Assembly: GCA_049472355.1 (NCBI GenBank) | Contig: JBLIRP010000002.1 | Coordinates: forward strand, 1,118-65,117 | Length of the DNA: 64,000 nucleotides | Source of the DNA: a bacterium | GTDB lineage: Bacteria > SZUA-182 > DTGQ01 > JAFGSM01 | Direction of reading: 5' to 3' | In this document: piece by piece, positions 1-64,000 of the stretch | How the letters are laid out: every line of letters starts with the position of its first letter | Position numbering within the stretch: the stretch's first letter is position 1 | Translations under genes and position numbers: made by a program | The notes under the pieces: model-generated | What the model saw: only the letters and a program-made list of their open reading frames with translations | Databases searched by the model: none | Told to the model about the DNA's origin: nothing

Positions 1-59
1 ATTTTATTGCTGAATATCTCGTGAGACATTGAGCAGCCAAAATTCATTTACGTTACACG

Positions 60-2315
60 GTGAAATGGTTTTTAATGGAATCCTCCGGTAGTCACCCTGG
101 ATCACACGGCAATCAGGTATCCCTTCCCTTCAGGGAACTTCTCAACGAGCCTCAGTGGGAGGCGGTCTCACATGAAAAGGGACCCCTGCTTATCCTTGCG
201 GGCGCAGGCTCGGGAAAGACGAGGGTCATCACCTACCGGATATGTTATCTGATCAATGAGTGCAATGTGCCTCCCCGGAAGATCCTGGCCGTCACCTTCA
301 CCAATAAGGCGGCAAAGGAGATGAAGGGCAGGGTGGAGGAGCTGATCGGCAATGATGCCAAGGGGATGTGGATCAGCACCTTCCATGCGACCTGCGTCCG
401 GATACTGAGACAGGACATACACCATTTGAATCTGCCGAACGGTTTTGCCATCTTTGATGAAGACGACCAGTTGAGGCTCCTGAAACGGTGTATGGCCGAG
501 TCACGCATTGACGCCAAGGGCATGGAGCCCAGGAATATTCTTGCGGCGATAAGCCGGGCCAAGAACGATCTCGTGTCGGCGGAGGATTTTCGAAAAAGGG
601 CCTTTACCAGCTTCGATAAACGGATTGCCGAGCTCTATCCGCTGTATGAGAGTGCGCTTCGCACAAACAATGCCCTTGATTTCGACGATCTTCTCCTCAT
701 GACGGTGCGGCTCTTTCAAAAACACCCCGATGTTCTGGCACGATACCAGGCACGATGGTCGCATATCCTGGTGGACGAATACCAGGACACCAATCTGGTG
801 CAATCCGCGCTCCTGGACCTGCTCGCGGCCATCCATCAGAACCTCTGCGTGGTGGGTGACGATGATCAGTCGATATACCGGTGGCGTGGCGCACAGGTGG
901 AAAATATCCTCCATTTCGAAAAGCGGTATCACCAAGCCCGTGTTATACGACTGGAGCAGAATTACCGCTCCACAAAGATGATTCTCACCGCTGCCGACGC
1001 GGTGATCGCACGAAACCGCAGCCGGAAGCCCAAAAAACTGTGGACCGCCAACGAGGCGGGCGAGCCCATCACGCTCTACAAGGCGGGCAACGAGCATGAC
1101 GAGGCATCATTCGTTTGCAATGCGATCCGGCAGATGGGTACGACCGGATTCACGGACTTAAAGAATTTCGGGATCCTCTATCGGGTGAATGCACAGTCTC
1201 GCGTATTGGAAGAGGCGCTCCGCAGGCAGGGTATTCCCTACCGCATTGCCGGCGGGATACGGTTCTATGACCGCAAGGAGGTAAAGGATTGCATCGCCTA
1301 CCTCAAGCTGATCAATAATCCGGGCGACGACGTAAGTCTTGCCAGGATCGTCAATGCCCCTCCCAGGGGAATCGGCAAGGGGACCCTGGAAAAGGTGGCG
1401 AAGGTGGGGACACAAAAGGGGATCCCCATTCTGGAGGCCATGCGCGAGGCCGTTGCCGATGAGCTGTTCCCCTCCCACCTCCAGGAAAGGCTGGAGGATT
1501 TTTATCTCTTTGTAAGGGATATGCACGAACGGGCCTCACGGATCCCGGCGAGCGAATTGCTGGGCCTTGTCCTGGAAGAAACCAGGTATATTCCATACCT
1601 GGAAAAGGAGCAGACCGAAGAGGCGATGGCGCGGGTCGAGAATGTCAAGGAGCTTTTGTCCGCGACCGGTGAATTCGCTGCGGCATCGGGTGACACCACC
1701 CTTGCGGCCTTCCTGGATCATGTGGCCCTGCTGTCCGATGTCGATACCCTCAAAAGCGACACCTCGGCGGTGACGCTGATGACCCTCCACAGCGCAAAGG
1801 GGCTTGAATTTCCGGTCGTTTTCATGACCGGAATGGAACAGGGCGTATTCCCCCATTCCCGGTCATTGGAGAGCGAAGAGGAAATGGAGGAGGAACGGAG
1901 GCTCTGCTACGTGGGCATGACCCGGGCGAAAAAGAGGCTCTTTCTGACCCATGCCTATGAGCGAAGCAGCTTCGGCCATCCCCAGCGAAACGCCCCTTCC
2001 ATATTTTTGCGGGATATCCCTTCCGAATGTTCCCGTCTCGGTGAGATCGCCTCCGCCCCGACAAGACCGCGTGTACAAAAAAAGCCCATGGAAACCGTAA
2101 ATAGGGCGCCGAAACCGGATGCAGCATCGATCACGTCTCCAATACATAATGCAGGGGAACTGGTGATCGGGGCAAAGGTCTTTCATGACCAGTGGGGGAC
2201 CGGAACGGTATTGAATATGGAGGGACGGGATGATAGCATAAAGGTGACCGTCGATTTCAGAGGCCATAAGAAAAAGCTCATGCTCAAATATGCCCGGTTG
2301 CGGATCCTTTCCTAA
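60..2315 (+). CDS. pcrA: ATP-dependent DNA helicase, UvrD/PcrA family (SF1A)
   Basis: 751-aa ORF. Walker A AGAGSGKT, VDEYQDTN, VGDDDQSIYRWRGA, QNYRST, TLHSAKGLEF, and a C-terminal Tudor-like tail (VFHDQWGTGTV). Start uncertain: GTG at 60 or in-frame ATG at 75. Confidence 0.92.
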   Translation: MKWFLMESSGSHPGSHGNQVSLPFRELLNEPQWEAVSHEKGPLLILAGAGSGKTRVITYRICYLINECNVPPRKILAVTFTNKAAKEMKGRVEELIGNDAKGMWISTFHATCVRILRQDIHHLNLPNGFAIFDEDDQLRLLKRCMAESRIDAKGMEPRNILAAISRAKNDLVSAEDFRKRAFTSFDKRIAELYPLYESALRTNNALDFDDLLLMTVRLFQKHPDVLARYQARWSHILVDEYQDTNLVQSALLDLLAAIHQNLCVVGDDDQSIYRWRGAQVENILHFEKRYHQARVIRLEQNYRSTKMILTAADAVIARNRSRKPKKLWTANEAGEPITLYKAGNEHDEASFVCNAIRQMGTTGFTDLKNFGILYRVNAQSRVLEEALRRQGIPYRIAGGIRFYDRKEVKDCIAYLKLINNPGDDVSLARIVNAPPRGIGKGTLEKVAKVGTQKGIPILEAMREAVADELFPSHLQERLEDFYLFVRDMHERASRIPASELLGLVLEETRYIPYLEKEQTEEAMARVENVKELLSATGEFAAASGDTTLAAFLDHVALLSDVDTLKSDTSAVTLMTLHSAKGLEFPVVFMTGMEQGVFPHSRSLESEEEMEEERRLCYVGMTRAKKRLFLTHAYERSSFGHPQRNAPSIFLRDIPSECSRLGEIASAPTRPRVQKKPMETVNRAPKPDAASITSPIHNAGELVIGAKVFHDQWGTGTVLNMEGRDDSIKVTVDFRGHKKKLMLKYARLRILS

Positions 2316-2400
2316 GAAGGAGTTCAAGGCGCCATGCCGTGAAGGGAGTCAACCAGTGGCAGGCAATCTTTAGGGAGTGCATCCTTCATAAGGGATACCA

Positions 2401-2706
2401 GTGAAAGATTCAGGGAAGATAACCGGAAAACAGGTTGAATATGTGGCCGACCTCGCCTACCTCGATCTTTCAGAGGAGGAAAAGGAGCTGTTCACCCACC
2501 AGTTGGACAGCATACTGGCCTATATGGACAAACTCAACCAGTTGGATACCACCGGCATAGAGCCCACCTCGCATGTCCTCCCCATGACCAACGTGTTTCG
2601 CGAGGACGAGGTGCAACCCTCGCTCCCGATGGAAAACGCCCTTGCCAATGCCCCGGACCGCAAGGATGGCTTTTTCAGGGTCCCGCGGGTGATCGAGGAG
2701 AGCTGA
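2401..2706 (+). CDS. gatC: Asp/Glu-tRNA amidotransferase subunit C
   Basis: 101-aa ORF with a GTG start. GatC-like LAYLDLSEEEKELFTHQLDSILAYMDKLNQLDT...EPTSHVLP...FREDEV. Confidence 0.88.
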   Translation: MKDSGKITGKQVEYVADLAYLDLSEEEKELFTHQLDSILAYMDKLNQLDTTGIEPTSHVLPMTNVFREDEVQPSLPMENALANAPDRKDGFFRVPRVIEES

Positions 2707-2749
2707 TGAATCGATTGCCGAAGGGCTCATTCGTTGGGGAGGCACAGGC

Positions 2750-4177
2750 ATGCTGATGGAAAAAAACAATGCACGAAAAGAGACCAAGGAGATCAAGGAG
2801 CGGTTGTTCCGTCCTGCAAAGGTGGTCTGGGACCATCTGGAACAGGGGGAAAAAAACCAGATAATGGACTTTGCCGAGGACTACAAACGGTTCCTGGACA
2901 ACAGCAAGACCGAACGGGAGGCGGTGAGGGAAATCGTGGCCTTTGCCCGGGCAAAGGGATTCGGGACGATTTCGGATGGTCCTTCCCAAAGCCGTTTGTA
3001 TGCGGTGCACCGCAACAAGGTGGCCGCGCTTGCCGTGCTCGGCAAGCAACCTATCGAGAAGGGCCTGCGCATCATCATCGCGCATGTCGACTCCCCGCGC
3101 CTGGACCTCAAACAGAGTCCCCTGTACGAGGATGTGAACCTTGCCCTCATGAAGACCCATTATTACGGGGGAATCAAGAAGTATCAATGGGTGAATCGTC
3201 CCCTCGCCCTGCACGGCACGATCATAAAATCCGACGGCTCCTCGCTGGAGTTGAGGATAGGGGAGGACGAAGGGGATCCTGTGTTCGCGGTCTCCGACCT
3301 CCTTGTCCATCTCTGGAGAAAGGCGCAGGCCACCAAAAAGGCGGAGGAGGCGGTGGAGGGTGAGAACCTTAATGTGATTGCGGGCTCCATCCCCTACGAA
3401 GCCGACAAGGAGACGGATCAGCGGTTTAAGCTGGGGCTCCTGGCCATGCTCTCGCAGAAGCACGGCATTGTCGAGGAGGACTTCACCAGTGCGGAATTCG
3501 AGGTGGTGCCCGCGGAAAGGGCGCGTGACCTGGGGTGGGACCGCAGCATGATCGCCGGCTACGGCCACGACGACCGGGCATGCGTCTACGCTGCGCTCCG
3601 GGCGATAGGCGAGATGGAGTCATCGGAGCGTCCCCTCCTCGTCCTGTTCATGGACAAGGAGGAAACAGGGAGCGACGGCAATACCGGCTCGCATTCACGA
3701 TTCATCGAATACGTGGTGGGGGATATCGCACTGGCCCAGGGAGGGATCGAGGAGGGCGCCCTTCGCCGCGCACTGGCCCATTCGGAATGTATATCCGCTG
3801 ATGTCAATGCAGCCATCGACCCGGAATGGCAGAACCTGTTCGATAAGCGAAACGCCGCCAGGATGGGGGGAGGCGTCTGCGTAACAAAATATTCGGGGTC
3901 CGGCGGCAAGTACGGAACGAGTGACGCCCACGCCGAATTTGTGGGAAAGATCCGAAGTATATTGAACGAAAAAAGGGTGGTATGGCAGACCGGCGAGATC
4001 GGCAAGGTGGATGAAGGGGGAGGCGGCACCGTGGCGAAGTTCATGGCATGGTACGGCATGGACGTGATCGATGCCGGGGTGCCGGTGCTGGGTATGCATT
4101 CCCCTTACGAAATCGTCAGCAAGGCCGATCTGTACATGACCTACAAGGCGTACAAGGCGTTTCTGGGCAATGCTTAA
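2750..4177 (+). CDS. M18-family (aminopeptidase I-like) zinc aminopeptidase
   Basis: 475-aa ORF with IIAHVDSPRLDLK, THYYGGIKKYQW, GYGHDDR, DKEETGSDG, GGGGT and GMHSPYE, which resemble M18 aminopeptidases. Confidence 0.8.
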   Translation: MLMEKNNARKETKEIKERLFRPAKVVWDHLEQGEKNQIMDFAEDYKRFLDNSKTEREAVREIVAFARAKGFGTISDGPSQSRLYAVHRNKVAALAVLGKQPIEKGLRIIIAHVDSPRLDLKQSPLYEDVNLALMKTHYYGGIKKYQWVNRPLALHGTIIKSDGSSLELRIGEDEGDPVFAVSDLLVHLWRKAQATKKAEEAVEGENLNVIAGSIPYEADKETDQRFKLGLLAMLSQKHGIVEEDFTSAEFEVVPAERARDLGWDRSMIAGYGHDDRACVYAALRAIGEMESSERPLLVLFMDKEETGSDGNTGSHSRFIEYVVGDIALAQGGIEEGALRRALAHSECISADVNAAIDPEWQNLFDKRNAARMGGGVCVTKYSGSGGKYGTSDAHAEFVGKIRSILNEKRVVWQTGEIGKVDEGGGGTVAKFMAWYGMDVIDAGVPVLGMHSPYEIVSKADLYMTYKAYKAFLGNA

Positions 4178-4179
4178 GG

Positions 4180-4968
4180 TTATGGAGCTGTATCCCTGAG
4201 GATATCGATCATGGCCTCATGCAGCAGGCCATTGCTGGACAGGAGATCGTCCTTGAATGGATCAAACGACCCGCCATCATAGGTGGTAATCCTCCCTCCC
4301 GCCTCTTCGATAATGATGCTCCCTGCCGCGGTGTCCCAGGGTTTGAGCCCATACTCCCAGAAGCCGTCATAGCGTCCGGCTGCAACATAGCACAGATCCA
4401 ATGACGCGGACCCGTCCATCCTGGTTGCCTGCACCTCGACCGCCATCCTTGTGAATTGAGAAAACTGCGTATCGCTGTTTCCCCTGCCCTTGGTCATCCG
4501 GCCTGTGGCAACCAATGCGCGCTCAAGCGTTGCAGTATCAGAAACATGAATGGATTTCCCGTTTAACTGCGCCCCTCCCCCTGTTACCGCGGTGAACAGC
4601 TCGTCCAGGATCGGATCGTATACCACGCCCAGGACCACCGATCCCTCAGCCTCCAGGCCTATGGACACGCAAAAGCACGGGTAGGCATGCGTATAGTTGG
4701 TGGTGCCGTCGAGGGGGTCGATAATCCACCGAAACGGTGAAGATAACGCCAGGTTGCTGCCCTCCTCGGACATGATGCTGTGGTCGGGATATGCGCGGTG
4801 TATGCGCGTGAATACGGCCTGTTCGCATTCACGGTCGATGTCGGTCACCAGATCCTTGGGGCCCTTGTAGGCGATCCCTATATGCCTGCCGAATCCCCTT
4901 TTCTGGATTTCACCTGCGTGGCGAGCGGCATCGACGGCAAGTGCGAGCCATGCCCGGGTATCGGCCAT
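4180..4968 (-). CDS. suhB: inositol monophosphatase family protein
   Basis: 262-aa ORF with IMPase signatures IDPLDGTTNY and WDTAAG. Its start abuts the thrC stop. Confidence 0.88.
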   Translation of the reverse strand: MADTRAWLALAVDAARHAGEIQKRGFGRHIGIAYKGPKDLVTDIDRECEQAVFTRIHRAYPDHSIMSEEGSNLALSSPFRWIIDPLDGTTNYTHAYPCFCVSIGLEAEGSVVLGVVYDPILDELFTAVTGGGAQLNGKSIHVSDTATLERALVATGRMTKGRGNSDTQFSQFTRMAVEVQATRMDGSASLDLCYVAAGRYDGFWEYGLKPWDTAAGSIIIEEAGGRITTYDGGSFDPFKDDLLSSNGLLHEAMIDILRDTAP

Positions 4969-6378
4969 CTATGGTCTTTCCTTGAGTGAAAGAAATGCAG
5001 CGATCTCCCGGGCCGATGCAGGCAGAAGTGTGGGAGCGTTTTTCATACGGGGCGCAGGAGCGATCTCATACGCCTCGGGATAGGAATCCTCGAAATACTT
5101 GGTTTGAAAATCGGCAAACTTGAGCTGATGGGATGTCGAATCCACCACCACGGTATCCCCTTTTGTCACCATCCCCGCCTCATGTGCACGTTTTAACGCC
5201 GCCACCGTCTCACCACCCTGGGTGCATACGATATGCCCATGCCGGTTGGTGCGGAGCATCCACTCGATGATCTCCTGTTCGGTCACCTGCACCACGCCGA
5301 ACCTGTCCGTGAAGTGTTCGGTAACGAGCTTATTGACCTTGGGAAAGGAGACGGGGTCCCCGATCATGGCGGCCTGGGCAACGCTCGGTTTGACCTTGAC
5401 CGGTGTGTACGTCCCTTCCTTGAACCACCGGTAGACCGGATCCGCGTGCACGCTCTGCACCCCGATCACCCGTGGAAGATTCCCGATGATCCCGAGGTGG
5501 TGGAGGTCGAGGAATCCCTCCATGATGGCGGTGATATTCCCCGCATTGCCTATGGGAACGATCACCACGAGGTTCTCGCTTGTATAGTCGAATTGCTGGG
5601 CCACCTCGTAGGAATAGGATTTCTGGCCGTTAATACGCACGGGATTCTTTGAATTGAGCAACACGACCTGGTAACGCTCGGCAAGCTCCTCCACAATCTT
5701 CATGCAGTCGTCGAATACCCCGGGTATCTCGATGACGGTTGCACCGCTGCCGAGCGGCTGGGAGAGCTGCTGGGGGGTGACCTTCCCCTGGGGAAGCAGC
5801 ACGACCGATTTGACCTTGCGGTGGTCCAGGTATGCAAGATACAGGGCTGCCGCAGCAGAGGTGTCGCCGGTGGAGGCGCAGATACCCAGTACCTGGTCGA
5901 GCCCCTTTCGTTTCACGAAGTGGTTGATGTAGCTGATGGCGCTCGCCATCCCCCGATCCTTGAAGCTGGCGGAGGGATTGAGTCCGTCGTACTTGATGTA
6001 GAAATCCATTCCCACCATGGAGCTCAGCTCCTCGTTCGCCCTTACTATTGGCGTGTGCCCCTCCCCCAGATACACCACGTCCTCCAGGGGGACAATCGGG
6101 AGGATCAGCTCGTGGAAGAGGAAGATGCCCTTTAACGGGGCGATGTTGAGCAAACGCCGCCGGTCGAAGATATCCCGCCAGCGCTCGCCAGGGAACTGCT
6201 TCAAGCGGTCGAAGTTGAGGTCCCTCAGCCTGAGGAGGCTTTTGCACGACGGGCAGGTATAGAGGAACTGATCCAGCGGATAGCGCCGGTCGCAGCCGAT
6301 GCACTCATAGATCATGTCCGGTTCATGACGGGGAATGAGGTCCCTCTGCCATTGCGAAAGACTGTCTTCAATGCTCAT
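4969..6378 (-). CDS. thrC: threonine synthase
   Basis: 469-aa ORF. PLP-lysine motif SFKDRGMA, an N-terminal CxxC...CxxC zinc ribbon (CIGCD...CPSC), and STGDTSAAAA. Confidence 0.9.
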   Translation of the reverse strand: MSIEDSLSQWQRDLIPRHEPDMIYECIGCDRRYPLDQFLYTCPSCKSLLRLRDLNFDRLKQFPGERWRDIFDRRRLLNIAPLKGIFLFHELILPIVPLEDVVYLGEGHTPIVRANEELSSMVGMDFYIKYDGLNPSASFKDRGMASAISYINHFVKRKGLDQVLGICASTGDTSAAAALYLAYLDHRKVKSVVLLPQGKVTPQQLSQPLGSGATVIEIPGVFDDCMKIVEELAERYQVVLLNSKNPVRINGQKSYSYEVAQQFDYTSENLVVIVPIGNAGNITAIMEGFLDLHHLGIIGNLPRVIGVQSVHADPVYRWFKEGTYTPVKVKPSVAQAAMIGDPVSFPKVNKLVTEHFTDRFGVVQVTEQEIIEWMLRTNRHGHIVCTQGGETVAALKRAHEAGMVTKGDTVVVDSTSHQLKFADFQTKYFEDSYPEAYEIAPAPRMKNAPTLLPASAREIAAFLSLKERP

Positions 6379-6737
6379 GGGTGATTCTCCAGAGGTTGGC
6401 GTAATTGCTCAAAATCTTAGGGAAAGAGGGGTATGTCCACTCCTCATTATCATTCCCTGCCCGCGGTTTCTCCGTATGTTCATTACACTTCATGACCTCA
6501 AACCTCGGTTTACTCTGGATACGGATGAATGCCGGGGCTTGCGGCCATCGTAGGTATTATTGCATACCGATTGTCGCTTTTTCAACACTGCCGACAGGTA
6601 GGCAGCAATTTCAATTGTGCCGTTGCATCATGGTGGGCGAATATGGTGTTTAGGGAACGATAGTATGTCTGCTCACTGAGCCGGCCTGACGATTCAAAAT
6701 GAAGGCCTTTAATGAGGAATGCACCCCGATTCCCTGT

Positions 6738-6766
6738 TTGACACTGCCGGAAAATGTGAGTATTCT
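6738..6766 (+). promoter_or_regulatory. candidate sigma70 promoter upstream of purH
   Basis: TTGACA (6738-6743), 17-nt spacer, TATTCT (6761-6766). A perfect TATAAT at 6766-6771 would need a 22-nt spacer. Implies a 5' UTR of about 160 nt. Confidence 0.35.
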
Positions 6767-6929
6767 ATAATCGCATAATGCATAATCATCATCTCACAGT
6801 TGCAAACCATTAACCGTAGGGAGGCCTTACAGGAGTGTTGCACTGATGCACCGCCTGCAGGGGCGGGCGTCAGTACCCTGGTCGGGGCCGGATCCTTTCC
6901 ACCATGTATGATCAAAGGAGTATGAAACC

Positions 6930-8495
6930 ATGAGACATGCCTTAATGAGTGTTTCTGATAAATTGGGTATTGTTGAATTCGCCAAGGGCCTTAAACGACA
7001 CGGTTTTGAAATCCTTTCCACCGGCGGTACATCAAGGATACTCACGGAAAAGGGTATTCCGGTCCGCGAGGTCTCCGATTTTACCGGTCATCCGGAAATG
7101 CTTGAGGGCAGGGTCAAGACGCTTCACCCCAAGATCCATGCAGGGCTTCTGGCCCGCCGGGATAAACCCGAGCATATGGATCAGCTCAAGGCGCAGGACT
7201 ATCCCCCCATCGATCTCGTGGTGGTCAATCTCTATCCCTTTGAGCAAAAGATTTCCCAGCCCAGCACAACCTTCGAGGAGGCTGTGGAAAACATCGATAT
7301 AGGCGGACCCACCATGCTCCGATCCGCTGCCAAGAACTTCACCGATGTAGTGGTCATCGTCTCTCCTGAGGATTATCCGAGCATCCTGGAAGAGATGGAT
7401 GCCAATGCAGGGAAAATAGGCATCCAGACCCGATACCGCCTCATGCAAAAGGTCTTTCAGCACACCGCCCGGTACGACCAGATGATCAGCCGCTACCTGG
7501 ATCGCGTCACCATGACCCAAAAAGGCGCCTGCATCGAGGAGGAGCCCGCATTCCCAAAGGTGCTCATGATGGAATGCGAAAAGGCGCAGGACCTGCGCTA
7601 TGGCGAGAATTCGCACCAGCGGGCCGCCTTCTATCGCGAGCACACCGGGGAACCATGTGTGGGAAACGCCCGGCAACTGCAGGGAAAGGAGTTGTCCTAT
7701 AACAACCTGATCGATCTTGAGGCGGCATTGGAGCTGGTAAAGGAGTTCGACGAACCCGCCTCGGTGATCATCAAGCACACCAATCCTTGCGGCGTTGCCA
7801 CCGCAAGTGCCCTGGCGGAGGCGTATGAACGCGCCCATGAAACGGACCCGGTCTCCGCCTTCGGCAGTGTTCTGTCATTCAACCGAAAGGTGGATGCCGC
7901 GACGGCCCAGAAGATAGTCGGCACCTTCGTGGAGGCGGTGATCGCACCCGGCTTTGAGCAGGGTGCGCTCGGCATCCTTGAGAAAAAACCCTCCATCAGG
8001 CTTATGGAGGTCAGTCCATGGACGGAGAGGCCGGTCCACGGATGGACGTTCAAGAAGCTCGTGGGCGGGCTCCTCATACAGGACCGCGACCTCATCGATC
8101 TGGTCCGGGAAAAACTGAAGGTGGTCACCAAACGTGCGCCGAGCGACAAGGAGATGAAGGCGCTGCTTTTTGCCTGGCGCGTGGCCAAGCATGTAAAGTC
8201 GAACGCCATCGTGTTCACCACCGAGAATCAGACAGCGGGCATCGGTGCCGGCCAGATGAGCAGGGTGGACTCCACGAAGCTGGCGATCATGAAGGCACGG
8301 CTTCCCTTGAAGGGCACGGTGGTCGGTTCGGATGCGTTCTTTCCCTTTCGGGACGGTGTGGACGTCGCTGCGGACACAGGCGCCACCGCGATCATCCAAC
8401 CGGGTGGCTCCATGAAGGATGACGAGGTTATCAAGGCTGCGGATGAACACGGGATGGCAATGGTATTTACCGGAATACGTCACTTCCTGCATTGA
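6930..8495 (+). CDS. purH: bifunctional AICAR transformylase / IMP cyclohydrolase
   Basis: 521-aa ORF. N-terminal MGS-like domain ([15 protein letters not shown]...STGGT), KHTNPCG, and a [13 protein letters not shown]-terminus. Confidence 0.95.
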
Positions 8496-8496
8496 C

Positions 8497-9627
8497 ATGA
8501 CGTGCACGCAGGATGCAGCACGATCTCCTTTCAGTGCGCCGGGGGGGATTGCCCCCAAATACAAGATCCTTCCCATCTTCCTTCCCCACCAGGGCTGTCC
8601 CCACCACTGCATCTTCTGTGATCAGGGGACAATCACCGGCAGCCCACCCAGGATCTCCATAGAAAGGATCAGCGCAGCTATCGCAGCATTTGCCTCATCC
8701 CCCCTTCCCTCCTCTGTTCACCCGATCCGGAAGGAGGTGGCCTTCTATGGCTCAAGCTTTACGGCCATACCCCGCCACATCCAGGAGGCCGTTCTCAAGC
8801 CGGCGCGACAGGCCCTCGATCATGGCGAGATCCACGGCATCCGCATATCGACAAGGCCCGATGCCTGTGATGCAGCCGCCCTGCGGTTATTGAAGAAATA
8901 CCATGTGGAAACGGTGGAAGTGGGGGTGCAGTCCCTCGACCCGGAGGTGCTCCGGCGCTCCGGACGGGGTCATAGCCCTGAAGAAAGTAGTGGCGCAGTA
9001 ACGATGCTCCGGGATGAGGGCTTCATTACCGGGGTACAGCTCATGCCCGGACTCCCGGGCGAAGACAGGACCTCCTTTGATGCCACTATGCGAATGGTGC
9101 TTTCATTAAAACCGCATGTTGTGCGGCTGTATCCCGCTCTCGTGCTGAAGGGCACCCCCCTGGAATCCCTCTATGAAAACGGTGCATACGTCCCCCTCAC
9201 CCTCGACCAGGCAGTGGAACTGTGCAGGGACGCGGTCATTGTGCTAAGAGGTTCGGGCATCAAGGTGATACGATGCGGTCTTCAGCCTACTGCCTCGCTG
9301 ATGAGGGAGGGAGCCGTACGTGCAGGCCCCTTTCACCCTGCCTTCGGGGAATTGGTGGAATCGGCGGCGGCATTCGAATGCCTCAATGGCGCGGTGAGGG
9401 ACCTCATTGCCTCAGGCGGGATCACGGAATCGCTATGGATTCAGTCCGCACCACGATGGTTTTCAATCCTGCGGGGACACCAGGGAAGAAACCTCAACCT
9501 GCTGCGGTCGCTCTATCCCCGGACCGCCTTTTTTTTCCTCCAGGATCCCGCCCTGCCCGATCATGTCATCAGGATACGGAGCAGCAGCGGGACAGGGATG
9601 GATATCACGCATCCGGCCACATGCTGA
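8497..9627 (+). CDS. radical SAM protein (ELP3-like radical SAM domain)
   Basis: CxxxCxxC cluster motif CPHHCIFC, then AFYGSSFTA and VEVGVQSLD. The ORF-track start at 8419 overlaps purH. The in-frame ATG at 8497, right after the purH stop, is preferred. Confidence 0.8.
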   Translation: MTCTQDAARSPFSAPGGIAPKYKILPIFLPHQGCPHHCIFCDQGTITGSPPRISIERISAAIAAFASSPLPSSVHPIRKEVAFYGSSFTAIPRHIQEAVLKPARQALDHGEIHGIRISTRPDACDAAALRLLKKYHVETVEVGVQSLDPEVLRRSGRGHSPEESSGAVTMLRDEGFITGVQLMPGLPGEDRTSFDATMRMVLSLKPHVVRLYPALVLKGTPLESLYENGAYVPLTLDQAVELCRDAVIVLRGSGIKVIRCGLQPTASLMREGAVRAGPFHPAFGELVESAAAFECLNGAVRDLIASGGITESLWIQSAPRWFSILRGHQGRNLNLLRSLYPRTAFFFLQDPALPDHVIRIRSSSGTGMDITHPATC

Positions 9628-9628
9628 A

Positions 9629-9684
9629 ACCTGCTGACAACCTGCTGACAATGACTTTACAAAACCGGTTTGAACAAGTATAAT
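9629..9684 (+). promoter_or_regulatory. perfect 11-nt tandem direct repeat followed by a sigma70-like promoter
   Basis: ACCTGCTGACA x2 (9629-9639, 9640-9650). TTTACA (9656-9661), 17-nt spacer, TATAAT (9679-9684). RBS AAAGGAGG lies just before the GTG at 9828. Confidence 0.5.
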
Positions 9685-9827
9685 ATGCAATTATCAAGGT
9701 TTGAGGAATCCTCGTTCTTTTAATATGTTACAATAGACTGTGACGGTTTTCTTACCAATCAATCATTATGTCAAGTTTTTAAACCATAACCTTTTATGTC
9801 CTGCATCCAGATAAAAGGAGGAACATT

Positions 9828-10646
9828 GTGGCGCGTACCAAAAAGTCCAGTTGGATAAAGAGAATCGTGATCCTGATCGTTGTATTGGTTGTGGTCGCCG
9901 GCGTGGCGGTTGCCGGCATCGAGTTTACCTGTACACCCTGGTTCTGCAATCGCTGTCACGAGATGAACGAATACTTCGATACATGGACCCTGTGCAATCA
10001 TGGCCCCGGAAAGGGCAGAAATATGAAAAATTGCATGAAATGCCATGTCAAGCCGGGTTTTCTGAACTTTCTGAAGGCAAAGGCGAACGGGGTCTTCTCT
10101 CTTCTCTTTCATATGGCGGGATACCATCACGTGGAGGCCACCTTGCCGGTGATATGCCTCAGGGAGGGATGCCACACCATGGAACAGCTCGAAGAGCTGG
10201 ACCGGGTAAGCGATCCTGCGGAAACCGTGCGCCTGAATCACAAGATGCACATAGAGTTGAACGAGACCATCGGAACCCGTTACAAATGCATGCCCTGTCA
10301 CAAAAACGTGGCCCATGGCAGGCAGCAGCAATTCATGCCCGAAATGAAGGATACCTGCTTCATCTGCCATTCCGATTCGGACATCCGCTATAAAAACTGC
10401 GATTCATGCCACCCCGAACACCCGAGGATCGCCGGAGATGTGGAGAACATCTACGAGGTGCACGAGGAGTATGGGGTGAGTTGCGAGGACTGCCATATCG
10501 ACGCGCATAAGGCCAACAAGATCTCCTGCCTCAATTGCCATGATGAATCATACGCCGATATGATCGAATTCAAGGTGATGGGAGCGGATGAGGAGGCTGC
10601 ACAGAAGCTGCAGCAAAAAGAACAGCAACAACCGCATCAGCAATAG
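9828..10646 (+). CDS. membrane-anchored multihaem cytochrome c with NapC/NirT/NrfH-like N-terminus
   Basis: N-terminal TM helix. Seven CxxCH motifs (CNRCH, CMKCH, CMPCH, CFICH, CDSCH, CEDCH, CLNCH) plus one Cx4CH (CLREGCH). Gln-rich tail. Confidence 0.85.
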   Translation: MARTKKSSWIKRIVILIVVLVVVAGVAVAGIEFTCTPWFCNRCHEMNEYFDTWTLCNHGPGKGRNMKNCMKCHVKPGFLNFLKAKANGVFSLLFHMAGYHHVEATLPVICLREGCHTMEQLEELDRVSDPAETVRLNHKMHIELNETIGTRYKCMPCHKNVAHGRQQQFMPEMKDTCFICHSDSDIRYKNCDSCHPEHPRIAGDVENIYEVHEEYGVSCEDCHIDAHKANKISCLNCHDESYADMIEFKVMGADEEAAQKLQQKEQQQPHQQ

Positions 10647-10753
10647 CGTTACGATTCCTTATCCTGAATGACTATCCGAAGGGAGGAGGGTCCTGCGGAT
10701 CCTCCTCCCTTTTTTCATTGCCCGGTATTGTGCGGTAAGGGGGGTGCGCCAAC

Positions 10754-10790
10754 AAAACTTCGTCAGGCGGAGCGCAGCGGAGCTACTATG
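10754..10790. repeat. solo copy of the ~35-nt GGAGCGAAGCGGAGC-containing repeat
   Basis: AAAACTTCGTCAGGCGGAGCGCAGCGGAGCTACTATG. Same orientation and family as the four copies at 11936-12133. Lies just 3' of the GT4 gene at 10830. Confidence 0.75.
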
Positions 10791-10829
10791 TTTTTTTCAA
10801 GTTGCCCTTGCCTACGAGCCATCAAAAAG

Positions 10830-11933
10830 CTACATTTTTTTATTCCGCAGCACCTCTTCCCACCGCGCCATGACCGCTTCGAGGCCAAACCGCACACACA
10901 CCTCGCGTGCCTTGGAGCCCAGGCTTACCCTAAGGGCCTCATCGAAGACCAATCGTTCCATTGCGGAAGCCAGGGCACTGACATCACCAGGAGGAACCAG
11001 TATTCCATCAACCCCGTCCCGGATGATCTCCCGAGGCCCATTCGGGCAATCATAGCTCACCACCGGCAGTCCGCAGGCCATTGCCTCGCACAACGCATTG
11101 GGGAACCCCTCATACCTGGAGGACAGGACAAAAAGGGCGGCCTCCTTGATCACTGCCCAAGGCTTCGTGGTGCTTCCGAAAAGGTGCACCCTTTCCTGCA
11201 GGCCATACCGGTCGCGGAGGGCTTCCAGGGGACCGCGTTCAGGCCCTTCGCCGATGATCAGCAACGACCATCCGGAATGCCGGACGGCGATTCGTCGAAA
11301 TGCATCAAGAAGCATATCAAAGCCCTTTTCATGCGCCAACCGGCCAAGTGCCACAATCAGTTTCTTTGCGGGCCTTGGAGGTGCCATGGCATCCTCCTCG
11401 CACGGATCGATTACCGGATTCGGTATCACCCTCCCCTTGTTGCGGATTGATGCAGGGAAATATTCCAGTGCCTGGCGGGTCTGAACCACCACACAATCCG
11501 CACGGGGATAGACCCGTAACCGCAACCATTCCCAGGCCCTTCCGATTGCATGGGAATGGGGATTTGTCCTCTCGGAGACGATCACCGGGACGCCCATACC
11601 CCGGGTTGCAATAAGCGTGAGGACATTTGTTTGATCCATGAAGGATATGACGGCATGCGGGGCCGTTTGCCTGATCGCCCGACGCAGGCGATGAATGCGC
11701 TTCATATTCCGTATGAACGCCTGAATGGTGTTCGTAGACCCCCCGGCAAGATCAAGGGGATGATGATCGATGGAGGGATCAAGGGGAAAAAAGGGTGGCT
11801 CCTTCCCGTCATCGAAGCTCAGCAGGGAGATCTCCATGCCCTTCCTCGCCCAGTAATTGGCCATGTGAACGAGGATCTTCTCCGCCCCTCCCAGGGCGAC
11901 AGAGGATATCACAAAGGTGATACGAATCGGCAT
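10830..11933 (-). CDS. glycosyltransferase family 4
   Basis: GT4 motif SSRYEGFPNALCEAMACGLPVVS. Preferred start MPIRITFVISS at 11933; the longer ORF to 11987 runs into the repeat array. Confidence 0.88.
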   Translation of the reverse strand: MPIRITFVISSVALGGAEKILVHMANYWARKGMEISLLSFDDGKEPPFFPLDPSIDHHPLDLAGGSTNTIQAFIRNMKRIHRLRRAIRQTAPHAVISFMDQTNVLTLIATRGMGVPVIVSERTNPHSHAIGRAWEWLRLRVYPRADCVVVQTRQALEYFPASIRNKGRVIPNPVIDPCEEDAMAPPRPAKKLIVALGRLAHEKGFDMLLDAFRRIAVRHSGWSLLIIGEGPERGPLEALRDRYGLQERVHLFGSTTKPWAVIKEAALFVLSSRYEGFPNALCEAMACGLPVVSYDCPNGPREIIRDGVDGILVPPGDVSALASAMERLVFDEALRVSLGSKAREVCVRFGLEAVMARWEEVLRNKKM

Positions 11934-11935
11934 CC

Positions 11936-12133
11936 GAACTTTGTCAGGCGAAGCGAAGCGAAGCACTATGTTACCCCTCCCGGCCAACCTTTATCAGGCG
12001 AAGCGAAGCGGAGCACTATGCTCCTCCTGGGACCATTAAAAGGGCCCGGTACTCAGCATTCCAACCTTTATCAGGCGAAGCGAAGCGGAGCACACACCAA
12101 ACTTTGTCAGGCGGAGCGAAGCGGAGCACTATG
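11936..12133. repeat. array of four same-orientation ~35-nt repeats in a GT-GT intergenic spacer
   Basis: Copies at 11936-11970, 11985-12020, 12062-12095 and 12098-12133. Consensus AAC(T/C)TT(G/A)TCAGGCG(A/G)AGCGAAGCGGAGCAC(TATG), irregular spacing. Three copies are followed by a CCTCC(C/T)(G/A)G-like tail. Confidence 0.85.
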
Positions 12134-12281
12134 CTGCACCTCCCAGCCACCAGAAAAGTCGGTACCCTCCCCATATCGGTCTTTAAACATCTCTGCTCAT
12201 GACAATGTGATCCCAAAATTGGAATTACTGGGGCCGTACCGAAACGGTCATTTCCATGTGCTGCGAATGTTTCCATTGTCA

Positions 12282-13391
12282 TCAGGCATCCAGGCCCAAT
12301 TCTCGAAAAAGACGGAGCCATCGTTCGATTATTGTATCAATACCGAAACGATCCGCCACGTCCTTTGCCGCATTGCCCATCCGCTTCCTAAGGTCTTCGT
12401 TCCTCATCAAGGTCTCCAGCGCCCGCGCAAAGGCCTCGATGTCCCCTGGAGGCACCAGGAAGCCATCCACCATATCCTTGATAATACCGGAGGGGCCGGA
12501 GGGGCAATCGAAGCTGACCGCAGGAAGACCGCACGCCATCGCCTCCATCAGGGCCATGCCCTGCCCTTCATACCGGGACGGAAAGGCAAAGATATCGCCC
12601 TGCGTGAGAAGGGAAAAGGGTTGCGAGAGCACGCCGGGCAAAATGATCCGGTCTGCCAGCCCCGATGCGGCAATCTGACCTTCCAGAGGCACTCTCAGAG
12701 AACCCTCCCCCAGTATGACCACCCCCCACTCGGGGAATGCCGGGGCGATTCGTGAAAAGGCCCGGATCAGCAGATCGAATCCCTTTTGATGTTCCAATCG
12801 ACCCATGGCAACGACGTGCCTTCTCATTTTTCCCGGCATCGGATGAGGGGGCATTTGTGCGGGAATGGGGGTCACGGGATTCGGGATACCGGTTGTCTTC
12901 CATCCCCGGAAATGCCCGGCGGCCCACTGCGCCTGGGCTTCATCCAAAAACACGATGCGGTCCGCCAGCGGATACACCAGGGAGCGCACATAATACCAGC
13001 GCCTGTTTGAAGTGGGATGGCAGCGGATGTCCACCTGGCAGGAGATTAGTTTTTTCACCCTCCATAAGGGCGTGGCGAGCAGAAAGAGTTCATTGAGACC
13101 ATCCAAAAAACTTATCACGAGATCCGGATGCAGCCCTTGCAAACACCGTCTGATCATGTACAATCGCCTCAGGTTTCCCCACACATCATACCAGGGTATG
13201 GAAAGGAATCTCCCCAGGTGCAGTGTTTCGCGGCGGATACCTTTATCCAGGGTATAAAGGTCCGGGAGATCCCCCCGGCAGGTGACCACGGTCACCTCAT
13301 GTGACCTGGTGTGAAATCCCTTGGCAAGGAGCACCACACTCCGCTCGGCCCCCCCGCCGGCCAAAGACCCGCAAAACAGCAGGATCTTCAT
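12282..13391 (-). CDS. glycosyltransferase family 4
   Basis: PSRYEGQGMALMEAMACGLPAVS. Start MKILLFCGSLAGGGAE at 13391 makes an ATGA overlap with the upstream gene's stop. Confidence 0.88.
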   Translation of the reverse strand: MKILLFCGSLAGGGAERSVVLLAKGFHTRSHEVTVVTCRGDLPDLYTLDKGIRRETLHLGRFLSIPWYDVWGNLRRLYMIRRCLQGLHPDLVISFLDGLNELFLLATPLWRVKKLISCQVDIRCHPTSNRRWYYVRSLVYPLADRIVFLDEAQAQWAAGHFRGWKTTGIPNPVTPIPAQMPPHPMPGKMRRHVVAMGRLEHQKGFDLLIRAFSRIAPAFPEWGVVILGEGSLRVPLEGQIAASGLADRIILPGVLSQPFSLLTQGDIFAFPSRYEGQGMALMEAMACGLPAVSFDCPSGPSGIIKDMVDGFLVPPGDIEAFARALETLMRNEDLRKRMGNAAKDVADRFGIDTIIERWLRLFRELGLDA

Positions 13392-14551
13392 TGCTTGATC
13401 CCGTATGCCGATACCAGGGCGTCCACGGTCATATCCACTGTCCGGTGCAGGGAAAATCGTTCTTGCACACGCTGCTGCAGGGCAATGCCCATATCCTGCC
13501 GCGCCTTCTCGTTGTCCCGGAGCCATAGGATATGCTTTTGTAATGCTTCGACATTCATGGGGTCAATCAGGAATCCCTGTATTCCGTGATCGATTACCTC
13601 GGGGTTTCCCCCCTTGTTCGACGCGATGCAGGGAATTCCCCTGGCCCCTGCCTCCAGCAGGGTATGCGACAATCCCTCATACAGGGAGGGCAAAACCACG
13701 ACATGAATCCTGCTGAATTCTTCGTTCAGACGCTCCCTGGAGATGCGTCCCGTAAAGGTGACCCTTTCGGTGATCCCCATGCGTCTGGAAAGGTCCATCA
13801 GTATGGGACCTTCAGGACCGTCTCCGATGATGCGGACGTGCACCCCATCCACTGCCCTGACCGCCAAAAGAAGGGCATCCACCCCCTTCCAGTTGGTCAG
13901 TCTTCCGATGAAGGCCACCTGCAGGGCGCATCCCTGTGCCCTTTTGATCTGTGCCCCGGAAAAGGACCGCCCGTCCACCCCGTTGTAGATCATCTCCACC
14001 CTTTCCGGTGCTACCCCCCACCCGATCACCATCTTTCTTAGATAGTCACTCGGGGTGATGATGTGCGAGGCAGCCCGGATATACCGATAACGGCGTGCAC
14101 TGATTATACCGAGGGATTCCGGCTGTTTGGAGGTCGGCTGATAGGCATCGATATCCATTGACGTTTGTCCGGTGTTCCGTGCGGTCTCCCACACCGTGTC
14201 CCCTGCGATCTTCAGGACGAACGGCTTGCGCAAGATAAGGGAGACCCAGGAGACATAGTGCTCCAGCCCGTTAGCGAACACGGCTGATGCGCGGAACATC
14301 TCCGCAAGGAGTGTTGTGCGAACCTGCAACTCATGGATCACATGTTTTTTGTTCCGTTCCAGGCGAATCAGATGAAAGGGGAACCGGGAATCGTCAGGAT
14401 AGCGCCTCCGGTCGGAGGTGCACACCACCCTCACCGGATATCCCTTCTCGCACAAGGCATTCCCCAGCATGGGAATAAAGGTGGCAGGTCCGCCGATATC
14501 CGGCGGGAATATGTTCGTCACGAGCACTATATGCATTCTCTTTTTGGTCAC
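13388..14551 (-). CDS. glycosyltransferase family 4
   Basis: MHIVLVTNIFPPDIGGPATF N-terminus and PSLYEGLSHTLLEAGARGIPCIAS. Start is GTG at 14551 (GTGA overlap) or ATG at 14536. Confidence 0.88.
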   Translation of the reverse strand: MTKKRMHIVLVTNIFPPDIGGPATFIPMLGNALCEKGYPVRVVCTSDRRRYPDDSRFPFHLIRLERNKKHVIHELQVRTTLLAEMFRASAVFANGLEHYVSWVSLILRKPFVLKIAGDTVWETARNTGQTSMDIDAYQPTSKQPESLGIISARRYRYIRAASHIITPSDYLRKMVIGWGVAPERVEMIYNGVDGRSFSGAQIKRAQGCALQVAFIGRLTNWKGVDALLLAVRAVDGVHVRIIGDGPEGPILMDLSRRMGITERVTFTGRISRERLNEEFSRIHVVVLPSLYEGLSHTLLEAGARGIPCIASNKGGNPEVIDHGIQGFLIDPMNVEALQKHILWLRDNEKARQDMGIALQQRVQERFSLHRTVDMTVDALVSAYGIKQ

Positions 14552-15609
14552 GATCCGGCAACCTCCTGCAGGTTTTCCATAATCCGCACTGCATACGAGT
14601 GAAGATCGTGCCGTCCCTCCACAAGCCCCCGCAATGCCACCGGATCATACCGATCACGGCGGCCGTAGATATATTCCACGCGCTCTGCAATCGCCTCCGG
14701 CCGATCCTCATGCATGAAAAATTCGGGATATCCTGAAAGAAGGTCCTTGAACGCAGGATTTGTGGTGAGGACCGGGCAGCCGGAGGAGAGCGCCTCCAGG
14801 ACCGTTTTATCCATGCTGTTCGTGCGGCTGACATTCAGATGCAGAAATGCGGTCTGGTACAACCGGGGCACGTATTCCAGGGGAACGTATCCAACCATGT
14901 CCACATCGGACTGTATCCCTCTCTCCCAGATGAATGCGGATATCCCCTGTCCATAACTCACATCCTCCATGGTGAGCAGGGGACCGGCAATCCTGAGCCT
15001 GCACCCCCGCAGCCTGCCCCTTGCTCTGATTGCCTCCATTGTGCTGACAAGCAGATCCACGCGCTTCCTGGCGGAGATCCTCCCAACGTACAGGATATCC
15101 CGCGGATCGCGCTGCACAGGAATCCGGAAAAGGGATGTATCCACGCCCTGTCCGATGACACGGACCTTCGGAGATTCGATGCGACACCCCTCGGCAGACG
15201 AGGTGAGCACCCGGTCGGCACACCGAACCGCCCACCGCAGACGCCGGCTGACCGTTCCGTGGGCATACCAGACCACAACCGGCAGGCCGAGCAGCGAAAA
15301 ACAGGGGCACAATCGATAGGACCACTCCATGTCCATGTGAATGAACACCGCATCGATGCGATGCCTGCGGCATAGCCAATAGACCGACCAGTTCAGCAGC
15401 CACCTCCCGCCGATCCGGTGCGGAACCCCCATGGGCCGGCGTGGGACCTGATAGACGTGCACATTGGGGGGAGCGTCAAATGTGCCAAGCTTGGAGGTGA
15501 TGACCACAAGCGCCGCGCACCGCGCTGCAAGCTCCCTGACCACCCTCGCCTGCCAGGCCAGGACCCCGTGCAGTTCATCCGTTACGAAATTAATCAGAAG
15601 AAGGTTCAT
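14548..15609 (-). CDS. glycosyltransferase (GT4-like)
   Basis: 353-aa ORF with a GT-B C-terminal motif region (VSRTNSMDKTVLEALSSGCPVLTT). Coupled to its neighbours by overlaps. Confidence 0.8.
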   Translation of the reverse strand: MNLLLINFVTDELHGVLAWQARVVRELAARCAALVVITSKLGTFDAPPNVHVYQVPRRPMGVPHRIGGRWLLNWSVYWLCRRHRIDAVFIHMDMEWSYRLCPCFSLLGLPVVVWYAHGTVSRRLRWAVRCADRVLTSSAEGCRIESPKVRVIGQGVDTSLFRIPVQRDPRDILYVGRISARKRVDLLVSTMEAIRARGRLRGCRLRIAGPLLTMEDVSYGQGISAFIWERGIQSDVDMVGYVPLEYVPRLYQTAFLHLNVSRTNSMDKTVLEALSSGCPVLTTNPAFKDLLSGYPEFFMHEDRPEAIAERVEYIYGRRDRYDPVALRGLVEGRHDLHSYAVRIMENLQEVAGS

Positions 15610-16288
15610 GTGTTATGATGTCAAACACCAGGGTGTTGCAATATAAAGAGGGGCCCATGAATATTTGTCCCAGACGGGTGTAGAGCGTATTCACCACTCC
15701 GATGGGAGAGAAGGAATAGAAATCCCTGCAACCGATGATCCTGGAGACCCTCGCCTTATTTTCCTGTGACCGTGCCGAAACAAAGGAAACGGCGTTCTTA
15801 TAGGTGGTCAACCAGCGATGACGGTCCCCCTGGTGATCCCCATAAAGATCGTATTTACCCGTCTTGAGTGAGCCCCTCAACAAGAAATGCACCCGATGGA
15901 TGAGGGTGGACATATTGGGCAGGCTCACGATCAGCTCTTTCCGGGCTATCCTCGCACATTCGTCAAATGCCTGATGGATATGTTCAAGGTGTTCGAGCAC
16001 ATCCAGAATGACCACGTAATCGAACTGCCCGTCCTTGAAGGGCAGAGGCCGCTCCAGATCGACCGCATAATCATGTCCGTGTTCGATATCGGCTGAGTAG
16101 TAGGTAAGCGAGGGGCTCGCGCCGCCGGTATCGAGGAACTCCAGCAGCCGCCGGTCCCGGGAACCCAGATCGATCAGGGTTCCCTTCTTTTTGGAAAGGA
16201 GGGCCGAAGCCACCTCATAGCGGGAGAGATATTCCGACTTCACCACCGGAATCGTGTTCCCTGTTCCTTTTTTATCCATATGCTTCAT
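15590..16288 (-). CDS. class I SAM-dependent methyltransferase
   Basis: Motif I-like LIDLGSRDRRLLEFL, then FDYVVILDVLEHL. Confidence 0.8.
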   Translation of the reverse strand: MKHMDKKGTGNTIPVVKSEYLSRYEVASALLSKKKGTLIDLGSRDRRLLEFLDTGGASPSLTYYSADIEHGHDYAVDLERPLPFKDGQFDYVVILDVLEHLEHIHQAFDECARIARKELIVSLPNMSTLIHRVHFLLRGSLKTGKYDLYGDHQGDRHRWLTTYKNAVSFVSARSQENKARVSRIIGCRDFYSFSPIGVVNTLYTRLGQIFMGPSLYCNTLVFDIITHEPSSD

Positions 16289-16422
16289 GTTTATCCATGT
16301 ACTTCATTATAAAAACTGCATTATCCCCAATCATCTCCAGGATGACAATCCCTTCTCTAACCCACCGCTGCACTTCCAATTTTGCACCGGATCGTCATGA
16401 GCAGACATGTTTAGCACTGCCC

Positions 16423-17592
16423 TCATACCGCCTGATCGACCAGCAATCGGACCCACGCCTTTGTCAATCTATCCGGATCAAATGCAACCCGAACCTTGAT
16501 ATGGCCGGCTGATCCCATCCGTTCCCGCAGTGCGTTGTCCTGCAGCAGGCGAACGGCGCTCCGGGCCATTTCCTCTGTGCCGTTGTGATGGTGGAGGAAC
16601 CCGGTGATACCATCATCCACGATATCCTCCACACCGGTGATCCGTGTGGCCACCACCGGGAGGTGGTGCCAGCCGGCCTCTGCCAGAACCCTGCCGAATC
16701 CCTCATACAGGGAGGTCAACAGGAATACCGAGGCCTCGTTGTAGTGACTGGAAAGCTGGTGGTAGGCCACTTCACCGACGAATTCGACAACGCCTTCCAG
16801 GCCCAATCTCGTGCATTGCTCCTCCAGGCTCTTCCTAAGCGGGCCTTCTCCGATAATGCGAAATCTGGCAGTGGGCTCAAGCTCGGCAATCCGGCTTGCC
16901 ACCCGCAGCCACAATGAAAGATTCTTTTGCCATACCAGACGCCCGACAAAAAGCACCACCGGCCTTCTGGTCGCGCAATCCCTGGAAACTGCCGCACAAG
17001 CATCATCCTTCTCATCCGCCATGCTCACCGGAACCGGAATGAGGGCGATCCTCTTTCTGAACCCCCTCCGGATAAGCCCCTGCCTAATCCCGCTCCCCAC
17101 CACCCGGAGGGCGGAATAAAGCGGCAGGAGACTCAGGGTGATGAAAAGCCGGAGCCTCCCCTTCCAATCCCCGCCAAGGCAATCCCTTTGGGCATAGGGA
17201 GAAAACAGGTCATAGTGCATCTGGCCGACAACCGGTATCCGAAGGAGCAGGCCAAAAAAAAGAACCCACCATCCCATCTCCGCTACATCCTGACAGGTAA
17301 GGACCCTGATCGGAAGACGGCGGTGGAGCTTGAATAGTCTCCAGAGGAGCGTAACGAAGCTCCTTCTCCCAAGGAACTGAAGGGGTATGAGGCGGAGATT
17401 GGATTGATGGATCTCCCCATAGTCGGGGGATCGGGCGAGCACCATGATGCTCATGCGCGAGCCCGGGGACTGGGAGAGAAGCTCGGCCGCATAACGCACC
17501 TGGCGTGTCCGGGCATCCGACCTGCCATTCTCCCTGAATACGGCATCATCCCAGCTTACCTGCACGATATGGAGGCCCCCTTTCTTATCCAC
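16423..17592 (-). CDS. glycosyltransferase family 4
   Basis: TSLYEGFGRVLAEAGWHHLPVVAT. The ORF is open to 17661 but that overlaps wzt. GTG at 17592 is preceded by AAGGAGA and lies 5 nt after the wzt stop, so it is the more plausible start (inference). Confidence 0.82.
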   Translation of the reverse strand: MDKKGGLHIVQVSWDDAVFRENGRSDARTRQVRYAAELLSQSPGSRMSIMVLARSPDYGEIHQSNLRLIPLQFLGRRSFVTLLWRLFKLHRRLPIRVLTCQDVAEMGWWVLFFGLLLRIPVVGQMHYDLFSPYAQRDCLGGDWKGRLRLFITLSLLPLYSALRVVGSGIRQGLIRRGFRKRIALIPVPVSMADEKDDACAAVSRDCATRRPVVLFVGRLVWQKNLSLWLRVASRIAELEPTARFRIIGEGPLRKSLEEQCTRLGLEGVVEFVGEVAYHQLSSHYNEASVFLLTSLYEGFGRVLAEAGWHHLPVVATRITGVEDIVDDGITGFLHHHNGTEEMARSAVRLLQDNALRERMGSAGHIKVRVAFDPDRLTKAWVRLLVDQAV

Positions 17593-17596
17593 CTGT

Positions 17597-18835
17597 TCAA
17601 TCTCCTTCCCTGCACACGCCGCTTTTGACATGAATCCCCAACTGCGGATCCAGCACGGCATGGGATTGAGCCCGTCCCTGTATGGTAAAGCCCACCGGAT
17701 CGAGGAATTTGATCACCTTTTTTAACGTGGTTTGATCAACAACCGCGATGTACGGAAAGAAATGGTGCGAGGCGAGATGCAGGTCCGGAAACTCGATACA
17801 GATCGTATGCTCCCCGGTGACGCCTTCCAGGTCGCTGCAATGAAAGGTTTGGCTGATTACGGGCTGCATTGCCTCATTCAAAAGAACGATATCGAGGCCC
17901 ACGCTTTCGATCTCCCGGGAGAGCGCGATAGTGTACCAGATTCGAAAGGGCCCCCTGGACAGCACCTCCCGGGAAGGGCCCTCCCCCTGCTCGATACCCC
18001 ACCCCAGGAATTCGATCCCCTCGGCAATCACCAGGCCCTCTCCCTTCATCCGGGTGCCCTTTGCAATCCTGAGGTTCTGGGAGTGGACATAGGCGTCGAT
18101 CACTTCATCCGGCTCCCCGTAGCAGATCATCCTGCCATGATCAAGGAGCAGGCACCGTGTACACAATCGCCGCAACTGATTGACATTATGGCTCACGAAT
18201 ACTACGGCGCCGGCCTGTTCCCTGATCCTTGCCACCTTGTCCAGGCTCTTCATCTGAAATCCGATATCCCCCACGGAGAGGACCTCGTCCAGGATAAGGA
18301 TCTCCGGCTGTATGATGGTGGCCACCGAAAAACCCAGTCGCACCCTCATGCCGGTGCTGTATGTTGCCACGGGGCTGTCGATGAATTCCTCCAATTCCGC
18401 AAATTCAATGATCTCATCCAATCGTGCGAGCAGATCCCTCCTGCGGATTCCCAGAACGGCCCCGCTCACCAGGATATTCTCGCGGCCCGAGAGCATGAGG
18501 CTGAAGGCCCCACCAAGCTCTATCAAGGCCTGCATGGAACCGTTGACGGTTATCTGCCCGCGCGTTGGCTTGATGATGCCATTCAACAGCTTCAGGAGGG
18601 TTGATTTTCCCGCCCCGTTAGGACCGACAATCCCAAGCGTCTCTCCCCGTTTGAGTTCGAAATTGATGTCCTGTAATCCCCAGAACTCCCTTTTTCTCAG
18701 CGATAGGTTTCTGTTCCTGAAGCAGAAGGCATCCCGTGCGATGTCGCAAAGGGCATAGTAGAGGGAGGTCTTGAGATTGCGGCAGTACCGCTTCCACACT
18801 CCCGTTACTCGTATCAGGGTGTCCTTGTCATGCAT
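17597..18835 (-). CDS. wzt: polysaccharide ABC exporter ATP-binding protein (Wzt/TagH-like) with extra C-terminal domain
   Basis: Walker A GPNGAGKST, signature YSTGMRVRL, Walker B ILILDEVL. About 170 aa follow the NBD. Preferred start MHDKDTLIRV at 18835, next to the wzm stop. Confidence 0.88.
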   Translation of the reverse strand: MHDKDTLIRVTGVWKRYCRNLKTSLYYALCDIARDAFCFRNRNLSLRKREFWGLQDINFELKRGETLGIVGPNGAGKSTLLKLLNGIIKPTRGQITVNGSMQALIELGGAFSLMLSGRENILVSGAVLGIRRRDLLARLDEIIEFAELEEFIDSPVATYSTGMRVRLGFSVATIIQPEILILDEVLSVGDIGFQMKSLDKVARIREQAGAVVFVSHNVNQLRRLCTRCLLLDHGRMICYGEPDEVIDAYVHSQNLRIAKGTRMKGEGLVIAEGIEFLGWGIEQGEGPSREVLSRGPFRIWYTIALSREIESVGLDIVLLNEAMQPVISQTFHCSDLEGVTGEHTICIEFPDLHLASHHFFPYIAVVDQTTLKKVIKFLDPVGFTIQGRAQSHAVLDPQLGIHVKSGVCREGD

Positions 18836-18837
18836 GG

Positions 18838-19680
18838 TTACGCACTGAGCCTTTCGAATATGATGGGCAGACTGATCTTGAAAAGGATCCATCCAGCACA
18901 TAACACCAGCATCCCGGCGGAAAGGATCCATAGAAGAACCGGATAGTATGCCGGTGAGAGCCTGAAAAAGAGATCCCTGGGGAAATTGACAAGATACATG
19001 AGTGGATTCACCTTGAAGTACCACGCAATTGAATCACTGGAGGCATTGACGTAGTAACCCACCGGGGTGATGAAGAGGAGAACTGTCGTACTCAGGACAA
19101 CCGATTCGGCAAAATCCTTGTATAACAAACCCAGTGGCATGAGCACCAGTCCGAGGCAGGTGCCGAAGACGAGTATGGGGAAAATCGAAAAAATGATTGC
19201 CGGCAGGGCCAACAATCCGGGAATATACCTGAACCAGACGCAGAACCCGAGCAGCAGGATCAGCCTTACCACGAAGCTCGCAAGGCTCTGATACACAGAG
19301 GCGAGAATAAGGCCCTCCACCGGCAGGCTGATCTTCGTAACGAGGCCCTTTGACCCCTCAACCACCTTCGTGGGATTCAAAAGGCAGTCCACAAAAAGCT
19401 GCCAGAAGAGCATGCCCGTCAGAATAAACAGGGGCGCCGGAATGCCAGGGGGGCCGCTCTGCACGACATTCGTCCGGTTGAGAAATACGAAAATCCCCGT
19501 CATGAGCAAGGGAGGGAGGAATGCCCACAAAAAGCCCAGCAGGGTTTGACGATACTTGGCATTAAAATCCCTCAGGAATATCTGGAAGGACAAATCACGG
19601 GAATTCCAGAAATCCCTGCACATGGACCGAAGCAAGCGTTTCGGATGTAATAGCGGGCTCTCCGGAGAATAGGTGATCAT
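18838..19680 (-). CDS. wzm: ABC-2 type polysaccharide exporter permease
   Basis: 280-aa polytopic protein (about 6 TM) directly upstream of wzt, with a typical ABC-2/Wzm N-terminus (FNAKYRQTLLGFLWAFLPPLL). Confidence 0.85.
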   Translation of the reverse strand: MITYSPESPLLHPKRLLRSMCRDFWNSRDLSFQIFLRDFNAKYRQTLLGFLWAFLPPLLMTGIFVFLNRTNVVQSGPPGIPAPLFILTGMLFWQLFVDCLLNPTKVVEGSKGLVTKISLPVEGLILASVYQSLASFVVRLILLLGFCVWFRYIPGLLALPAIIFSIFPILVFGTCLGLVLMPLGLLYKDFAESVVLSTTVLLFITPVGYYVNASSDSIAWYFKVNPLMYLVNFPRDLFFRLSPAYYPVLLWILSAGMLVLCAGWILFKISLPIIFERLSA

Positions 19681-20316
19681 GTCCTATTCCTCGATGTATC
19701 CTCTTTCCATCCACCGTTATATGGAAGTGGGTAAAAATCCAAAGACATACCCCCTTTTTTTAGAAAAGTTGCCATACATATATCATAGTCGAGAGATCAA
19801 GGAAAGCAGCACCGGGAGCCAGGGGACGCATCCGCACACAGGCCGCCAATGACGCCCCTGCATCATATCGCCCTCATCAGGCATGAAGATAACCCGTACC
19901 GACCTCATGCCACCAGTTTTCCTCTTCATCGAAGTGTCCTCCCCTATATGTATTCATCGGATGTTCCGGTCAAAAAGTCGGCGAACCTTCAATGTATCGA
20001 GAAGCTGCCCGGCATGTCCAATTTTGAACCTTATTTCATTTTGTGTGGTCAGGCATAGTAACCCCCTGCAATCCAATACAACAATCAGCATTGCAGGAAG
20101 CTACCATCATCGAATGGCATGGTTTACCCGATAAGAATATGGGGCGTATTGTCCACACCCATAGGAAAGAATCACGGGGAATGCCATTTTGTGATATGAT
20201 GTAATCGCGCAACACACTATTGCATAGAGGGAAGGGAGTGCAGGATATTCTGCATTTACGATATGAACAACGGCGTTGATGCTCGGCAATCCACAGCATA
20301 GGGAACGGACCATCCG

Positions 20317-21036
20317 ATGATCCTTAATCCAAAGCGGCTTACATGGCGAAGGTACCTCAAAATGATACAAAGCCCCTACTCGATGCTGCGAACCCTTCAA
20401 TACGAACGGATTCAAGGGATTCCCTTGGAGGGACCCATACTGGACGTGGGAGGCGGCAAACGCAATAGCTATATGCATCTTTTTGACGTGAATGGGGTCG
20501 TTGAAAGCATCAATATCGACCCTGATATGGAACCGACCTACTGTGCCGATCTCAACCATCCCCTGCCGGTTCACGATAATACATACAACACCATCATATC
20601 ACTGAATACCCTGGAACACATACGTAAGGATGAAGCCCTGCTGCGAGAGATGTATCGGGTGCTCAAACCCGGCGGAAGGATACTGATTATGGTACCCTTT
20701 CTTTACCGAGTGCACGCATCCCCGTCCGATTTTCATCGACATGCCGCGTACTGGTGGGACCAAATCCTTGAAGGGATCGGCTTCCAAAAACAGGACATCA
20801 TAGTCGAGCCCCTCATGTGGGATATCATCGGGACCGGTTTTGCGATCAGTGAATACTGGTGTCCACCTCGAGTGCCTTTTCCCAAATCGTTTCGTTGTAT
20901 CCGAAGGTGTCTCCTTCTGCTCATTGGAACAATCTATCAAACCATCCGATGGAGGAATCATAAAAGGCTGCCGGACGCCATTGGACTACAGGAAAGGGAT
21001 TACGCCCTTGGATATTTCATTGAGGCAAAAAAGTGA
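20317..21036 (+). CDS. class I SAM-dependent methyltransferase (Methyltransf_11-like)
   Basis: ILDVGGGKRNSY, NTLEHI, LKPGGRILIMVP. Confidence 0.8.
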   Translation: MILNPKRLTWRRYLKMIQSPYSMLRTLQYERIQGIPLEGPILDVGGGKRNSYMHLFDVNGVVESINIDPDMEPTYCADLNHPLPVHDNTYNTIISLNTLEHIRKDEALLREMYRVLKPGGRILIMVPFLYRVHASPSDFHRHAAYWWDQILEGIGFQKQDIIVEPLMWDIIGTGFAISEYWCPPRVPFPKSFRCIRRCLLLLIGTIYQTIRWRNHKRLPDAIGLQERDYALGYFIEAKK

Positions 21037-21139
21037 AGGCCACGCGATGCTTTCAGTGAAAAAATGGCAACCCGGATGGATAGGGATTCCGCATTACTGA
21101 CGATATAGTGAAAGGAAGCACATTGTTAAGAAAACAGAA

Positions 21140-22660
21140 ATGATACAAGTCCTTTTAATCACGGGGAAGCACATGATTGGATCGACGACAAGGCGTTTCG
21201 CCTATGCGCTCATTATCGGGATGATACCCCTTGTGATTCTTCGCACAAACCCTGTGAATGGTTCACTGAAGGAGAAAAATCCCTCCATTGTCCTGATCAC
21301 CGTCGATACATTGCGGGCGGACCATTTGGGCTGTTACGGGTATGAGAGAGAGACCTCGCCGGCAATCGACTCCCTGGCAAAAGACGGCGCCCTTTTTTAC
21401 GAGGCCATTACCCCCATTCCAAAGACCTTGCCGAGCCTTTCATCACTCCTCACCGGATTGCATCCAAAGACCCATGAGGTCTTTGCCTTGGGGATGCGGC
21501 TTTCCGATCTTCATACCCTGTTGCCGGAAATAATGAAACAACGCCGCTATCATACGGGAGGGGTGGTCGGTCAATACAACTGCCATAGAAAATTCGGATT
21601 GGGTCAGGGATTTGATTTTTACGATGATCATTTTGAATGCATTATACAAACCGAAACAGCGCATGAAGAAGGGAAATTTCATCCGGATTCGGAAAAACGG
21701 GCGGAATACGTCGTTGAGAAGGGCATTGAATGGATAAAGGGGCTGAAGGACTCCCCCTCCCCCTTTTTCCTGTGGCTCCACCTGATGGACCCCCATGCAG
21801 CCTATGATCCGCCAGGGGAATACGCGGATTATTTTACCGGACCCGCACCGATGACTTCACGAAGCTATTCGGGGAGATATATCGATCCCGAGCTGATTCA
21901 TCCCTATGCGCGGGTCCGGGGGATCACGGAATATGACTTCTATATCAATAAATACGACGGTGAAATTGCATACATGGACAGTCAGGTGCAGCGATTGTTT
22001 GATTTTCTCAAGGCAACGGACCACTACAATGACGCCCTGATCATACTTACGGCTGACCATGGGGAATATATGGGTGAACATGACGCCCAGGAAACCTGTT
22101 TTACCCACGGTCACACCCTCTTTGAATCGGAGATATGCGTGCCCCTGATCATAAAATTTCCCGGCAATGCCATTCACAACCGAATGGTGTCCTCTCAGGT
22201 ATCCCTCGTCGATATCTTTCCAACCGTATTGGCGGTCATCGGTGAACAGGGAGTGCCCTGTGAAGGGAAAAACCTGCTGGACCTGTTGGAAAAGGGGGAT
22301 ACAACGCACGATAGCGCCGCCTTCATTCAATTGAAGGAGGGAAAAGGATTGGCGGTTCGAAAGGATCGGTACAAGCTCATCGTCGAAACAAAATATCCGG
22401 TAAAAAAACTGATCAGAAGACTCAAGAAGCACAGGAACGTAGGCATTCGTTATACGTTATATGATCTCCTCCAGGATCCTCTCGAGCGCAGCAACGTTTA
22501 TAAAAACAACAGGGATGCGGCAATGCATCTCGCAGAAGAGCTGTTTGACTGGCTTGCAATGTCGGGTACCCCCGATGCGGGGTATGCCCCGATAAACATG
22601 CTGGATGAGCAGACGATACAGCATCTCAAATCACTGGGATATATCCAGACGGGTGAGTAG
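21140..22660 (+). CDS. sulfatase-like (alkaline-phosphatase superfamily) hydrolase/transferase, Thr-type
   Basis: N-terminal TM. VLITVDTLRADHLGCYGY, LTADHGEYMGEH. The position of the sulfatase C/S-x-P-S-R motif reads T-L-P-S-L (PKTLPSLSSLLTGLHP). Confidence 0.8.
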   Translation: MIQVLLITGKHMIGSTTRRFAYALIIGMIPLVILRTNPVNGSLKEKNPSIVLITVDTLRADHLGCYGYERETSPAIDSLAKDGALFYEAITPIPKTLPSLSSLLTGLHPKTHEVFALGMRLSDLHTLLPEIMKQRRYHTGGVVGQYNCHRKFGLGQGFDFYDDHFECIIQTETAHEEGKFHPDSEKRAEYVVEKGIEWIKGLKDSPSPFFLWLHLMDPHAAYDPPGEYADYFTGPAPMTSRSYSGRYIDPELIHPYARVRGITEYDFYINKYDGEIAYMDSQVQRLFDFLKATDHYNDALIILTADHGEYMGEHDAQETCFTHGHTLFESEICVPLIIKFPGNAIHNRMVSSQVSLVDIFPTVLAVIGEQGVPCEGKNLLDLLEKGDTTHDSAAFIQLKEGKGLAVRKDRYKLIVETKYPVKKLIRRLKKHRNVGIRYTLYDLLQDPLERSNVYKNNRDAAMHLAEELFDWLAMSGTPDAGYAPINMLDEQTIQHLKSLGYIQTGE

Positions 22661-22688
22661 GGATCAAAATCCTCACCTGCACGCCCTG

Positions 22689-23585
22689 TCAGATGAGACT
22701 GGTGCTGAAATAGCGTTCGGCACGGTCCGGGAGCACGGTGACCACGGCGCCGGGACGGTGCAGTGACACCTCGACCGCCGCCCACACGTTCGCGCCGGAT
22801 GAGGTCCCCACAAGCAGGCCCTCCTCGCGTGCAAGCTTGCGCGTGGTTTCAATGGCCTCGTCATCACTCACGGTAATGACCTCGTCAATTAAAGAGACAT
22901 CCAGGACCTTGGGGATGAATCCGTCACCGATACCCTGTATCTGATGCAGGCCCGGCTCCTGCCCGAGGAGTGCGGAGCTGTTTCTGGGCTCCACGGCGAT
23001 GATCCGGATATGGCGGTCCATTTCCTTCAAATACCGCCCTACCCCGCCGAGCGTGCCGCCGCTTCCCACTCCGGCAACAAAGGCGCTGATCTGCCGGTCC
23101 ATCTGTTTCCAGATCTCCCTGCCTGTGGTGAGATAGTGGATCTCGGGATTCTTTGGATTTTCGAACTGCTGGGGTATATAGATCCTGGGGTCCTTTTTCG
23201 CCATCTCCATGGCGCAATCAACGCTCCCCTGGATGCCCTTGTCGGCGGGGGTGAGGATCAGCTCGGCTCCGAAGGCCCGTATGATCTTCTTCCTTTCCTC
23301 GCTCATATTCTCGGGCATGGCGATAATTACCCGGTATCCCTTCTGAACACCCACAAAGGCCATGCCGATGCCGGTATTCCCCGAGGTGGGTTCCATGATG
23401 ACGGAATCCCTCTTGAGGACTCCTTCCTTTTCCGCCTCCTCGATGAGATGCTTGGCCACACGGTCCTTGATGCTTCCGCCCGGATTCAGAAACTCGGCCT
23501 TTGCATAGACCTCCCTGTGGGTAATATGCCGTATCTTCACCATGGGGGTATTTCCGATCGCATTCAAAATCGACGAGTAATGCAT
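22689..23585 (-). CDS. cysK: cysteine synthase (O-acetylserine sulfhydrylase family)
   Basis: 298 aa. NPGGSIKDRVA (PLP lysine), TSGNTGIG, GVGSGGTLGG. Confidence 0.9.
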   Translation of the reverse strand: MHYSSILNAIGNTPMVKIRHITHREVYAKAEFLNPGGSIKDRVAKHLIEEAEKEGVLKRDSVIMEPTSGNTGIGMAFVGVQKGYRVIIAMPENMSEERKKIIRAFGAELILTPADKGIQGSVDCAMEMAKKDPRIYIPQQFENPKNPEIHYLTTGREIWKQMDRQISAFVAGVGSGGTLGGVGRYLKEMDRHIRIIAVEPRNSSALLGQEPGLHQIQGIGDGFIPKVLDVSLIDEVITVSDDEAIETTRKLAREEGLLVGTSSGANVWAAVEVSLHRPGAVVTVLPDRAERYFSTSLI

Positions 23586-23656
23586 GGGATCTCCTCATTC
23601 ATTATATACAACGTAGACCCGCGGTGCAGGTGCTCACGAGGGTACTGCCCCTCTCG

Positions 23657-24418
23657 TTATAATTCTTCGAATCGAACATCCGGTCCGTCGGTATCGACAA
23701 TCGCAAAAAGACCCTCCTTGAGGGGGCCCGGATTGACCACGAGACTCCTTCCCAGCCATTCCTCTCCGCGCGCAGCATGGGCATGTCCGCAGAATACGAA
23801 TTGCGGTTTGAGCCACTCGATCAAGTCATTGACAAGGGGAGACCCCTTGTGCCCCACCTTCTCAAAGTCAAGCTTTGAATGCGGCGGGGTGTGAAGGATG
23901 AGGACCTTGTCCCCCTCCACGTAGGAGAGCCTTCTCAGGGAGAAGCGGACGTGCTCCACTGGATATTGAAGGACAAAATCCTTCTCCGCGCTCCCCCCTG
24001 TTATCTCCCCGCCGAACCCGCTGAAGAAAAACCCTTCGAAGTAGTGGATATGCTCCTGAACGAGCCGTATATTTGAGAGCGTCAGCTCGTAGTGAAACAG
24101 ATGGCCGAAAAAACGCTCCTCAGGGGCGTCCATGTTCCCAGGGATGACCAGTACAGGAACTCCTATCGTATCCATTGACAGAAAAAACGATTGAAGAATC
24201 CTGTGATCCTCCTCCGCCTCCCGGAGGAGTTCGGGGGTATTGTAATCAGGTTTCTTGTTCTCCTCCTTCCCCTTGAGCCAGAGGGCGCCCCGTGCCTTTC
24301 CCTTCGCCACATCACCGCAGAACACGATCAAATCGGGTGAAAGCTCCCGAAAGACCCTGGTGATGTCATCAAGAAGGTCGGTATTACCGTGGAAATCGGA
24401 GATAACAAGGATCTTCAT
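23657..24418 (-). CDS. metallophosphoesterase
   Basis: MKILVISDFHGN, FCGDV, GNMD, GHAH motifs typical of calcineurin-like phosphoesterases. Confidence 0.82.
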   Translation of the reverse strand: MKILVISDFHGNTDLLDDITRVFRELSPDLIVFCGDVAKGKARGALWLKGKEENKKPDYNTPELLREAEEDHRILQSFFLSMDTIGVPVLVIPGNMDAPEERFFGHLFHYELTLSNIRLVQEHIHYFEGFFFSGFGGEITGGSAEKDFVLQYPVEHVRFSLRRLSYVEGDKVLILHTPPHSKLDFEKVGHKGSPLVNDLIEWLKPQFVFCGHAHAARGEEWLGRSLVVNPGPLKEGLFAIVDTDGPDVRFEEL

Positions 24419-24702
24419 AAACTTCCCTCACGCCGCACGACACCGGAGGCTTATCGTGTACAGGTGATCATGTGACTACGCATGAATGTTATGCTTCCTG
24501 GTTCCTTGCCGGCATCGCGCCTATTTTGTTCAATAGAGGGTATCATGTAATGGTTCACTATTGTGCGGGAAGGGGTGCCTTCTCCCGCAATGTATTGGTT
24601 AGTTACTATATTATGACGCCATCCGGTTGAAACGTCAAGTAACCCTTTATTTTTGCTGATGGAATGTATCTCCTGAACCGGGTGCCTGTTCTCATGCATA
24701 TG

Positions 24703-24890
24703 GTGAAACATTCATGGGCCTTCCGCCCGCAAGGGGATATGAAAATCCTGGGAGAAGATTTTCAGGTGAAACGCTCATGAGCCGGATGAAACTGCGAATG
24801 TCGAATATCGAATGTAGAATGTAGAAGTGAAACGCCCATGAGCCTTCGGCTCACAAGGAAGCATGAAAATGTCCCAAAGGGGATTTTCAG
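24703..24890. repeat. tandem ~62-nt structured repeats (2 full copies plus 1 degenerate) in an intergenic region
   Basis: Copy 1 at 24703-24765 and copy 3 at 24827-24890 share GTGAAAC..CATG.GCC-hairpin-ATGAAAAT..GATTTTCAG. The middle copy decays into a GAATGT-type microrepeat (24795-24826). Confidence 0.8.
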
Positions 24891-25048
24891 ATGAAATAGC
24901 TGATGACAACCGCAATTCTGATTTTAACCCTTGATTGGGGAGGGTAAACATGTCTTCTCACGACAAGACAATGTCAAAATCAGAATTACCGGGATGACAA
25001 GCCCGGGAAGCCATAGGGGACATAGTGCGGGGGGGGTTACCGGGCGAT

Positions 25049-25900
25049 TCACTTGTGTGGATTGGTCATGCAAAACGCCGCGTCGATCAGGTGGGTCACC
25101 AGAAAGGTCAGGGGGCTTCCTTCAAGCGATCGCACCATGGCGCCCAGCCATCTTCTGGCGGTCGTGCGGTCGGCATTAAGCAGGTCCGCCTTGGCGCGAA
25201 TGAGGAGATCGGTTTCGTTGCGGCAGGAATCAAAGTAATAGTCGGCGAGGGATACGATCTCATTCATGAAACGATAGTAGGTGCATTCACTCAGGTAGCG
25301 ATCCTGCCTATGGGCCGTTTGCTCGGCAGTGCAGTGTGCCAGCCGGGGACGCAATCTCAACGCATAGAACAGGCTCAGATACCGTATGCGGCACCTTCCC
25401 GGCGGAATCCAATGCGCCCAGGGGATGCCGATATGGGCCTCCACAGGTGATGTGGCAAGCGGGAAGGTGGCAAGGAGCACCCCATCCGGCCTGAGCACCC
25501 TGGCGCATTCCCCGAACATCCGGTCGATGAACCGCACATGCTCAAAAACCTGGTTGGCATAGATGACATCGAATGAATCGTCTTCAAAGGGGATCGAGCG
25601 GTCGTCCGGGGCCGTGCGTATACGGTCGTTGCCCGAGGCATCGGCATATGCGGCCACCCGATCCCTGAGGGAGCCGCTCACCCCTGCAAGATCATAGCCG
25701 TACAGATCGTACCCGTAATCGAGGAGGTGCTCGATCACGGTCCCGTCCCCGCATCCCATGTCCAGGACCGACAATCTCCTTCCCTGGGCAAGATCATGGA
25801 GCCTGCGTGCGATATAGAGGGTGGTGGATGAATTCCACTGTCCGTCTGTGGCGCGTATCCCCGAATCCCTATGCGTGTCTCCCCTGTATCCCTTTGTCAT
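25049..25900 (-). CDS. class I SAM-dependent methyltransferase
   Basis: VLDMGCGDGTV, FDVIYANQVFEHV, LRPDGVLL. ATGA overlap with the upstream gene. Confidence 0.82.
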   Translation of the reverse strand: MTKGYRGDTHRDSGIRATDGQWNSSTTLYIARRLHDLAQGRRLSVLDMGCGDGTVIEHLLDYGYDLYGYDLAGVSGSLRDRVAAYADASGNDRIRTAPDDRSIPFEDDSFDVIYANQVFEHVRFIDRMFGECARVLRPDGVLLATFPLATSPVEAHIGIPWAHWIPPGRCRIRYLSLFYALRLRPRLAHCTAEQTAHRQDRYLSECTYYRFMNEIVSLADYYFDSCRNETDLLIRAKADLLNADRTTARRWLGAMVRSLEGSPLTFLVTHLIDAAFCMTNPHK

Positions 25901-27801
25901 AGCGCCACCAGGACGATGTCCCCCCTCCGGCAGAGCATGGCAGCGGACCGAACCAATTCCATCAGCATCCTCCGGTCCCTGTCCGTAAAGTCAAAGGTTC
26001 TGAACGATGCCTCCAATCGATCGATCTCGGGGAAGTTGACGAGGAGATGGGTAATCCCCATCCCCCTGAGCCGCTCACGGACCTCCCCGGGGGTGCCGGC
26101 ATCCTTGACAATGGGGACAATGGGATTGATATCAAAGACGGTGGAGGAGATGACATCCCTGACGCAGTAAAAGCTGATGGTCTCACCGAGAAAGAGTATG
26201 CGTGCATGGGAGGGGAGTTTCTCGTTGATGAATCCGAAAATGGGGTAGCTGGATATGGCCCGGGATAGATATGCATCCGGTGTTTCGGCCCCGCTGAGAT
26301 ATCTCCATGGATCATACACCCGGGACATGGTGGCGGCGGCATAAAAGAGATTATAGGCAAGCCCCGCCATAAGCAGACTGATGACCAATACCCTGACCAT
26401 CCTCCCCGCACGATTGACGATGCGGCTGAGGGTATTGGTTTCGAGCAGTATGAGTATGGCGAAGCACGGGATGGCGAAGCGGGTCATCCGGAAGGTGAAT
26501 CCCCAGAGAAGATAGTACGCCGCACAGTAGAAGGCAGCCAAGGACCACACGGGGTTTTCCCTGTCCGGAATGAATGCGAGTGGAATGAACAGTACCACCA
26601 GCAGGCCGATCGACCCCCCGACCCCGAACCGGCCGGGGTGCGCAAGCATGTCGTAGGGGATGGTCAGGATGTCGATCGGTAGACGACCGCTCAGAGAAAC
26701 GCCATGGGCCGAGCCATGGAAGGCATCGAGCCTTTCCTTCGACATCCCCGGGCTTCCCCATACGTCCGCCCACTGGGGATAAAAGGGATTGTGCGTCCAT
26801 ACCAGATTTTTGATATACCAGCCCGATCCGACAACGATCGCGATAACGACAAAGAGCAGGAGCGCGGTAACCGCGCCGCGAATGAGTCTTTTTCGGGTGA
26901 GGAATACGAACAGCATGCAGAGCATGCCAAGCCCCAGGCAAAAAATAATGGCGGTATATTTGGTGCCCAGGGAAAACCCGGTCATGAGCGAAGCGGCGGC
27001 GAGCCACCCCTTCTTACCGGTGACCGACCACATGCACAGGGCATGGAATGCGAGGATCGCATACAGGGAAAACCCGAGATCCACGTTCACCAATGATCCC
27101 ATAATGAGCATGGTGGGGGTTATGAGGAGGATGATCCCGGCAAGCCATGCAAAGGGGCGCCGGGTCATTCTCAGGGCACAGAGCGACAGGCCGGCTGCGT
27201 TCAAGAGGGCGAGGATCATGACCAGGGATTTCGGCGCACCCTGCCCTCCCAGGAGGAGGCACACTGCAAAGAGATTCTGGATCAAAAAGGGGTGGTACGA
27301 ATGCATGGAATACGGCATACGAAAAATGGCACCCTGAACGATGTATTGGTTGGGAATCCCCAGGTGATACACCAGCGCATCATAAAAAACCGGGGGAATG
27401 CGGGACATGAGCGTCAGCCAGATGAGGGTGATGATGACAAGGGGAAAAAACATCAGGGAGAAGGATGAACGGCGAAGCGAGCGGACAAGGGGCCCGGCGA
27501 CGGATGCACAGGTCGCTGCGTATGCCTTGATGGCGCGGAACCCGGCGAGAAAGAGGAGCATGAGAAGCGCCAGCACGGCCCAGAACGTCAACAACCCCGA
27601 CACCCCGAGAATGAGGATGAGAAGGGCGATGATCCCGAGCCCTATGGATATGCTGAAGATCCCTTCTTCCAGCACCTCGATCGGCCCCTCTGGTGCACCG
27701 AACAGGCGGGACCATACAAGTTTCCCGATCCCCAGCGATATCGACAGGAACACCGCAACAAACAGCATGTCGGCAATCATCGTGACAATGAGCTTAAACA
27801 A
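25897..27801 (-). CDS. polytopic membrane protein, possible GT-C-type glycosyltransferase, with C-terminal soluble domain
   Basis: 634 aa with more than 10 predicted TM helices, then a soluble tail of about 150 aa. The functional call rests on context only. Confidence 0.6.
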   Translation of the reverse strand: MFKLIVTMIADMLFVAVFLSISLGIGKLVWSRLFGAPEGPIEVLEEGIFSISIGLGIIALLILILGVSGLLTFWAVLALLMLLFLAGFRAIKAYAATCASVAGPLVRSLRRSSFSLMFFPLVIITLIWLTLMSRIPPVFYDALVYHLGIPNQYIVQGAIFRMPYSMHSYHPFLIQNLFAVCLLLGGQGAPKSLVMILALLNAAGLSLCALRMTRRPFAWLAGIILLITPTMLIMGSLVNVDLGFSLYAILAFHALCMWSVTGKKGWLAAASLMTGFSLGTKYTAIIFCLGLGMLCMLFVFLTRKRLIRGAVTALLLFVVIAIVVGSGWYIKNLVWTHNPFYPQWADVWGSPGMSKERLDAFHGSAHGVSLSGRLPIDILTIPYDMLAHPGRFGVGGSIGLLVVLFIPLAFIPDRENPVWSLAAFYCAAYYLLWGFTFRMTRFAIPCFAILILLETNTLSRIVNRAGRMVRVLVISLLMAGLAYNLFYAAATMSRVYDPWRYLSGAETPDAYLSRAISSYPIFGFINEKLPSHARILFLGETISFYCVRDVISSTVFDINPIVPIVKDAGTPGEVRERLRGMGITHLLVNFPEIDRLEASFRTFDFTDRDRRMLMELVRSAAMLCRRGDIVLVAL

Positions 27802-27994
27802 TCGTTATCACCTGCATCCTCACCTTGCCTGCCGGTTGAACACGCGGATGAGTGCATCCGTGTCCTGCCGTCCATGATTTCCCAATATATTGTAAGATAG
27901 GGGGAAAAAGGGCTGCACCCGTGTGCTGCGGACGAGCGCTACAGCCCGGCCGAATCCCTATCGTATCATATCCCCATGAATCCCGGTTTCCGGT

Positions 27995-29215
27995 TCATGG
28001 CCGCTCCTGCGCAATACATTCTTCATACAGGCCCGCCATCTTCTCCAGGGTATCCTCGATGAGGAATTCCCTCCTTATCCGCTCCCGCGCCTCATTACCC
28101 ATTCGCTGTGCATCCCGTGGAGATCGGATGAGGGAAACCACGGCCCTGCACAGGGCATCCGCATCCCCCGGCGGTATGAGAATTCCTTCCTTCCCCTCCC
28201 TTCCGATCACCTCACCGGTCCCTCCCACGCGGGTGGCCACCACCGGCCTGCCCAGGGCCATTGCCTCGAGAAGTGACTGGGGAAGCCCCTCCTCTTCCGA
28301 GGTCAGGCAAAAGATATCGAGGCTCGCCATCCAGGGAAGGACATCGGGCTGAAATCCGGCAAATATGACCCGTTCCGCGATCCCGAGCCTCTCAGCCATG
28401 CCCCTCAATGCCTCCCTTTCAGGTCCGTCGCCCACAATGAGAAGCCTCACTCGTGGTATGGATGCGCCGATACGGGCGAATCCCTGAAGGAGCATTCCGA
28501 GGCCCTTGTCCCGGTGAAGTCGTGCCGCAGTGCCTATCAACCATTCCCCCTGTTTGATATCCAGCCGCGCCCGAATGGATGCCCCTGCCCTCCCCTCTTC
28601 CAGTAACCGCTCTTCCACCCCATGATAGACCACCCGTATGGCATCCGAAGCAATGCCCTCCCGGTCGCAATACCTTTTCTTTACCGCCTTGGAAACGGCC
28701 ATGACCATATCGGCCCTTTTCAAGGCCCACCGGTCGAGGAGAATGCGCCACTGCGCCTTGTTTCTGTCAATGCACCGCACGGAGGCTATGATCCTTGCCC
28801 TTTTCCCCAGGGCAAGGAACCGGCTGATGCCTGCCATGAGATTGGCCTGAAAAAGAAAGGAGTGCACGATATCGGGCGCCGTCCGCCTCAGGAGCCTCCG
28901 AAACCGGAGGAACCCGATGGTGAACTGCAGGGGATACCTGAAGGTGATGCGCTGCGGCAGGTTCAGGTGTGTCACGCCGATTCCGCGGCGTTCCAGTTCT
29001 TGTGCCATGAATCCCGGCCGCTTCATACTGCACACGATTACCTGCATCCCCCGCTGTTTCATCCCGCACGCCAACCTCGACACCGATGCCTCGGTGCCGC
29101 CGAAATCGGAATCGGTGATCAGGTAGAGGATGCTTATCGCATTATTCTTCCCCGCGTCCCTCTCACTCTCCTTCTCCCTGTCCCTTGCGAGCCACATATG
29201 TTTAAGAGCATCCAT
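27995..29215 (-). CDS. glycosyltransferase family 4
   Basis: ILYLITDSDFGGTE N-terminus and TSEEEGLPQSLLEAMALGRPVVAT. Confidence 0.88.
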   Translation of the reverse strand: MDALKHMWLARDREKESERDAGKNNAISILYLITDSDFGGTEASVSRLACGMKQRGMQVIVCSMKRPGFMAQELERRGIGVTHLNLPQRITFRYPLQFTIGFLRFRRLLRRTAPDIVHSFLFQANLMAGISRFLALGKRARIIASVRCIDRNKAQWRILLDRWALKRADMVMAVSKAVKKRYCDREGIASDAIRVVYHGVEERLLEEGRAGASIRARLDIKQGEWLIGTAARLHRDKGLGMLLQGFARIGASIPRVRLLIVGDGPEREALRGMAERLGIAERVIFAGFQPDVLPWMASLDIFCLTSEEEGLPQSLLEAMALGRPVVATRVGGTGEVIGREGKEGILIPPGDADALCRAVVSLIRSPRDAQRMGNEARERIRREFLIEDTLEKMAGLYEECIAQERP

Positions 29216-31108
29216 TCATCCGTCCGCGAAGCGGAGGTGCCAGAGCTCCAGGATGAGCAGCGCCCAGATCCGGTAGGCATGGTCAGCCTGCCTTCTGCAG
29301 TGGGCATCGAGCAATCCCCGCACCTCTTCCTGCCTGAAATAGCCCCGCTCGATCGCCCTCCGGCTCAGCAGCGTATCGTATGCCATCTCGCGCAACTCGT
29401 TCCTGAACCAGGCATCAATGGGAACGCCGAATCCCATCTTGGGCCTTGAAAGGATCTCCTGCGGGAGAATTTTCCGGAAGGCCCGTTTCAGAAAATATTT
29501 TGTGTGCCATCCCCTGAGCTTGAGGGAATGGGGCAGAGAGGCGGCGAATTCCATGAGCCGGTGATCGAGAAAGGGGGATCGTGCCTCCAGGGCATGGGCC
29601 ATGGTGGCGATGTCCACCTTGACCATGAGGTCGTCGGGCAGATATGTGTGCACATCCACGTACAGGGTGCGGTCAAGGAATGCATCCCCCTGTGCCCGTG
29701 CATACCATTCCTCTATGTATGCATAGGAATCCAGGTTCTTTACCTGTGATGCGAATTCGTCCGTATACAACTGTGCCTTGGCCGTATTGTCGAAGGAGCA
29801 GATCCACCGGCAATACCGGCGCTCCGCCCGTTCACCCAGGGCATTCACAAAGCGCTTGAGCCTGCGGGTGAATCCCTTGTACCGGTAATCACAGGGAAGG
29901 GCGTTCACGATCCTGCTGACGGCCGCAGGCCCCATCCAGGAGGGGACCTTCGTGTATACACCCGCCAGCCGGTCTGCAAGGTAACGCTCATACCCGGCGA
30001 AGGATTCGTCACCCCCGTCACCGTTCAACGCCACGGTCACCCCCTGCCGGGTCATCTTCGCTAGGTAGAAGCTTGGTATGGCGGAGGAATCGGCAAAGGG
30101 CTCATCGTAATGCCAGATCAGCGAGGGAAGGATCTGCGCGGCATTGGGCCGCACGATGAACTCATGGTGCTCCGTGTTGAAGAGCCGGGCCACTTTGCGT
30201 GCATAGGAAAGCTCATTGTAGGCGTGATCCTCGAATCCTATGGAGAAGGTCTTGACCGGGGCATTGGTCAGCCTGCTCATCATGGCAACGGTGGCACTGG
30301 AATCGATCCCCCCGCTGAGGAATGCCCCGAGGGGCACATCGCTCATCAGGCGTATCCGGACCGCATCCTCGAAACGATCGATGAATTGGGCCTCCAGATC
30401 CTCCATAGAGCTCGCCGCATGTTTTGTCCTGTAATCCAGGTCCCAGTAGCGGGCCGTATGGATGGCGCCGTTCTCCCAGACAAGGTAATGTGCCGGGGGA
30501 AGCTTCATGATCCCCTTGTATATGGTCATGGGGTGCGGGATGTATTGAAAGGTGAGGTAGTGATGCAGTGCTCGGGTATCGATCTCCAGGTTCACCCCGG
30601 GGCAGGCGCGGAGTGCCTTGAGCTCGGAGCCGAAGAAGAGCCCGTCCCTTGTGATGGCGTAGAACAACGGCTTTTTCCCTATCCGGTCGCGGGCGAGCAA
30701 AAGCCTTTTTCGTCGCTCGTCCCACAGCGCAAGGCTGAACATGCCCCAGAGGGAGGAGATGCACTCCTCTCCCAGTTCTTCGTACAGGTGCAGGATCACC
30801 TCGCTGTCGCTTCGCGAACGGAAGGTGTGCCCCCGCTTCTCGAGATCGGCACGCAAGGGGAGGTAGTTATAGATCTCCCCGTTCACTACCAGGTGTATGG
30901 AGGAATCCTCATTCGGCATGGGCTGCCTGCCCAGGGGGCTCAAATCAATGATGCTCAGGCGGCGATGTCCAAGGCCTGCAGGCCCGCTGCAATAAATCCC
31001 CTCCGCGTCGGGCCCCCGGTGAACGAGCTGTGTGGCCATCCGCCGGATGAGCCCCCGGTCCATAACCCTTTGTGCATCAAAGAGAATACCGCCGCAGATA
31101 CCGCACAT
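29216..31108 (-). CDS. asnB: asparagine synthase (glutamine-hydrolysing) family amidotransferase
   Basis: N-terminal nucleophile MCGICGG (start at 31108, not the longer ORF to 31216), HRGPD, and PP-loop SGGIDSS. Confidence 0.9.
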   Translation of the reverse strand: MCGICGGILFDAQRVMDRGLIRRMATQLVHRGPDAEGIYCSGPAGLGHRRLSIIDLSPLGRQPMPNEDSSIHLVVNGEIYNYLPLRADLEKRGHTFRSRSDSEVILHLYEELGEECISSLWGMFSLALWDERRKRLLLARDRIGKKPLFYAITRDGLFFGSELKALRACPGVNLEIDTRALHHYLTFQYIPHPMTIYKGIMKLPPAHYLVWENGAIHTARYWDLDYRTKHAASSMEDLEAQFIDRFEDAVRIRLMSDVPLGAFLSGGIDSSATVAMMSRLTNAPVKTFSIGFEDHAYNELSYARKVARLFNTEHHEFIVRPNAAQILPSLIWHYDEPFADSSAIPSFYLAKMTRQGVTVALNGDGGDESFAGYERYLADRLAGVYTKVPSWMGPAAVSRIVNALPCDYRYKGFTRRLKRFVNALGERAERRYCRWICSFDNTAKAQLYTDEFASQVKNLDSYAYIEEWYARAQGDAFLDRTLYVDVHTYLPDDLMVKVDIATMAHALEARSPFLDHRLMEFAASLPHSLKLRGWHTKYFLKRAFRKILPQEILSRPKMGFGVPIDAWFRNELREMAYDTLLSRRAIERGYFRQEEVRGLLDAHCRRQADHAYRIWALLILELWHLRFADG

Positions 31109-31110
31109 GG

Positions 31111-32514
31111 TCACTCCCATCCCAGGAGTGCCAGTTGCTCCGATACCGATTTTCTTGCAGAGAAGATCCCCAGTATCCGCTCCCCGGCTTGCACCAGGAA
31201 GAATGCGGCCACCCACAGGGCCACGGGCCAGGTATGGGCCACCACCTGCGTTTCAAGGCCCACCGAGAAGAGAAAGGCGGTCTGCACCTGAAACAGGATG
31301 AGGTAGAGGTAGAGAATCCAAAAGTCCGTTCTCCAGAGGAACAGGAGCCCGCCCAGGAGACCTGCGCCCACCAGGAGGGCGAGAAGGACCTGGAACGCAT
31401 GGCGGCGCAGAAGCTGCCGAGGAATTGTCGCCGGCGATTTCAGCATTTTTTTGAATTCATGAAGGGCTTCGGTGGAAATATACCGCATGCGGGGCAGGGT
31501 CTGCCGAGGTATTACTGCCGGTGATTTCGGCAATTTTTTGAATTCATGAAGGGCTTCGGTGGGAATATACCGCACGATGAGCGCAAGATAAACCATGCCC
31601 AGTCCCCGTGCGTTTCCCCATAACAGCTCTTTGGGGGTATGCAGACGGAGAAAGTATTCCTTGGGGGTGATCCTGGGGCCCACGAACATCCCCTTTTCCT
31701 CGATTTCCTTTACCGTGGGAAATCCCGGTTTGCCGGCGAATTCAAGGTTGGTGTAAAAACGTGCACCCAGGTTGCTGGTGTAAAAGACATCACCGTTGAC
31801 CTTGTACATTCCCCACAGGTGCGGGGCGAGCATGAGGAGGCCGATGAGCAGCGCCAGGGGTGCACTGGTGATTCCCCACCGTGACCTGGAAACAAGGGGA
31901 AGGAGAATAAAAAGAAGGACGGCAGGGAGCAGGAATTCCGTTCTGGTGAGCAGGAGCAGGCCGGTCACCACCCCTGCGAGCACGGCTCGCGTGTATCGCC
32001 CCAGACCCTCATTGATGCAGGTTACATAGAGAAGAAGGAGCACAAGAAGGGTGAAGAACTCACACCGCAGCCCCCGTACGCTCGCCTCAATGCAATAGGT
32101 GTGCACCGCCAGGAGAAATGCGGCGAGCAGGGCCACTCCCTTCCCCATCCACGTTCGGACCAGAAGATAGGTCAACAGCACCACGAGGAGTGAAAAGGTC
32201 AGGGATACCCATCGAACGTTCACCTCATCGGCACCGGGAAGTTCCAGGAACGCCTTTACCACAAGGAGATAGAGGGGCTCCCGCAGCCCGAAGCGGGCTG
32301 AGTAAAAGCCGGTATCGGTGAATGGCCTGAGCATTCGGGCAAAATGGATAAACCCGTTCACGTCCGGATCGAGGGGCCTGCCTGTTGATCGCTGGAGCGT
32401 GCCCAACCGGAGGTAAAGGGCCAGCGCAAGGATAAGGAGGATAAGTACGGCCTCCTTCCATGGCTTCATCCCCGTGCTTGATTCATTCATATTCTGTTGA
32501 TGCCTGTTGCCCAT
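31111..32514 (-). CDS. polytopic membrane protein (ArnT/PMT-like GT-C candidate) containing an in-frame 87-bp tandem duplication
   Basis: 467 aa, multi-TM. Several possible starts (32514, 32490, 32469). Function is inferred from topology and context only. Confidence 0.6.
   Translation of the reverse strand: MGNRHQQNMNESSTGMKPWKEAVLILLILALALYLRLGTLQRSTGRPLDPDVNGFIHFARMLRPFTDTGFYSARFGLREPLYLLVVKAFLELPGADEVNVRWVSLTFSLLVVLLTYLLVRTWMGKGVALLAAFLLAVHTYCIEASVRGLRCEFFTLLVLLLLYVTCINEGLGRYTRAVLAGVVTGLLLLTRTEFLLPAVLLFILLPLVSRSRWGITSAPLALLIGLLMLAPHLWGMYKVNGDVFYTSNLGARFYTNLEFAGKPGFPTVKEIEEKGMFVGPRITPKEYFLRLHTPKELLWGNARGLGMVYLALIVRYIPTEALHEFKKLPKSPAVIPRQTLPRMRYISTEALHEFKKMLKSPATIPRQLLRRHAFQVLLALLVGAGLLGGLLFLWRTDFWILYLYLILFQVQTAFLFSVGLETQVVAHTWPVALWVAAFFLVQAGERILGIFSARKSVSEQLALLGWE
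31414..31587. repeat. 87-bp in-frame tandem duplication inside the CDS
   Basis: Units start at 31414 and 31501 (CTGCCGAGG...TTTGAATTCATGAAGGGCTTCGGTGG.AATATACCGCA). They encode YIPTEALHEFKKLPKSPAVIPRQTLPRMR / YISTEALHEFKKMLKSPATIPRQLLRRHA. Confidence 0.9.
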
Positions 32515-32739
32515 ACTATATATTCGGAATTATCGATTCCTTACCATCAGGGTCGTCGTTCCCGGAAGACCCCGCATCAATGATGTCTCAAGGATGCCCG
32601 GCATACCGGTCGAATCCTCGCATGATACATGTATGCCGGAAGGGACAATCGCAGAACCCGCCAAAACGTGATGAATCCCGTATCCTCACGGCAGGGACTT
32701 CCTGGCATGATTGCGGCATTGCAAAATGGAAATTGCTCA

Positions 32740-33912
32740 CTATCTTGTATTTTCGCTGCCTTCAAGGAGCCTGCAATAAAGATCGATATGCATGCGCGCC
32801 ACCATGCCAAGATCCATATGCTCAACCACCCATCTCCTCCCGTTTGCACCCCAGCGGAACCTTTCCTTTTCATTCGCGAATGCCGCCTCCAGGCACCTCG
32901 CACAATCATCCGCATCCCCCGGATCGAACAGGAGACCATTGACATGGTCTGTCACGAGTGCCAGGTTTCCGGGTATGCGGGAGGCTATGATGGGAAGGCC
33001 GCATGCCATGCCCTCCAGGACGGCATTGGAAAGCCCCTCAAATCGCGAGGGGTGCACAAGAAGATCAGCGAGATTTAAATACTCCTTCACTCGTTCGGGA
33101 GAAACGCGGGACATGAGCGTAATGCTCTGTCCCATATCCCTTTTATGGATAAGGTTTTTTATAACTCCCTCAAGGGGGCCTGATCCGATGATCCAAAGCC
33201 TCCAATCCCTGTTATGCTCCCGTACCTTTGACCAAGCATCAATCAACAGGGGGATGTTCTTGTGAGGATCAAGCCGTCCCAGGCAGAGGGCAAGATTCAG
33301 ACCTTCGAAATCCCGGGCACATTTTGCAGCCCTTTTTTCCTCCCTCTCCTGGGGGAAAAGGTGCTGCGTGTCCACACCGTTAGGGATAATGTTGATCCTC
33401 CCGGATCGCACCCCTATTTTTATCAATTCCTGTGCAATCTGCCGCGTAGGGGCGATAAAGGAACATGGCCCCTTCCTGAGCACATACAGCTTCATCCTGC
33501 CCAGGCGGGTGGCAAGTGATGCGGCAATATCCCCGATCCTTCCACTCCCCCCGAGCTTTACTACAACAGGGGTGGCGGTGAGCATCCCTGTGGAAAGACA
33601 GGCGATGGCGGTAGACGTGGCAAGATGGCAATGGATGACATCGAATGCGTGCCGTCTCCTCAGCAGAAAAGGAAAAAGACCCGCCACAAACATCACCGAT
33701 GCTGTTCGTTCCCTGCCGAACACGGGAAGCCGGTGCACAACCACCCCCCCGTGGCTGTCAGTGTCTGATACATCCGGGCATCTCCGTGTCACCACGTCAA
33801 TCTTCAGGCCCATCGAGAAAAGCCTCTCGGAGAGCCTTTGGGCCTGTATCTCGCTTCCGCCAACCACAGGGTGGTAGTAGTCAATGGCCATACAGATGCG
33901 GAGGGGATTCAT
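32740..33912 (-). CDS. glycosyltransferase family 4
   Basis: ICMAIDYYHPVVGGSE N-terminus and PSRFEGLSNAVLEGMACGLPIIAS. Confidence 0.88.
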   Translation of the reverse strand: MNPLRICMAIDYYHPVVGGSEIQAQRLSERLFSMGLKIDVVTRRCPDVSDTDSHGGVVVHRLPVFGRERTASVMFVAGLFPFLLRRRHAFDVIHCHLATSTAIACLSTGMLTATPVVVKLGGSGRIGDIAASLATRLGRMKLYVLRKGPCSFIAPTRQIAQELIKIGVRSGRINIIPNGVDTQHLFPQEREEKRAAKCARDFEGLNLALCLGRLDPHKNIPLLIDAWSKVREHNRDWRLWIIGSGPLEGVIKNLIHKRDMGQSITLMSRVSPERVKEYLNLADLLVHPSRFEGLSNAVLEGMACGLPIIASRIPGNLALVTDHVNGLLFDPGDADDCARCLEAAFANEKERFRWGANGRRWVVEHMDLGMVARMHIDLYCRLLEGSENTR

Positions 33913-34622
33913 TCCTCAAAGAGCCCCTTCAGGGTCTCGGGCAATCGTCCGGCCTTAAGGTTATCGATCTTTCGTTTGATCTGAACCCTCAGCCAATCGT
34001 CCTCGGTATTGTTATAAAGCTGCTGCAAAAAGGACATGGCGCTCTCCTTCTTGCCCGACGTGACAAGCAGGCTCGCAGCGAGTCTGGGAAGATACTGAGG
34101 GTGTCCGGGAAGCTGGGCCGCCTTAAGTATATGAAAGGATGCCCTTTCAGTATCCTGATGATAATAGAGGTAGTTGAATCCCACATAAAAATGGAGCCGC
34201 CAATAATCCGGGTACGAGAGTAATCCCTTCTCCATGAGCGCGGTGCTCTGGTCGGGATTACCCCCCTCAAGGGCGAGTATGATGCCTCCGAACTCATAGG
34301 GATAGCGAAAGTGAGGGTCCAGCGTGGTGACGAGATCCAGTATGTGATAGAGCCATGTGTAGCTTCGATCGGTCAGATAGTGTCCGCCGAAATAGGCGAT
34401 TGCCTTTATCCAGAGAAGATCTGCAGCCAGGGAATCAAATCCGAGGCACAGGGGCTTCAGGAATCTTCCGGTGGGAAGATACATCAACCGTTCCTCCCTG
34501 GCCCGCTTAAAGGAATGGTCAATGGATGTCTGCACGAAATAGACAGCGACAAAAAGAAGAAGGAGCGCAAGGAACCAGATCACAGAGCGGACGACACCGA
34601 CATTACGGATGTTTATGGTCAT
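33909..34622 (-). CDS. membrane-anchored TPR-like repeat protein
   Basis: N-terminal TM (VIWFLALLLLFVAVYF) followed by helical-repeat sequence. Overlaps both neighbours. Confidence 0.65.
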   Translation of the reverse strand: MTINIRNVGVVRSVIWFLALLLLFVAVYFVQTSIDHSFKRAREERLMYLPTGRFLKPLCLGFDSLAADLLWIKAIAYFGGHYLTDRSYTWLYHILDLVTTLDPHFRYPYEFGGIILALEGGNPDQSTALMEKGLLSYPDYWRLHFYVGFNYLYYHQDTERASFHILKAAQLPGHPQYLPRLAASLLVTSGKKESAMSFLQQLYNNTEDDWLRVQIKRKIDNLKAGRLPETLKGLFEE

Positions 34623-36633
34623 TTTCTCCCCCTCCGTTAGGATCGCCTGTCAGGATCGGCACCTTCATCTGCGATCCGTCATACGCATGCGTGCCGCACC
34701 CCATCGATTCCAGTTTAGGATACAGTGTGCGGAGATCAAAATCAATGAGTTCCTTCTCATAGGGGATATGCGCCTTCCCTTCAAGACCGAGTCCCCGTAT
34801 CCTCAGTATCTCCTCATATTCGGTGCATGCCGCCCGGCGATCCCCGAGTGCCTCAAGGGTCAAGCCGAGCCAATAATACCCGGATAAACAATAAGGCTCG
34901 AGCCGTACCACCTGTTCAAAGGCATCCCGGGCATCACGGTATCGCTTCTGATGGAAAAGGGCCCTTCCCAGGCCGGAAAAACCCTTATGGAGATACGGGG
35001 CGAGCAGCAGGCACCGTCTAAACGCCGCCTCTGCCCTGGTCACAAGCTCCGGCTGGGCAGGAAGGGCTTCATACAGATTCAGATATCCCATGCCCAGGGA
35101 TAGGGGAAAATGGTGATCATTAGGATTGAGTGCCTGTGCGAGCCCTGCCTCGCTCAGTCCCTTTTCCAGGAAATCCGGATCCCGTGTCAGGCCGAACATC
35201 TTGAAATAGGCACCCCCAAGGGAGTTATGGTAGGGTGCGCACCCGAAATCAATTCGGACCGCCCGTTCAATGTCCCGTATGTCGGAGAAAGGATCTATGC
35301 CCTCGACCCTGTCAAATATCCTAAACCCGATATACTCCCGGATGGGGATCCATGCGAGTGCGGCAACGACGACAAGGGAAGCCACGACCGCCGCCCTGGA
35401 TCTTCTCTCTACAAGGGGAATCCACAAGGGTTTTCTCCCGATTTCAATGATCCGTATCTGCCTTACCCACACCAGCATAAGCAGCAAGAGGAACACGGTG
35501 GGAGGAATATGAAAGATAAAGTCCACCATGGAATGGGCAAGGAGGGTCATCATCCCGACAAGAAGGGCCTTCTTTTCTCCGTGCATCCCGGCAAGACCGG
35601 CCTCTTTCTTCAGGCATTCCCGAAACACTATAAAAAGTAAGAAAAGTATCATCAGGATACCCGGTATGCCCATCTCCGCACCCACGTGGAGCAGTTCGTT
35701 ATGGGCGTATCGCGCAACCCTCGCATAACGGGCCCACGTGCCCTCCACAGGAAAGGCGTACATGAACGAGTAGAAAGGGAAATTTCCGATTCCCACGCCG
35801 AGCAGGGGATGATCCCTCAGCATGGCAAGGGCGCCTTTCCACATTGACCATCGGCTGTAAGCATACACATCTGCGCGTCCCACCTCCATGATCCGCACCA
35901 TGAGGGGATTCGGGATAAAAATGAAGAGTACGAAGGCCACCATCAGAACAGAGAGGACCTTCCACCTCGCTCGTGAGCACAAGACGAATCCCACTGCGCC
36001 CCCGGCAAGGGCAAGGAGCCCCCCCCGGGAGCCGGTCAGAAAAAGCGCGATCCCCATAAGGCCGACGAGCCCTGCCTTCGGCATCCATTGTGTGCGAAAG
36101 GGAGGATGAAATGCCATGCGAGCAATGATGAGCATGCACAGGCAGGCAAGGAAGGCGGCAAGGTGGTTGGGATTGTAAAATGTCCCGGTGATCCTCACCT
36201 CGTGCATGAGAAACGCCTGATAGAACCCGATCAGGGACTGCACTACCCCCATGCCCACCATCCCCCAAAAGAGCGTTTCAATATCCCGGATAGAAAAGGT
36301 TTTGGCCATGTGAACATAAAAGAGGACGTAACAGGTTACCAAGATGAGACACCGTACTGCATTGTGGTGATAGCTTACGAAGATGCTGGAAAAGGCCGCA
36401 AGGGGAATGAATCCCAGGACCGGAAGATCGATGGCGGACCAGGCAATGCCCCATCCCCTCCGTCTCAATCCCTCCAGGAGACTTATGCCAAGGAGGAGGA
36501 GGGCCGAAATCTGGATGAAAAGACCCGGCAGCCTCGGTGTCCCGGCCTTGATCAGGGATGGCAGAAGGACCCCTGTCCATACGATGATGTGGATCAACCG
36601 GCGATCATACAATCCCTTATGTTGCTCAGACAT
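34603..36633 (-). CDS. O-antigen ligase/polymerase (Wzy_C-like) membrane domain fused to C-terminal TPR repeats
   Basis: Multi-TM region with LFLTGSRGGLLALAGG and AHNELLHVGAEMGIPG (Wzy_C-like). C-terminal TPR-like YYWLGLTLEALGDRRAACTEYEEIL. Confidence 0.78.
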   Translation of the reverse strand: MSEQHKGLYDRRLIHIIVWTGVLLPSLIKAGTPRLPGLFIQISALLLLGISLLEGLRRRGWGIAWSAIDLPVLGFIPLAAFSSIFVSYHHNAVRCLILVTCYVLFYVHMAKTFSIRDIETLFWGMVGMGVVQSLIGFYQAFLMHEVRITGTFYNPNHLAAFLACLCMLIIARMAFHPPFRTQWMPKAGLVGLMGIALFLTGSRGGLLALAGGAVGFVLCSRARWKVLSVLMVAFVLFIFIPNPLMVRIMEVGRADVYAYSRWSMWKGALAMLRDHPLLGVGIGNFPFYSFMYAFPVEGTWARYARVARYAHNELLHVGAEMGIPGILMILFLLFIVFRECLKKEAGLAGMHGEKKALLVGMMTLLAHSMVDFIFHIPPTVFLLLLMLVWVRQIRIIEIGRKPLWIPLVERRSRAAVVASLVVVAALAWIPIREYIGFRIFDRVEGIDPFSDIRDIERAVRIDFGCAPYHNSLGGAYFKMFGLTRDPDFLEKGLSEAGLAQALNPNDHHFPLSLGMGYLNLYEALPAQPELVTRAEAAFRRCLLLAPYLHKGFSGLGRALFHQKRYRDARDAFEQVVRLEPYCLSGYYWLGLTLEALGDRRAACTEYEEILRIRGLGLEGKAHIPYEKELIDFDLRTLYPKLESMGCGTHAYDGSQMKVPILTGDPNGGGENDHKHP

Positions 36634-36743
36634 TTAAAACATCCTTATCGAGCGTGAGGGGGACTCGTGACCCTCTCCTCAATCGGGCGTGTACAAAACT
36701 TTCACCTTCAAGCGGTTGCGCCCCGCCGGGCGTACAAAGGAGA

Positions 36744-36777
36744 AAAGGCCGCCCGGCATCCCGGACGGCCTTTTCTG
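36744..36777 (-). terminator. GC-rich intrinsic terminator after the pilin genes (bidirectional shape)
   Basis: AAAAGGCCGCCCGGCATCCCGGACGGCCTTTTCT. A stem of about 10 bp flanked by A and T tracts, 20 nt downstream of the pilin stop at 36797. Confidence 0.7.
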
Positions 36778-36796
36778 ATAATTCACCAGGAACGAA

Positions 36797-37285
36797 TCAA
36801 TAGACGTTCTTGGCAGTTATCTGTGATATGTCGCTTCCCCCATTAGAGGCCTGATATTCAGCTTCCACGCCGTCAGCATCGAGGTCGCCGAATGCACTCG
36901 CCGAGAAGGCGGTTGAAGGAGTGCCTGTAGTTGTAACCGTGTAGACATAGTACACCTGGCCTGCAGGCTCAAACCCGAGGGCGGAGAATTCCGTTGCATC
37001 GGCCACCCATTGCTGTTTCGTTGCAAGTGGCGTAGCCGAAGGATACCGGGCGATGGTGCCGGCCGCTTCAGGATAGTACGCGTCCTCTTCGGCATTGTAG
37101 GCCTCTTGGACGGTCCTGATGGCGCCCAGGTTTGACTTCGCCTCCGAGGTCTTCGCCTTCAGACGGAAGGTCAGGAAGTTCGGTATGGCGATTGCTGCCA
37201 GGATGCCGATGATAGCCACAACAATCATCAGCTCGATCAGGGTAAAACCTTTTTTGCTCTTTAAAAGCCTTAACATGGTGGTCAC
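36797..37285 (-). CDS. pilA: type IV pilin (prepilin-type N-terminal methylation domain)
   Basis: KKG|[24 protein letters not shown] cleavage/methylation motif. 162 aa. Confidence 0.9.
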
Positions 37286-37358
37286 CTCCCCTTGGTTATA
37301 TGGTTAATAATAAAATATACCGTTTACGTCCGCAATGTCTTGCCGTTGAACCGGACCG

Positions 37359-37835
37359 TTAGTATACGTTCTTTGCCGTCTCCTGGACAATCTCGCTGTC
37401 TTTGGTGATATAGAATTGTGATATTACGCCGTCCCCGTCAAGGTCTCCGTATGCTGAAGCCCTGAAGTTCTGTAAATATGTCTCGGCGTTGTTCTGTCCT
37501 ACGGAATAGCGAAAGTAGACCTGACCGGTGGGCTCGAAGGCGATGGCGGAGAATTCGGTAACCGAAATGAACCACGATTCCTTCGTTGTGGTCGGGTTAC
37601 TCGCAGGATACTGGGCTATGGGCCCATAGTAGACGTCACATTCAGTGTGGTATGCCTCCTCGCCAAGCCGTATCGACCCGAGGTTCGATTTCGCCTCTGC
37701 CATCTTCGCCTTGAGCCTGAAGGTAAGGAAATTGGGGATGGCAATGGCTGCCAGGATGCCGATGATCGCAACAACAATCATCAACTCGATCAACGTAAAA
37801 CCCTTTTTTTGGAGCATCATTTTCATTATGATCAC
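37359..37835 (-). CDS. pilA: type IV pilin, paralogue of the downstream gene
   Basis: Nearly identical mature N-terminus ([33 protein letters not shown]), divergent C-terminal globular part. 158 aa. Confidence 0.9.
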   Translation of the reverse strand: MIIMKMMLQKKGFTLIELMIVVAIIGILAAIAIPNFLTFRLKAKMAEAKSNLGSIRLGEEAYHTECDVYYGPIAQYPASNPTTTKESWFISVTEFSAIAFEPTGQVYFRYSVGQNNAETYLQNFRASAYGDLDGDGVISQFYITKDSEIVQETAKNVY

Positions 37836-37907
37836 CGCCCCTTTCTACAATCGTTATTGAATCTATTTCGTTTGATTTCGTTTGATCCCATGATAGAAGC
37901 AATCGAT

Positions 37908-37923
37908 GTGCCACAAGAGAAAA
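37908..37923 (-). promoter_or_regulatory. sigma54 (-24/-12) promoter upstream of the pilin pair
   Basis: The minus strand reads TGGCAC-ATCGA-TTGCT, a perfect TGGCAC-N5-TTGC, about 75-85 nt upstream of the pilin start. Confidence 0.7.
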
Positions 37924-38155
37924 TATCATGTAAGTAATTGTAATAAAATATGTTATTGTCTTAATCCTCCCCGGTGGGCACCTCTTCCAGCACCGGGCGA
38001 CTGACAGATTTTGTCACCTATACCTGTATATGCGGCAAGGCGCAGGGAACGACAGGGCTAACTTTAGGATAATCTATTGAAATTTAATACTTAATTTGAT
38101 TCCATTGCTGTCATATGACGAATTCTGTTCAGAGTTGACAAATTTTGGCACCTCT

Positions 38156-39457
38156 TTAAAACACGAGGTTCAGGCCGATATTTATCTGATAGGTTTGGTA
38201 GTCGAAGGTATCCGGCGAATCCAGGACATCTTCCTCTGAAATATTCGTATTCCGCTGCCTGTACGAGCCGTTGATGGTGCCCCAGATCCAATCGAGGAAC
38301 TGATAATCCAAACCCGCCCGGGCTTCGTACATCTCGTCCTTGCGGGGGACATTCTTATAATCGGAATAGGTGTAGGCGAGGTCGATCCATGTCCCCACCT
38401 TGTAGGTAAGCTGGTGATCGAGGCCCAGACTTCCCATGCTCGAGTAGTAGAATTCGGCTTCCGTGCCCGAATATTGAAAGGTTGAATCCTCGATCCTTCG
38501 TTCCATGGCAAGCGCAAGGGAGGTAAATTCCGAAAACGTCTGTTTCAGATCAACCGCAACCTTCCACGTCTCCGGCATGCGGTCCCCTGTGCCTGATGCA
38601 TCGTTATATTCCTTCCACTGATACCCCCCCTTGATTGCGCCGGAGAGTTTTGCAGTGGCCTCCCATTCAAGGCCCGTAAGGAGGCTCTGTGTCGTTGAAT
38701 CCCTCCTCTCCGCCTGGACCGGCTCGCAGTAATCACTGGCAATATACCCGTATTCGAGGAGTATGGCGGTCTTGGTGAATGGCCTGAGGGTTGCCTTGGC
38801 AGTGAAGGTCAGTACATCCCGGTTTCTGTCGTCCGCAATTGCGCTGTCCTCATACCGATGCTCGACAAGGTCGGCATTCAGGGCAATGCCGAAACGGTCC
38901 CTCATATTCAGCCTCACCCCGACCCGGGCATCCGTCTCCCTGCGATTCTCCGCACGGTCCTCGGTGCTGGGGGGATCGGATGTCTTGCGATAGCGATACC
39001 CCCCGTCCACGAAAAGTCCATGGCCGGATTTTCCTAACTGGATATCGAATGCTGAATCCAGGTCGAAAAGGTCCTTGTCGTCCACATCCCTGATGTCATA
39101 CCGGAATATTTCAAACAGGTAGCTCAACCGGAACCGATAGTTCGTCTTCTGCCAGTCACAACGCACCCCGGGCACATAGGAGCGATAACCGCTGGTCTTC
39201 TCATACCCCTTCCGCGCCAGATAGGGATTATCGACGAATCCCTCGGTAACATTAAAAAAGGGGTGAATCTCCAGGGAGCCGAAATGGATGTTGCCGATAC
39301 CCTCCACGGGCGTGACAAGGAACATACAAAAAAGGAAGAGCATAAGGACGGCCCAAAGAAGCCTGCCAGGATAATCTATCGCCATACCTTTCCTTTTTTT
39401 TTTCCAATCCTGTTGCAGAGTAGTCCTCTCCACGTGAAGGAAACCCCCTTTAGTCAT
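38156..39457 (-). CDS. outer-membrane beta-barrel protein (family unassigned)
   Basis: Signal/anchor LLWAVLMLFLFCMFLVTPVEG, alternating aromatic/polar strands rich in Y/D/R, and a C-terminal ...GLNLVF ending in Phe. Confidence 0.6.
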   Translation of the reverse strand: MTKGGFLHVERTTLQQDWKKKRKGMAIDYPGRLLWAVLMLFLFCMFLVTPVEGIGNIHFGSLEIHPFFNVTEGFVDNPYLARKGYEKTSGYRSYVPGVRCDWQKTNYRFRLSYLFEIFRYDIRDVDDKDLFDLDSAFDIQLGKSGHGLFVDGGYRYRKTSDPPSTEDRAENRRETDARVGVRLNMRDRFGIALNADLVEHRYEDSAIADDRNRDVLTFTAKATLRPFTKTAILLEYGYIASDYCEPVQAERRDSTTQSLLTGLEWEATAKLSGAIKGGYQWKEYNDASGTGDRMPETWKVAVDLKQTFSEFTSLALAMERRIEDSTFQYSGTEAEFYYSSMGSLGLDHQLTYKVGTWIDLAYTYSDYKNVPRKDEMYEARAGLDYQFLDWIWGTINGSYRQRNTNISEEDVLDSPDTFDYQTYQINIGLNLVF

Positions 39458-39486
39458 TATCGGCGCATCCGTGCATTTTCCATGGG

Positions 39487-41007
39487 CTAAAGCCTTGCCT
39501 GGATACGGTAGCGGATTCGTTCCTGTGATTTCGGGGCGATGGAGATCTCAAACCGGAGCGCATGGGCCGCCTCCTTTTTCCACTGATGAGAGCTTTCCAG
39601 TACCTGCCATTCCCCGGGCACGGACTCGATGACCACCACCCATGCAGCCTGGTCCTTTTGGTTGCGAAGGATGATCTCCCAGGCCACTTCGATGAGATTG
39701 GGGGCCGGTTTCCTCCAATCCGTCTGATTTCTCTCCACAACAAGGTCGAAGGCATACCCGGTCTGTATACGCACCTTTTCATCCTCAGGGGTATGGGGGA
39801 TCCTGTCTTCACCCAGGAACTGGATCATGCCCTTTGAGTCGGCGGTATAGACCCTGACGATGCCCTCGGGCAGCGGAAGGCCCAGGTGAAATGTCTTTCT
39901 GTTTTCAAATTCCAGAAAAACGCCGACCCTCTGGGGCCTTTCCTCATCCCGTGATTTGTAACGGTAGAACTGCTCACCGCCGTAGTATCGGGGCTCCTTC
40001 TTCACCGGTATTCGCTCTGTGGAAAAAAGACGTATCTGCTTTTCCTGATTCCCCTTGATGTCCAGCGTTTCCGGGACATCGTACAGATGGTACTCGAACA
40101 CCTCCTCCTCCGATATCCCTCGCGTCATCAACGCGGCGTCTCCTGCCTCCCGCATCCGGATAAGCCGCGGTTTTTCGGTCTCGACCCTGCCGACCTTCCC
40201 GGCCATGAGTTGGAGATGCGTGTTGTTGAAGGGCTCTCCCGTCTTGTTGACGATGGTGACCAACCCCTGGAGGTCTCCCCTGGTCTGTTCCGCATTGAGC
40301 ACAAGCACATAATCCGCATTCCAGTCGATATTCTCCGTGAGATAGCTCACCGCAACGGATTGCCTTCCACCTTGAGAGGCAGCAATCTTCCATGTCAATG
40401 AGGGCTCATTTCCGAGGTCCACGGGAAGTTCCGGCAGTACGACCCTCCCGGGATGCCCGATATGAATCTCATCCCCGATCCTGAAGACAGGCCCCTGCGT
40501 GGTGCTCACCAATTCCGCCTTGAGCGCGCCCTTTTTGCCCGAAAAATCATCCTTGTCCACAAGTCTGACCGTCTTGCCCACATACCTCTCCATAAGGGCC
40601 TGAGGGGTAACAGGGTTATATTCATAATTCTGCTCCGCAACATCCAGGGTCCCGGCGCTGCCCATGGATTTCACCCGTACCGAGGCAGGGATGATATGGG
40701 GCGACACATCCCGGAACCGCAGTTCCGCCTTCCCGCCGGGAAGGGTTATCTCCCGTATGTCCTGGACCAGGGCAAAATTATCGTTGTAGATGGTTATCCT
40801 TATGTCCCTTCGGTCCGCTTCCGTGGTTTCAAGGGAAGGGGTGCCCTTGATCTCCAGCGATGTTTCACCGGCACCGGTGATCCCCTGCACGATCCCCTTC
40901 TCTCCAGCCATCGGCATGACCTGGGCGGTGCACTCATGAAGGCCCCAACAAATAACAGTGATAATGAAAAGCGCAAAAACCAGGGTATAATACGGCCTCT
41001 TATTCAT
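39487..41007 (-). CDS. DUF4139/DUF4140-like (MuiA-like) secreted protein
   Basis: Signal peptide, then ITIYNDNFALVQDIREITLPGGKAELRFRDVSPHIIPASVRV, which resembles the DUF4140 N-terminus as I recall it. Family assignment is unverified. Confidence 0.5.
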   Translation of the reverse strand: MNKRPYYTLVFALFIITVICWGLHECTAQVMPMAGEKGIVQGITGAGETSLEIKGTPSLETTEADRRDIRITIYNDNFALVQDIREITLPGGKAELRFRDVSPHIIPASVRVKSMGSAGTLDVAEQNYEYNPVTPQALMERYVGKTVRLVDKDDFSGKKGALKAELVSTTQGPVFRIGDEIHIGHPGRVVLPELPVDLGNEPSLTWKIAASQGGRQSVAVSYLTENIDWNADYVLVLNAEQTRGDLQGLVTIVNKTGEPFNNTHLQLMAGKVGRVETEKPRLIRMREAGDAALMTRGISEEEVFEYHLYDVPETLDIKGNQEKQIRLFSTERIPVKKEPRYYGGEQFYRYKSRDEERPQRVGVFLEFENRKTFHLGLPLPEGIVRVYTADSKGMIQFLGEDRIPHTPEDEKVRIQTGYAFDLVVERNQTDWRKPAPNLIEVAWEIILRNQKDQAAWVVVIESVPGEWQVLESSHQWKKEAAHALRFEISIAPKSQERIRYRIQARL

Positions 41008-41309
41008 CTTTGTCCCCCTCCATCAATTTAAATGATCGATTCTTCCAATGGTATCAATCCGTTCAGCCATGCCAAGCCTCGGGCAGGCAGCGAAGCTCTC
41101 CGGCCCTCAGCTTCAGTACATTGAAACGGTCATGAAGGTTGGTTCTCTGAGTGCGCTCTATTCAGCCCATAGTCGAATGCCACATCAGGTTCCCAATACC
41201 AAGGGCGTTCCTCTTTGGCAACAGCAGCCCACCGAACGAATCCCCAATAATTCACACTGTTATATATCCCATTTGACATGCCGAATGCAATTGCCGTAAA
41301 GTACCCGGT

Positions 41310-42086
41310 ATGATCGATCTTCACTGCCACATCTTGCCGGGGCTGGATGACGGCTCCCAAAATATCGAAGAATCAATAATGATGTCCCGCATCGCTTATC
41401 AAGACGGCATTAGAACCATCGTGGCTACTCCCCATACCATGAATGGAATGTTTGTCAACGATCGAGAGATCATCCTGGCAGAGGTGGAACGATTGAACAA
41501 TTGCCTTGCAGGAGAAAGGCTGGATCTGCGCATTCTTCCAGGGGCCGATGTACATGTAAATTACAATATACCCGATCTGATCAGGGAGGGAAAGGCGACG
41601 ACCGTGAATGACAACGGGAGATACATCCTCCTTGAATTCCCTCATCAACTCGTTCCCCCGGGAATACCCGAGCTCGTATTTCAGCTCAAACTTCAGGGAA
41701 TCACCCCCATTTTCACCCATCCCGAACGAAACACTGCAATTCAAGGAGATTTGAATATCATTCTGCGATTAATTGAGCAGGGAGCCCTGACTCAAATCAC
41801 TGCAGATAGTCTGACCGGTGAATTCGGTGCCATGGCTTATAAAACCGCTGTTAAAATGCTCAAACATAATCTCGCTCATATTATTGCTTCGGATGCACAT
41901 TCCGCTAAAATACGCGTACCGATGCTTTCACATGCAATGCATGAGGCATCTAAGATGACCGGGGAAAATGGAGCGGAGGCTATGGTCACGACAATCCCGC
42001 AGGCGATCATTGACGGGAAGGTCATTAATGACCTTCTTGATCCAATCAGGCCCAAAAAATCCCTTTTAAAAAAATTGCTTGGATGA
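41310..42086 (+). CDS. CpsB/YwqE-type (PHP-family) protein-tyrosine phosphatase
   Basis: MIDLHCHILPGLDDGS, ATPH, THPERN, ASDAHS. These are the metal-binding His/Asp motifs of capsule phosphatases. Confidence 0.85.
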   Translation: MIDLHCHILPGLDDGSQNIEESIMMSRIAYQDGIRTIVATPHTMNGMFVNDREIILAEVERLNNCLAGERLDLRILPGADVHVNYNIPDLIREGKATTVNDNGRYILLEFPHQLVPPGIPELVFQLKLQGITPIFTHPERNTAIQGDLNIILRLIEQGALTQITADSLTGEFGAMAYKTAVKMLKHNLAHIIASDAHSAKIRVPMLSHAMHEASKMTGENGAEAMVTTIPQAIIDGKVINDLLDPIRPKKSLLKKLLG

Positions 42087-42157
42087 TGGGGATTGAAATC
42101 CTTTTTGTAAGGCCATGGAAAAGCGGTCCATGCGTTGATAAGGATTAATAATGTATA

Positions 42158-43093
42158 TCAGGCCATAAATAAAGAGATTTCCAATTTTTCCATGATCTTA
42201 TATATGGGTTTTTCCTTATGTTTAATAATGGTCAGAGCGGCATCCGCCATTTGGCATACCTCTTTAACCTTTGCTTGAGAAAGATCGGTTTTTTTCAATC
42301 TAAAAGGCAATTGCTGCAGAAATGATTGATCGGATTCAAGTCTCATGGAAGCAATCAAAGGGATGATCTCAGAAAGTTGATTATATAAAATATCGCCGTT
42401 TTCAAAATCAAAAGGAAAACTCCCAAAGGACACGATCACTTCCTGTCCGATCCGTTGCATCTCATTTTCGACAATTCCGGCATTTGCTCCTTGCCATGTC
42501 TTATTAAAAATCATCATCGCAATCTTCAGATCCAGGCCAATGGATTCTAAATCTTCTTCCTTCTCCGGTTTTCCGGAAGGGGGCATTCTCTCCTTTAAAT
42601 CCTGTCTCAAGGCCTGGAAAAATCGGGTGAGAAAACGCTCTATATTCATTGAATTCAAAAGCGTCTCATTCAAAGGAAGCAATTCATTCACCACCTGAAA
42701 AAATTTGTGTTTCTGGCTTGATCTTACATTAAGATAACCCAGGAAATACCCAAAAGAAATGACAGGATCGAAATGGATCAGGCATTGCATGATCCGGTGA
42801 GGAAAACCTTCTTTATTTACCTTTTCAAGGCTAAAGAGAAGAATGGGTACTATTGATTCGGCATCCTGCCCCTGAATGGTTTCCATTGCGGCTTGCGCAT
42901 TATCTTTGTTGTCCGATGAAAGAAATTGAGCCATGGTCGCCTTGCTTGAAGATGACAGCCGCTTTTTTGTTTCTCTCTTTAATGACTCTCTTGATCGTAT
43001 AAGGGCAAAGAGTCCATCAAGCCAAGGGAAAAGATCCAATTTACGTTCTTTCCATTGAGATTCCAAATCGTTAAAATCCAATTCGATTTTCAT
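42158..43093 (-). CDS. hypothetical protein (AT-rich region)
   Basis: 311-aa ORF with coding-like composition. No motif I recognise. Confidence 0.6.
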   Translation of the reverse strand: MKIELDFNDLESQWKERKLDLFPWLDGLFALIRSRESLKRETKKRLSSSSKATMAQFLSSDNKDNAQAAMETIQGQDAESIVPILLFSLEKVNKEGFPHRIMQCLIHFDPVISFGYFLGYLNVRSSQKHKFFQVVNELLPLNETLLNSMNIERFLTRFFQALRQDLKERMPPSGKPEKEEDLESIGLDLKIAMMIFNKTWQGANAGIVENEMQRIGQEVIVSFGSFPFDFENGDILYNQLSEIIPLIASMRLESDQSFLQQLPFRLKKTDLSQAKVKEVCQMADAALTIIKHKEKPIYKIMEKLEISLFMA

Positions 43094-43791
43094 AAGAGCC
43101 CTTTGATGAGATTATTATTCATAGACGATCTGAATATGATAAAAATAAAAAAAATGGCGCGCGCCGCCCTTTTAGCGATCATGAATTACCATAGATTCGC
43201 CATATTTTTTATTGAAAATCGACAACTATGATTGACGACCCAAGAAAATTTCCTGGTCCGTAGTATAACAAAAACAACCGCTGATTTAAAAAATCTTGAA
43301 AAATTGCTCGTAAAAATGTCAGAATCAGTGCTCGATTTCCCTTGGAAATCAACGGCCAAAATGGTCTGGGATACGCACTTGACAAGGATTGCGACTTAAT
43401 ATATAAGAAAAGCGGCCCTTTTACAAGGGTTCAGCATCGGAATATATTTAGCATTTACTGCATATCGTCAATAAATCCACTTTCCCTTAAGTCTGAAAAT
43501 ATAGCAAATCAAAATATCGGCTTGACATTTACCTTATAATGACATATTCTAACAGTTCGAATTAGTATTCACGAAACCATGAAAAGTGATGCACCGAGTC
43601 ACGGAGAGGAGCATAGGAACGAATTCTCTCATTAAACTGCCCCGCCGCAAGCAGCGGAGCATTAAATCAAATTTTTTCGGGTCGCTCCAAGGGGCGGGAA
43701 TTAAACGCGCAGAGATTAAATGTGCATCACATTTTTGTGAATTATCCATAATTTTAAAAAACTTTGGCCTTCAAGAAGAAAGAGTCAATGT

Positions 43792-44790
43792 ATGAAGACA
43801 ATAATATTTGTTGGATTTATTTTATTAGGATTTATCCCAATCATTATTATTTTAAATCTTTTTCTTTACAAGCTCTATCATAATTTTGCCGAAAAATCAT
43901 TCGAAAATAACAATTGTATCGTTCTTACAAATGAGAAAATATGTGATGTTCTTGAAAATTGCAGTCCTTCGAAATCAATTATGATTTTTAAGTCTGCAAT
44001 TTGTGACAATTGTGAAGTTGAAGGTTTGAGATATTACACAAAGTATCCGTTTGGGTCCAATATTGTTACGGCTCATGATAATCATAGAAGAGCGATTATT
44101 GCCTTTAACATTGGGCAGATGCTTTCAAAAGGAAAATTAGATCATGATGATATGAATTTATGTGCCGATATTCTCATCTGTTTAACGAATTATACAAAAG
44201 AGACTTACTACACGCAGCTTTTTGCATGGCAAAGCTTAGTTAATTTGTTTTATTTTCAAAAAGAGGCATTACTTGATCGTATCACCATTGATTATATAAA
44301 AGCCAGTATTACAAGAAATTTTCAGACAGGTATCGGGCCTATTAAATTTATTTTTGATATCAAAGCCCATAAAAGTATGAAAAAGAATTCAGAGGACTTT
44401 ATCAAGGAAATAATACTGTTTGCTATAAGACATGCAGCGATGCCTCTGCGTGCGCTTTTGGTGTTCAAATTGAATAAAAGTCCTCATTTTGACCAGACTC
44501 AAAAGACCGAATATATGAAAAATTTGCCCAAGAATCGCGAATTTGAAAGGTTTTTAATGCAGATGAAGGTTCTATCCTTTGGTTTCGCTCGGGAGGAATT
44601 AGAGGAAGGGATAAAAAATCTTGGTTTGCAGCCGCCCCCATATTCCAGTAAAACGACTGAAGGGGAGATCGTCCAACTTTTACTCAAAGATTTCATTGAA
44701 GAGATCTACGTGCCTGTATCCTATTTGATGCACAATTATGATCGCTGGGATATACCGAGGCATCAGTCGGGAGATTTCTTATGGTATTAG
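43792..44790 (+). CDS. hypothetical membrane-anchored protein
   Basis: 332-aa ORF with an N-terminal TM (IIFVGFILLGFIPIIIILNLFLY). No recognisable motif. Convergent with atpC. Confidence 0.6.
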   Translation: MKTIIFVGFILLGFIPIIIILNLFLYKLYHNFAEKSFENNNCIVLTNEKICDVLENCSPSKSIMIFKSAICDNCEVEGLRYYTKYPFGSNIVTAHDNHRRAIIAFNIGQMLSKGKLDHDDMNLCADILICLTNYTKETYYTQLFAWQSLVNLFYFQKEALLDRITIDYIKASITRNFQTGIGPIKFIFDIKAHKSMKKNSEDFIKEIILFAIRHAAMPLRALLVFKLNKSPHFDQTQKTEYMKNLPKNREFERFLMQMKVLSFGFAREELEEGIKNLGLQPPPYSSKTTEGEIVQLLLKDFIEEIYVPVSYLMHNYDRWDIPRHQSGDFLWY

Positions 44791-44887
44791 AAGGATGAAG
44801 ACGAACCATCTGATCGTTTATGTATTACAAACCCCGGCGTGACAGAGCAACGTAAGGAGGAATTGAGCTGTGAGATGTATGACGGGA

Positions 44888-45361
44888 TTATTCCGAATGA
44901 GAAGCGGCCCGGTAGAGTTCGATCGCTGATTTTTTAAGATCCGCCTCAGCGGCCTTTTCATCAAAGCCCACTCTTCCTACCTGGCCTTCCAGCCAGTTCT
45001 GAACCCTTTCCCTGGCGAGAACGGCCAAATCGACCTCTGCCTCCCGAGTCACCTTTTCGGCCCCGAATGAAAGCACGGTGACCCTGTTATTCTTAACCTC
45101 CAGGAATCCGCCGGCAACAACGACCCAATGGGCCTCTCCATCCTTTTCATATCGAAGGGGTGCAATAGGCAAGCGGACCAACATAGCGGCATGGTCAGCC
45201 AGAATACCGATATATTTCTCTTTGGTCAGTTCGCCTTCCTCCTGCTCACCTTCCAGGTCCCTGACCACCACAATGTCTATTTCATCATCCTTCAATACAC
45301 ACTTTTCAGGAGTGAGCACTTCGAGGGATATTTTTCCCTTCCCTTTTTTCAGCTTAGCCAT
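44888..45361 (-). CDS. atpC: F-type ATP synthase epsilon subunit (divergent, with an acidic insertion)
   Basis: 157 aa. ISLEVLTPEK..., ILADHAAML, GGFLEV.NNRVTVL. Extra EGEQEEGELTKEKY segment. Confidence 0.8.
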   Translation of the reverse strand: MAKLKKGKGKISLEVLTPEKCVLKDDEIDIVVVRDLEGEQEEGELTKEKYIGILADHAAMLVRLPIAPLRYEKDGEAHWVVVAGGFLEVKNNRVTVLSFGAEKVTREAEVDLAVLARERVQNWLEGQVGRVGFDEKAAEADLKKSAIELYRAASHSE

Positions 45362-45378
45362 AGAATCGCTTTCCCTGC

Positions 45379-46827
<1,449 letters not shown>

Positions 46828-47781
46828 TTAGAATGCTGTTTGTGATACAGACTCTTGCTCGATTACTCTGGCTGCGCTAAGAATGCCTAATAAATCCAGG
46901 GTGATTAAGTCCCTTCTCATTCGATTATATTGGATACCCATTTCATGTAACTTTTCTGCGGCCCGGTCCGAGGCATCTTCCATGGCCATCATCCGTGCGC
47001 CCTGCTCACTGGCATATGATTCCAATAGCAGATCAAAGATCTGTATCTTGAAATACATGGGGATCAATTCCTTCAAAATGGTGAGGGAATCCGGTTCGTA
47101 GATCCATTTGATGCGTGCGGTTTTATCCTTTGTGGTCTGCTCTTCAAGACCGAAACTGAACGGCAGCAGCTTGATCACCTTGGGTTCACGTTTGGCGGGT
47201 CCATGAAACTTTGTATAGGCACAGTATATCTCATCGATATTCTTGTGCAGAAAGAGATCGGTCATATTCATGATCAGAGACAAGGCATCCGATATGGAAA
47301 CACCTTGCTCCGACCAGGGTTCGATATTTAATATCGGAAACGGCGTATTTTTTTTAAAAAAACGCTCACCTCTGAGCCCTTTGATCCAAACACCAACCTC
47401 GGCATTCTTATTCTTTCTCAAAATAGTATCCAAAAAAATCTGAGTCGTTTTGCCTATCCGGCCATTATAATTGCCGCACATACCAATATCCGAAGCAATG
47501 ACGAAAACGATAATCCTGTTTTGTTTACGCTTTTTAATTAATAGAGGTGATATTTCGGTCATTACCTCTTCGGAAAACATATCCTTCTCAGAAAAAAGCG
47601 CGATCTCGGATTGGATTAAGGCGATTTCCCTCATTCTTTCAGCGAACATGCTCAGCGTGGCCGCCTTAAAACGCGTCCTGGCCAGCTTTGCCGCCGCCAC
47701 AGTGGACATGGTCTCAGTGGTGCCTTTGATATTCTCAACACTTCTCATTCTGTTCTTTAAATCAATCAACTTCTGTGACAT
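46828..47781 (-). CDS. atpG: F-type ATP synthase gamma subunit
   Basis: 317 aa. N-terminal LKNRMRSVENIKGTTETMSTVAAAKL and C-terminal SEQGARMMAMEDASDRA...ITLDLLGI. Confidence 0.85.
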   Translation of the reverse strand: MSQKLIDLKNRMRSVENIKGTTETMSTVAAAKLARTRFKAATLSMFAERMREIALIQSEIALFSEKDMFSEEVMTEISPLLIKKRKQNRIIVFVIASDIGMCGNYNGRIGKTTQIFLDTILRKNKNAEVGVWIKGLRGERFFKKNTPFPILNIEPWSEQGVSISDALSLIMNMTDLFLHKNIDEIYCAYTKFHGPAKREPKVIKLLPFSFGLEEQTTKDKTARIKWIYEPDSLTILKELIPMYFKIQIFDLLLESYASEQGARMMAMEDASDRAAEKLHEMGIQYNRMRRDLITLDLLGILSAARVIEQESVSQTAF

Positions 47782-47795
47782 AATTGATACCCGCT

Positions 47796-49607
47796 TTAGA
47801 CAAATTGCTTTTTGAACTCAGCAATGATTTCCCTTAAGCCTGAATTGATCTCCGGGGTCAAATCCTTCTTTTCCTGAATCATGTCCATGATATTCTGATA
47901 ATTCTGATGAGCAAAAGCCACCAACCCCTTCTCGAACTCCCCGACCCGTTTTACAGGAATATCATCCATCAGGCTGTTGACCACCGCGTAAAGCACCAAG
48001 GCCTCCTCTGCCAACGGCATAGGCGCATACTGAATCTGTTTTAATAATTCACGCCCCCTTTCCCCTCTGGCAAGCTGGGCCTTTGTGGCCTCATCCACCT
48101 CTGCACCAAATTTTACAAAGGCCTGCATCTCATGATATTGAGCAAGGTCTATTCTCAACCTTCCGGCGATCTTTTTGATGATCTTGGTTTGCGCTGCACC
48201 ACCGACCCTAGATACCGACAAACCGACATTAATGGCCGGCCGAAAGCCCGTATTAAACAAACCGGATTCGAGATATATCTGGCCATCCGTAATCGATATT
48301 ACATTGGTCGAGATATATGAGGTGACATCCCCGCCCAGTGTCTCGATGATCGGTATGGCGGTCAACGACCCCCCGCCTTTTTCCTTACTCAGTTTGGCGG
48401 CCCTTTCCAACAATCTTGAATGCACATAAAAAATATCACCCGGATAGGCCTCCCTGCCGATAGGTCTCTTCAAGAGAGCCGACATCTCCCTGTAAGCCAC
48501 CGCATGTTTGGAAAGATCGTCGAAAATAACCAACGCATCCCCGCCCTGCTCCATGAACTCCTCACCGATGGCGCAGGCAGTATAAGGCGCCAGGTATTTA
48601 AAGGCGGTCTGCTCATTGGCTAGCGCAGCGACAATAATCGTATGGTCCAATGCCCCCTCTCTTCGCAAGACCTCCACGACCTTGGCCACGGCTGCGGCCT
48701 TCTGACCGATGGCCGCATAGACACATATCAGATTGTTGCCCTTCTGATTTATTATGGTATCTATGGCCAGGGTGGTCTTTCCGATCTTCCTGTCGCCGAT
48801 AATCAATTCCCTCTGGCCGCGCCCTATGGGGATCATTGCGTCTATCGCCTTTATCCCGGTCTGTACCGGTTCCTTTACAGGCTGGCGCGTCACCACACGG
48901 GGAGCGATCCTTTCCACTAATCGATAGCTCGTGGTGAGGATCTTGCCTTTACCATCGATGGGCTGACCGACAGCGTTCACTATCCTGCCGATCATTCCCT
49001 TCCCAACAGGAATCTCCAACTGATGGCCGGTACAAACAACCTTGGTTCCTTCCTTAATATCTTCTTCAGCTCCTAGTAAAATACAACCTACTGCATCCTG
49101 CTCCAAACTAAAGGCCAAACCGTAAACGCTTCCGGCAAATTCAACCACTTCCATAGAACCCACGTTCTCAAGGCCCGCGACCCTGGCGATTCCGTCGCCG
49201 ACCTGGAGGACAATCCCCTCCTGGCGCATGTCCTCAATCTTAAAGGTCGGTTTCGTGGCTTCTATAATCCGCCGTAGTTCCTTGGTAATGTCCTCTGTTT
49301 TCAATTGTTGGACATCGCCCTTCAATTCCATAAACTTTCTGTCTAATTCACTTACAAAACTCTGCTTGACATCAAGACTGATCTTCTTGTTTCTGTCAAG
49401 AAACAGCATTGGGCTTTCCTGTTTAGCGTCCGTAAATACCTTGATCTGTATTTTCTTTCCCGCAATCTTGGAAAGCTCTTGCTCCAAATTCTCCACAAAA
49501 TCGGATCTATAAACAGTCGGGCTCAACAAAACCAAAGGTTGACTGGCGTTATTTAAAGCCTCCTTTAAACCTTCCTGTTTAGCTTCCATCTGTTTAACAT
49601 TCTCCAT
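47796..49607 (-). CDS. atpA: F-type ATP synthase alpha subunit with a ~92-aa delta(OSCP)-C-terminal-like N-terminal extension
   Basis: 603 aa. The alpha core starts near Met93 ([14 protein letters not shown]...[13 protein letters not shown]), P-loop GDRKIGKT. Residues 1-92 resemble a delta C-terminal domain. RBS AAGGA precedes the first ATG. Confidence 0.88.
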
Positions 49608-49973
49608 AATCCTTAGCCTTCCATCATAAGTTTCTTATTATTCAGCAGCCATATTCGACATCCCTCAGCTATTCCCCATATTCCCACTCTAAAATGATAA
49701 TGACTCTCCTCTACAAACGCCACATACTGGATTCATACGAATCAATTCTCGTAAAAATCCTCAAGGCCGATTTCATCTGTACCCGATGAAAAATAGCTGC
49801 AGAATAATTATGACAAACTCCATATTGATTAAATCGTACGATATTTACTGCAAAACATAAATTGGCTTTAAGGTATAACCCTGATAGATCCAATAACGGT
49901 TATTTTGAATCCGGCTCTTGTTATAGGCTACAACTCTGTATTCCTCTATTCCATCATAGGCTACAGCCGAAAC

Positions 49974-50002
49974 ACAAAAAACCCCCAGGAGCGGCACCCT
50001 GA
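49974..50002 (-). terminator. weak hairpin plus T6 right after the atpE stop (possible attenuator)
   Basis: The minus strand reads TGATCAGGGTGCCGCTCCTGGGGGTTTTTTGTG. Short CAGG/CCTG stem, then G4T6. Confidence 0.35.
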
Positions 50003-50443
50003 TCAAATGATCAGAATCAATGCGACAACCAGGCAATAAAGACATAATGCCTCAATGATGGCCATACCGATCAACATGGTCATAAAAAGCTTTCCCTGGA
50101 TCTCGGGCTGTCTTGACATACCTTCCAATGAGGCCATTCCGAACTTGGCAATCCCCAGGGAGGCGCCGAATGCACCCCAACCGAGCAATATGGCTGCAGC
50201 TACTGCCTTTAAAGCCTCAACCCAGGCGACTTCGCCACCCTTTGTTGTTACGATAGCTGCGGATTCTTCCGCCCATAATGCCAAGGGAGATGACAAAGCC
50301 AGTAGAATCGTATTGACAAATACAAAATAAATGGTTTTTTTGGACCGTATAACCCTTATAACCCTGTTCTTTGTGGAATTGTATAATGATGCAATAGACA
50401 TTGAGACCCTCCTTTTAATGATTAAAATAATGGAATGTTGCAT
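50003..50443 (-). CDS. atpE: F-type ATP synthase c subunit with signal-peptide-like N-terminal extension
   Basis: The C-terminal ~75 aa form a c-subunit hairpin (GASLGIAKFGMASLEGMSRQPE...MAIIEALCLYCLVVALILI). It is preceded by KKTIYFVFVNTILLALSSPLALWA|EE. The true start (50443, 50401 or later) is uncertain. Confidence 0.85.
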   Translation of the reverse strand: MQHSIILIIKRRVSMSIASLYNSTKNRVIRVIRSKKTIYFVFVNTILLALSSPLALWAEESAAIVTTKGGEVAWVEALKAVAAAILLGWGAFGASLGIAKFGMASLEGMSRQPEIQGKLFMTMLIGMAIIEALCLYCLVVALILII

Positions 50444-50466
50444 TGGTTATAAAAGGTTAACCTTGC

Positions 50467-50946
50467 TTAGGATGCCTGCCGTAGACTGTCCAATATGACC
50501 TTCTCTACAAGTTCCTTATGACCGTCCTTCTTCGCCAGATCCGGAAGCGCCCTGTAAGCGGCTGAACTGACCAGATCGATCAATTTCAGATTCGTCTCCT
50601 GGAGCAGTTCCTCCCTCTCCCTGGCGATTTCAGCACGGGCGTTTTCTATGATCTTGTCGGCCTCTTCCTTGGCCTTTGCGATGATATCATTTTTCATCTT
50701 TTCCGTTTGGTTCAAAATCTTCTGTGCATCTACCCTGCTTTGAGCAAGAATCTCATCCCGATCCCTCAATGCCTTCTCTTGTTCCTCTTTGGCGATTGCA
50801 CGTTGCCGTAACCCCTCCTCGATCTTTTCCTTTCTTGCATCCAATATCTCCATTATGGGTTTGAAGAAGAATTTTTTCATAAGAAAAAGAAGGATAAAGA
50901 AATTGACAACTAAAAATATTGTTTTTGTAAAGTCAAAGCCTATCAT
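50467..50946 (-). CDS. atpF: F-type ATP synthase b subunit
   Basis: 159 aa. One N-terminal TM (IFLVVNFFILLFLMKKFFFKPI), then a long charged coiled coil (ILDARKEKIEEGL...). Confidence 0.85.
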   Translation of the reverse strand: MIGFDFTKTIFLVVNFFILLFLMKKFFFKPIMEILDARKEKIEEGLRQRAIAKEEQEKALRDRDEILAQSRVDAQKILNQTEKMKNDIIAKAKEEADKIIENARAEIAREREELLQETNLKLIDLVSSAAYRALPDLAKKDGHKELVEKVILDSLRQAS

Positions 50947-51012
50947 CAGTTCACCCCGAGTAAAAAGTTTTTTTAACGGAAACTATTTTGTAAACAATAT
51001 TGCCTTTATCTA

Positions 51013-52293
51013 TTAATGTACGCCTAATTCTTCCTTGAAATAAAACAGACTCAGCATAACAAAGACCAAGGTCTGTATAATCGCGAAAAGGACATCCATG
51101 CAGAAGATCATAAATGGAATAAACAAGGGAACTACAAAATAATATCTCTTGATTGCAACGTCAGTAACCATCGAAAGCACACTATGCTCGCCAAATATAT
51201 TACCAAAAAGTCGCAGTGAAAGTGAAAGAAGTCTTGCTCCATTATCAACAAGATGCAGCGCAATGAGGAACAAAACAATTATTTTTACAGGAGCCTGTTT
51301 TAAGATCCCGAAGGCTATGTTTAATAATTTTGATATAGGCATCCAAACAGCGGATAAAATCTTTTTATGAAAAGTTAAAGCCCTATTCAAATACCGTAAA
51401 ATAAAGAAAACAATCAAAATAAGTGAATACATACTGACGATATTAACGATTACGGTATGCTTGAAGGGTATAAAAAGAATGAACATGATGCCGATACACA
51501 TAAGCAATGTGCCAATGCCGTAAAAAATCGAATATTTGACGAATGAAGCGTCCTCCCCGTCTTCCAATCCCGAGATCCTCAGGAAAAAGCCGACCATGGA
51601 CTCCGCAAGACACTGAATTCCCCCTGGAACATCATCTCTCTGTAGCCTTGATCGTATCCAAAAACCGAATGCCAGCAATAAAACGGTCGCCGCCACACAA
51701 TAGACAGCCATCAGTTGAAATGGCAAGGATAATAATACGGCAATATTATCGATCAAATAGAGAATCAAGAATGGAATCACGAAGAGCTTCCACATGAAGG
51801 AACCTTTTTTGGACTGCGTCCTTGAGCCTTGCCCCTCATGCCTAAAAACCTCTTCCTCATCCGAGGCCTCTTTTTTCCCAAGCCCTGGGATTGGGTCCAG
51901 CCATAATTTGGCCGCCTTTTTGGGTCCATTTAATTTTATATTGTAATACTGTAAGCCGATGACAACGATCAAGGCCAATGCAAAGGTGTTGCTCCAATCA
52001 CTGGTTGGCGGATGTGCATGAGGAATTATGAGAAAAAAATTGGAGATTAAGATAAATAGAACAAAGGTACCCAGAAACGGAAGTAAGTGAGCCAGCTTTT
52101 CCTGCCCCAGCTCCGTCCTTATAATGTTGTCCAGGGATTCTACCAGAACCTCGGCAATATTTTGAACTGAGCCGGGCGCGCCATCCTTTTGCCTGTTTTT
52201 GATCGCTAAATACGAAAAGATGAGAAGAATTGCCGATGTAATTGAACAATAGATTATTTCATAGATCCACGTTAAACCAAAATGAACATGCAT
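51013..52293 (-). CDS. atpB: F-type ATP synthase a subunit, enlarged (426 aa) by an apparent partial internal duplication
   Basis: The C-terminal half has LLSLSLRLFGNIFGEH (essential Arg) and AIIQTLVFVMLSLFY. The N-terminal half repeats the PG.Q..AE... module and has LLSLPFQLMAVY at the equivalent helix. Confidence 0.85.
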   Translation of the reverse strand: MHVHFGLTWIYEIIYCSITSAILLIFSYLAIKNRQKDGAPGSVQNIAEVLVESLDNIIRTELGQEKLAHLLPFLGTFVLFILISNFFLIIPHAHPPTSDWSNTFALALIVVIGLQYYNIKLNGPKKAAKLWLDPIPGLGKKEASDEEEVFRHEGQGSRTQSKKGSFMWKLFVIPFLILYLIDNIAVLLSLPFQLMAVYCVAATVLLLAFGFWIRSRLQRDDVPGGIQCLAESMVGFFLRISGLEDGEDASFVKYSIFYGIGTLLMCIGIMFILFIPFKHTVIVNIVSMYSLILIVFFILRYLNRALTFHKKILSAVWMPISKLLNIAFGILKQAPVKIIVLFLIALHLVDNGARLLSLSLRLFGNIFGEHSVLSMVTDVAIKRYYFVVPLFIPFMIFCMDVLFAIIQTLVFVMLSLFYFKEELGVH

Positions 52294-52404
52294 TGCTTAC
52301 TTCTATACCCTTTCTTTTATGCCGCTTGCGAGCCTTGTATGCGATTTTTGGTAAACGATTTTTATTCATATCGCCTTGAAATTCTCTCTTAAAAAACGAT
52401 TGTA

Positions 52405-52433
52405 ATGATATCAATAATACCGTTTTTTGTCAA
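52405..52433 (-). promoter_or_regulatory. sigma70 promoter of the ATP synthase operon
   Basis: The minus strand reads TTGACA (52433-52428), 17-nt spacer, TATCAT (52410-52405), about 110 nt upstream of the atpB ATG. Confidence 0.6.
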
Positions 52434-52555
52434 CACCCAAATGAACCAATTCCAAAACATAATCACGTCATTCCTTTTCCCCTCATCGCATACATTTGAG
52501 GAGGATTGATCATTCCATAGGATTTCAATACCTATTTTTATATAATATTAAATTC

Positions 52556-53094
52556 CAACTGCCCGGCGTCCTCACAGCGATTTGTACCGTCACCGGTGCC
52601 AAGGCATCATCCCTATCAGCGGCCCCTTCCCCTCACGCAGGGGGCTTTCTGACAGGTCGCAGCATGCGACTATCATCCCGGATTCCTTTGCATGAGCGAT
52701 CCCTGCACGGCCTCTCCCCATGAATATCCGTTTCGTGCAGGTCCTCACGTTGTCAAGCCCTGCACTCCGTTCTCATACGTCCATCACCTCTTACGATCAT
52801 TTACCAATCGACCATTACGAACCAGCGCCTTTTCCCGCACACCAGCTCAACCGCTTTCCTCTGGTGCGCAGGTCTTATGCGTAAAACATTCTTATGTAAG
52901 AATTCGTACGCCTCTTCCGGAAACCTTGGATTCGCCGATCGTATACGATATTTTGCATCCGCACAGATCCCCGTCGCTGGACTACTTCGAATTTGCCCTT
53001 TTGGCCTGATATCCGACCTGTCCAAAAAAATGACGCCTAAAGGAACGGTCGGGACCATCCATACCTTCAGGGACGGGAAATCTGAACCACGCAC
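52556..53094 (-). ncRNA. group II intron-like structured RNA, 5' part only (domains I-III); no IEP ORF or domain V seen
   Basis: GC-rich island in AT-rich DNA with no credible ORF. The minus strand starts GUGCG (53094-53090). It contains GAGGAAAGCGGUUGAGC and GGUAAAUGAUCGUAAGAGGUGAUGGAC, which resemble Ll.LtrB domain I (UGGAAAGCGAUGAGU; GGUAAGUUAUGGUUGUGGAC) as I recall it. Confidence 0.5.
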
Positions 53095-53129
53095 CATTTT
53101 ATCCCCTTCGATATAATTTTTATTATTTT

Positions 53130-53157
53130 AAAAGGTAGCATGATTGCTACCTTTTTT
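53130..53157. terminator. orphan bidirectional intrinsic-terminator hairpin
   Basis: AAAAGGTAGCA-TGAT-TGCTACCTTTTTT. A 7-bp stem flanked by A4 and T6. No adjacent upstream CDS on either strand. Confidence 0.6.
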
Positions 53158-53615
53158 CAGACTCTAAAAAGCACGCCTGCGACTTGCACCCTGCAGTGAA
53201 AATTTCATATCATTGTAACCATATGTTTTTTAACGTATTTTTAGCTTTGTAGAGATTATTGTTATAGGCATGCATATTGCTCCCCATAAGTGCAGCACTA
53301 CAGAAATATCCTAATCCCATAATGGCCTTATCCACCAAATAAAGATGAAGGAGGGGGGAGAATATCGAATAGAAAAGTCGATGATCTCATAATTCAATCC
53401 ATCAATTATATATCACTATTCTACGGTTTTCTTACGGCCCTTTCATGCCGAGCCTCAGCACACGCGAAGACGTTGTATTAGGGCTCATTGAATTCGTAGT
53501 TTTTATCCTTTGAATTTGTCGATCCTGTTATCATCGGCCGGAAAATAGTGTTCCAAATAGAGGGAATCAAAAGTCACTATTAAAACCTTACTATATTTAA
53601 ACAGAGGTCACGCAA

Positions 53616-54074
53616 ATGTACAGAGATAAAGATTCAACCAATAAGGCTATATTCTATACCAGGGCTGTTAACAGCCCGAAGGATACGTGGTCGATCGATA
53701 CCCAGATCAAAAGGGCGCAATCGTACGCGAAATCCACGGGTTTAAATCTGCAGGAAATATTCGTCGATGAGACGCAGGTCCCCATATACTATATAATAAA
53801 GGATAGGGCCTCCGTATCATCTCAAAAATCCTTCCAGCCCAAGAGGCTTCTTATGCCCGATTTAGTTCCGGTTTATCAAGAGGCTATGACACAACTCATT
53901 GAAATGACAGCTTTTCAGAGGATGCTCGCGTACATTCGTTCGAATCCGGTCAATGTACTTCTGATTTCAAAGCTTGAGATCTTGTTCGCAAACATGAAGG
54001 ATGCATTCAGCTTCGTTGACAATGAGCTAAATCCCCGGCGAATCGCCCTTAAGACCCTTGGTGAGATTAATTGA
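53616..54074 (+). CDS. serine-recombinase (resolvase) catalytic-domain-like protein, probably inactive, no HTH
   Basis: AIFYTRAVNSPKDTWSIDTQI...IFVDE...VLLISKLEILFANMKDA aligns by eye with YARVSTSQQSLDIQ...IFTDK...ILVKKLDRLGRD. The Ser10, Arg68 and Arg71 equivalents are not conserved. Confidence 0.55.
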   Translation: MYRDKDSTNKAIFYTRAVNSPKDTWSIDTQIKRAQSYAKSTGLNLQEIFVDETQVPIYYIIKDRASVSSQKSFQPKRLLMPDLVPVYQEAMTQLIEMTAFQRMLAYIRSNPVNVLLISKLEILFANMKDAFSFVDNELNPRRIALKTLGEIN

Positions 54075-54224
54075 TCGTCGTTGGAAGTAAATCAGAAATA
54101 TAAATTCGGGATTGAAATATTCCCCTGCTTGAGGACAACGGGGTATTTAGAAAAGACAAGAATGTTCACCGGTATTTCGTATTATTATAAGGTTATTAAT
54201 CTCCCTCAACCAGGATAAATCAAT

Positions 54225-54623
54225 ATGCAAATGACGAAGAATACGAGTAAAACCAAGGGAATTGTTGTCTGCAATACAACATTATGCTTAAATTGTGGTA
54301 ATTGTATTGTTGCATGCAAAAGGAGGCATAAAAATATTTCACGTCATAGAAGAGAGGGCGCGACTTTAATCGGCATAAGTTTATTTCCTGATTTATGCAG
54401 TCTATGTCAAGATGCCAAATGCATAGAAGCCTGCAATCGCAACGGGCTGGAAAGAGATGAGAATGGGTATATCATTGTTACGGACAAATGCGTAGGATGC
54501 GGTTCCTGCGCCAGGGCTTGCCCTTATAACGCCATACTGCTTTTTTCCGAGCCAGAGGGAATAGGTTCTTTTTTGGGAGACTTTGTTTCTTATATCAAAA
54601 GCTTTGTGAAAAAAAATGGATGA
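54225..54623 (+). CDS. CooF/HybA-like multi-[4Fe-4S] ferredoxin
   Basis: CLNCGNCIVAC, CSLCQDAKCIEAC, CVGCGSCARACP cysteine clusters. 132 aa. Confidence 0.85.
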   Translation: MQMTKNTSKTKGIVVCNTTLCLNCGNCIVACKRRHKNISRHRREGATLIGISLFPDLCSLCQDAKCIEACNRNGLERDENGYIIVTDKCVGCGSCARACPYNAILLFSEPEGIGSFLGDFVSYIKSFVKKNG

Positions 54624-54629
54624 GATACT

Positions 54630-55772
54630 ATGACGGAAGCCAAAATAATGCAAAAAGTGATAGTCATTTGTGATTTATCAAATTGCTTAAATTGTGGTAA
54701 CTGTATTATTGCCTGTGAACGCAGGCATAAAGATATTTCACGACATTCCCGGGTCTTTTCTACAATTATCGGGATCAGTCTATTGCCGAGTCTATGTATG
54801 GTATGTAACGATCCTAAATGCATAGAAGCTTGTAATCATGATGGAATGACAAGAGATGAACATGGTCACATCGTTGTTACGGATAATTGTATTGGTTGCG
54901 GCTTGTGTATGAGAGTTTGTCCGTATAACGCGATACTATTATTCTCAGGGGAAATCAGAAGAAGTTCATTTATGGATAAGCTCATTGATTTAATACGCCC
55001 AAACGGAAATAACATTGAGGATAATAATGGGAAAAAATCCAAGGCCATTGATTTGGAATCCGTAGAAGACATTATTGACCGACATGGAAATGGAGCTGGC
55101 TCTTTGCTGAACATCCTCAATGATATTCAAGACCATTATGGTTATTTATCCCAGGAGGTATTGAGATATGTTTCAAGAACACGTGAAATACCTCTGACAC
55201 AGATTTTCCATGTCGTTACGTTTAATCGAGGATTCAATCTCATTCAAAATCAGCGATGGGAAACCGAGGGATCAAATGGAACAACCTGGCATATAGGCGG
55301 CGCCCAAAAGATAACAGAGATGTCAAATTTCGACAACGATGGTTTTCACCTGAGGATAAATGACAAGAAATGTGTATCGTGCGGTCTCTGCGTAAAGGCA
55401 TGTGAAGAAGTAAGCGGAGCTTGTGCATTACGTTTCTCCAGACAGGTTATTTACGGAGAGGTTAAGAAGCCGTTTTTGGAATTCCCTGAGGCCTGTACCG
55501 GCTGCGGTGAGTGCGCCAAGGTATGTCCTACAAAGGCAATCACCATTGACTATGAAGTTGAAAAAATGCGATCCAAGCAGAAGGTAGTAAAATGTGACGG
55601 CTGCGCTGGATACGATGACAGGGCTTGTGTCGTTAACTGTCCAACTGGGGCACTAAAGGCAATACCGTTGGATGAATATCTTTCTCAACATAAGATATCC
55701 TACAATATAGAATTAAGAGATATGCTTAAGCAGTCACTCAAGGAAAAAGGCGAGGCTATTTCTCCTTTATAA
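54630..55772 (+). CDS. multidomain Fe-S protein: CooF-like N-terminus + NuoE-like helical segment + polyferredoxin C-terminus
   Basis: CLNCGNCIIAC, CMVCNDPKCIEAC, CIGCGLCMRVCP. LLNILNDIQDHYGYLSQEVLRYVS...HVVTF (NuoE-like, no 2Fe-2S cysteines seen). CVSCGLCVKAC, CTGCGECAKVCP, KCDGCAGYDDRACVVNCPTGAL. Confidence 0.82.
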   Translation: MTEAKIMQKVIVICDLSNCLNCGNCIIACERRHKDISRHSRVFSTIIGISLLPSLCMVCNDPKCIEACNHDGMTRDEHGHIVVTDNCIGCGLCMRVCPYNAILLFSGEIRRSSFMDKLIDLIRPNGNNIEDNNGKKSKAIDLESVEDIIDRHGNGAGSLLNILNDIQDHYGYLSQEVLRYVSRTREIPLTQIFHVVTFNRGFNLIQNQRWETEGSNGTTWHIGGAQKITEMSNFDNDGFHLRINDKKCVSCGLCVKACEEVSGACALRFSRQVIYGEVKKPFLEFPEACTGCGECAKVCPTKAITIDYEVEKMRSKQKVVKCDGCAGYDDRACVVNCPTGALKAIPLDEYLSQHKISYNIELRDMLKQSLKEKGEAISPL

Positions 55773-55872
55773 CAGCACAATAATGCAGTAAGTAGTCTTT
55801 TCTATGACCTATTATCATTGCAATTCGTTACTTTTTGATATCGCTAACTAGTATGGCTAAAGAATAAAAATA

Positions 55873-55892
55873 AGGATAAACATCCTCTTTTT
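55873..55892 (+). terminator. weak intrinsic terminator after the first Fe-S gene pair
   Basis: AGGAT-AAAC-ATCCT followed by CTTTTT. Only a 5-bp stem. Confidence 0.3.
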
Positions 55893-56125
55893 ATATATGA
55901 TCGATTCTATTCATTTATATTCATATAAGATCCACCTCAAAGTCAGTTTAAAAAATCTATTAGAGAATATCGATTCTCAAATGTAATAGACTGTTTGTAC
56001 AGAACTTTTTATTTTTTTGATCGTACATTCGTATTGGGCAGGTTATAGCTTTTGATGATTGTTTATAGTAATTAAATTCATATAGATAATGAGATAAACA
56101 ATATGATGGAGTATAAGGTGATATT

Positions 56126-57331
56126 ATGGACAAATTAATCGTTATCCTCTTATTTGAGGATGATCCTACTCATGCCGGCTTGATAAGAAAGGTATTGCAT
56201 TCCTATAACAGATCAATCGTTGTAGAGCAGGCATCGACTGCAGATGAATTTTACGACTTATTAAAAAAGGAACCAAAATACGATTTAATCATATGTGACT
56301 ATGATCTTCCAAGGAATATAGGGTTGAAGATGTTGAAGAGAACAAGAAGAGAGTTCATGTTTAAAAGGCCTATAATCGCACTGGTCGGTATGCGGTATAA
56401 GAAATTTGCAGAAGAATTGATTGCATTCGGGGCTACACGCTATCTCATTAAGACAGAAAATTTTCATAATTCTCTTCCATTGATTGTCGAGGATTGTCTA
56501 AGGGCAGGTCCTGAAATAATGGAACATGTTATTAAGAGGCATGACCAGGATTCGTTGATACGATTCAAGATTGATGGACAGGAAGTTGAGGGAGTCAAAG
56601 GGGAAACCATACTGGAAGTGGCCCGCAGGTATAGTATCAAAATACCAACCCTTTGCTATCATCCTTCAGTGAGCACGTATGGGGGGTGCCGGCTTTGCGT
56701 CGTTGAGGTGATCAAAAACAAAGGGAAACGACTGGAACCATCATGTGTATTCCCAATATCGGACGGAATCGAGGTCAAGACGGCAAGTGAAAAGGTGCTT
56801 AATACGCGAAGGTTGGTTTTGGAGCTTTTGCTGGCTCAATGTCCGAATGCAGAGATTTTAAGGAAAATTGGAGAGGTTCTTGGTTTGCAGAGTTCCCGCT
56901 TCCCTTTGAATACAGATGGTAATAAATGTATTTTATGTGGCTTATGTGTCCGAGTATGCCGGGAGGTCGTCGGATTGGGGGCTATAGGCTTTTCTCAGAG
57001 ATATCTTCATCGCGAGATAACCCCACCGTTCTGGGAGCTGTCCGAAGCCTGTTCCGGATGTGGGGAGTGCGCCAAGATATGTCCAACCGGTGCAATCACC
57101 TTGGAATACATTGATGAGAAAATACGAAAAAAACGCGGTGCTGTAGCGGTTAAGTGTGACGGATGTGCGGGGTATGGTAACAAGGCTTGTGTGATCAACT
57201 GTCCAACGGGGGCTCTGGATGTTGTTCCGTTAGAGGAGTATGTTTCCAAACACAAGATATCTTTTAATGCAGAACTCGAAGAGCTTATGGAGAATTCAAC
57301 CGAACAGGAACCTGAGGGAAAATATGAATAA
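56126..57331 (+). CDS. response-regulator receiver domain fused to NuoG/HydA-like [2Fe-2S] + [4Fe-4S] modules
   Basis: REC: LLFEDDP, LIICDYDLP, YLIK. 2Fe-2S: IRFKIDGQEV...PTLCYHPSVSTYGGCRLCVVEV...PSC. 4Fe-4S: CILCGLCVRVC, CSGCGECAKICP, KCDGCAGYGNKACVINCPTGAL. Confidence 0.85.
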   Translation: MDKLIVILLFEDDPTHAGLIRKVLHSYNRSIVVEQASTADEFYDLLKKEPKYDLIICDYDLPRNIGLKMLKRTRREFMFKRPIIALVGMRYKKFAEELIAFGATRYLIKTENFHNSLPLIVEDCLRAGPEIMEHVIKRHDQDSLIRFKIDGQEVEGVKGETILEVARRYSIKIPTLCYHPSVSTYGGCRLCVVEVIKNKGKRLEPSCVFPISDGIEVKTASEKVLNTRRLVLELLLAQCPNAEILRKIGEVLGLQSSRFPLNTDGNKCILCGLCVRVCREVVGLGAIGFSQRYLHREITPPFWELSEACSGCGECAKICPTGAITLEYIDEKIRKKRGAVAVKCDGCAGYGNKACVINCPTGALDVVPLEEYVSKHKISFNAELEELMENSTEQEPEGKYE

Positions 57332-58220
57332 GAATGCCGAGAATCAGCATACAGTCTTTCGTGTGTTTTGGGTTTTGCTAGTCATTATTATTACCTTTTA
57401 TTTATACCTGCGATACAAGGCATATTTCGCCACGCCAAGCCATTTGAGACATTTTAATCCGGTCACACTTGAGCCTAATCAGCTTCATCAAGTACTCAAG
57501 CCGTCAGGGAGTTTGGGACATGGTCTCGGTATTGCGGGGTCGATCTTAATGATTTTATGTGTGATTTTATATATTTTGAGAAAAAAAATTGAAAAGCTGG
57601 AGTCCCTGGGACCGCTTTCCTTATGGTTGGAAATACACATCTTTCTCGGCATACTGGGGCCTGTTTTGATCTTCTTTCATTCTGCTCTGAAATTTGGCGG
57701 TTTAATAGGTATTGGATTCTGGTTAATGGTAATTGCCGTCATTTCAGGGGTTCTGGGAAGAACATGTTTTGGAAAGTATTTTGGGCGTTTAACCAGGAGA
57801 TATGAGCTGTTACATAAAATCGACGTCTTTCTCGAAAGGGATTTGAAAGAGGCAAGTCAGAATTCTTCCATCATTAAAAGGACCATGGAGTTGAAATCAT
57901 CAAACTTCCCAAGCAATCTAGGCATAATAGCCGCTTTGAAGGAATGGGCATATATAAAGAAGGAAAAAAATAATCTGATGGTCTTAATAGAAAAGAAATA
58001 TGGTAATAAAGGATCAGAAGAGCATGAGACACTTAAAAAATGGGCTACCGAAGTTATTAGTAGGTTGGATGAAATAAGTGCTGTTTCTGCCTTAAACCTT
58101 CATTTATCCATAATAAATAAATGGCTCTTGATCCACGAAGTATGTAGTTATTTATTGTTTATTTTCCTTTTTATCCATGTTTTTGTAACTGCATATTGGG
58201 GATATACGTGGTTATTATAG
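57324..58220 (+). CDS. polytopic membrane protein with two H-x13-H helices (candidate di-haem b-type electron conduit)
   Basis: The start ATG overlaps the upstream stop (ATGAATAA). WLEIHIFLGILGPVLIFFHS and LLIHEVCSYLLFIFLFIHV each place two His exactly 13 residues apart within TM helices. A soluble insert of about 115 aa precedes the last TM. Confidence 0.75.
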   Translation: MNKNAENQHTVFRVFWVLLVIIITFYLYLRYKAYFATPSHLRHFNPVTLEPNQLHQVLKPSGSLGHGLGIAGSILMILCVILYILRKKIEKLESLGPLSLWLEIHIFLGILGPVLIFFHSALKFGGLIGIGFWLMVIAVISGVLGRTCFGKYFGRLTRRYELLHKIDVFLERDLKEASQNSSIIKRTMELKSSNFPSNLGIIAALKEWAYIKKEKNNLMVLIEKKYGNKGSEEHETLKKWATEVISRLDEISAVSALNLHLSIINKWLLIHEVCSYLLFIFLFIHVFVTAYWGYTWLL

Positions 58221-58331
58221 GCCTTTTTTGCTCAATGTAGGCCATAAATTGAATACAAAAAGGATGTAATTAAAAATTTGATTCAAAACTAATGCCTTTC
58301 ATTCATCTAATGTGAGCGAGGTATACCTTAA

Positions 58332-58853
58332 ATGAAAAAATATTCTTTATCCCTGCTATTATTACTCATAGTTGTTTTTTTTCTCCTTTATGCCTGTTTT
58401 CACGTAAAATGGTCAGAGATGCTTTCCCCCGGAGACCTTTCCTTGGCACATGCGGATATGGATTTGTCAGAGGACTGCCAGGCGTGCCATACGAAGGGTA
58501 AACAGATCGATAACGGAAAATGTCTGGACTGCCATGCGGAGATACAAGACAAAATGGATTTAAATCAGGGTCTCCATAGCCAGGCGTCAAGTGAATGTTT
58601 AGATTGTCATTCAGAGCATCATGGAAAGGAAACCAACATTGCTTATTTCGATGAAGATAACTTTGATCATGCCAAGACAGGGTGGTCACTGGAAGGAAGG
58701 CACACGTTGTTGAAATGTGAAGCCTGCCATATGAAAGACTCCTTCTTGCTTGACAAGGCAGATTGCATTCATTGTCATAAGGATTTTCACGAAGGCGAGT
58801 ATGGCACTGATTGTGCTGAATGCCACGATCAGGATTCATTCAGAATGGAATAG
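58332..58853 (+). CDS. hexahaem cytochrome c (paired-CxxCH / c3-c7-like), signal peptide or lipoprotein anchor
   Basis: Six CxxCH motifs: CQACH, CLDCH, CLDCH, CEACH, CIHCH, CAECH. N-terminal hydrophobic leader with a possible lipobox LYAC. Confidence 0.88.
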   Translation: MKKYSLSLLLLLIVVFFLLYACFHVKWSEMLSPGDLSLAHADMDLSEDCQACHTKGKQIDNGKCLDCHAEIQDKMDLNQGLHSQASSECLDCHSEHHGKETNIAYFDEDNFDHAKTGWSLEGRHTLLKCEACHMKDSFLLDKADCIHCHKDFHEGEYGTDCAECHDQDSFRME

Positions 58854-58873
58854 AATGAAGGTCTTACTCCCCC

Positions 58874-59068
58874 TTATTGATCAGGCTGCTGATAGCCCTC
58901 ATCCTCTTCGAAATTTATCAATTCCTTTTTATACTGTAACTCCTTTTCAATAACATAATTTTTCAAGGCCTCTATGATCACATCCTTTATTGGTATAGCA
59001 TCCTTCTCTGCAATAAGCTTAAGCTGTTTATAAATATTGTCATCAAGATTATTGATTTGAATCTTCAT
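58874..59068 (-). CDS. ribbon-helix-helix (CopG/Arc-like) small DNA-binding protein, antitoxin-like
   Basis: 64 aa. MKIQINNLDDNIYKQLKLIAEKDAIPIKDVIIEALKNYV fits a beta-alpha-alpha RHH layout. Acidic tail. Confidence 0.6.
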   Translation of the reverse strand: MKIQINNLDDNIYKQLKLIAEKDAIPIKDVIIEALKNYVIEKELQYKKELINFEEDEGYQQPDQ

Positions 59069-59209
59069 AGTGATACCCTCACATTTGATGTTTTTGGCGT
59101 GACGTATTTATTATTTCTAATCATCACAGGAATGTCCTCATCGAATCCGGCACCAACATAAAAAAACTTCGGTCTTTCTTTGAAAAGCAAATCAACATAT
59201 ATTTCAATT

Positions 59210-59379
59210 CACTACTGTCCGGTTAAAAATAAAGCAATTTGCCCAAGGACGCTAATATCAAGGGTTTTGAGATGTTTGACATTTTATCGATTTCAAATTG
59301 TTTTAACATTTCGCTATCAATAAAATCAATCTGTTACGATCTTAAAAATTGCATTTTTGAGAACAACCGGACAGTAGTG
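59210..59379. mobile_element. 170-bp MITE-like element with 15-bp perfect TIRs and 9-bp target-site duplication
   Basis: TIR CACTACTGTCCGGTT (59210-59224) and its exact reverse complement AACCGGACAGTAGTG (59365-59379). Flanking direct repeat ATTTCAATT at 59201-59209 and 59380-59388. The interior is AT-rich and non-coding. Confidence 0.75.
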
Positions 59380-59639
59380 ATTTCAATTAATTATTTAAAG
59401 CATTGCATATCAATCGGTACTTAGTATACATGTAATGTTTCAGACAAATCAAGTCCGAAAAAAACAATCCGAAAAAAACAATGGCGTATATTTCAGCATT
59501 ACGGGAAGGGCCGGAGGGCTCTTTGGCCCTTGCTGAGGATGTAGAAGGACCAGTAGATAAACCGAATGAAGCTCAGACCTAGTTCTCCAGGCCTTTGTTT
59601 ATAAGAAGGAATGCGATCTTACGGGGCCTAAGACGCGAG

Positions 59640-61355
59640 TTATTCAGCCAATATCCGCGAAATTCTTCGATTGATGTAGTTGACCTTTTTCTTTAATCTA
59701 TATTTTGTATGGATTCTGGATTCAAGCGTTCTCGCGGACTTTGTTATGACACGCACCCTGCGTGCCAAGCCTTTTGGTATCTCTTTGAATAAATTTAACA
59801 TGCAAAGCAAAAGACAAAACAGCCACGGTTTATTTAATTTAGTCGCTATGTAACTCGCGCCCTTCTCCCTTCTTTTAAGAGCCAAGTCCAATGTTCTCCC
59901 CGCTAAACTGGAGGTAAACCATTCATCCGCATTGATCATTTTCAATAATGTCTGAAAGGCGGCTATCTCTTCTTTTATCCGCTTCTTGATTTCCTCCGGT
60001 GGCTCGTTTGTTGGTTCTTGGGTAAGTAATATTTGCAGGTACTTGATAAGAAATCGGACCCTTTGCATGACTTCGTATTTTTCTCTGTTTGATAGTTCTC
60101 CTTCCAGTTTTTCGGCCAAATTTAGACGAAGTTCCTCTATCAAATCCAGCTCGTAGGCACTTGAAAACTTGAATCTTTCTCCAAACAGGGAAGGGATCCC
60201 AACAAAAATATCGGCAACCTCCTGCAATCGGTATATTTGGAGCAACTTATTGAAATTCTCCCAACACGGGAGCATGTTTGGTGTTTCTTTCGGAACGTTC
60301 GCATTGTTCCAAACCGTACTGCATGGATATAGTTTTAAGAATTGATCTATATCCACATGGTCGACATCGAGATTATATTCCTGGGTTACCCTTGGGAAGC
60401 AGGACTTGGTCAGATTCAAGAATTCCTCCCAGTTCGGGTATTTGTTCAGAAAACGGTCCAGCACGACTCCGGCTATAAGGATCATATGAAATTTAATTGT
60501 ACCGAGCTCCATTTTGATATCTGCATGAATATCACCAAGGCCGTCGGTAATCATAATGATCTCGGCCTGTCTCATATCGGGATCGTTTTTTATGTCTTTG
60601 ATGGCCGTTAGTATAGCCTCATTTATTTTTGTTTCATAACACTCGACCGTATGCAGGTTAATCAGATATCTTATGAGTTCCTTTATTTGTCCGGATTTCG
60701 TAATCTGCTGCAACTGGCCCATCTCCTGATTAAAAAAACGAAAGTATATCTGAGGGCTCTCCTTCCGGACTCTTCGAAGATATTCAATACAGATTGCCTT
60801 GGCAGCATAGAGCTTGTTCAGTTGGTCACCTTCCATGGAGCATGAATTATCAAATAGGATATAGACCTTTTGTCTCTTGTTTAATTCCTTGTCCTTTCCA
60901 TAAACCAGATCAGAAACAGATAAGCCTTCGGGATCGATGAATTTTTTCCTGTATAACTCATGATTGATGAGTTTTTTGTAAAAAAGATCCTCTGTATTGA
61001 TCAAAAATTCTCTGGGCAGGATATGCAATATTTGGCTTGTTGAAGTCACTTTTCCAATATCGACATTATCAGCCAATTCTGAATCTATAATCATATCATT
61101 TCTATCGATTTCCTCCTTCACTTTGTTGTCTTCGAAGATCCTATTTCTCTCGAGAATGGGCGCCATTCTCCCCTTGATTGGATACGCGGTATCCATTGAA
61201 AAAAGGCACCGTGCAATAAAAAATATCTTTATCCATTCCTTTGGTAGACCATCACTAACATTCCGGATATCATCCGGAAAACAATCCGGTATGTTCAAAA
61301 TATCTAAATAACACTCCGGCTCTATAAAGAACCAATGGTTAAGGAATTCATTCAT
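59640..61355 (-). CDS. von Willebrand factor A (vWA) domain protein, partner of the upstream AAA+ ATPase
   Basis: 571 aa. Central MIDAS: VYILFDNSCSM (DxSxS), ...ETK..., IIMITDGLGD. Long helical N- and C-terminal regions of unknown family. Confidence 0.82.
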   Translation of the reverse strand: MNEFLNHWFFIEPECYLDILNIPDCFPDDIRNVSDGLPKEWIKIFFIARCLFSMDTAYPIKGRMAPILERNRIFEDNKVKEEIDRNDMIIDSELADNVDIGKVTSTSQILHILPREFLINTEDLFYKKLINHELYRKKFIDPEGLSVSDLVYGKDKELNKRQKVYILFDNSCSMEGDQLNKLYAAKAICIEYLRRVRKESPQIYFRFFNQEMGQLQQITKSGQIKELIRYLINLHTVECYETKINEAILTAIKDIKNDPDMRQAEIIMITDGLGDIHADIKMELGTIKFHMILIAGVVLDRFLNKYPNWEEFLNLTKSCFPRVTQEYNLDVDHVDIDQFLKLYPCSTVWNNANVPKETPNMLPCWENFNKLLQIYRLQEVADIFVGIPSLFGERFKFSSAYELDLIEELRLNLAEKLEGELSNREKYEVMQRVRFLIKYLQILLTQEPTNEPPEEIKKRIKEEIAAFQTLLKMINADEWFTSSLAGRTLDLALKRREKGASYIATKLNKPWLFCLLLCMLNLFKEIPKGLARRVRVITKSARTLESRIHTKYRLKKKVNYINRRISRILAE

Positions 61356-61374
61356 GGATCAAAGGCCTCAGTTT

Positions 61375-62871
61375 TTATTTGGACTGCCTAAAATGAACAT
61401 CATTGAATCTTTTGACATCGTGTTCAAACCCCTCGATCAGTTCCAATGTCTCCTTCTTTATAGCCATCTCTTTGAGCAAAGAACAGCTTTCTTCGAAAAT
61501 CTCAAGCAAATGAATTAATCTTGATTTGCTCGGTCGGAACCCGATCTTATTTACAAAAGTCATCAATCTGTTTTTAATACTTGCCTCTACAAAGGAACGT
61601 TCAATTTCGTCTATGATCAACCCGAAATTCTGATGTTCTACCAATGCACCCGGATCCTTGGCGGATTTTATTGTTCGAAAAATACTCATAATATTAAATA
61701 ATCGATTTAGAAGCTGCTTATCGTCGAAAAAATATTTCTTCGTTGCATCAATGATCCCCTTTAAACGCCTTTTTTCTTCTTCCTTTCCCACGATACAGAT
61801 CAAATAATACAGGTTATTGAGGTCTCTTTCCTCCACTACTGCACGTCCGTCAAGAATTGCAGATGCCCTCAGCAGATTCTGTGTCTTTGCCGCCGTTCTG
61901 TCGCTGATCATGAAATTATAGCCGCCCTCAATCCTCTTTGACTCTTCCGTATATTTACGAATTATATAATTCTTCAGGAAAAGGATATACTCCGGAATCT
62001 TTATGGACTGTGTTTTGATCAACAGTTTAATATGATTAAGTCTTTCCAAATCCAGTGTAACATCTGATTGTCTTATTTTACCTACATTTTTTCTATAAAC
62101 CTGGTCTATTGACAATTTGTAGTATAGGTTTTTGTTTTCCATGATATAGCACTTGTATAAAAACCGATCCAGGACAGCCTCCAGCATTTCGGTCGCTCGA
62201 ATATAATTTGAAGCGGCAATAACAGTATTGAGAGGAGAATCAACTATCTGTTCACCATTTACCAGTCTTTTCTCATTCAGCAGGGTAAGAAGGGACCTCA
62301 ACAACATATCGTTAGCATCAAAGATTTCATCAAGAAAAGCAAAATCAGAGGCAACAATCGAACCCTTAATATTGTGTATCAACTTCCCTCTTTTGAGATC
62401 ATCCATGTTATAGGCACCAAACATATTATCCGGCATCGTATCTTTGGTAAGTTGCTTCTGAAATAATTTTATATCTTCGAAGGATGAAAAGATTTGTCGT
62501 GCGAGAAGGCTTTTCGCCATTCCAGTTCTTCCCAAAATTAACTGGTGCTCACCGGTCAAAATGGCATAAAAACTCTGGCGAACGATCTCTTCTCTATCCA
62601 CTATGTTTTCGCAAACGAAATTGATAATATGGTTTATCTCTCCGGTTGTTTCAAACGCAATTTGGTAGTCCGGATGGTCTATTTCGAGTATCTTATTCAA
62701 GTCCAAATCAAGACCTGTTTTTACCTTCTCCTGCTCAAGGCCCGTCATGTCATTGACTGAAGGATACTTTTGAAGCCTATCCTCCTCTTCATTCGCTTCC
62801 GTTTCTTCCGCACGGCCAATGTCTTTATAAAGATAATCTGAATCTATGCTCATAGTCTTTTCCTTTCCCAA
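61375..62871 (-). CDS. MoxR-family AAA+ ATPase, RavA-like
   Basis: LILGRTGMAKSLLARQI (compare RavA GPPGIAKS), Walker B FAFLDEIF, LLTLLNEKRLVNG...VIAASNY...LEAVLDRF. About 100-aa N-terminal and 180-aa C-terminal extensions. Confidence 0.82.
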   Translation of the reverse strand: MGKEKTMSIDSDYLYKDIGRAEETEANEEEDRLQKYPSVNDMTGLEQEKVKTGLDLDLNKILEIDHPDYQIAFETTGEINHIINFVCENIVDREEIVRQSFYAILTGEHQLILGRTGMAKSLLARQIFSSFEDIKLFQKQLTKDTMPDNMFGAYNMDDLKRGKLIHNIKGSIVASDFAFLDEIFDANDMLLRSLLTLLNEKRLVNGEQIVDSPLNTVIAASNYIRATEMLEAVLDRFLYKCYIMENKNLYYKLSIDQVYRKNVGKIRQSDVTLDLERLNHIKLLIKTQSIKIPEYILFLKNYIIRKYTEESKRIEGGYNFMISDRTAAKTQNLLRASAILDGRAVVEERDLNNLYYLICIVGKEEEKRRLKGIIDATKKYFFDDKQLLNRLFNIMSIFRTIKSAKDPGALVEHQNFGLIIDEIERSFVEASIKNRLMTFVNKIGFRPSKSRLIHLLEIFEESCSLLKEMAIKKETLELIEGFEHDVKRFNDVHFRQSK

Positions 62872-62960
62872 AACTTTAAATCGATCATGTACAATCTCCG
62901 CAACTTTTCACTCATATTTTTCTGAACCACAGTCCGACAGCAACTTATTGGAGAAGCTAT

Positions 62961-63353
62961 CTATAATTTCCCTTGCAATTCATAGGCAAACCTGTGGGCA
63001 CTTTGACGCGTCTTTTCCCAATCTTTCTTGATTATGCCTCCCTGAAAATCCTGATAAAATTTGTGATCAGTGCACCCCAGACTACAGCAATCCGATGCAT
63101 GAGAATTCACCGCCAGAGGACAGTCCTTTGAACATTCATAAAAATCACATAACGGACAGAAATTTGTTATACGCTCATCCATTTTCAGAGACCTAAAGGC
63201 CTCTCTTTTTACCATCTCTATGAGCGTAGAATTAAGAGTAAACTTTTTATTCAAATTATCAAACACTTCGTTCGATAATAAAGAAATCGCGTGCCAAATC
63301 TTGATTGAATCTGATATCGCCTGCCGTGAATCGTTATAATACATATTGATCAA
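62961..63353 (-). CDS. small Cys-rich protein, first gene of the AAA+/vWA operon
   Basis: 130 aa. CPLCDFYECSKDCPLAVNSHASDCCSLGC gives C-x2-C-x4-C-x3-C-x11-CC-x3-C, suggesting metal or Fe-S binding. No family recognised. Confidence 0.6.
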   Translation of the reverse strand: MINMYYNDSRQAISDSIKIWHAISLLSNEVFDNLNKKFTLNSTLIEMVKREAFRSLKMDERITNFCPLCDFYECSKDCPLAVNSHASDCCSLGCTDHKFYQDFQGGIIKKDWEKTRQSAHRFAYELQGKL

Positions 63354-64000
63354 TTTTAATTTTTCGGTTACAATAAAAACCAGCTATTCTTAACAAAATC
63401 TATTATTGATGACCTTCACAAAAAAAATATCGGGCCGTAAAGCGGCAAGATATGGTACGCTGTAGTTTAGTTAGTTATTTTTTTCTAATATACGTATATC
63501 CTTAATAATCATGCAACAATTGTACCCTTAATAATCTATCCACATAGTCTATTTGTATTTTAAATACAATATAATAGCAGTTTTTGTTTGGTCTCGATCG
63601 CATCAAGGTTGCGATTTAGCGACTTTGAGGAAAATTTATGGTCGCAACATTGCGACGACTATTTATTTTCACTGTCCTTGGAGCTATAGGCGATTTTTTT
63701 GTAATGTTCTTATTGATTAATCTCTGTATATGACTTCCAATGCCTTGTTTATTAAGAATAAACTTCTCGTTAAGATCCCCTGTTTGCTCAAGCGATTTCT
63801 TACGATTCTCTGATCCATCTCCTCACAAGCCTGTACTGCTGATTGATATTCTTTATGGCTGCCCGTTTTCCGGGATTTCTACTCATGGGAAGACACGTAT
63901 TGAAATTTCAGGAGTGTTATCTATTAATGGCAGGCTTTAGCACTGGAACCGATTCCGTCCGGCAATAGACGGTGACCACTATTGCGTCCTTTTTTTGGAT

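What the first reader, a model, noticed from the sequence alone, without database searches (positions are those of the whole stretch)
54225..58853. Candidate transmembrane electron-transfer module: Fe-S proteins, a two-(H-x13-H) membrane protein and a hexahaem cytochrome c, with no attached catalytic subunit
Seen: five co-directional genes. The first is a CooF-like ferredoxin. The second is a CooF + NuoE-like + polyferredoxin fusion. The third is a REC + NuoG-like 2Fe-2S/4Fe-4S protein. The fourth is a polytopic membrane protein translationally coupled to the third (ATGAATAA overlap) and carrying two TM helices with His-x13-His. The fifth is a secreted hexahaem cytochrome c. No hydrogenase, formate dehydrogenase, molybdopterin or flavin-binding catalytic subunit is nearby. 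Known: paired His with 13-14 residue spacing on two helices is the bis-haem-b ligation pattern of cytochrome b (bc1) and ferric-reductase/NOX-type proteins. CxxCH marks covalent haem c. Inference: a cytoplasmic Fe-S wire, a b-type membrane conduit and a periplasmic multihaem wire together form a compact trans-membrane electron conduit. Its composition does not match the named complexes I know (Qrc, Hmc, Tmc, Dsr, Nrf, Cbc).
Basis: partly seen in the sequence, partly recalled or inferred. Interest (0 to 1): 0.75.

Follow-up and report, generated by a model that had tools for sequence, protein, structure and literature searches.

The report
Iron-sulfur / haem electron conduit across membrane
Five genes encode a chain of iron-sulfur proteins, a membrane protein from a large unnamed family with four invariant haem-binding histidines, and a six-haem cytochrome, which most likely carry electrons across the cell membrane without quinones; related bacteria attach an NADH-oxidising enzyme to the same core.

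Summary
In detail: five co-directional genes (54225-58853) encode Fe-S proteins, a five-helix membrane protein with two His-x13-His helices, and a hexahaem cytochrome c.

The membrane protein (g4) matches no Pfam or NCBIfam model. It belongs to a large family (4,644 clusters at 50% identity; about 589 loci in species-representative genomes) in which the four histidines are invariant in 111 sequences.

In the closest clade the core is REC-HoxU-like protein (U), membrane protein (B) and cytochrome c (C). In 9 of 13 distinct loci it sits beside a NuoF-type NADH-binding flavoprotein (F) and a CooF-NuoE protein (E).

In Bacteroidota and Ignavibacteriota, B sits beside a membrane-anchored Fe-S flavoprotein (72 of 73 loci). 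Large multihaem cytochromes and a putative outer-membrane protein follow.

The window holds a reduced variant. It has no NuoF. Gene 2 is a chimera of E and the C-terminus of U, and its NuoE 2Fe-2S cysteines are lost. All five genes are still under purifying selection (dN/dS 0.05-0.15), and two other assemblies show the same arrangement.

Best reading: a quinone-independent transmembrane electron conduit, probably exporting electrons. I found no named complex with this composition. Haem binding, direction of flow and partners are untested.

The parts
54225..54623 (+). g1: 132-aa CooF-type polyferredoxin with three 4-Cys motifs. It is a stand-alone copy of the N-terminal domain of the 'E' (CooF-NuoE) subunit of relatives.
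   Evidence: Fer4 Pfam hits. 62-64% identical to residues 1-123 of E proteins. Cys positions. dN/dS 0.055 against L010.
54630..55772 (+). g2: 380-aa chimera. Residues 1-230 correspond to the E subunit: a CooF domain plus a NuoE-like domain whose four 2Fe-2S cysteines are lost. Residues 225-376 are a paralogue of the C-terminal polyferredoxin of g3. It could hold up to six 4Fe-4S clusters.
   Evidence: BLASTP mapping. Alignment A2 shows VCxGTACH/NCLGAC replaced by EGSNGTTWH. 26 Cys. Same architecture in L010 and L094. dN/dS 0.08, 0.12 and 0.06 for the three sections.
55773..56125 (.). 353-nt AT-rich gap (27% GC) between g2 and g3. It may hold the promoter of g3-g4-g5. The gap is of similar length (321 nt) in L010.
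   Evidence: Sequence. GC content. L010 gene coordinates. The promoter scan found a consensus-like site at 56062-56090 but no enrichment over shuffles. No F or E remnants by tblastn.
56126..57331 (+). g3 ('U'): a receiver (REC) domain (residues 1-125), a HoxU/NuoG-type 2Fe-2S domain (Cys177/188/191/207) and three 4-Cys 4Fe-4S motifs (268-278, 309-319, 344-359).
   Evidence: Pfam and NCBIfam. All 16 Cys ligands are invariant in 12 orthologues. dN/dS 0.093.
57324..58220 (+). g4 ('B'): 298-aa five-helix membrane protein and predicted di-haem cytochrome b. Helices lie at about 11-33, 64-85, 98-120, 126-146 and 267-291, with a roughly 120-residue basic cytoplasmic helical insert between helices 4 and 5.
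   Evidence: 8-nt overlap with g3. Hydropathy and charge distribution. 133 homologues. 4,644 clusters. AlphaFold model of a homologue with pLDDT 86.5. dN/dS 0.052.
57636..57680 (+). Codons for His105 (57636-57638) to His119 (57678-57680) on helix 3: His-x13-His.
   Evidence: Sequence. Invariant in A1 and A5.
58134..58178 (+). Codons for His271 (58134-58136) to His285 (58176-58178) on helix 5: His-x13-His.
   Evidence: Sequence. Invariant in A1 and A5. This helix gives the weak DUF4405 and Ni_hydr_CYTB matches.
58332..58853 (+). g5 ('C'): 173-aa hexahaem cytochrome c with an N-terminal signal or anchor helix. It has six CxxCH motifs plus six further invariant His, which suggests six bis-His haems.
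   Evidence: Pfam Cytochrome_C7 and Cytochrom_CIII. Alignment A4. Homologous to the N-terminal module of the first multihaem cytochrome of the Bacteroidota clusters (35% identity, E 9e-29). dN/dS 0.15.

Best explanation
The five genes encode a quinone-independent transmembrane electron conduit.

Proposed path:
1. Cytoplasmic Fe-S proteins carry electrons to the inner face of the membrane protein g4. These are g3 (one 2Fe-2S plus up to three 4Fe-4S clusters) and g1/g2 (up to nine 4Fe-4S clusters).
2. g4 binds two b-haems stacked across the membrane. His105 and His271 hold the haem near the cytoplasm. His119 and His285 hold the haem near the periplasm.
3. The periplasmic haem reduces the six-haem cytochrome g5, which sits at the outer face of the membrane and passes electrons to periplasmic acceptors.

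The last 4-Cys motif of g3 and g2 (KCDGCAGY-N-ACV-NCPTGAL) is probably the cluster that docks on g4. In natural fusions this motif lies about 60 residues before helix 1 of the membrane protein.

The ancestral, complete system has a NuoE/NuoF-type NADH-oxidising flavoprotein as its input. This lineage has lost it and instead carries duplicated ferredoxin-like input modules. Here the electrons probably come from reduced ferredoxin or another soluble oxidoreductase.

I favour outward flow, that is electron export for redox balancing or for a periplasmic or extracellular acceptor. Moving electrons outward runs with the membrane potential, so the conduit would dissipate rather than build proton-motive force.

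Shown here: gene content, conservation, synteny, the natural fusion and purifying selection.
Inferred: haem binding, the order of cofactors, the direction of flow, and the donor and acceptor.
For: - Four His are invariant in 111 homologues, and both His-bearing helices run in the same direction, so the pairs can form two haem sites.
- The only profile similarities, all sub-threshold, are to di-haem b families. DUF4405 has been shown to bind haem b (PMC11334425).
- Topology: the N-terminus and the basic 120-residue loop are cytoplasmic (22 K/R). This agrees with the natural N-terminal Fe-S fusion P0024, seen in three assemblies.
- The U-B start/stop overlap and the adjacent C gene are kept in all close relatives.
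- B with a Fe-S flavoprotein is found in 72 of 73 Bacteroidota/Ignavibacteriota loci, and with a multihaem cytochrome in 68 of 73.
- g5 is homologous to the first module of that cytochrome.
- NuoF (408 bits against a cutoff of 389) and HoxE/NuoE lie in 9 of 13 close-clade loci.
- All Cys ligands of g3, and all six CxxCH motifs and six distal His of g5, are invariant.
- dN/dS is 0.05-0.15 for all five genes.
Against: - There is no experimental evidence of haem binding or of a complex.
- g4 does not reach the threshold of any curated cytochrome b model.
- A confident model of a homologue (pLDDT 86.5) has no significant structural match in the PDB (best E 0.44, TM at most 0.24), so the fold assignment is open.
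- The direction of flow rests only on thermodynamic reasoning.
- The electron donor of this NuoF-less variant and the acceptor of g5 are unknown.
- No outer-membrane component is nearby.
- A quinone site in g4 cannot be excluded.
Confidence: 0.6

Rival explanations
1. Same conduit, opposite direction. Electrons from periplasmic donors (for example cytochrome c3-type carriers reduced by periplasmic hydrogenase or formate dehydrogenase, or by an external donor) enter through g5 and g4 and reduce cytoplasmic Fe-S proteins. This would be a charge-separating redox loop, as proposed for Tmc and Hmc in sulfate reducers.
For: g5 falls in the class III/c7 cytochrome families typical of low-potential periplasmic carriers, and all six haems appear to be bis-His. 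This variant lacks NuoF, so the cytoplasmic partner need not be NAD+. Inward electron flow would conserve energy (established bioenergetics of redox loops).
Against: In most relatives the cytoplasmic end is an NADH-binding NuoF or an NAD(P)H-type flavoprotein. Reducing NAD+ from c-type haems against the membrane potential is unfavourable (inference). In Bacteroidota the periplasmic side continues into 19-20-haem cytochromes and a putative outer-membrane protein, the layout of export conduits (PMC4245776). No periplasmic hydrogenase or formate dehydrogenase is nearby.
Confidence: 0.2
2. g4 is a quinone-reactive cytochrome b like FdnI/HydC, CybB or CbcL. The genes would then encode a quinone reductase (Fe-S side) and/or a quinol:cytochrome c oxidoreductase (g5 side), not a straight-through wire.
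For: The last helix gives weak matches to Ni_hydr_CYTB, the family of quinone-reactive FdnI/HydC/cytochrome b561 proteins (13 of 22 members, best E 3e-5). Most known bacterial di-haem b subunits react with quinones (established knowledge).
Against: All such matches are below threshold and cover only one helix. Redox partners are conserved on both faces of the membrane, and a direct Fe-S fusion exists, which makes a quinone intermediate unnecessary. No quinone-site motif could be tested.
Confidence: 0.12
3. The module is a redox sensor rather than a bulk electron pathway. The receiver domain of g3 links the redox state of the Fe-S and haem chain to two-component signalling.
For: g3 carries a receiver domain above the Pfam threshold, with an Asp at the canonical acceptor position in this window (D58) and the conserved Lys109. 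Histidine kinases and sigma-54 response regulators lie downstream of the cluster in L001, L002 and L004.
Against: The acceptor Asp is replaced by N, E, T or S in 10 of 12 orthologues, so phosphorylation is not a conserved property. g3 has no output (DNA-binding or enzymatic) domain other than the Fe-S domains. Up to about 13 Fe-S clusters, 2 b-haems and 6 c-haems, together with NuoF in relatives, point to a pathway, not a sensor. Kinase genes are absent near the cluster in the window.
Confidence: 0.05
4. The locus is a decaying remnant of an E-F-U-B-C cluster, left non-functional after the loss of NuoF and the scrambling of E.
For: NuoF is absent. The NuoE cluster ligands in g2 are lost, and g1 and g2 look like products of duplication and recombination. 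A resolvase-like fragment and a GC shift lie nearby.
Against: All five reading frames are intact. dN/dS is 0.05-0.15 at dS of about 1 against L010, including the NuoE relic (0.12). The same architecture is kept in L010 and L094. Other NuoF-less variants exist, such as the P0024 fusion.
Confidence: 0.03

Closest known systems
TmcABCD (and the related Hmc and DsrMKJOP) transmembrane redox complexes of sulfate reducers
   Same: Three-layer design: a periplasmic class III-type multihaem cytochrome c, an integral-membrane cytochrome b and a cytoplasmic Fe-S protein. Electrons cross the membrane without a catalytic site in the membrane subunit.
   Different: - The membrane subunit here is not NarI/HdrE-like (no such Pfam match even at E up to 10).
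- The cytoplasmic subunits are HoxU/NuoG-type and CooF-type, not CCG-domain HdrD-like proteins.
- The cytochrome has six haems.
- There is no TmcD, NrfD-type or periplasmic Fe-S subunit.
- Relatives add a NuoEF NADH module.
Ferric-reductase-domain proteins (NOX, FRE, MsrQ with Fre) and DUF4405 cytochromes
   Same: Two b-haems held by two His pairs about 13 residues apart on two parallel helices separated by one helix. The N-terminus is cytoplasmic. Electrons come from a cytoplasmic NAD(P)H-linked flavoprotein and leave on the outside. Weak profile similarity exists. DUF4405 was shown to bind haem b (PMC11334425).
   Different: - It falls below every family threshold.
- It has five helices rather than six.
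- A 120-residue cytoplasmic helical insert lies between helices 4 and 5.
- Foldseek finds no match to solved NOX, STEAP or b561 structures.
- The donor is an Fe-S wire and the acceptor is a multihaem cytochrome c.
HoxEFU diaphorase, the NuoEFG N-module of complex I, and HydABC/Bfu-type enzymes
   Same: g3 is homologous to the 2Fe-2S plus 4Fe-4S N-terminal part of HoxU, NuoG and HydA. The E and F subunits of relatives are HoxE/NuoE and NuoF. F carries the extra N-terminal 2Fe-2S and C-terminal 2x[4Fe-4S] domains seen in HydB.
   Different: - The window has no F and only a cluster-less NuoE relic.
- g3 lacks the His(Cys)3 cluster site and carries a receiver domain.
- The module is wired to a membrane cytochrome b and a cytochrome c, not to a hydrogenase or the complex I Q-module.
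Geobacter inner-membrane cytochromes CbcL, CbcBA and ImcH
   Same: A membrane b-type or c-type cytochrome next to or fused with a multihaem cytochrome c, at the start of an extracellular electron transfer route.
   Different: Those proteins are quinol oxidases with no cytoplasmic Fe-S partner, and the b domains of CbcL and CbcB are of the HydC/FdnI or bc type. Here a conserved cytoplasmic Fe-S or flavoprotein partner replaces the quinol pool as donor (inferred).

Membership tests
Di-haem cytochrome b families (Ferric_reduct PF01794, DUF4405 PF14358, Ni_hydr_CYTB PF01292) | Two His pairs on two transmembrane helices at a spacing that spans the membrane (about 13 residues), conserved across the family | tested here: met
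   H105/H119 and H271/H285 are invariant in 22 sequences and in 111 sequences. Both helices are predicted to run in-to-out.
Di-haem cytochrome b families (Ferric_reduct PF01794, DUF4405 PF14358, Ni_hydr_CYTB PF01292) | Profile match at or above the curated gathering score | tested here: not met
   The window protein scores 15.9 bits against DUF4405 (cutoff 26.7) and 11.5 bits against Ni_hydr_CYTB (cutoff 30.1). The best member E-values are 1.3e-4, 3.2e-5 and 8e-3, covering mainly the last helix.
Di-haem cytochrome b families (Ferric_reduct PF01794, DUF4405 PF14358, Ni_hydr_CYTB PF01292) | Fold similarity to a solved member (NOX5, STEAP, b561, FdnI, CybB) | tested here: not met
   Foldseek against the PDB gave a best E of 0.5 for the g4 model (pLDDT 73) and 0.44 for the homologue model (pLDDT 86.5, pTM 0.77), with TM-scores at most 0.28. 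A profile search of PDB sequences found nothing relevant. Foldseek is weak on helical bundles, so this lowers but does not exclude relatedness.
Di-haem cytochrome b families (Ferric_reduct PF01794, DUF4405 PF14358, Ni_hydr_CYTB PF01292) | Binds two non-covalent b-haems | not testable with these tools
   This needs expression and a pyridine haemochrome assay or spectroscopy.
TmcABCD / HmcABCDEF / DsrMKJOP / QrcABCD / NrfCD | Membrane subunit of the NarI/HdrE type (Tmc, Hmc, Dsr) or the NrfD type (Qrc, Nrf, Hmc, Dsr) | tested here: not met
   No such family appears among the Pfam matches of 22 members, even at E up to 10. NCBIfam gives no match for g4.
TmcABCD / HmcABCDEF / DsrMKJOP / QrcABCD / NrfCD | Cytoplasmic CCG-domain (HdrD-like) Fe-S subunit, or equivalog-level matches to DsrO, HmcB, QrcC or NrfC | tested here: not met
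   g1-g3 have no CCG domain. DsrO scores 41.7 bits against a cutoff of 200, HmcB 25.9 against 420 and NrfC 33.4 against 378.
HoxEFU / NuoEFG-type NADH dehydrogenase module | NuoF/HoxF subunit with an FMN and NADH site | tested here: not met
   tblastn of a relative's NuoF against the whole window hits only Fer4 segments. The subunit is present in 9 of 13 close-clade loci.
HoxEFU / NuoEFG-type NADH dehydrogenase module | NuoE/HoxE thioredoxin-like 2Fe-2S domain with its four Cys | tested here: not met
   g2 matches only profile positions 2-87 of 145, and all four Cys columns are substituted. They are intact in the E proteins of relatives.
HoxEFU / NuoEFG-type NADH dehydrogenase module | HoxU/NuoG N-terminal 2Fe-2S plus 4Fe-4S ferredoxin domains | tested here: met
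   g3 scores Fer2_4 61.2 bits, Fer4_Nqo3 28.9 bits, HoxU E 7e-38 and NuoG E 8e-28. These are domain-level matches below the whole-protein equivalog cutoffs. All ligand Cys are invariant, and the His(Cys)3 site is absent.
Response-regulator receiver domain (g3 N-terminus) | Profile match plus the phospho-acceptor Asp, acidic pocket, Thr/Ser and Lys | tested here: inconclusive
   Response_reg scores 51.8 bits against a cutoff of 30.2. E11/D12/D13, D58 and K109 are present in the window. The acceptor position is N, E, T or S in 10 of 12 orthologues, and the Thr/Ser position is hydrophobic.
Geobacter Cbc-type inner-membrane cytochromes | b-type domain of the HydC/FdnI (PF01292) or cytochrome bc type above threshold, acting as a quinol oxidase without a cytoplasmic partner | tested here: not met
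   PF01292 matches only below threshold. A conserved cytoplasmic Fe-S partner is present. Quinol oxidase activity is not testable here.

The most novel reading that the evidence does not exclude
The g4 family is a previously unrecognised class of di-haem cytochrome b. It would form a quinone-independent route from cytoplasmic NAD(P)H or ferredoxin directly to periplasmic multihaem cytochromes.

In Bacteroidota and Ignavibacteriota it would be the missing inner-membrane entry point of porin-cytochrome extracellular electron transfer conduits. In the window's clade it would couple a HydB/Bfu-like NuoEF module, possibly electron-bifurcating, to the membrane.

The window would show that the input module is exchangeable: NuoEF is replaced by duplicated ferredoxin-like subunits, with a receiver domain as a possible gate.
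Probability: 0.4. Interest if true: 0.85.

Novelty: new variant of a known kind. Interest (0 to 1): 0.72.

Why it matters
Known routes that take respiratory or fermentative electrons out of Gram-negative cells start at the quinone pool (CymA, CbcL, ImcH, NetBCD). Known quinone-independent transmembrane complexes (Tmc, Hmc, Dsr) use NarI- or NrfD-type subunits.

Here a different, unannotated membrane protein family is found with strictly conserved partners on both faces of the membrane: NAD(P)H-type flavo-Fe-S proteins inside and multihaem cytochromes outside. The family comprises thousands of sequence clusters and hundreds of loci in species-representative genomes.

If it works as proposed, it would:
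- give a direct NAD(P)H-to-cytochrome export valve;
- explain how many Bacteroidota and Ignavibacteriota feed their porin-cytochrome clusters;
- supply a compact, modular part set (one Fe-S subunit, one membrane subunit, one small cytochrome) that can be tested in vitro.

The window's reduced variant is a natural experiment on which parts are dispensable.

Tried and rejected
- **Curated families for g4.** Pfam and NCBIfam give no hit at normal thresholds.
- **Fold assignment.** Two AlphaFold models were searched against the PDB with Foldseek. The first was g4 with 22 sequences (pLDDT 73). The second was the short homologue P0092 with 111 sequences (pLDDT 86.5). Neither gave a significant hit. 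I could not read model coordinates, so His-His distances were not measured.
- **Profile searches of PDB sequences.** The full alignment and an insert-free core alignment gave only chance hits to coiled-coil proteins and aquaporin.
- **Apparent fusions.** P0263 (g4-like plus cytochrome c) and P0229 (g4-like plus Pyr_redox) looked like Rosetta-stone evidence. Their sequences contain low-complexity frameshift stretches, so I treat them as merged gene calls that show adjacency only.
- **g2 C-terminus.** I first guessed it came from NuoF. BLAST shows it is a paralogue of the C-terminus of g3.
- **Remnants of NuoF.** None were found in the 353-nt gap or elsewhere in the window.
- **RNA and signal scans.** Rfam found nothing in the window. 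The promoter/terminator scan was no better than shuffles.
- **Source organism.** The window's proteins map to a 99,251-bp NCBI contig without a name. The closest relatives are labelled only 'bacterium' or 'Pseudomonadota bacterium' MAGs.
- **Literature.** Eight full-text searches found no description of this gene set. This covers only the held library.

Full report
**1. Observation**

The five ORFs exist as described.
- g1 (54225-54623, 132 aa) is a CooF-type ferredoxin with three 4-Cys motifs.
- g2 (54630-55772, 380 aa) has a CooF-like N-terminus, a partial NuoE-type match and a C-terminal polyferredoxin.
- g3 (56126-57331, 401 aa) combines a receiver domain, a HoxU/NuoG-type 2Fe-2S domain and 4Fe-4S motifs.
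- g4 starts at the ATG at 57324, 8 nt inside g3 (ATGAATAA), preceded by GAGGGA. It encodes a 298-aa protein with five hydrophobic helices and His105-x13-His119 and His271-x13-His285.
- g5 (58332-58853, 173 aa) has an N-terminal hydrophobic helix and six CxxCH motifs.

No NuoF-like, hydrogenase, formate dehydrogenase or molybdopterin gene lies in the window. The flanks hold an ATP synthase operon and a MoxR/VWA pair. An independent assembly (L094) carries an identical g3 with the same neighbours.

**2. The membrane protein**

g4 matches no Pfam or NCBIfam model, yet it has 133 word-indexed homologues. An exhaustive profile search finds 4,644 clusters at 50% identity with E up to 1e-3, of which 869 have E up to 1e-30. 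About 589 loci in species-representative genomes encode a relative.

His105, His119, His271 and His285 are invariant in 22 sequences down to 27% identity and in 111 sequences.

Hydropathy and charge place the N-terminus and the basic 120-residue loop (22 K/R) in the cytoplasm. Both His-bearing helices then run in-to-out. His105 and His271 lie near the cytoplasm, and His119 and His285 near the periplasm. This is the geometry needed for two stacked bis-His haems. A natural fusion (P0024, 499 aa, seen in three assemblies) puts a signal-less Fe-S domain directly in front of helix 1, which independently supports a cytoplasmic N-terminus.

At relaxed thresholds the only recurring Pfam similarities are to di-haem b families: DUF4405 (22 of 22 members), Ni_hydr_CYTB (13 of 22) and Ferric_reduct (11 of 22). 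All are below the gathering score and centred on the last helix. DUF4405 proteins were shown to bind haem b and to resemble MsrQ (PMC11334425).

A confident AlphaFold model of the short homologue P0092 (pLDDT 86.5, pTM 0.77) has no significant Foldseek match in the PDB. The family is therefore structurally uncharacterised.

**3. Relatives and gene neighbourhoods**

The close clade (46-89% identity to g4) consists of unclassified MAGs from anoxic sites, with 36-49% GC. Its conserved cluster has five parts:
- E: CooF plus HoxE/NuoE, about 285 aa.
- F: NuoF, 408 bits against a cutoff of 389, with an extra N-terminal 2Fe-2S domain and a C-terminal 2x[4Fe-4S] domain as in HydB.
- U: the g3 type.
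- B: the g4 type.
- C: the g5 type, with six or nine haems.

The cluster occurs in four gene orders, and F is present in 9 of 13 distinct loci. The U and B genes overlap or abut in all of them.

In Bacteroidota and Ignavibacteriota (about 30% identity), B is followed by a membrane-anchored Fer4 plus YpdA/thioredoxin-reductase-like flavoprotein in 72 of 73 loci. The one exception has only 187 bp of contig left. A 20-haem cytochrome (haems counted in the Labilibaculum locus L003) follows in 68 of 73 loci. After it come a second, variable multihaem cytochrome and a roughly 535-aa protein with a signal peptide and a C-terminal Phe.

g5 is homologous to the first module of that 20-haem cytochrome (35% identity, E 9e-29). 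It shares the SPG-LS-x-H motif that follows the N-terminal helix.

Geobacter-like porin-cytochrome clusters have been reported in Ignavibacteria. The papers I read assume a quinol link and do not mention this membrane protein or the flavoprotein (PMC4245776; PMC7399161).

**4. What is special about the window**

The window is a reduced variant.
- g1 equals residues 1-125 of E (62-64% identity).
- g2 is a chimera of E(1-230) and the C-terminal polyferredoxin of U (about 50% identity to g3 residues 246-398).
- In g2 the NuoE motif VCxGTACH...NCLGAC is replaced by EGSNGTTWH, so the 2Fe-2S cluster is gone.
- F is absent from the whole 64 kb.

This is not decay. L010 (g4 89% identical) has the same architecture. 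At dS of about 1, dN/dS is 0.055 (g1), 0.092 (g2), 0.093 (g3), 0.052 (g4) and 0.153 (g5), and 0.12 for the NuoE relic alone.

Other NuoF-less variants exist: the Fer4-B fusion P0024 with C, and an E-like protein with B in L018.

**5. Cofactor inventory (from sequence)**

- g3: a 2Fe-2S site (Cys177/188/191/207) and three 4-Cys motifs, all invariant in 12 orthologues. The NuoG His(Cys)3 site is absent.
- g2: up to six 4Fe-4S clusters. g1: up to three.
- g4: two b-haems (inferred).
- g5: six CxxCH motifs plus six further invariant His, which suggests six bis-His haems.

The receiver domain of g3 has the acidic pocket, Lys109 and, in this window and L010, an Asp at the acceptor position (D58). 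The other 10 orthologues have N, E, T or S there. Phosphorylation is therefore not a conserved requirement, and the domain may be structural or regulatory in another way.

**6. Mechanism**

The best-supported reading is a quinone-independent conduit: cytoplasmic Fe-S chain, then the cytoplasm-side haem b, then the periplasm-side haem b, then the hexahaem c.

The last Fe-S motif of U and of g2 (KCDGCAGY-N-ACV-NCPTGAL) directly precedes B in the natural fusion, so it is the likely docking cluster. In the window both g3 and g2 end with this module and could be alternative inputs (inference).

Direction is not shown. I favour export for three reasons:
1. Relatives place NADH- or NAD(P)H-type flavoproteins inside.
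2. The Bacteroidota clusters continue outward into large cytochromes and a putative outer-membrane protein.
3. Outward electron movement runs with the membrane potential, whereas reducing NAD+ from c-haems against it is unfavourable (inference from standard potentials).

Such a valve would dissipate proton-motive force. It would suit NAD+ or ferredoxin regeneration rather than energy conservation. In this NuoF-less variant, inward flow to an unknown cytoplasmic acceptor cannot be excluded.

**7. Comparison with known systems**

By design it is closest to TmcABCD (cytochrome c3, cytochrome b and a cytoplasmic Fe-S protein) and to NOX/MsrQ-type ferric-reductase-domain systems (NAD(P)H flavoprotein, two b-haems, outside acceptor). 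By homology, g3 and the E and F subunits belong to the HoxEFU/NuoEFG/HydABC lineage.

It is not a member of Tmc, Hmc, Dsr, Qrc, Nrf or Cbc. The membrane subunit is neither NarI-, NrfD- nor FdnI-type at threshold. No CCG protein is present. All equivalog scores are far below cutoff.

**8. Novelty and limits**

I found no name or description for this gene set in curated profile libraries or in the held literature. The kind of system, a b-haem transmembrane redox complex, is known. The membrane family, the subunit combination and the direct wiring of a NuoEF/HoxU module or a flavoprotein to multihaem cytochromes appear new.

Everything rests on sequence, conservation and synteny. Haem binding, complex formation, direction, donor and acceptor are untested. 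The source organism is unidentified.

Noticed in passing
window 1-64000, boundary near 41500-44500: G+C falls from about 55% (1-41 kb) to 33-41% (42-44.5 kb). It rises to about 50% over the ATP synthase F1 genes and stays near 40% from 50 kb onward. Relatives that carry the cluster are 36-49% GC throughout. The 3' part of the window may be acquired DNA, or the contig may be composite.
   Followed up: partly
window 53616-54074 (+): A 152-aa ORF with a weak, partial resolvase match lies just upstream of g1. L002 has a resolvase-like gene and an ATP synthase c gene in the same position relative to its U-B-C genes. This shared synteny hints at a mobile or recombined region.
   Followed up: partly
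window 44888-52293 (-): An unusual F-type ATP synthase operon in the order a-b-c-alpha-gamma-beta-epsilon. The a subunit is 426 aa with its ATP-synt_A match split in two. The c subunit is 146 aa with an 80-aa N-terminal extension. The alpha subunit is 603 aa with a 125-aa N-terminal extension. No separate delta gene is present.
   Followed up: partly
window 52300-53600: About 1.3 kb between the ATP synthase a gene and the resolvase-like ORF has only short overlapping ORFs on both strands and no Rfam match.
   Followed up: no
window 9828-12755 (+): A NapC/NirT-type membrane-anchored multihaem cytochrome c (272 aa) is followed by two ORFs (260 and 401 aa) without Pfam matches. This is a second, unrelated candidate electron-transfer locus in the high-GC part.
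   Followed up: no
window 59640-62871 (-): A bpMoxR-type AAA ATPase (498 aa) and a VWA-domain protein (571 aa) lie downstream of the cluster. L012 has a 567-aa protein in the same position, so this neighbour may be conserved in the window's subclade.
   Followed up: no
window 58874-59068 (-): A 64-aa ORF convergent with g5 is also called, at the same length and position, in L010 and L011.
   Followed up: no
L021-L093 (for example L003 8001-15367, Labilibaculum antarcticum): A strictly conserved Bacteroidota/Ignavibacteriota cluster. It runs: g4-like protein, then a TM-anchored Fer4 plus YpdA/TrxR-like flavoprotein, then a multihaem cytochrome of about 530 aa (20 haems in Labilibaculum, L003), then a variable cytochrome of 340-1,500 aa, then a roughly 535-aa putative outer-membrane protein. 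It looks like a complete cytoplasm-to-surface electron route.
   Followed up: partly
L001 4920-6776 and other F genes of relatives: The NuoF-type subunit in relatives has the extra N-terminal 2Fe-2S domain and C-terminal 2x[4Fe-4S] domain characteristic of HydB in electron-bifurcating HydABC/Bfu enzymes. This raises the possibility of a membrane-linked bifurcating enzyme.
   Followed up: no
window 56126-56500 (g3 receiver domain); alignment A3: The canonical phospho-acceptor Asp is present only in the window and L010. The other ten orthologues have N, E, T or S, while an Asp two residues later (D60) is nearly invariant.
   Followed up: partly

What the first reader, a model, noticed from the sequence alone, without database searches (positions are those of the whole stretch)
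56126..57331. Receiver (REC) domain fused directly to a NuoG/HydA-type Fe-S cluster array
Seen: residues about 1-120 have the CheY-like pattern (EDD acidic pair, ICDYDLP with the phospho-acceptor Asp, YLIK Lys). At the usual Thr/Ser position the sequence reads ALVG by my alignment. The output is not a DNA-binding or enzymatic domain. It is a 2Fe-2S ferredoxin fold plus three Cys clusters. No histidine kinase is in the window. Inference: phosphorylation, or a phosphorylation-independent pseudo-receiver, may gate electron flow into the membrane partner encoded by the overlapping downstream gene. That would be post-translational control of a redox wire by two-component signalling.
Basis: partly seen in the sequence, partly recalled or inferred. 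Interest (0 to 1): 0.65.

Follow-up and report, generated by a model that had tools for sequence, protein, structure and literature searches.

The report
Receiver domain on an Fe-S electron-wire subunit
An uncultured sediment bacterium fuses a two-component "receiver" domain, probably one that no longer relies on phosphorylation, to the iron-sulfur subunit that feeds a membrane cytochrome b and a six-haem cytochrome c, a combination confined to one small bacterial lineage and not described before.

Summary
ORF 56126-57331 (401 aa) has a receiver (REC) domain scoring 51.8 bits against a Pfam cut-off of 30.2. A roughly 20-residue linker joins it to a NuoG/HoxU/BfuA-type Fe-S module with one [2Fe-2S] motif and three four-Cys motifs.

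It is not a one-off. About 27 protein clusters share the architecture, and 12 of 13 genomes of the window's order carry the gene. It is always followed by a 5-TM protein with two invariant H-x13-H pairs (a di-haem cytochrome b signature) and a six-haem cytochrome c. Relatives add HydB/HydC-type (Bfu) NADH-flavoprotein genes.

The window copy sits in a 28-kb low-GC island that lacks the flavoprotein gene. A complete second copy lies elsewhere in the same genome.

- **Phospho-acceptor Asp:** present here (D58), but in only 8 of 27 family members; the rest have N, S, T or E, with at least 8 changes on the tree.
- **Thr/Ser switch residue:** absent in all 27.
- **Acidic pocket and Lys:** invariant.
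- **Selection:** the REC domain is under strong purifying selection.

The best reading is a phosphorylation-independent (pseudo-)receiver acting as a regulatory or assembly module. True phospho-gating remains possible for Asp-bearing members. This is a new variant of known kinds and is of moderate to high interest.

The parts
54225..54623 (+). 132-aa HydN-like 2x[4Fe-4S] ferredoxin. It is a paralogue (58% identity) of the N-terminus of the next gene.
   Evidence: Pfam Fer4_7, Fer4 and Fer4_11. tblastn paralogy. Conserved in island-clade relatives L012 and L014.
54630..55772 (+). 380-aa chimeric Fe-S protein. It combines a HydN-like Fer4 domain, a NuoE/BfuC-like domain that has lost its [2Fe-2S] cysteines, and a C-terminal half paralogous (50% identity) to the Fe-S half of the REC protein.
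   Evidence: 49% identity to the relatives' BfuC over residues 7-230. 50% identity to REC-BfuA residues 246-398. Cys ligands replaced in all three island-clade members; dN/dS 0.03-0.20.
56126..56500 (+). Receiver (REC) domain, residues 1-125. Key residues: E11/D12/D13, D58 (codon GAC at 56297-56299), V87 at the Thr/Ser position (56384-56386), K109 (56450-56452).
   Evidence: PF00072 at 51.8 bits. Alignments to solved receivers. AF2 pLDDT 76-89 with a (beta-alpha)5 fold. Family residue counts. dN/dS 0.08-0.12.
56501..56554 (+). Variable linker, residues 126-143.
   Evidence: pLDDT 36 in the AF2 model. Poorly conserved in alignment A1.
56555..57331 (+). BfuA/HoxU/NuoG-N-terminal-type Fe-S module, residues 144-401. 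It holds a [2Fe-2S] site (C177, C188, C191, C207), three 4-Cys motifs (268-278, 309-319, 344-359) and a conserved C-terminal helix. The His-ligated cluster of NuoG/HydA is deleted.
   Evidence: Pfam Fer2_4, Fer4_21, Fer4_7 and Fer4_Nqo3. Partial HoxU, NuoG and FeFe-A6 matches. 9mqx_A WorA at E 4.6e-39, and HydA. Foldseek top hits are BfuA-type chains. All Cys invariant in A1.
57324..58220 (+). 298-aa membrane protein with five hydrophobic segments. It has invariant His pairs H105/H119 and H271/H285 (each H-x13-H) and a cytoplasmic insert of about 110 aa. It is a putative di-haem cytochrome b.
   Evidence: Alignment A2. Hydropathy and His positions. All 7 members give weak hits to DUF4405 and Ni_hydr_CYTB, and 4 to Ferric_reduct. 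Always adjacent to REC-BfuA.
58332..58853 (+). 173-aa hexahaem c-type cytochrome with an N-terminal signal or anchor helix.
   Evidence: Six CXXCH motifs here and in homologues. Pfam Cytochrome_C7 at 34.2 bits and Cytochrom_CIII at 29.1 bits.

Best explanation
The gene encodes the cytoplasmic Fe-S 'wire' subunit of a lineage-specific transmembrane electron-transfer module. This subunit is a type-2 BfuA/HoxU-like protein.

**Proposed electron path (inferred).** Electrons pass through its [2Fe-2S] and [4Fe-4S] clusters to a 5-TM di-haem cytochrome b. From there they reach a periplasmic hexahaem cytochrome c, or travel the reverse way.

**The two versions of the module.** In most members of the order, including a second copy in this same genome, the wire is fed by HydB/HydC-type (BfuB/BfuC) NADH-flavoprotein subunits. 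The window's copy lies on an acquired low-GC island. It has lost the flavoprotein and carries extra polyferredoxins instead, so its electron donor is probably a ferredoxin-type carrier, or a flavoprotein supplied in trans.

**The N-terminal REC domain.** It is a real, selectively maintained receiver fold. Its conserved role does not depend on aspartyl phosphorylation. It keeps the acidic pocket (E11, D12, D13, D60), H16 and K109-T110-E111 invariant. It tolerates D, N, S, T or E at the acceptor position and never has the Thr/Ser switch residue.

Most likely it works as a pseudo-receiver: a docking, oligomerisation or ligand/metal-responsive module that positions or tunes the Fe-S subunit in the complex.

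**Shown versus inferred.** Shown: domain identity, residue pattern, gene linkage, selection and distribution. Inferred: haem binding, direction of electron flow and what the REC domain actually does.
For: **Domain and fold**
- The REC HMM scores above its cut-off, with Fe-S domains downstream.
- The residue register against solved receivers is canonical.
- The REC fold is predicted with confidence.

**Family residue pattern (27 members)**
- Acceptor position: D 8, N 13, S 4, T 1, E 1.
- Thr/Ser position: 0 of 27.
- K109, E11, D13, P14 and H16: 27 of 27. D60: 24 D plus 3 E.
- At least 8 acceptor-state changes on the tree; the window's Asp is derived within an all-Asn clade.

**Selection and distribution**
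- dN/dS of the REC domain is 0.08-0.12, similar to the Fe-S domains.
- The cassette BfuC, BfuB, REC-BfuA, cytochrome b, cytochrome c is found in 12 or more genomes, and the last three genes are always contiguous.
- 12 of 13 genomes of the order carry it; 0 of 7 from the other families of the class do.

**Closest relatives of the components**
- The relatives' flavoprotein matches bifurcating HydB over its full length, E 1e-254 to 1e-213.
- The best solved relative of the Fe-S part is WorA, and Foldseek's top hits are BfuA-type chains.
- The membrane partner has four invariant transmembrane His as 2 x H-x13-H, plus consistent weak hits to di-haem b families.

**Kinases**
- Histidine kinase genes sit near cassettes whose REC carries N or E (L001, L004, L016). 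Kinase proximity therefore does not track the acceptor Asp.

**Island and second copy**
- The island and the native second copy are shown.
- The island arrangement is conserved at about 79% identity and is under purifying selection.
Against: - The window's own protein does have the acceptor Asp, both acidic residues and the Lys. Phosphorylation of this particular copy, and of the native paralogue, which also has Asp, cannot be excluded.
- An invariant acidic pocket is unusual for pseudo-receivers, which often lose it. It could mean that Mg2+-dependent chemistry is retained.
- No structure or model of the complex shows where the REC domain sits. The full-length model has pTM 0.42 and the membrane-protein model has pLDDT 52.
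- Haem b binding rests on a His pattern and sub-threshold Pfam hits only.
- One natural REC-less relative (L121) still pairs BfuA with the cytochrome b. REC is therefore not needed for that contact, although that locus also lacks the cytochrome c gene.
Confidence: 0.6

Rival explanations
1. This is a genuine two-component switch. In Asp-bearing members, including the window protein, an orphan histidine kinase or a small phospho-donor phosphorylates D58. The resulting conformational or dimerisation change gates electron flow from the Fe-S subunit into the cytochrome b/c conduit.
For: - D58, E11/D12/D13 and K109 are all present and in canonical register.
- The genome has 54 HATPase_c loci, most of them kinase-sized.
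- Kinase and response-regulator genes lie beside the cassette in several relatives.
- The native paralogue also keeps the Asp.
Against: - The acceptor is N, S, T or E in 19 of 27 members and flips repeatedly.
- The Thr/Ser switch residue is missing in all members, and the aromatic switch residue is Cys in 20 of 27.
- Neighbouring kinases also occur next to N- and E-type copies.
- There is no kinase on the 99-kb contig or in the island.
Confidence: 0.17
2. The conserved acidic pocket (E11, D12, D13, D60, E111, with H16 and K109) is a sensor site for a divalent metal or small ligand, for example Mg2+, Fe2+ or Mn2+. It would couple the complex's activity or assembly to metal availability, without phosphotransfer.
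For: - The pocket residues are invariant while the acceptor itself is free to vary between D, N, S, T and E, all of which are possible metal or water ligands.
- A His (H16) that is unusual at this position in receivers is invariant.
- The organism lives in marine, estuarine and mangrove sediments, where a multihaem conduit could face metals.
Against: This rests purely on a conservation pattern. The same residues could form a protein-protein interface. No structural or biochemical evidence supports it.
Confidence: 0.13
3. The island copy is a non-functional or decaying duplicate of the native cassette. On this view its REC-Fe-S gene is a relic after loss of the NADH-binding subunit.
For: - BfuB is absent from the island.
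- The BfuC-like domain has lost its [2Fe-2S] cysteines.
- There are internal duplications and a resolvase-like fragment.
Against: - The same arrangement is kept in at least two other organisms at about 79% protein identity.
- dN/dS is 0.03-0.2 for every segment.
- All Fe-S cysteines and haem motifs are intact.
- The sequence recurs in several independent sediment metagenomes.
Confidence: 0.05

Closest known systems
BfuA subunits of Bfu-family (HydABC-type) flavin-based electron-bifurcating enzymes, especially type-2 BfuA such as WorA of WorABCSL (PDB 9mqx_A; PMC12318220, PMC9304861)
   Same: - The N-terminal [2Fe-2S] plus 2x[4Fe-4S] module is shared, and the His-ligated A3 cluster and the C-terminal A5/H-cluster domain are both absent.
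- WorA is the best sequence hit (E 4.6e-39) and the best fold hit.
- In relatives and in the native paralogous locus, the gene is co-encoded with full-length HydB-type BfuB (E 1e-254) and BfuC.
- Both have a short C-terminal Cys motif plus helix that could plug into a partner.
   Different: - It has an N-terminal REC domain.
- Its partner is a membrane di-haem cytochrome b plus a multihaem cytochrome c, not a hydrogenase, FDH, WOR or Nuo module. The main text of the Bfu catalogue paper mentions neither cytochromes nor receivers.
- The window's island locus lacks the BfuBC core that defines the family.
HoxU and the NuoG (Nqo3) N-terminal domain of NAD-reducing hydrogenase diaphorase and Complex I
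   Same: Same [2Fe-2S] and ferredoxin-like cluster fold, with partial NCBIfam matches: HoxU 130 bits and NuoG 97.5 bits.
   Different: - The scores are far below the equivalog cut-offs (333 and 470).
- There is no molybdopterin-like C-terminal domain.
- There is no hydrogenase or Nuo membrane arm nearby.
- A REC domain has been added.
Aspartate-less / pseudo-receiver domains (ALR: RitR, FrzS, HP1043 and others; PMC4395418, PMC12632262)
   Same: The receiver fold is retained under selection. The phospho-acceptor is dispensable in 19 of 27 members, and the Thr/Ser switch residue is absent.
   Different: - The output is an electron-transfer Fe-S module, not a DNA-binding or protein-localisation domain.
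- The Mg2+-binding acidic pair and the Lys stay invariant.
- The family mixes Asp-bearing and Asp-less members, and the window protein itself has the Asp.
Cytoplasm-to-periplasm electron conduits built from cytochrome b plus multihaem c with Fe-S subunits (for example Hmc/Tmc complexes of sulfate reducers, CbcL-type proteins of Geobacter). This comparison is from my own knowledge and was not tested here.
   Same: The logic is the same: a cytoplasmic Fe-S protein, a transmembrane b-haem protein and a periplasmic multihaem cytochrome c encoded together.
   Different: - The membrane subunit has no above-threshold Pfam family and no solved relative.
- The Fe-S subunit is of BfuA type and carries a REC domain.
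- The link to HydB/HydC-type flavoproteins is not a feature of those systems.

Membership tests
Two-component response-regulator receiver domain (PF00072) | Match to the REC profile above the curated threshold, with a (beta-alpha)5 fold | tested here: met
   51.8 bits against a cut-off of 30.2, residues 7-112. The AF2 topology is E-H x5 with pLDDT 76-89.
Two-component response-regulator receiver domain (PF00072) | Acidic pair after beta-1 (CheY D12/D13) and conserved Lys (K109) | tested here: met
   E11/D12/D13 and K109 are present. In the family, E11, D13 and K109 are 27 of 27 and D12 is 25 of 27.
Two-component response-regulator receiver domain (PF00072) | Phospho-acceptor Asp at the end of beta-3 | tested here: inconclusive
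   It is present in the window protein (D58, codon GAC). In the family it is D in only 8 of 27 members and N, S, T or E in the rest, with at least 8 changes on the tree.
Two-component response-regulator receiver domain (PF00072) | Thr/Ser at the end of beta-4 and an aromatic switch residue on beta-5 | tested here: not met
   V87 occupies the Thr/Ser position here, and the position is V, L, I, M or F in all 27 members. Position 106 is Y here but Cys in 20 of 27.
Two-component response-regulator receiver domain (PF00072) | Phosphotransfer from a cognate histidine kinase | not testable with these tools
   No HATPase_c on contig C61, and 54 such loci elsewhere in the genome. No partner can be assigned.
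Aspartate-less / pseudo-receiver | Receiver fold lacking one or more residues needed for phosphotransfer or switching | tested here: met
   Thr/Ser is missing in all members and the Asp is missing in 19 of 27. The window protein lacks only Thr/Ser.
BfuA / HoxU / NuoG N-terminal Fe-S module | [2Fe-2S] four-Cys site followed by a ferredoxin-like 2x[4Fe-4S] motif pair | tested here: met
   All the cysteines are invariant in the family. Pfam Fer2_4, Fer4_21 and Fer4_Nqo3 match. 9mqx_A at E 4.6e-39.
BfuA / HoxU / NuoG N-terminal Fe-S module | Reaches the NCBIfam equivalog cut-off for HoxU or NuoG | tested here: not met
   HoxU scores 130.4 against a cut-off of 333. NuoG scores 97.5 against 470. FeFe-A6 scores 138.5 against 765.
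Bfu family of electron-bifurcating enzymes | Conserved BfuB (FMN/NADH, N-terminal [2Fe-2S], C-terminal 2x[4Fe-4S]) and BfuC core encoded with BfuA | tested here: not met
   The window locus has no BfuB, and its BfuC-like domain has lost its cluster cysteines. The feature is met in the native paralogous locus (C85) and in 12 or more relatives.
Di-haem transmembrane cytochrome b (Ni_hydr_CYTB / DUF4405 / Ferric_reduct superfamily), for the downstream partner | Two transmembrane helices, each with two His about 13 residues apart, plus a profile match | tested here: inconclusive
   H105/H119 and H271/H285 are invariant. Pfam hits are consistent but below threshold, E 0.001-0.26. There is no solved relative, and the AF2 model was too poor to use.
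Multihaem cytochrome c (c7/c3 type), for the third gene | Multiple CXXCH motifs, an export signal and a profile match | tested here: met
   Six CXXCH motifs and an N-terminal hydrophobic segment. Cytochrome_C7 scores 34.2 against a cut-off of 24.8.

The most novel reading that the evidence does not exclude
The REC domain is a post-translational gate on a respiratory electron wire. It would act by phosphorylation in Asp-bearing members such as this one, or by metal or ligand binding at the invariant acidic pocket in all members. In either case it would switch electron flow between a Bfu-type NADH/ferredoxin module and a transmembrane cytochrome b / hexahaem c conduit.

In the complete cassettes, this would be a previously unrecognised cytochrome-linked class of Bfu electron-bifurcating or confurcating enzyme, whose third substrate is a periplasmic or extracellular electron acceptor or donor.
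Probability: 0.2. Interest if true: 0.8.

Novelty: new variant of a known kind. Interest (0 to 1): 0.6.

Why it matters
Receiver domains normally control transcription, enzymes or motors. A receiver fold welded to an Fe-S electron-transfer subunit would be direct signalling-type control, or a structural re-use, inside an electron-transport chain.

The surrounding cassette also suggests a kind of Bfu (HydABC-type) enzyme that is not in the published catalogue of that family. This kind would be wired through a di-haem membrane protein to a periplasmic multihaem cytochrome, which would connect flavin-based bifurcation to respiration or extracellular electron transfer in anoxic sediments.

The mixture of Asp-bearing and Asp-less members within one orthologous family offers a natural experiment on how receivers turn into pseudo-receivers.

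The island copy, which has lost the flavoprotein yet remains under selection, shows that the wire can be re-plumbed to other donors.

Tried and rejected
1. **Scan of species-representative genomes with a REC+Fer2 alignment.** The patterns chosen came from the Fer2 part, and the scan was swamped by ordinary NuoG/HoxU genes from many phyla. No organism names were obtained for the family. The genome search gave the distribution instead, but without names, so the phylum remains unnamed. It has only 20 species-level genomes, and NCBI labels the relatives simply 'bacterium', with one 'Nitrospirae bacterium'.

2. **AlphaFold2 of the membrane protein from 7 sequences.** Mean pLDDT was 51.8, which is too poor for a fold search, so none was run. 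The full-length REC-BfuA model has pTM 0.42, so the domain packing was not interpreted.

3. **Regulatory and RNA scans.** A sigma-54-type promoter pattern, sigma-70 and terminator scans found nothing above chance upstream of the operon. Rfam and tRNA scans of 40-64 kb found nothing.

4. **Laying metagenome contigs over the left island border.** The pieces are too short to confirm or refute the junction. Loose ends at 41210 in two runs hint at an alternative junction in other strains. This is unresolved.

5. **Decaying-pseudogene reading of the locus.** Rejected, because the arrangement is conserved and dN/dS is low.

6. **P0028 as a REC-less family member.** Rejected. Its contig is a frameshift-ridden long-read assembly in which the REC domain is called as a separate ORF.

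7. **A WorA-like Zn finger for the third Cys motif (344-359).** Considered, but the alignment to MvhB polyferredoxin (CxxC-x5-C-x3-CP-TGAL) favours a [4Fe-4S] site. Not settled.

8. **Literature searches.** Searches for receiver or pseudo-receiver domains fused to Fe-S, NuoG or HoxU proteins, and for cytochrome-linked Bfu enzymes, found no description.
Full report
**1. The observation**

ORF 56126-57331 (+) encodes 401 aa. Pfam places a Response_reg domain on residues 7-112 at 51.8 bits (curated cut-off 30.2), a Fer2_4 [2Fe-2S] domain on 144-221, and several 4Fe-4S dicluster models on 262-367. NCBIfam gives only partial, sub-threshold matches to the N-termini of HoxU, NuoG and group-A6 [FeFe] hydrogenase, plus weak matches of the first 110 residues to response regulators.

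phmmer alignments to solved receivers (SLN1, CtrA and a CheY-like regulator) put the residues in canonical register:
- E11-D12-D13 falls on the acidic pair.
- D58 of 'IICDYDLP' falls on the phospho-acceptor.
- V87 of 'ALVG' falls on the Thr/Ser position.
- K109 falls on the conserved Lys.

AlphaFold2 with a 29-sequence alignment predicts a canonical (beta-alpha)5 fold for residues 1-127, with pLDDT 76-89. It also gives a disordered linker at 131-141, a well-predicted [2Fe-2S] domain, and a poorly predicted cluster-dependent C-terminal half.

The Cys positions give one [2Fe-2S] set (C177, C188, C191, C207) and three four-Cys motifs (268-278, 309-319, 344-359).

**2. It is a family, not an accident**

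A search of 5.8 billion proteins found about 27 clusters of roughly 400 aa, at 48-79% identity, with the same REC + Fer2_4 + Fer4 architecture. All come from metagenomes or MAGs (alignment A1).

An exhaustive HMMER search of 1.84 billion 50%-identity representatives used a REC + linker + Fer2 profile. Only one full-length representative, plus one fragment, matched across both the REC and Fer2 parts. This is therefore one narrow family.

Within the window's phylum only 20 species-level genomes are held. Of these, 12 of the 13 genomes of the same order carry the gene, and none of the 7 genomes of the other families in the class do.

**3. Gene context**

Across loci from public assemblies and from the order's genomes, the REC-Fe-S gene is always followed, co-oriented and usually overlapping, by two genes: a membrane protein of about 292 aa and a multihaem cytochrome c of about 174 aa.

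Two further genes lie either upstream or downstream:
- a NuoE-like protein of about 285 aa with an extra N-terminal HydN-type Fer4 domain;
- a NuoF-like protein of about 615 aa with an N-terminal thioredoxin-like [2Fe-2S] domain and a C-terminal 2x[4Fe-4S] domain.

The NuoF-like protein matches the HydB/BfuB subunits of structurally characterised electron-bifurcating enzymes over its whole length, with E 1e-254 to 1e-213. These include NiFe-HydABCSL, HydABC of A. woodii, T. kivui and T. maritima, WorB and NfnB. Complex I NuoF matches only the core, at E of about 1e-118 or weaker.

The best solved relative of the window protein's Fe-S part is WorA (9mqx_A, E 4.6e-39), the BfuA subunit of WorABCSL. 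HydA subunits of bifurcating hydrogenases, HoxU and NuoG follow, and Foldseek gives the same order.

As in WorA and other 'type 2' BfuA proteins (PMC9304861, PMC12318220), the His-ligated cluster is deleted (alignment to HydA) and there is no large C-terminal catalytic domain.

The published Bfu catalogue lists hydrogenase-, FDH-, WOR-, POR-, CODH-, Nfn-, Mbh- and Nuo-linked members. Its main text mentions neither cytochromes nor receiver domains.

**4. The membrane partner and the cytochrome**

The membrane protein starts at 57324, overlapping the REC gene's stop by 8 nt, and this start is supported by the homologue alignment. It has five hydrophobic segments: 11-29, 67-85, 100-120, 126-144 and 265-291. 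A charged insert of about 110 residues lies between the fourth and fifth segments.

H105/H119 and H271/H285 are invariant in all seven aligned homologues (50-89% identity). Each pair is spaced H-x13-H within a hydrophobic segment, which is the classic bis-His di-haem pattern.

All seven members give weak but consistent hits to DUF4405 and to prokaryotic cytochrome b561 (Ni_hydr_CYTB), and four hit Ferric_reduct. None reaches threshold, there is no solved sequence relative, and the AF2 model was too poor to use. 'Di-haem cytochrome b' is therefore a well-motivated inference, not a demonstration.

The third gene has six CXXCH motifs and an N-terminal hydrophobic signal or anchor, and it passes the Cytochrome_C7 threshold.

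**5. The window's copy is an island-borne variant**

The genome averages 54% GC. Contig positions of about 41-70 kb, which correspond to the window from about 42 kb to its end, drop to 38-47% GC and are flanked on both sides by 55-58% GC.

The island carries:
- an unusual F-type ATP synthase operon, covered in earlier notes;
- a resolvase-like ORF;
- the Fe-S / REC / cytochrome genes;
- a MoxR-vWA pair;
- beyond the window, a PAS-rich sigma-54 activator.

The island holds no BfuB gene. Instead there is a 132-aa HydN-like ferredoxin and a 380-aa chimera. The first 230 residues of the chimera are BfuC-like (49% identity), but the [2Fe-2S] cysteines are replaced. Its last 150 residues are a 50%-identical paralogue of the REC protein's own Fe-S half.

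The two closest relatives (79% identity; L012 and L014) have exactly the same arrangement, including the ATP synthase genes. dN/dS is 0.03-0.20 for every segment (dS is near saturation, so these values are approximate). This is therefore a stable derived variant and not decay.

The same genome also holds a complete native cassette, split across a contig break. C85 carries BfuB, BfuC and a REC-BfuA gene that is 51% identical. C84 carries the cytochrome b, the cytochrome c and then a REC-PAS protein. Same-genus genomes have only the native type.

The island sequence recurs almost identically in marine-sediment, estuary and mangrove metagenomes from several studies.

**6. Is the receiver a phospho-switch?**

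Counts across the 27 family members:

| Position (window residue) | Family state |
|---|---|
| E11, D13, P14, H16, K109 | 27 of 27 |
| D12 | 25 of 27 |
| D60 (acceptor + 2) | 24 D, 3 E |
| T110, E111 | 26 of 27 |
| Phospho-acceptor (D58) | D 8, N 13, S 4, T 1, E 1 |
| Thr/Ser position (V87) | V, L, I, M or F in all 27 |
| Aromatic switch (Y106) | Cys in 20 of 27 |

On a maximum-likelihood tree of 35 sequences, the acceptor state changes at least 8 times, and D versus non-D changes at least 4 times. The window protein and its sister (both D, codon GAC) are nested in a 12-member clade that is otherwise all Asn (AAT in L014). The window's Asp therefore looks like a one-base re-gain.

The REC domain is nonetheless under purifying selection as strong as that on the Fe-S domains, with dN/dS 0.08-0.12.

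Histidine kinase and sigma-54 regulator genes sit beside the cassette in several relatives, but beside copies whose REC has N or E (L001, L004, L016). They are more simply explained as transcriptional regulators. No HATPase_c gene lies on the window's 99-kb contig, while 54 lie elsewhere in the genome.

Taken together, the conserved function of this domain cannot be aspartyl phosphorylation with the canonical Thr/aromatic switch. The strict conservation of the loops around the 'active site', everything except the acceptor itself, points to that face being used either as a protein interface or as a metal or ligand site. Which of these applies could not be tested here.

One natural relative lacks REC. 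L121 has a 300-aa BfuA that keeps only a remnant aligning with helix 5 and the linker. It still sits next to BfuC, BfuB and a 47%-identical cytochrome b, but has no cytochrome c gene beside it. REC is therefore accessory to the BfuA-cytochrome b pairing. With a single case, the link to cytochrome c is only a lead. A second apparent REC-less member (P0028) is an artefact of a frameshifted long-read contig.

**7. Most likely mechanism**

*Shown:* a receiver-fold domain is covalently attached to a BfuA-type Fe-S protein, and this protein is genetically locked to a membrane protein with a di-haem signature and to a hexahaem cytochrome c.

*Inferred:* electrons move between cytoplasmic donors and the periplasmic cytochrome through the Fe-S chain and two b haems. 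The donors would be NADH and ferredoxin through BfuBC in the complete cassettes, and polyferredoxins or a flavoprotein supplied in trans in the island version. The REC domain acts without phosphorylation as a docking, oligomerisation or ligand-responsive module.

My confidence values are about 0.6 for this reading, 0.17 for a true phospho-switch in Asp-bearing members, 0.13 for a metal or ligand sensor and 0.05 for a relic.

**8. Comparison, novelty and verdict**

The protein works like a type-2 BfuA/HoxU wire and looks like a pseudo-receiver fusion. However:
- It fails the HoxU and NuoG equivalog thresholds.
- The window locus fails the defining BfuBC-core criterion of the Bfu family.
- The REC domain fails the Thr/Ser criterion of a canonical receiver.

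I found no description of a receiver or pseudo-receiver fused to an Fe-S electron-transfer subunit, nor of a cytochrome b/c-linked Bfu-type cassette. The literature library is incomplete, so this is absence of evidence only.

I rate it a new variant of known kinds, restricted to one order of a small uncultured phylum, with interest 0.6.

Noticed in passing
window 53616-54074 (+); L012 7214-7672; L016 7436-7999: A resolvase-like ORF of 152 aa scores 26 bits on PF00239. It has no evident catalytic Ser motif and no HTH. It is conserved directly upstream of the Fe-S/REC genes in two different clades (80% and 44% identity), so it may be a component of the locus and not an IS remnant.
   Followed up: partly
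window ~42100-64000 and on to contig C61 ~70 kb: A low-GC island of about 28 kb (38-47% GC) sits in a 54% GC genome, flanked on both sides by 55-58% GC. No tRNA or integrase was seen at the left border. Loose ends at 41210 in two metagenome runs suggest an alternative junction in other strains.
   Followed up: partly
genome contigs C85:49-4020 (-) and C84:6302-7653 (-): A second, complete copy of the cassette lies here (BfuB, BfuC, REC-BfuA, cytochrome b, cytochrome c), split by a contig break and followed by a REC-PAS protein. Its REC domain also has Asp at the acceptor position ('IIIDNDLP').
   Followed up: yes
window 54225-55772: There is a tandem partial duplication. The 132-aa ferredoxin repeats the N-terminus of the 380-aa gene. 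The C-terminal 150 residues of the 380-aa gene are a paralogue of the REC protein's Fe-S half, grafted onto a BfuC-like domain that has lost its cluster cysteines.
   Followed up: yes
window 44888-52293 (-): An F-type ATP synthase operon has an enlarged a subunit (426 aa, two ATP-synt_A stretches) and a 603-aa alpha subunit. It travels with the REC/cytochrome genes in L012, L014 and, in part, L016. Earlier notes of this scan already treat it.
   Followed up: no
window 52300-53600: An ORF-poor stretch of 1.3 kb lies between the ATP synthase a gene and the resolvase-like gene. No Rfam family or tRNA was detected.
   Followed up: partly
window 59640-62871 (-) and contig C61:65096-68926 (-): A bpMoxR-type AAA ATPase plus a vWA protein, and just past the window's end a 1276-aa sigma-54 activator with three PAS domains. 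All are conserved with the island in L012. The activator is a candidate transcriptional regulator of the island operons.
   Followed up: partly
L121 3896-5861 (GCA_043802115.1): A natural REC-less BfuA (300 aa) sits next to BfuC, BfuB and a 47%-identical cytochrome b, but no cytochrome c gene follows.
   Followed up: partly

Follow-up and report, generated by a model that had tools for sequence, protein, structure and literature searches.

The window, a stretch of 64,000 nucleotides, carries three minus-strand open reading frames at 62961-63353(-), 61375-62871(-) and 59640-61355(-), as a preliminary description of this DNA had placed them. The gaps of 89 and 19 nt given there are correct when TTG starts are used; counted from the ATG starts, which are better supported, the first gap widens to 107 nt. 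For the small gene the ATG at 63344 is better supported because every full-length homologue found is 127 aa long. The MoxR gene has an ATG start at 62853, preceded by AAGGAAAAG. A consensus scan located no terminator-like site between the Cys-rich, MoxR and vWA genes, and no RNA family was returned when 52-64 kb was searched against Rfam (E <= 0.1). The genes and the motifs located within them were:

62961-63344, minus strand: Cys-rich protein, 127 aa (dN/dS, five invariant Cys)
63072-63158, minus strand: Cys cluster CPLC..C..CP..CC..C, metal-site-like
61375-62853, minus strand: MoxR AAA+ ATPase, RavA clade, 492 aa (PF20030, AAA_5, AAA_lid_8; RavA structures)
62509-62532, minus strand: MoxR Walker A (motif located)
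62323-62337, minus strand: MoxR Walker B (motif located)
59640-61355, minus strand: vWA/MIDAS partner, 571 aa (invariant columns, hhalign to ViaA, AF2 and Foldseek, hydropathy and charge)
60966-61022, minus strand: ViaA-like pre-vWA motif
60837-60851, minus strand: MIDAS DNSCS (invariant columns)
within 60627-60653, minus strand: MIDAS T242 (invariant columns)
60540-60548, minus strand: MIDAS TDG (invariant columns)
59787-59822, minus strand: hydrophobic helix of the vWA protein, followed by a polybasic tail to 59643 (hydropathy, charge)

The motifs by which the ATPase had been likened to E. coli RavA were all present, namely the P-loop GRTGMAKS (residues 108-115), Walker B FLDEI, LLTLLNE, AASN and LEAVLDR. 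The likeness was confirmed by searching: the best PDB match was RavA (6q7l/3nbx) with E 1.4e-24 over residues 78-346, the AAA+ module, and BLASTP against E. coli RavA gave 28% identity (E 3e-28). Pfam assigned PF20030 (bpMoxR) at 121.6 bits (cut-off 27, 3e-35), AAA_5 at 65 bits and AAA_lid_8 at 33.8 bits. Judged by sequence, the protein is a RavA-clade MoxR AAA+ ATPase, sharing with E. coli RavA the RavA-clade AAA+ core, the Pfam set bpMoxR/AAA_5/AAA_lid_8 and the P-loop G-x-x-G-x-A-K-S. It differs in having neither the LARA nor the RavA C-terminal domain (PF20265, PF12592), both of which are matched by E. coli RavA, and it scored 105 bits on the RavA equivalog NF010054 (NCBIfam), below the cut-off of 681.

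The MIDAS site of the partner is complete and lies mid-protein, as had been described (D169-N-S171-C-S173, T242 and T270-D271-G272), and 20 homologues all keep D169, S171, S173, T242 and D271. The vWA domain spans about residues 159-300 of 571 and is followed by a long, 270-residue helical C-terminus (Pfam scan, AF2 model), which is alignable and alike in length and character across the 20 homologues and the tier-1 clade, tier-1 being the window's own vWA clade. The basic and hydrophobic character of this C-terminus is kept throughout tier 1. Alignment to ViaA with hhalign gave a probability of 79% (E 1.6e-5), limited to A2 columns 100-291 against ViaA 257-453, and the protein gave no PF05762 match. 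Foldseek with the AF2 model matched vWA domains, with that of NorD (9qhe_G) among the top structural matches; it matched the vWA domain only, with nothing for the N- and C-terminal domains, for which the PDB sequence profile was also empty. As regards its vWA partner, the subfamily is without a description in Pfam or NCBIfam.

The 571-aa protein appears to be distantly ViaA-like, having in common with ViaA the pre-vWA LPxE..FY+KL motif and the MIDAS site. In ViaA an N-terminal helical domain (1-319) is followed by a C-terminal vWA (PMC9489729), whereas in the window the vWA is mid-protein and is followed by the helical C-terminus with its hydrophobic helix and polybasic tail. As in E. coli RavA-ViaA, the ATPase gene precedes the vWA gene (19 nt gap in the window), and both systems probably operate in a membrane or bioenergetic setting; a sigma-54-type promoter and, in the window's lineage, an extra Cys-rich first gene are differences. 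The conserved core is predicted to be an ordinary type of ATP-driven two-gene chaperone pair related to E. coli RavA-ViaA, and assignment of the pair to the RavA/ViaA type is very likely correct.

The Cys-rich protein had been credited with eight Cys in 130 aa; it has seven (positions 63, 66, 71, 75, 86, 87 and 91) in 127 aa from the ATG. Five of these (63, 66, 75, 87 and 91) are invariant across the wider Cys-rich family, the gene has a dN/dS of 0.077 in comparison with L009, and the ORF is taken on this coding signal to be a real gene. No relative was found in Pfam, PHROG, NCBIfam or the PDB (PDB profile search included) or in an IMG/VR scan, and the AF2 model, with a mean pLDDT of 49, was too low in confidence for a fold search. 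The trio had been put forward as a conserved unit, which holds in part: the Cys-rich gene is real and conserved in close relatives (69-81% identity), and only there does it join the MoxR-vWA pair. As a conserved third component it was rejected, being absent upstream of MoxR in L001, L004, L007, L008 and L002 and also in G010, G013 and the Thermodesulfobacteriota loci, while unlinked paralogues exist in the same genus, including in genomes with no detected vWA gene. The conserved unit was therefore taken to be the two-gene pair. The Cys-rich gene is best read as a recent local add-on, not the third part of a defence system, and its product is probably an accessory that binds metal and was taken on only among close relatives of the window.

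Across about 120 loci drawn from several phyla, the MoxR gene is in most cases the one immediately preceding vWA, and the same holds for most of 69 genome loci; a metagenome scan yielded almost no further tier-1 contexts. MoxR-vWA pairs are common, and to our knowledge a client is known for few of them. NorQ-NorD, CbbQ-CbbO and CoxD-CoxE are MoxR-vWA pairs that mature or activate an enzyme encoded beside them. The window resembles them in having a two-gene AAA+/MIDAS pair beside a candidate client complex, and differs in that no nor, cbb or cox neighbours were present in any locus inspected and in that the candidate client is an F-type ATP synthase.

On either side of the unit the following elements were located:

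63512-63526, minus strand: sigma-54 (-24/-12) promoter-like site GGTACAATTGTTGCA, 166 nt upstream of the Cys-rich ORF
63641-63656, minus strand: terminator-like hairpin at the boundary between the activator gene and the Cys-MoxR-vWA unit (consensus scan only)
63979-64000, minus strand: 3' end of the gene for a PAS-rich sigma-54 enhancer-binding protein, 1276 aa, the rest lying beyond the window (C61:65096-68926)
59201-59388, no strand assigned: MITE-like insert with 15-bp inverted repeats between the vWA gene and the small RHH gene
58874-59068, minus strand: Arc-like ribbon-helix-helix (RHH) protein, 64 aa (phrog_3180, Arc-like repressor, 2.3e-5)

A -24/-12 sigma-54 motif was found upstream of the unit's first gene in 7/7 tier-1 loci tested, against a background of 0.016 per kb-strand. 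The PAS-rich activator carries ESELFGY..GAFTDA, Walker motifs and a C-terminal Fis-type HTH, its orthologue in L004 matches Pfam Sigma54_activat, and the genome has rpoN on C59 (PF04552, 204 bits). The Cys-MoxR-vWA genes are likely to be under sigma-54 control, and the predicted promoter together with the adjoining PAS-rich activator is new for the window's vWA clade. Homologues of the RHH gene adjoin the vWA gene in L001, L004 and L015 (BLASTP 41-42%, tblastn).

The neighbour of greatest interest as a client was:

44888-52293, minus strand: second F-type ATP synthase operon, a-b-c-(delta-C/alpha)-gamma-beta-epsilon (conserved neighbour, candidate client)

A canonical alpha is also encoded in the genome, on C83. 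A multi-stalk ATP synthase was engineered in 2025, and the window's second ATP synthase is built similarly (PMC12229609). The MoxR-vWA pair stands beside this unusual second ATP synthase in one small bacterial lineage: five tier-1 genomes (the window, L001, L004, G004:C46 and G010) show the adjacency, in three gene arrangements, and this is a new observation. ATPase-adjacent vWA copies fall in 4/6 subclades of the vWA clade, which has 97/100 support, and the delta-alpha ATPase was present in 4/4 genomes examined with a tier-1 vWA. The sigma-54 motif was found upstream of atpB at 0/8 loci, and no description of an F-type ATP synthase as a MoxR client was found in the literature searched. The earlier suggestion of a chaperone for a neighbouring energy complex gains real, though limited, support, from the ATPase adjacency in the five tier-1 genomes and from the Fe-S/haem module present in the window and L009.

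In the reading we prefer, with a probability of roughly 0.4, the pair is induced through sigma-54, is directed to the membrane and acts as a remodelling system for the ATP synthase beside it. The Cys-MoxR-vWA genes would form a single sigma-54-dependent operon turned on by the adjoining PAS-rich enhancer-binding protein. MoxR would act as a RavA-type AAA+ hexamer and the vWA protein as a distant ViaA-like adaptor, its MIDAS site taking hold of an acidic client residue; the C-terminal hydrophobic helix and polybasic tail probably hold the vWA protein at the cytoplasmic face of the membrane, and the client would then be remodelled by ATP hydrolysis. Binding to anionic lipids and to respiratory complexes has been described for E. 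coli RavA-ViaA (PMC9489729, PMC3893208, PMC10585395). In the tier-1 clade the likeliest client would be the second F-type ATP synthase, with the delta C-domain fused to alpha, for its assembly or activation; the naming of this client is tentative. A narrower form, in which the pair is induced through sigma-54 and dedicated to assembling or activating the naturally delta-alpha-fused (possibly multi-stator) ATP synthase, the vWA protein being membrane-docked and gripping an acidic stator or rotor element, is doubtful; if true, the pair would be the first of the AAA+/MIDAS chaperones to be linked to an F-type ATP synthase. The subfamily has a clear putative regulatory input (sigma-54 and a PAS-rich activator) and, in one lineage, a concrete candidate client. 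If the ATPase link holds, it would show how an unusual ATP synthase gets assembled or switched on and would add another case to the RavA-ViaA pattern, in which AAA+ chaperones work on membrane energy converters; if it fails, the locus is another orphan MoxR-vWA pair.

The main alternative is a RavA/ViaA-like system with a client unrelated to its neighbours (e.g. a widely conserved membrane or metallo-enzyme complex), the ATPase adjacency being inherited synteny in one lineage, and we regard this as a serious possibility at somewhat under even odds. Family members in other phyla have unrelated contexts: those of Thermodesulfobacteriota adjoin acetyl-CoA synthetase, and those of Ignavibacteria/Kapaibacteria lie in housekeeping synteny. 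The genomes of the more distant members (Thermodesulfobacteriota, Ignavibacteriota and others) carry the canonical alpha only, without the fused ATPase, so the vWA family as a whole is independent of the delta-alpha ATPase. Four tier-1 pairs (two in G007, L008 and G004:C31) lie apart from the delta-alpha ATPase, and in G006, G008, G009 and G011 the ATPase is present with vWA genes elsewhere, belonging to other clades and in several cases having no adjacent MoxR. The absence of vWA in G001 and G005 was set aside as proof that the ATPase is independent of the pair, the contigs ending at atpB. A single ancestral juxtaposition, preserved by synteny, may account for the adjacency. Against an unrelated client, it has outlasted three rearrangements and the duplication in G010, where two MoxR-vWA pairs flank the delta-alpha ATPase operon, and the window ATPase falls with the L002-type operons and its MoxR-vWA with the L001/L009 types, yet both are still co-located.

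Just as RavA-ViaA acts on Nuo and Frd, the pair might mature or remodel the neighbouring Fe-S/haem electron conduit (54225-58853), a reading we consider unlikely. The module has its own sigma-54 motif:

53267-53281, plus strand: second sigma-54 promoter-like site GGCATGCATATTGCT, upstream of a 152-aa ORF and the Fe-S/haem module (53616-58853)

In L009 the same motif and a 66%-identical 152-aa ORF are directly 3' of the vWA gene, the module following on the same strand; orphan vWA relatives in G008 and G011 adjoin NuoE/F/G-like formate dehydrogenase genes, and RavA-ViaA interacts with NuoEFG-type subunits (PMC3893208). Against this, no homologue of the membrane cytochrome b or the multihaem cytochrome of this module was found within 10 kb of any other MoxR-vWA locus, and members of the cytochrome b family occur widely in the order, with or without a tier-1 vWA.

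The other early suggestion, a ternary vWA-MoxR system for conflict or phage defence in which the Cys-rich protein is the third component, is largely refuted and very improbable: the top Pfam match is named after MoxR-vWA-beta-propeller ternary systems, one remote Cys-rich relative lies on a phage-like contig and the region has foreign GC content and the MITE, but the bpMoxR match was rejected as evidence because E. coli RavA scores higher than the window ATPase on the same model (PF20030), the Cys-rich gene is missing from all more distant loci with its paralogues unlinked, the locus is chromosomally syntenic among bioenergetic genes, and PADLOC gave no defence family at a convincing score (two sub-threshold matches for the ATPase, E 3e-4 and 4e-3; none for the vWA and Cys-rich proteins). 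Ternary systems are defined by a VMAP/iSTAND/FtsH or beta-propeller partner and a variable effector on the vWA (Kaur, Burroughs, Iyer and Aravind 2020, PMC7159879). The window shares with them a MoxR and vWA core and one extra operon gene, and differs in that Pfam found no VMAP, iSTAND, FtsH or beta-propeller in the three proteins, either as third gene or fused to the vWA, the vWA C-terminus is not a variable effector domain and there is no defence-island context.

Two further genes recur around the pair or the ATPase:

43792-44790, plus strand: p332, membrane-anchored, recurring near the MoxR-vWA pair or the ATPase
42158-43093, minus strand: p311, after epsilon in most delta-alpha ATPase operons

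BLASTP matched p332 at 44-54% to genes in L001, L002 and L004 (alignment A4), and a second p332 copy lies just outside the window (C61:69035-70114). A 339-aa gene upstream of MoxR in L007 and L008 was rejected as a p332 homologue, having no BLAST similarity. Read from its sequence (signal peptide, C-terminal Phe), this 339-aa gene product resembles an outer-membrane protein.

On sequence grounds, the core of the trio is a MoxR-vWA pair of RavA/ViaA type that belongs to an undescribed subfamily and is probably controlled by sigma-54. The open reading frames were read as follows.

62961-63353, minus strand, Cys-rich small ORF, TTG start
61375-62871, minus strand, MoxR ATPase ORF, TTG start
59640-61355, minus strand, vWA partner ORF

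With the TTG starts, the minus-strand layout and the intergenic gaps of 89 and 19 nt given in the preliminary description hold. Full-length homologues of the small protein recovered by homologue search were all 127 aa, with an ATG start at 63344. The MoxR start is most likely the ATG at 62853, downstream of AAGGAAAAG, which would lengthen the first gap to 107 nt.

Relatives numbered 25 in a protein search, and further scans gave 69 loci in genomes and 50 in metagenomes. Identity to the window protein separates them into three tiers. The first, tier 1 (41-50% in the loci and genomes examined), comprised uncultured relatives of the window's organism and formed one clade in the vWA tree (97/100 support), which includes the window copy and its 79-87% close relatives. 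Tier 2 (33-40%) was from Thermodesulfobacteriota and tier 3 (25-32%) from Ignavibacteria, Kapaibacteria and Bacteroidota. MoxR lay directly upstream of vWA in most of the 69 genome loci and the neighbours outside tier 1 were unrelated, tier 2 lying beside acetyl-CoA synthetase and tier 3 in housekeeping synteny, so the conserved unit is these two genes. At L005/L006 (G011:C4) and L087 (G008:C76) the vWA homologues are orphans without an adjacent MoxR; a formate dehydrogenase operon of NuoE/NuoF/FdhA type and a gene for a cNMP-binding protein lie upstream of them.

The Cys-rich ORF is a real gene, with a dN/dS of 0.077 against the low-GC relative L009, at a dS near saturation. Its position ahead of MoxR is confined to close relatives (L009-L011, 69-81% identity); ten more distant loci examined held no counterpart in this position. 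The family comprised only ~14 clusters among billions of proteins in word-based and exhaustive HMM searches. The protein contains 7 cysteines, not the eight first counted. Five are invariant in a wider alignment, C-P-x-C-x2-Y...C...S-x(1-2)-C-x3-C with flanking helices, a pattern that suggests a metal site. A wider profile recovered paralogues that were absent from the earlier exhaustive protein-search lists. The window's genome (G000) carries a second, 130-aa copy at native GC (C49:5096-5488, L151), and the same paralogue occurs in G001:C23 (L152:10555-10947) and G002:C22 (L153), two genomes without a detected vWA gene. In all three genomes the paralogue has native GC, is 44-48% identical to the Cys-rich protein and lies beside a cytidylate-kinase-like gene; an HD-GYP-type response regulator is also nearby in G000 and G001. 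Given these unlinked paralogues and the restricted occurrence, the protein is an independent small family, one copy of which was recruited into the operon; the gene is a lineage-specific accessory and no defining third component. One remote relative was found in a phage-like 77-kb contig.

The ATPase matched PF20030 bpMoxR (3e-35), AAA_5 and AAA_lid_8 in Pfam and scored 105 bits against the NCBIfam RavA equivalog (cut-off 681). The MoxR motifs GRTGMAKS, FLDEI, LLTLLNE, AASN and LEAVLDR were all located. RavA structures were its closest solved relatives (E 1.4e-24), with the match confined to the AAA+ module. E. coli ravA-viaA was taken as the reference for domain comparison; RavA carries LARA and RavA_C beside PF20030 (1.5e-56), whereas the window protein is without LARA and RavA_C. 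Judged by sequence, it belongs to the RavA clade of MoxR proteins, and both its N-terminal extension (~70 residues) and its C-terminal region (~140 residues) are its own.

The vWA partner matched Pfam vWA models below their cut-offs, and its sequence profile gave no match in the PDB. Against ViaA the profile gave a probability of 79% (E 1.6e-5); the aligned stretch takes in the vWA domain and, ahead of it, the ILPREF..FYKKLI motif. The AF2 model (mean pLDDT 68) shows the vWA fold with confidence at ~159-300 and long helices towards the C-terminus, and Foldseek matched it to vWA domains only, NorD included. The MIDAS site is complete as described, with D169, N170, S171, S173, T242, D271 and G272 invariant in 20 homologues. 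A moderately hydrophobic helix is present at the C-terminus (Kyte-Doolittle 19-residue mean 1.1-2.5 in most tier-1 members), and the tail has 7-14 Lys/Arg, mostly 10-14, against 0-4 Asp/Glu, mostly 0-2. The tail is a putative peripheral membrane anchor, which would agree with the fact that RavA and ViaA bind lipids (PMC9489729). P0031, a 399-aa JGI protein whose annotation is RNase M5 with Toprim domains, matched 42% of the vWA query at 55% identity; its gene may be fused or mis-called.

The sigma-54 motif GG[CT]A[CT]-N5-TTGC[AT] (background rate 0.016 per kb-strand) was located ahead of the unit's first gene, at a distance of 71-238 nt, in the window and at L009, L001, L004, L007, L008 and L002. 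In the window and L009 it precedes the Cys-rich ORF, so a single sigma-54 promoter would serve the three genes. Between them no terminator-like site was found; one lies upstream of the trio at 63641-63656. The product of the gene just past the window is PAS-rich and 1276 aa long, and combines a sigma-54 activator module (GAFTDA) with an HTH of Fis type; rpoN is present in the genome.

GC content falls from ~55% to ~40% at 42 kb of the window, and the low-GC block (genome 54%) extends for ~28 kb to ~70.4 kb in window coordinates (~43-71.5 kb of contig C61). Its contents are as follows.

First part: p311 (42158-43093, minus strand), p332 (43792-44790, plus strand), a second F-type ATP synthase whose alpha carries a fused delta C-domain (44888-52293, minus strand) and an Fe-S/haem module (53616-58853)
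Remainder: Arc-like RHH gene, vWA-MoxR-Cys genes, PAS activator, second p332 copy and HTH/cupin response regulator

The block has the same chromosomal position at L009, between the same flanks, LpxK, GT9 and epimerase. Block proteins were 74-85% identical to those of L009 and two flanking proteins only 50-61%, which suggests that the block was replaced by recombination from a lower-GC relative (allelic replacement).

The neighbouring delta-alpha ATP synthase is the most likely client of the pair in the tier-1 clade (probability about 0.4). vWA homologues lie beside an ATPase of this kind at L001, L004, L002 and G004:C46, and in G010 MoxR-vWA pairs, two in all, stand on both sides of the operon. 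Three arrangements were seen: pair upstream and co-directional, pair downstream and convergent, and, in the window, with the Fe-S module between. ATPase-adjacent copies represent four of the six tier-1 subclades. Fused alpha was present in 12 of 20 genomes of the window's taxonomic class (canonical alpha too in all 12) and in 4/4 tier-1 vWA genomes examined. A literature search found no paper tying a MoxR-vWA pair to ATP synthase. Several observations speak against the link: four tier-1 pairs are away from the fused ATPase, the vWA genes of G006, G008, G009 and G011 belong to other clades and are sited elsewhere in the genome, genomes with tier-2 and tier-3 pairs hold canonical alpha only, and no sigma-54 motif was found upstream of atpB. 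Contigs of G001, G005, G012 and G013 break at atpB and are therefore uninformative. A client unrelated to the neighbours is nearly as likely. The Fe-S conduit is a less likely client; it is headed by a second sigma-54 motif (53267, plus strand), which L009 has too, together with a first ORF of 66% identity right after its vWA gene. The ternary defence-type system raised in the preliminary description is very unlikely. E. coli RavA itself matches PF20030, so the name bpMoxR is no pointer to a ternary conflict system.

An Rfam scan of 52000-64000 (E <= 0.1) gave no family match, including at 52556-53157. p311 and p332 had no Pfam, NCBIfam or PHROG match and are candidate accessory subunits of the delta-alpha ATPase. 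p311 follows epsilon in most delta-alpha operons; p332 has an N-terminal TM helix and a conserved AHDNHR motif, and recurs near the pair or this ATPase. In G006 a homologue of the window's membrane cytochrome b (57240-58220) is encoded at C27:100583-101485, ~9 kb away from the delta-alpha ATPase, so a link between this ATPase and the Fe-S/haem module may exist in more than one lineage. Both G010 pairs (L090/L091, G010:C268) may be decaying or mis-assembled; a TAA interrupts the upstream vWA gene in frame, and two ORFs make up the downstream MoxR. Epsilon of the G007/G010 lineage is ~302 aa, with a ~150-residue insert between its N- and C-terminal parts (L002 6053-6961; L085; L091).
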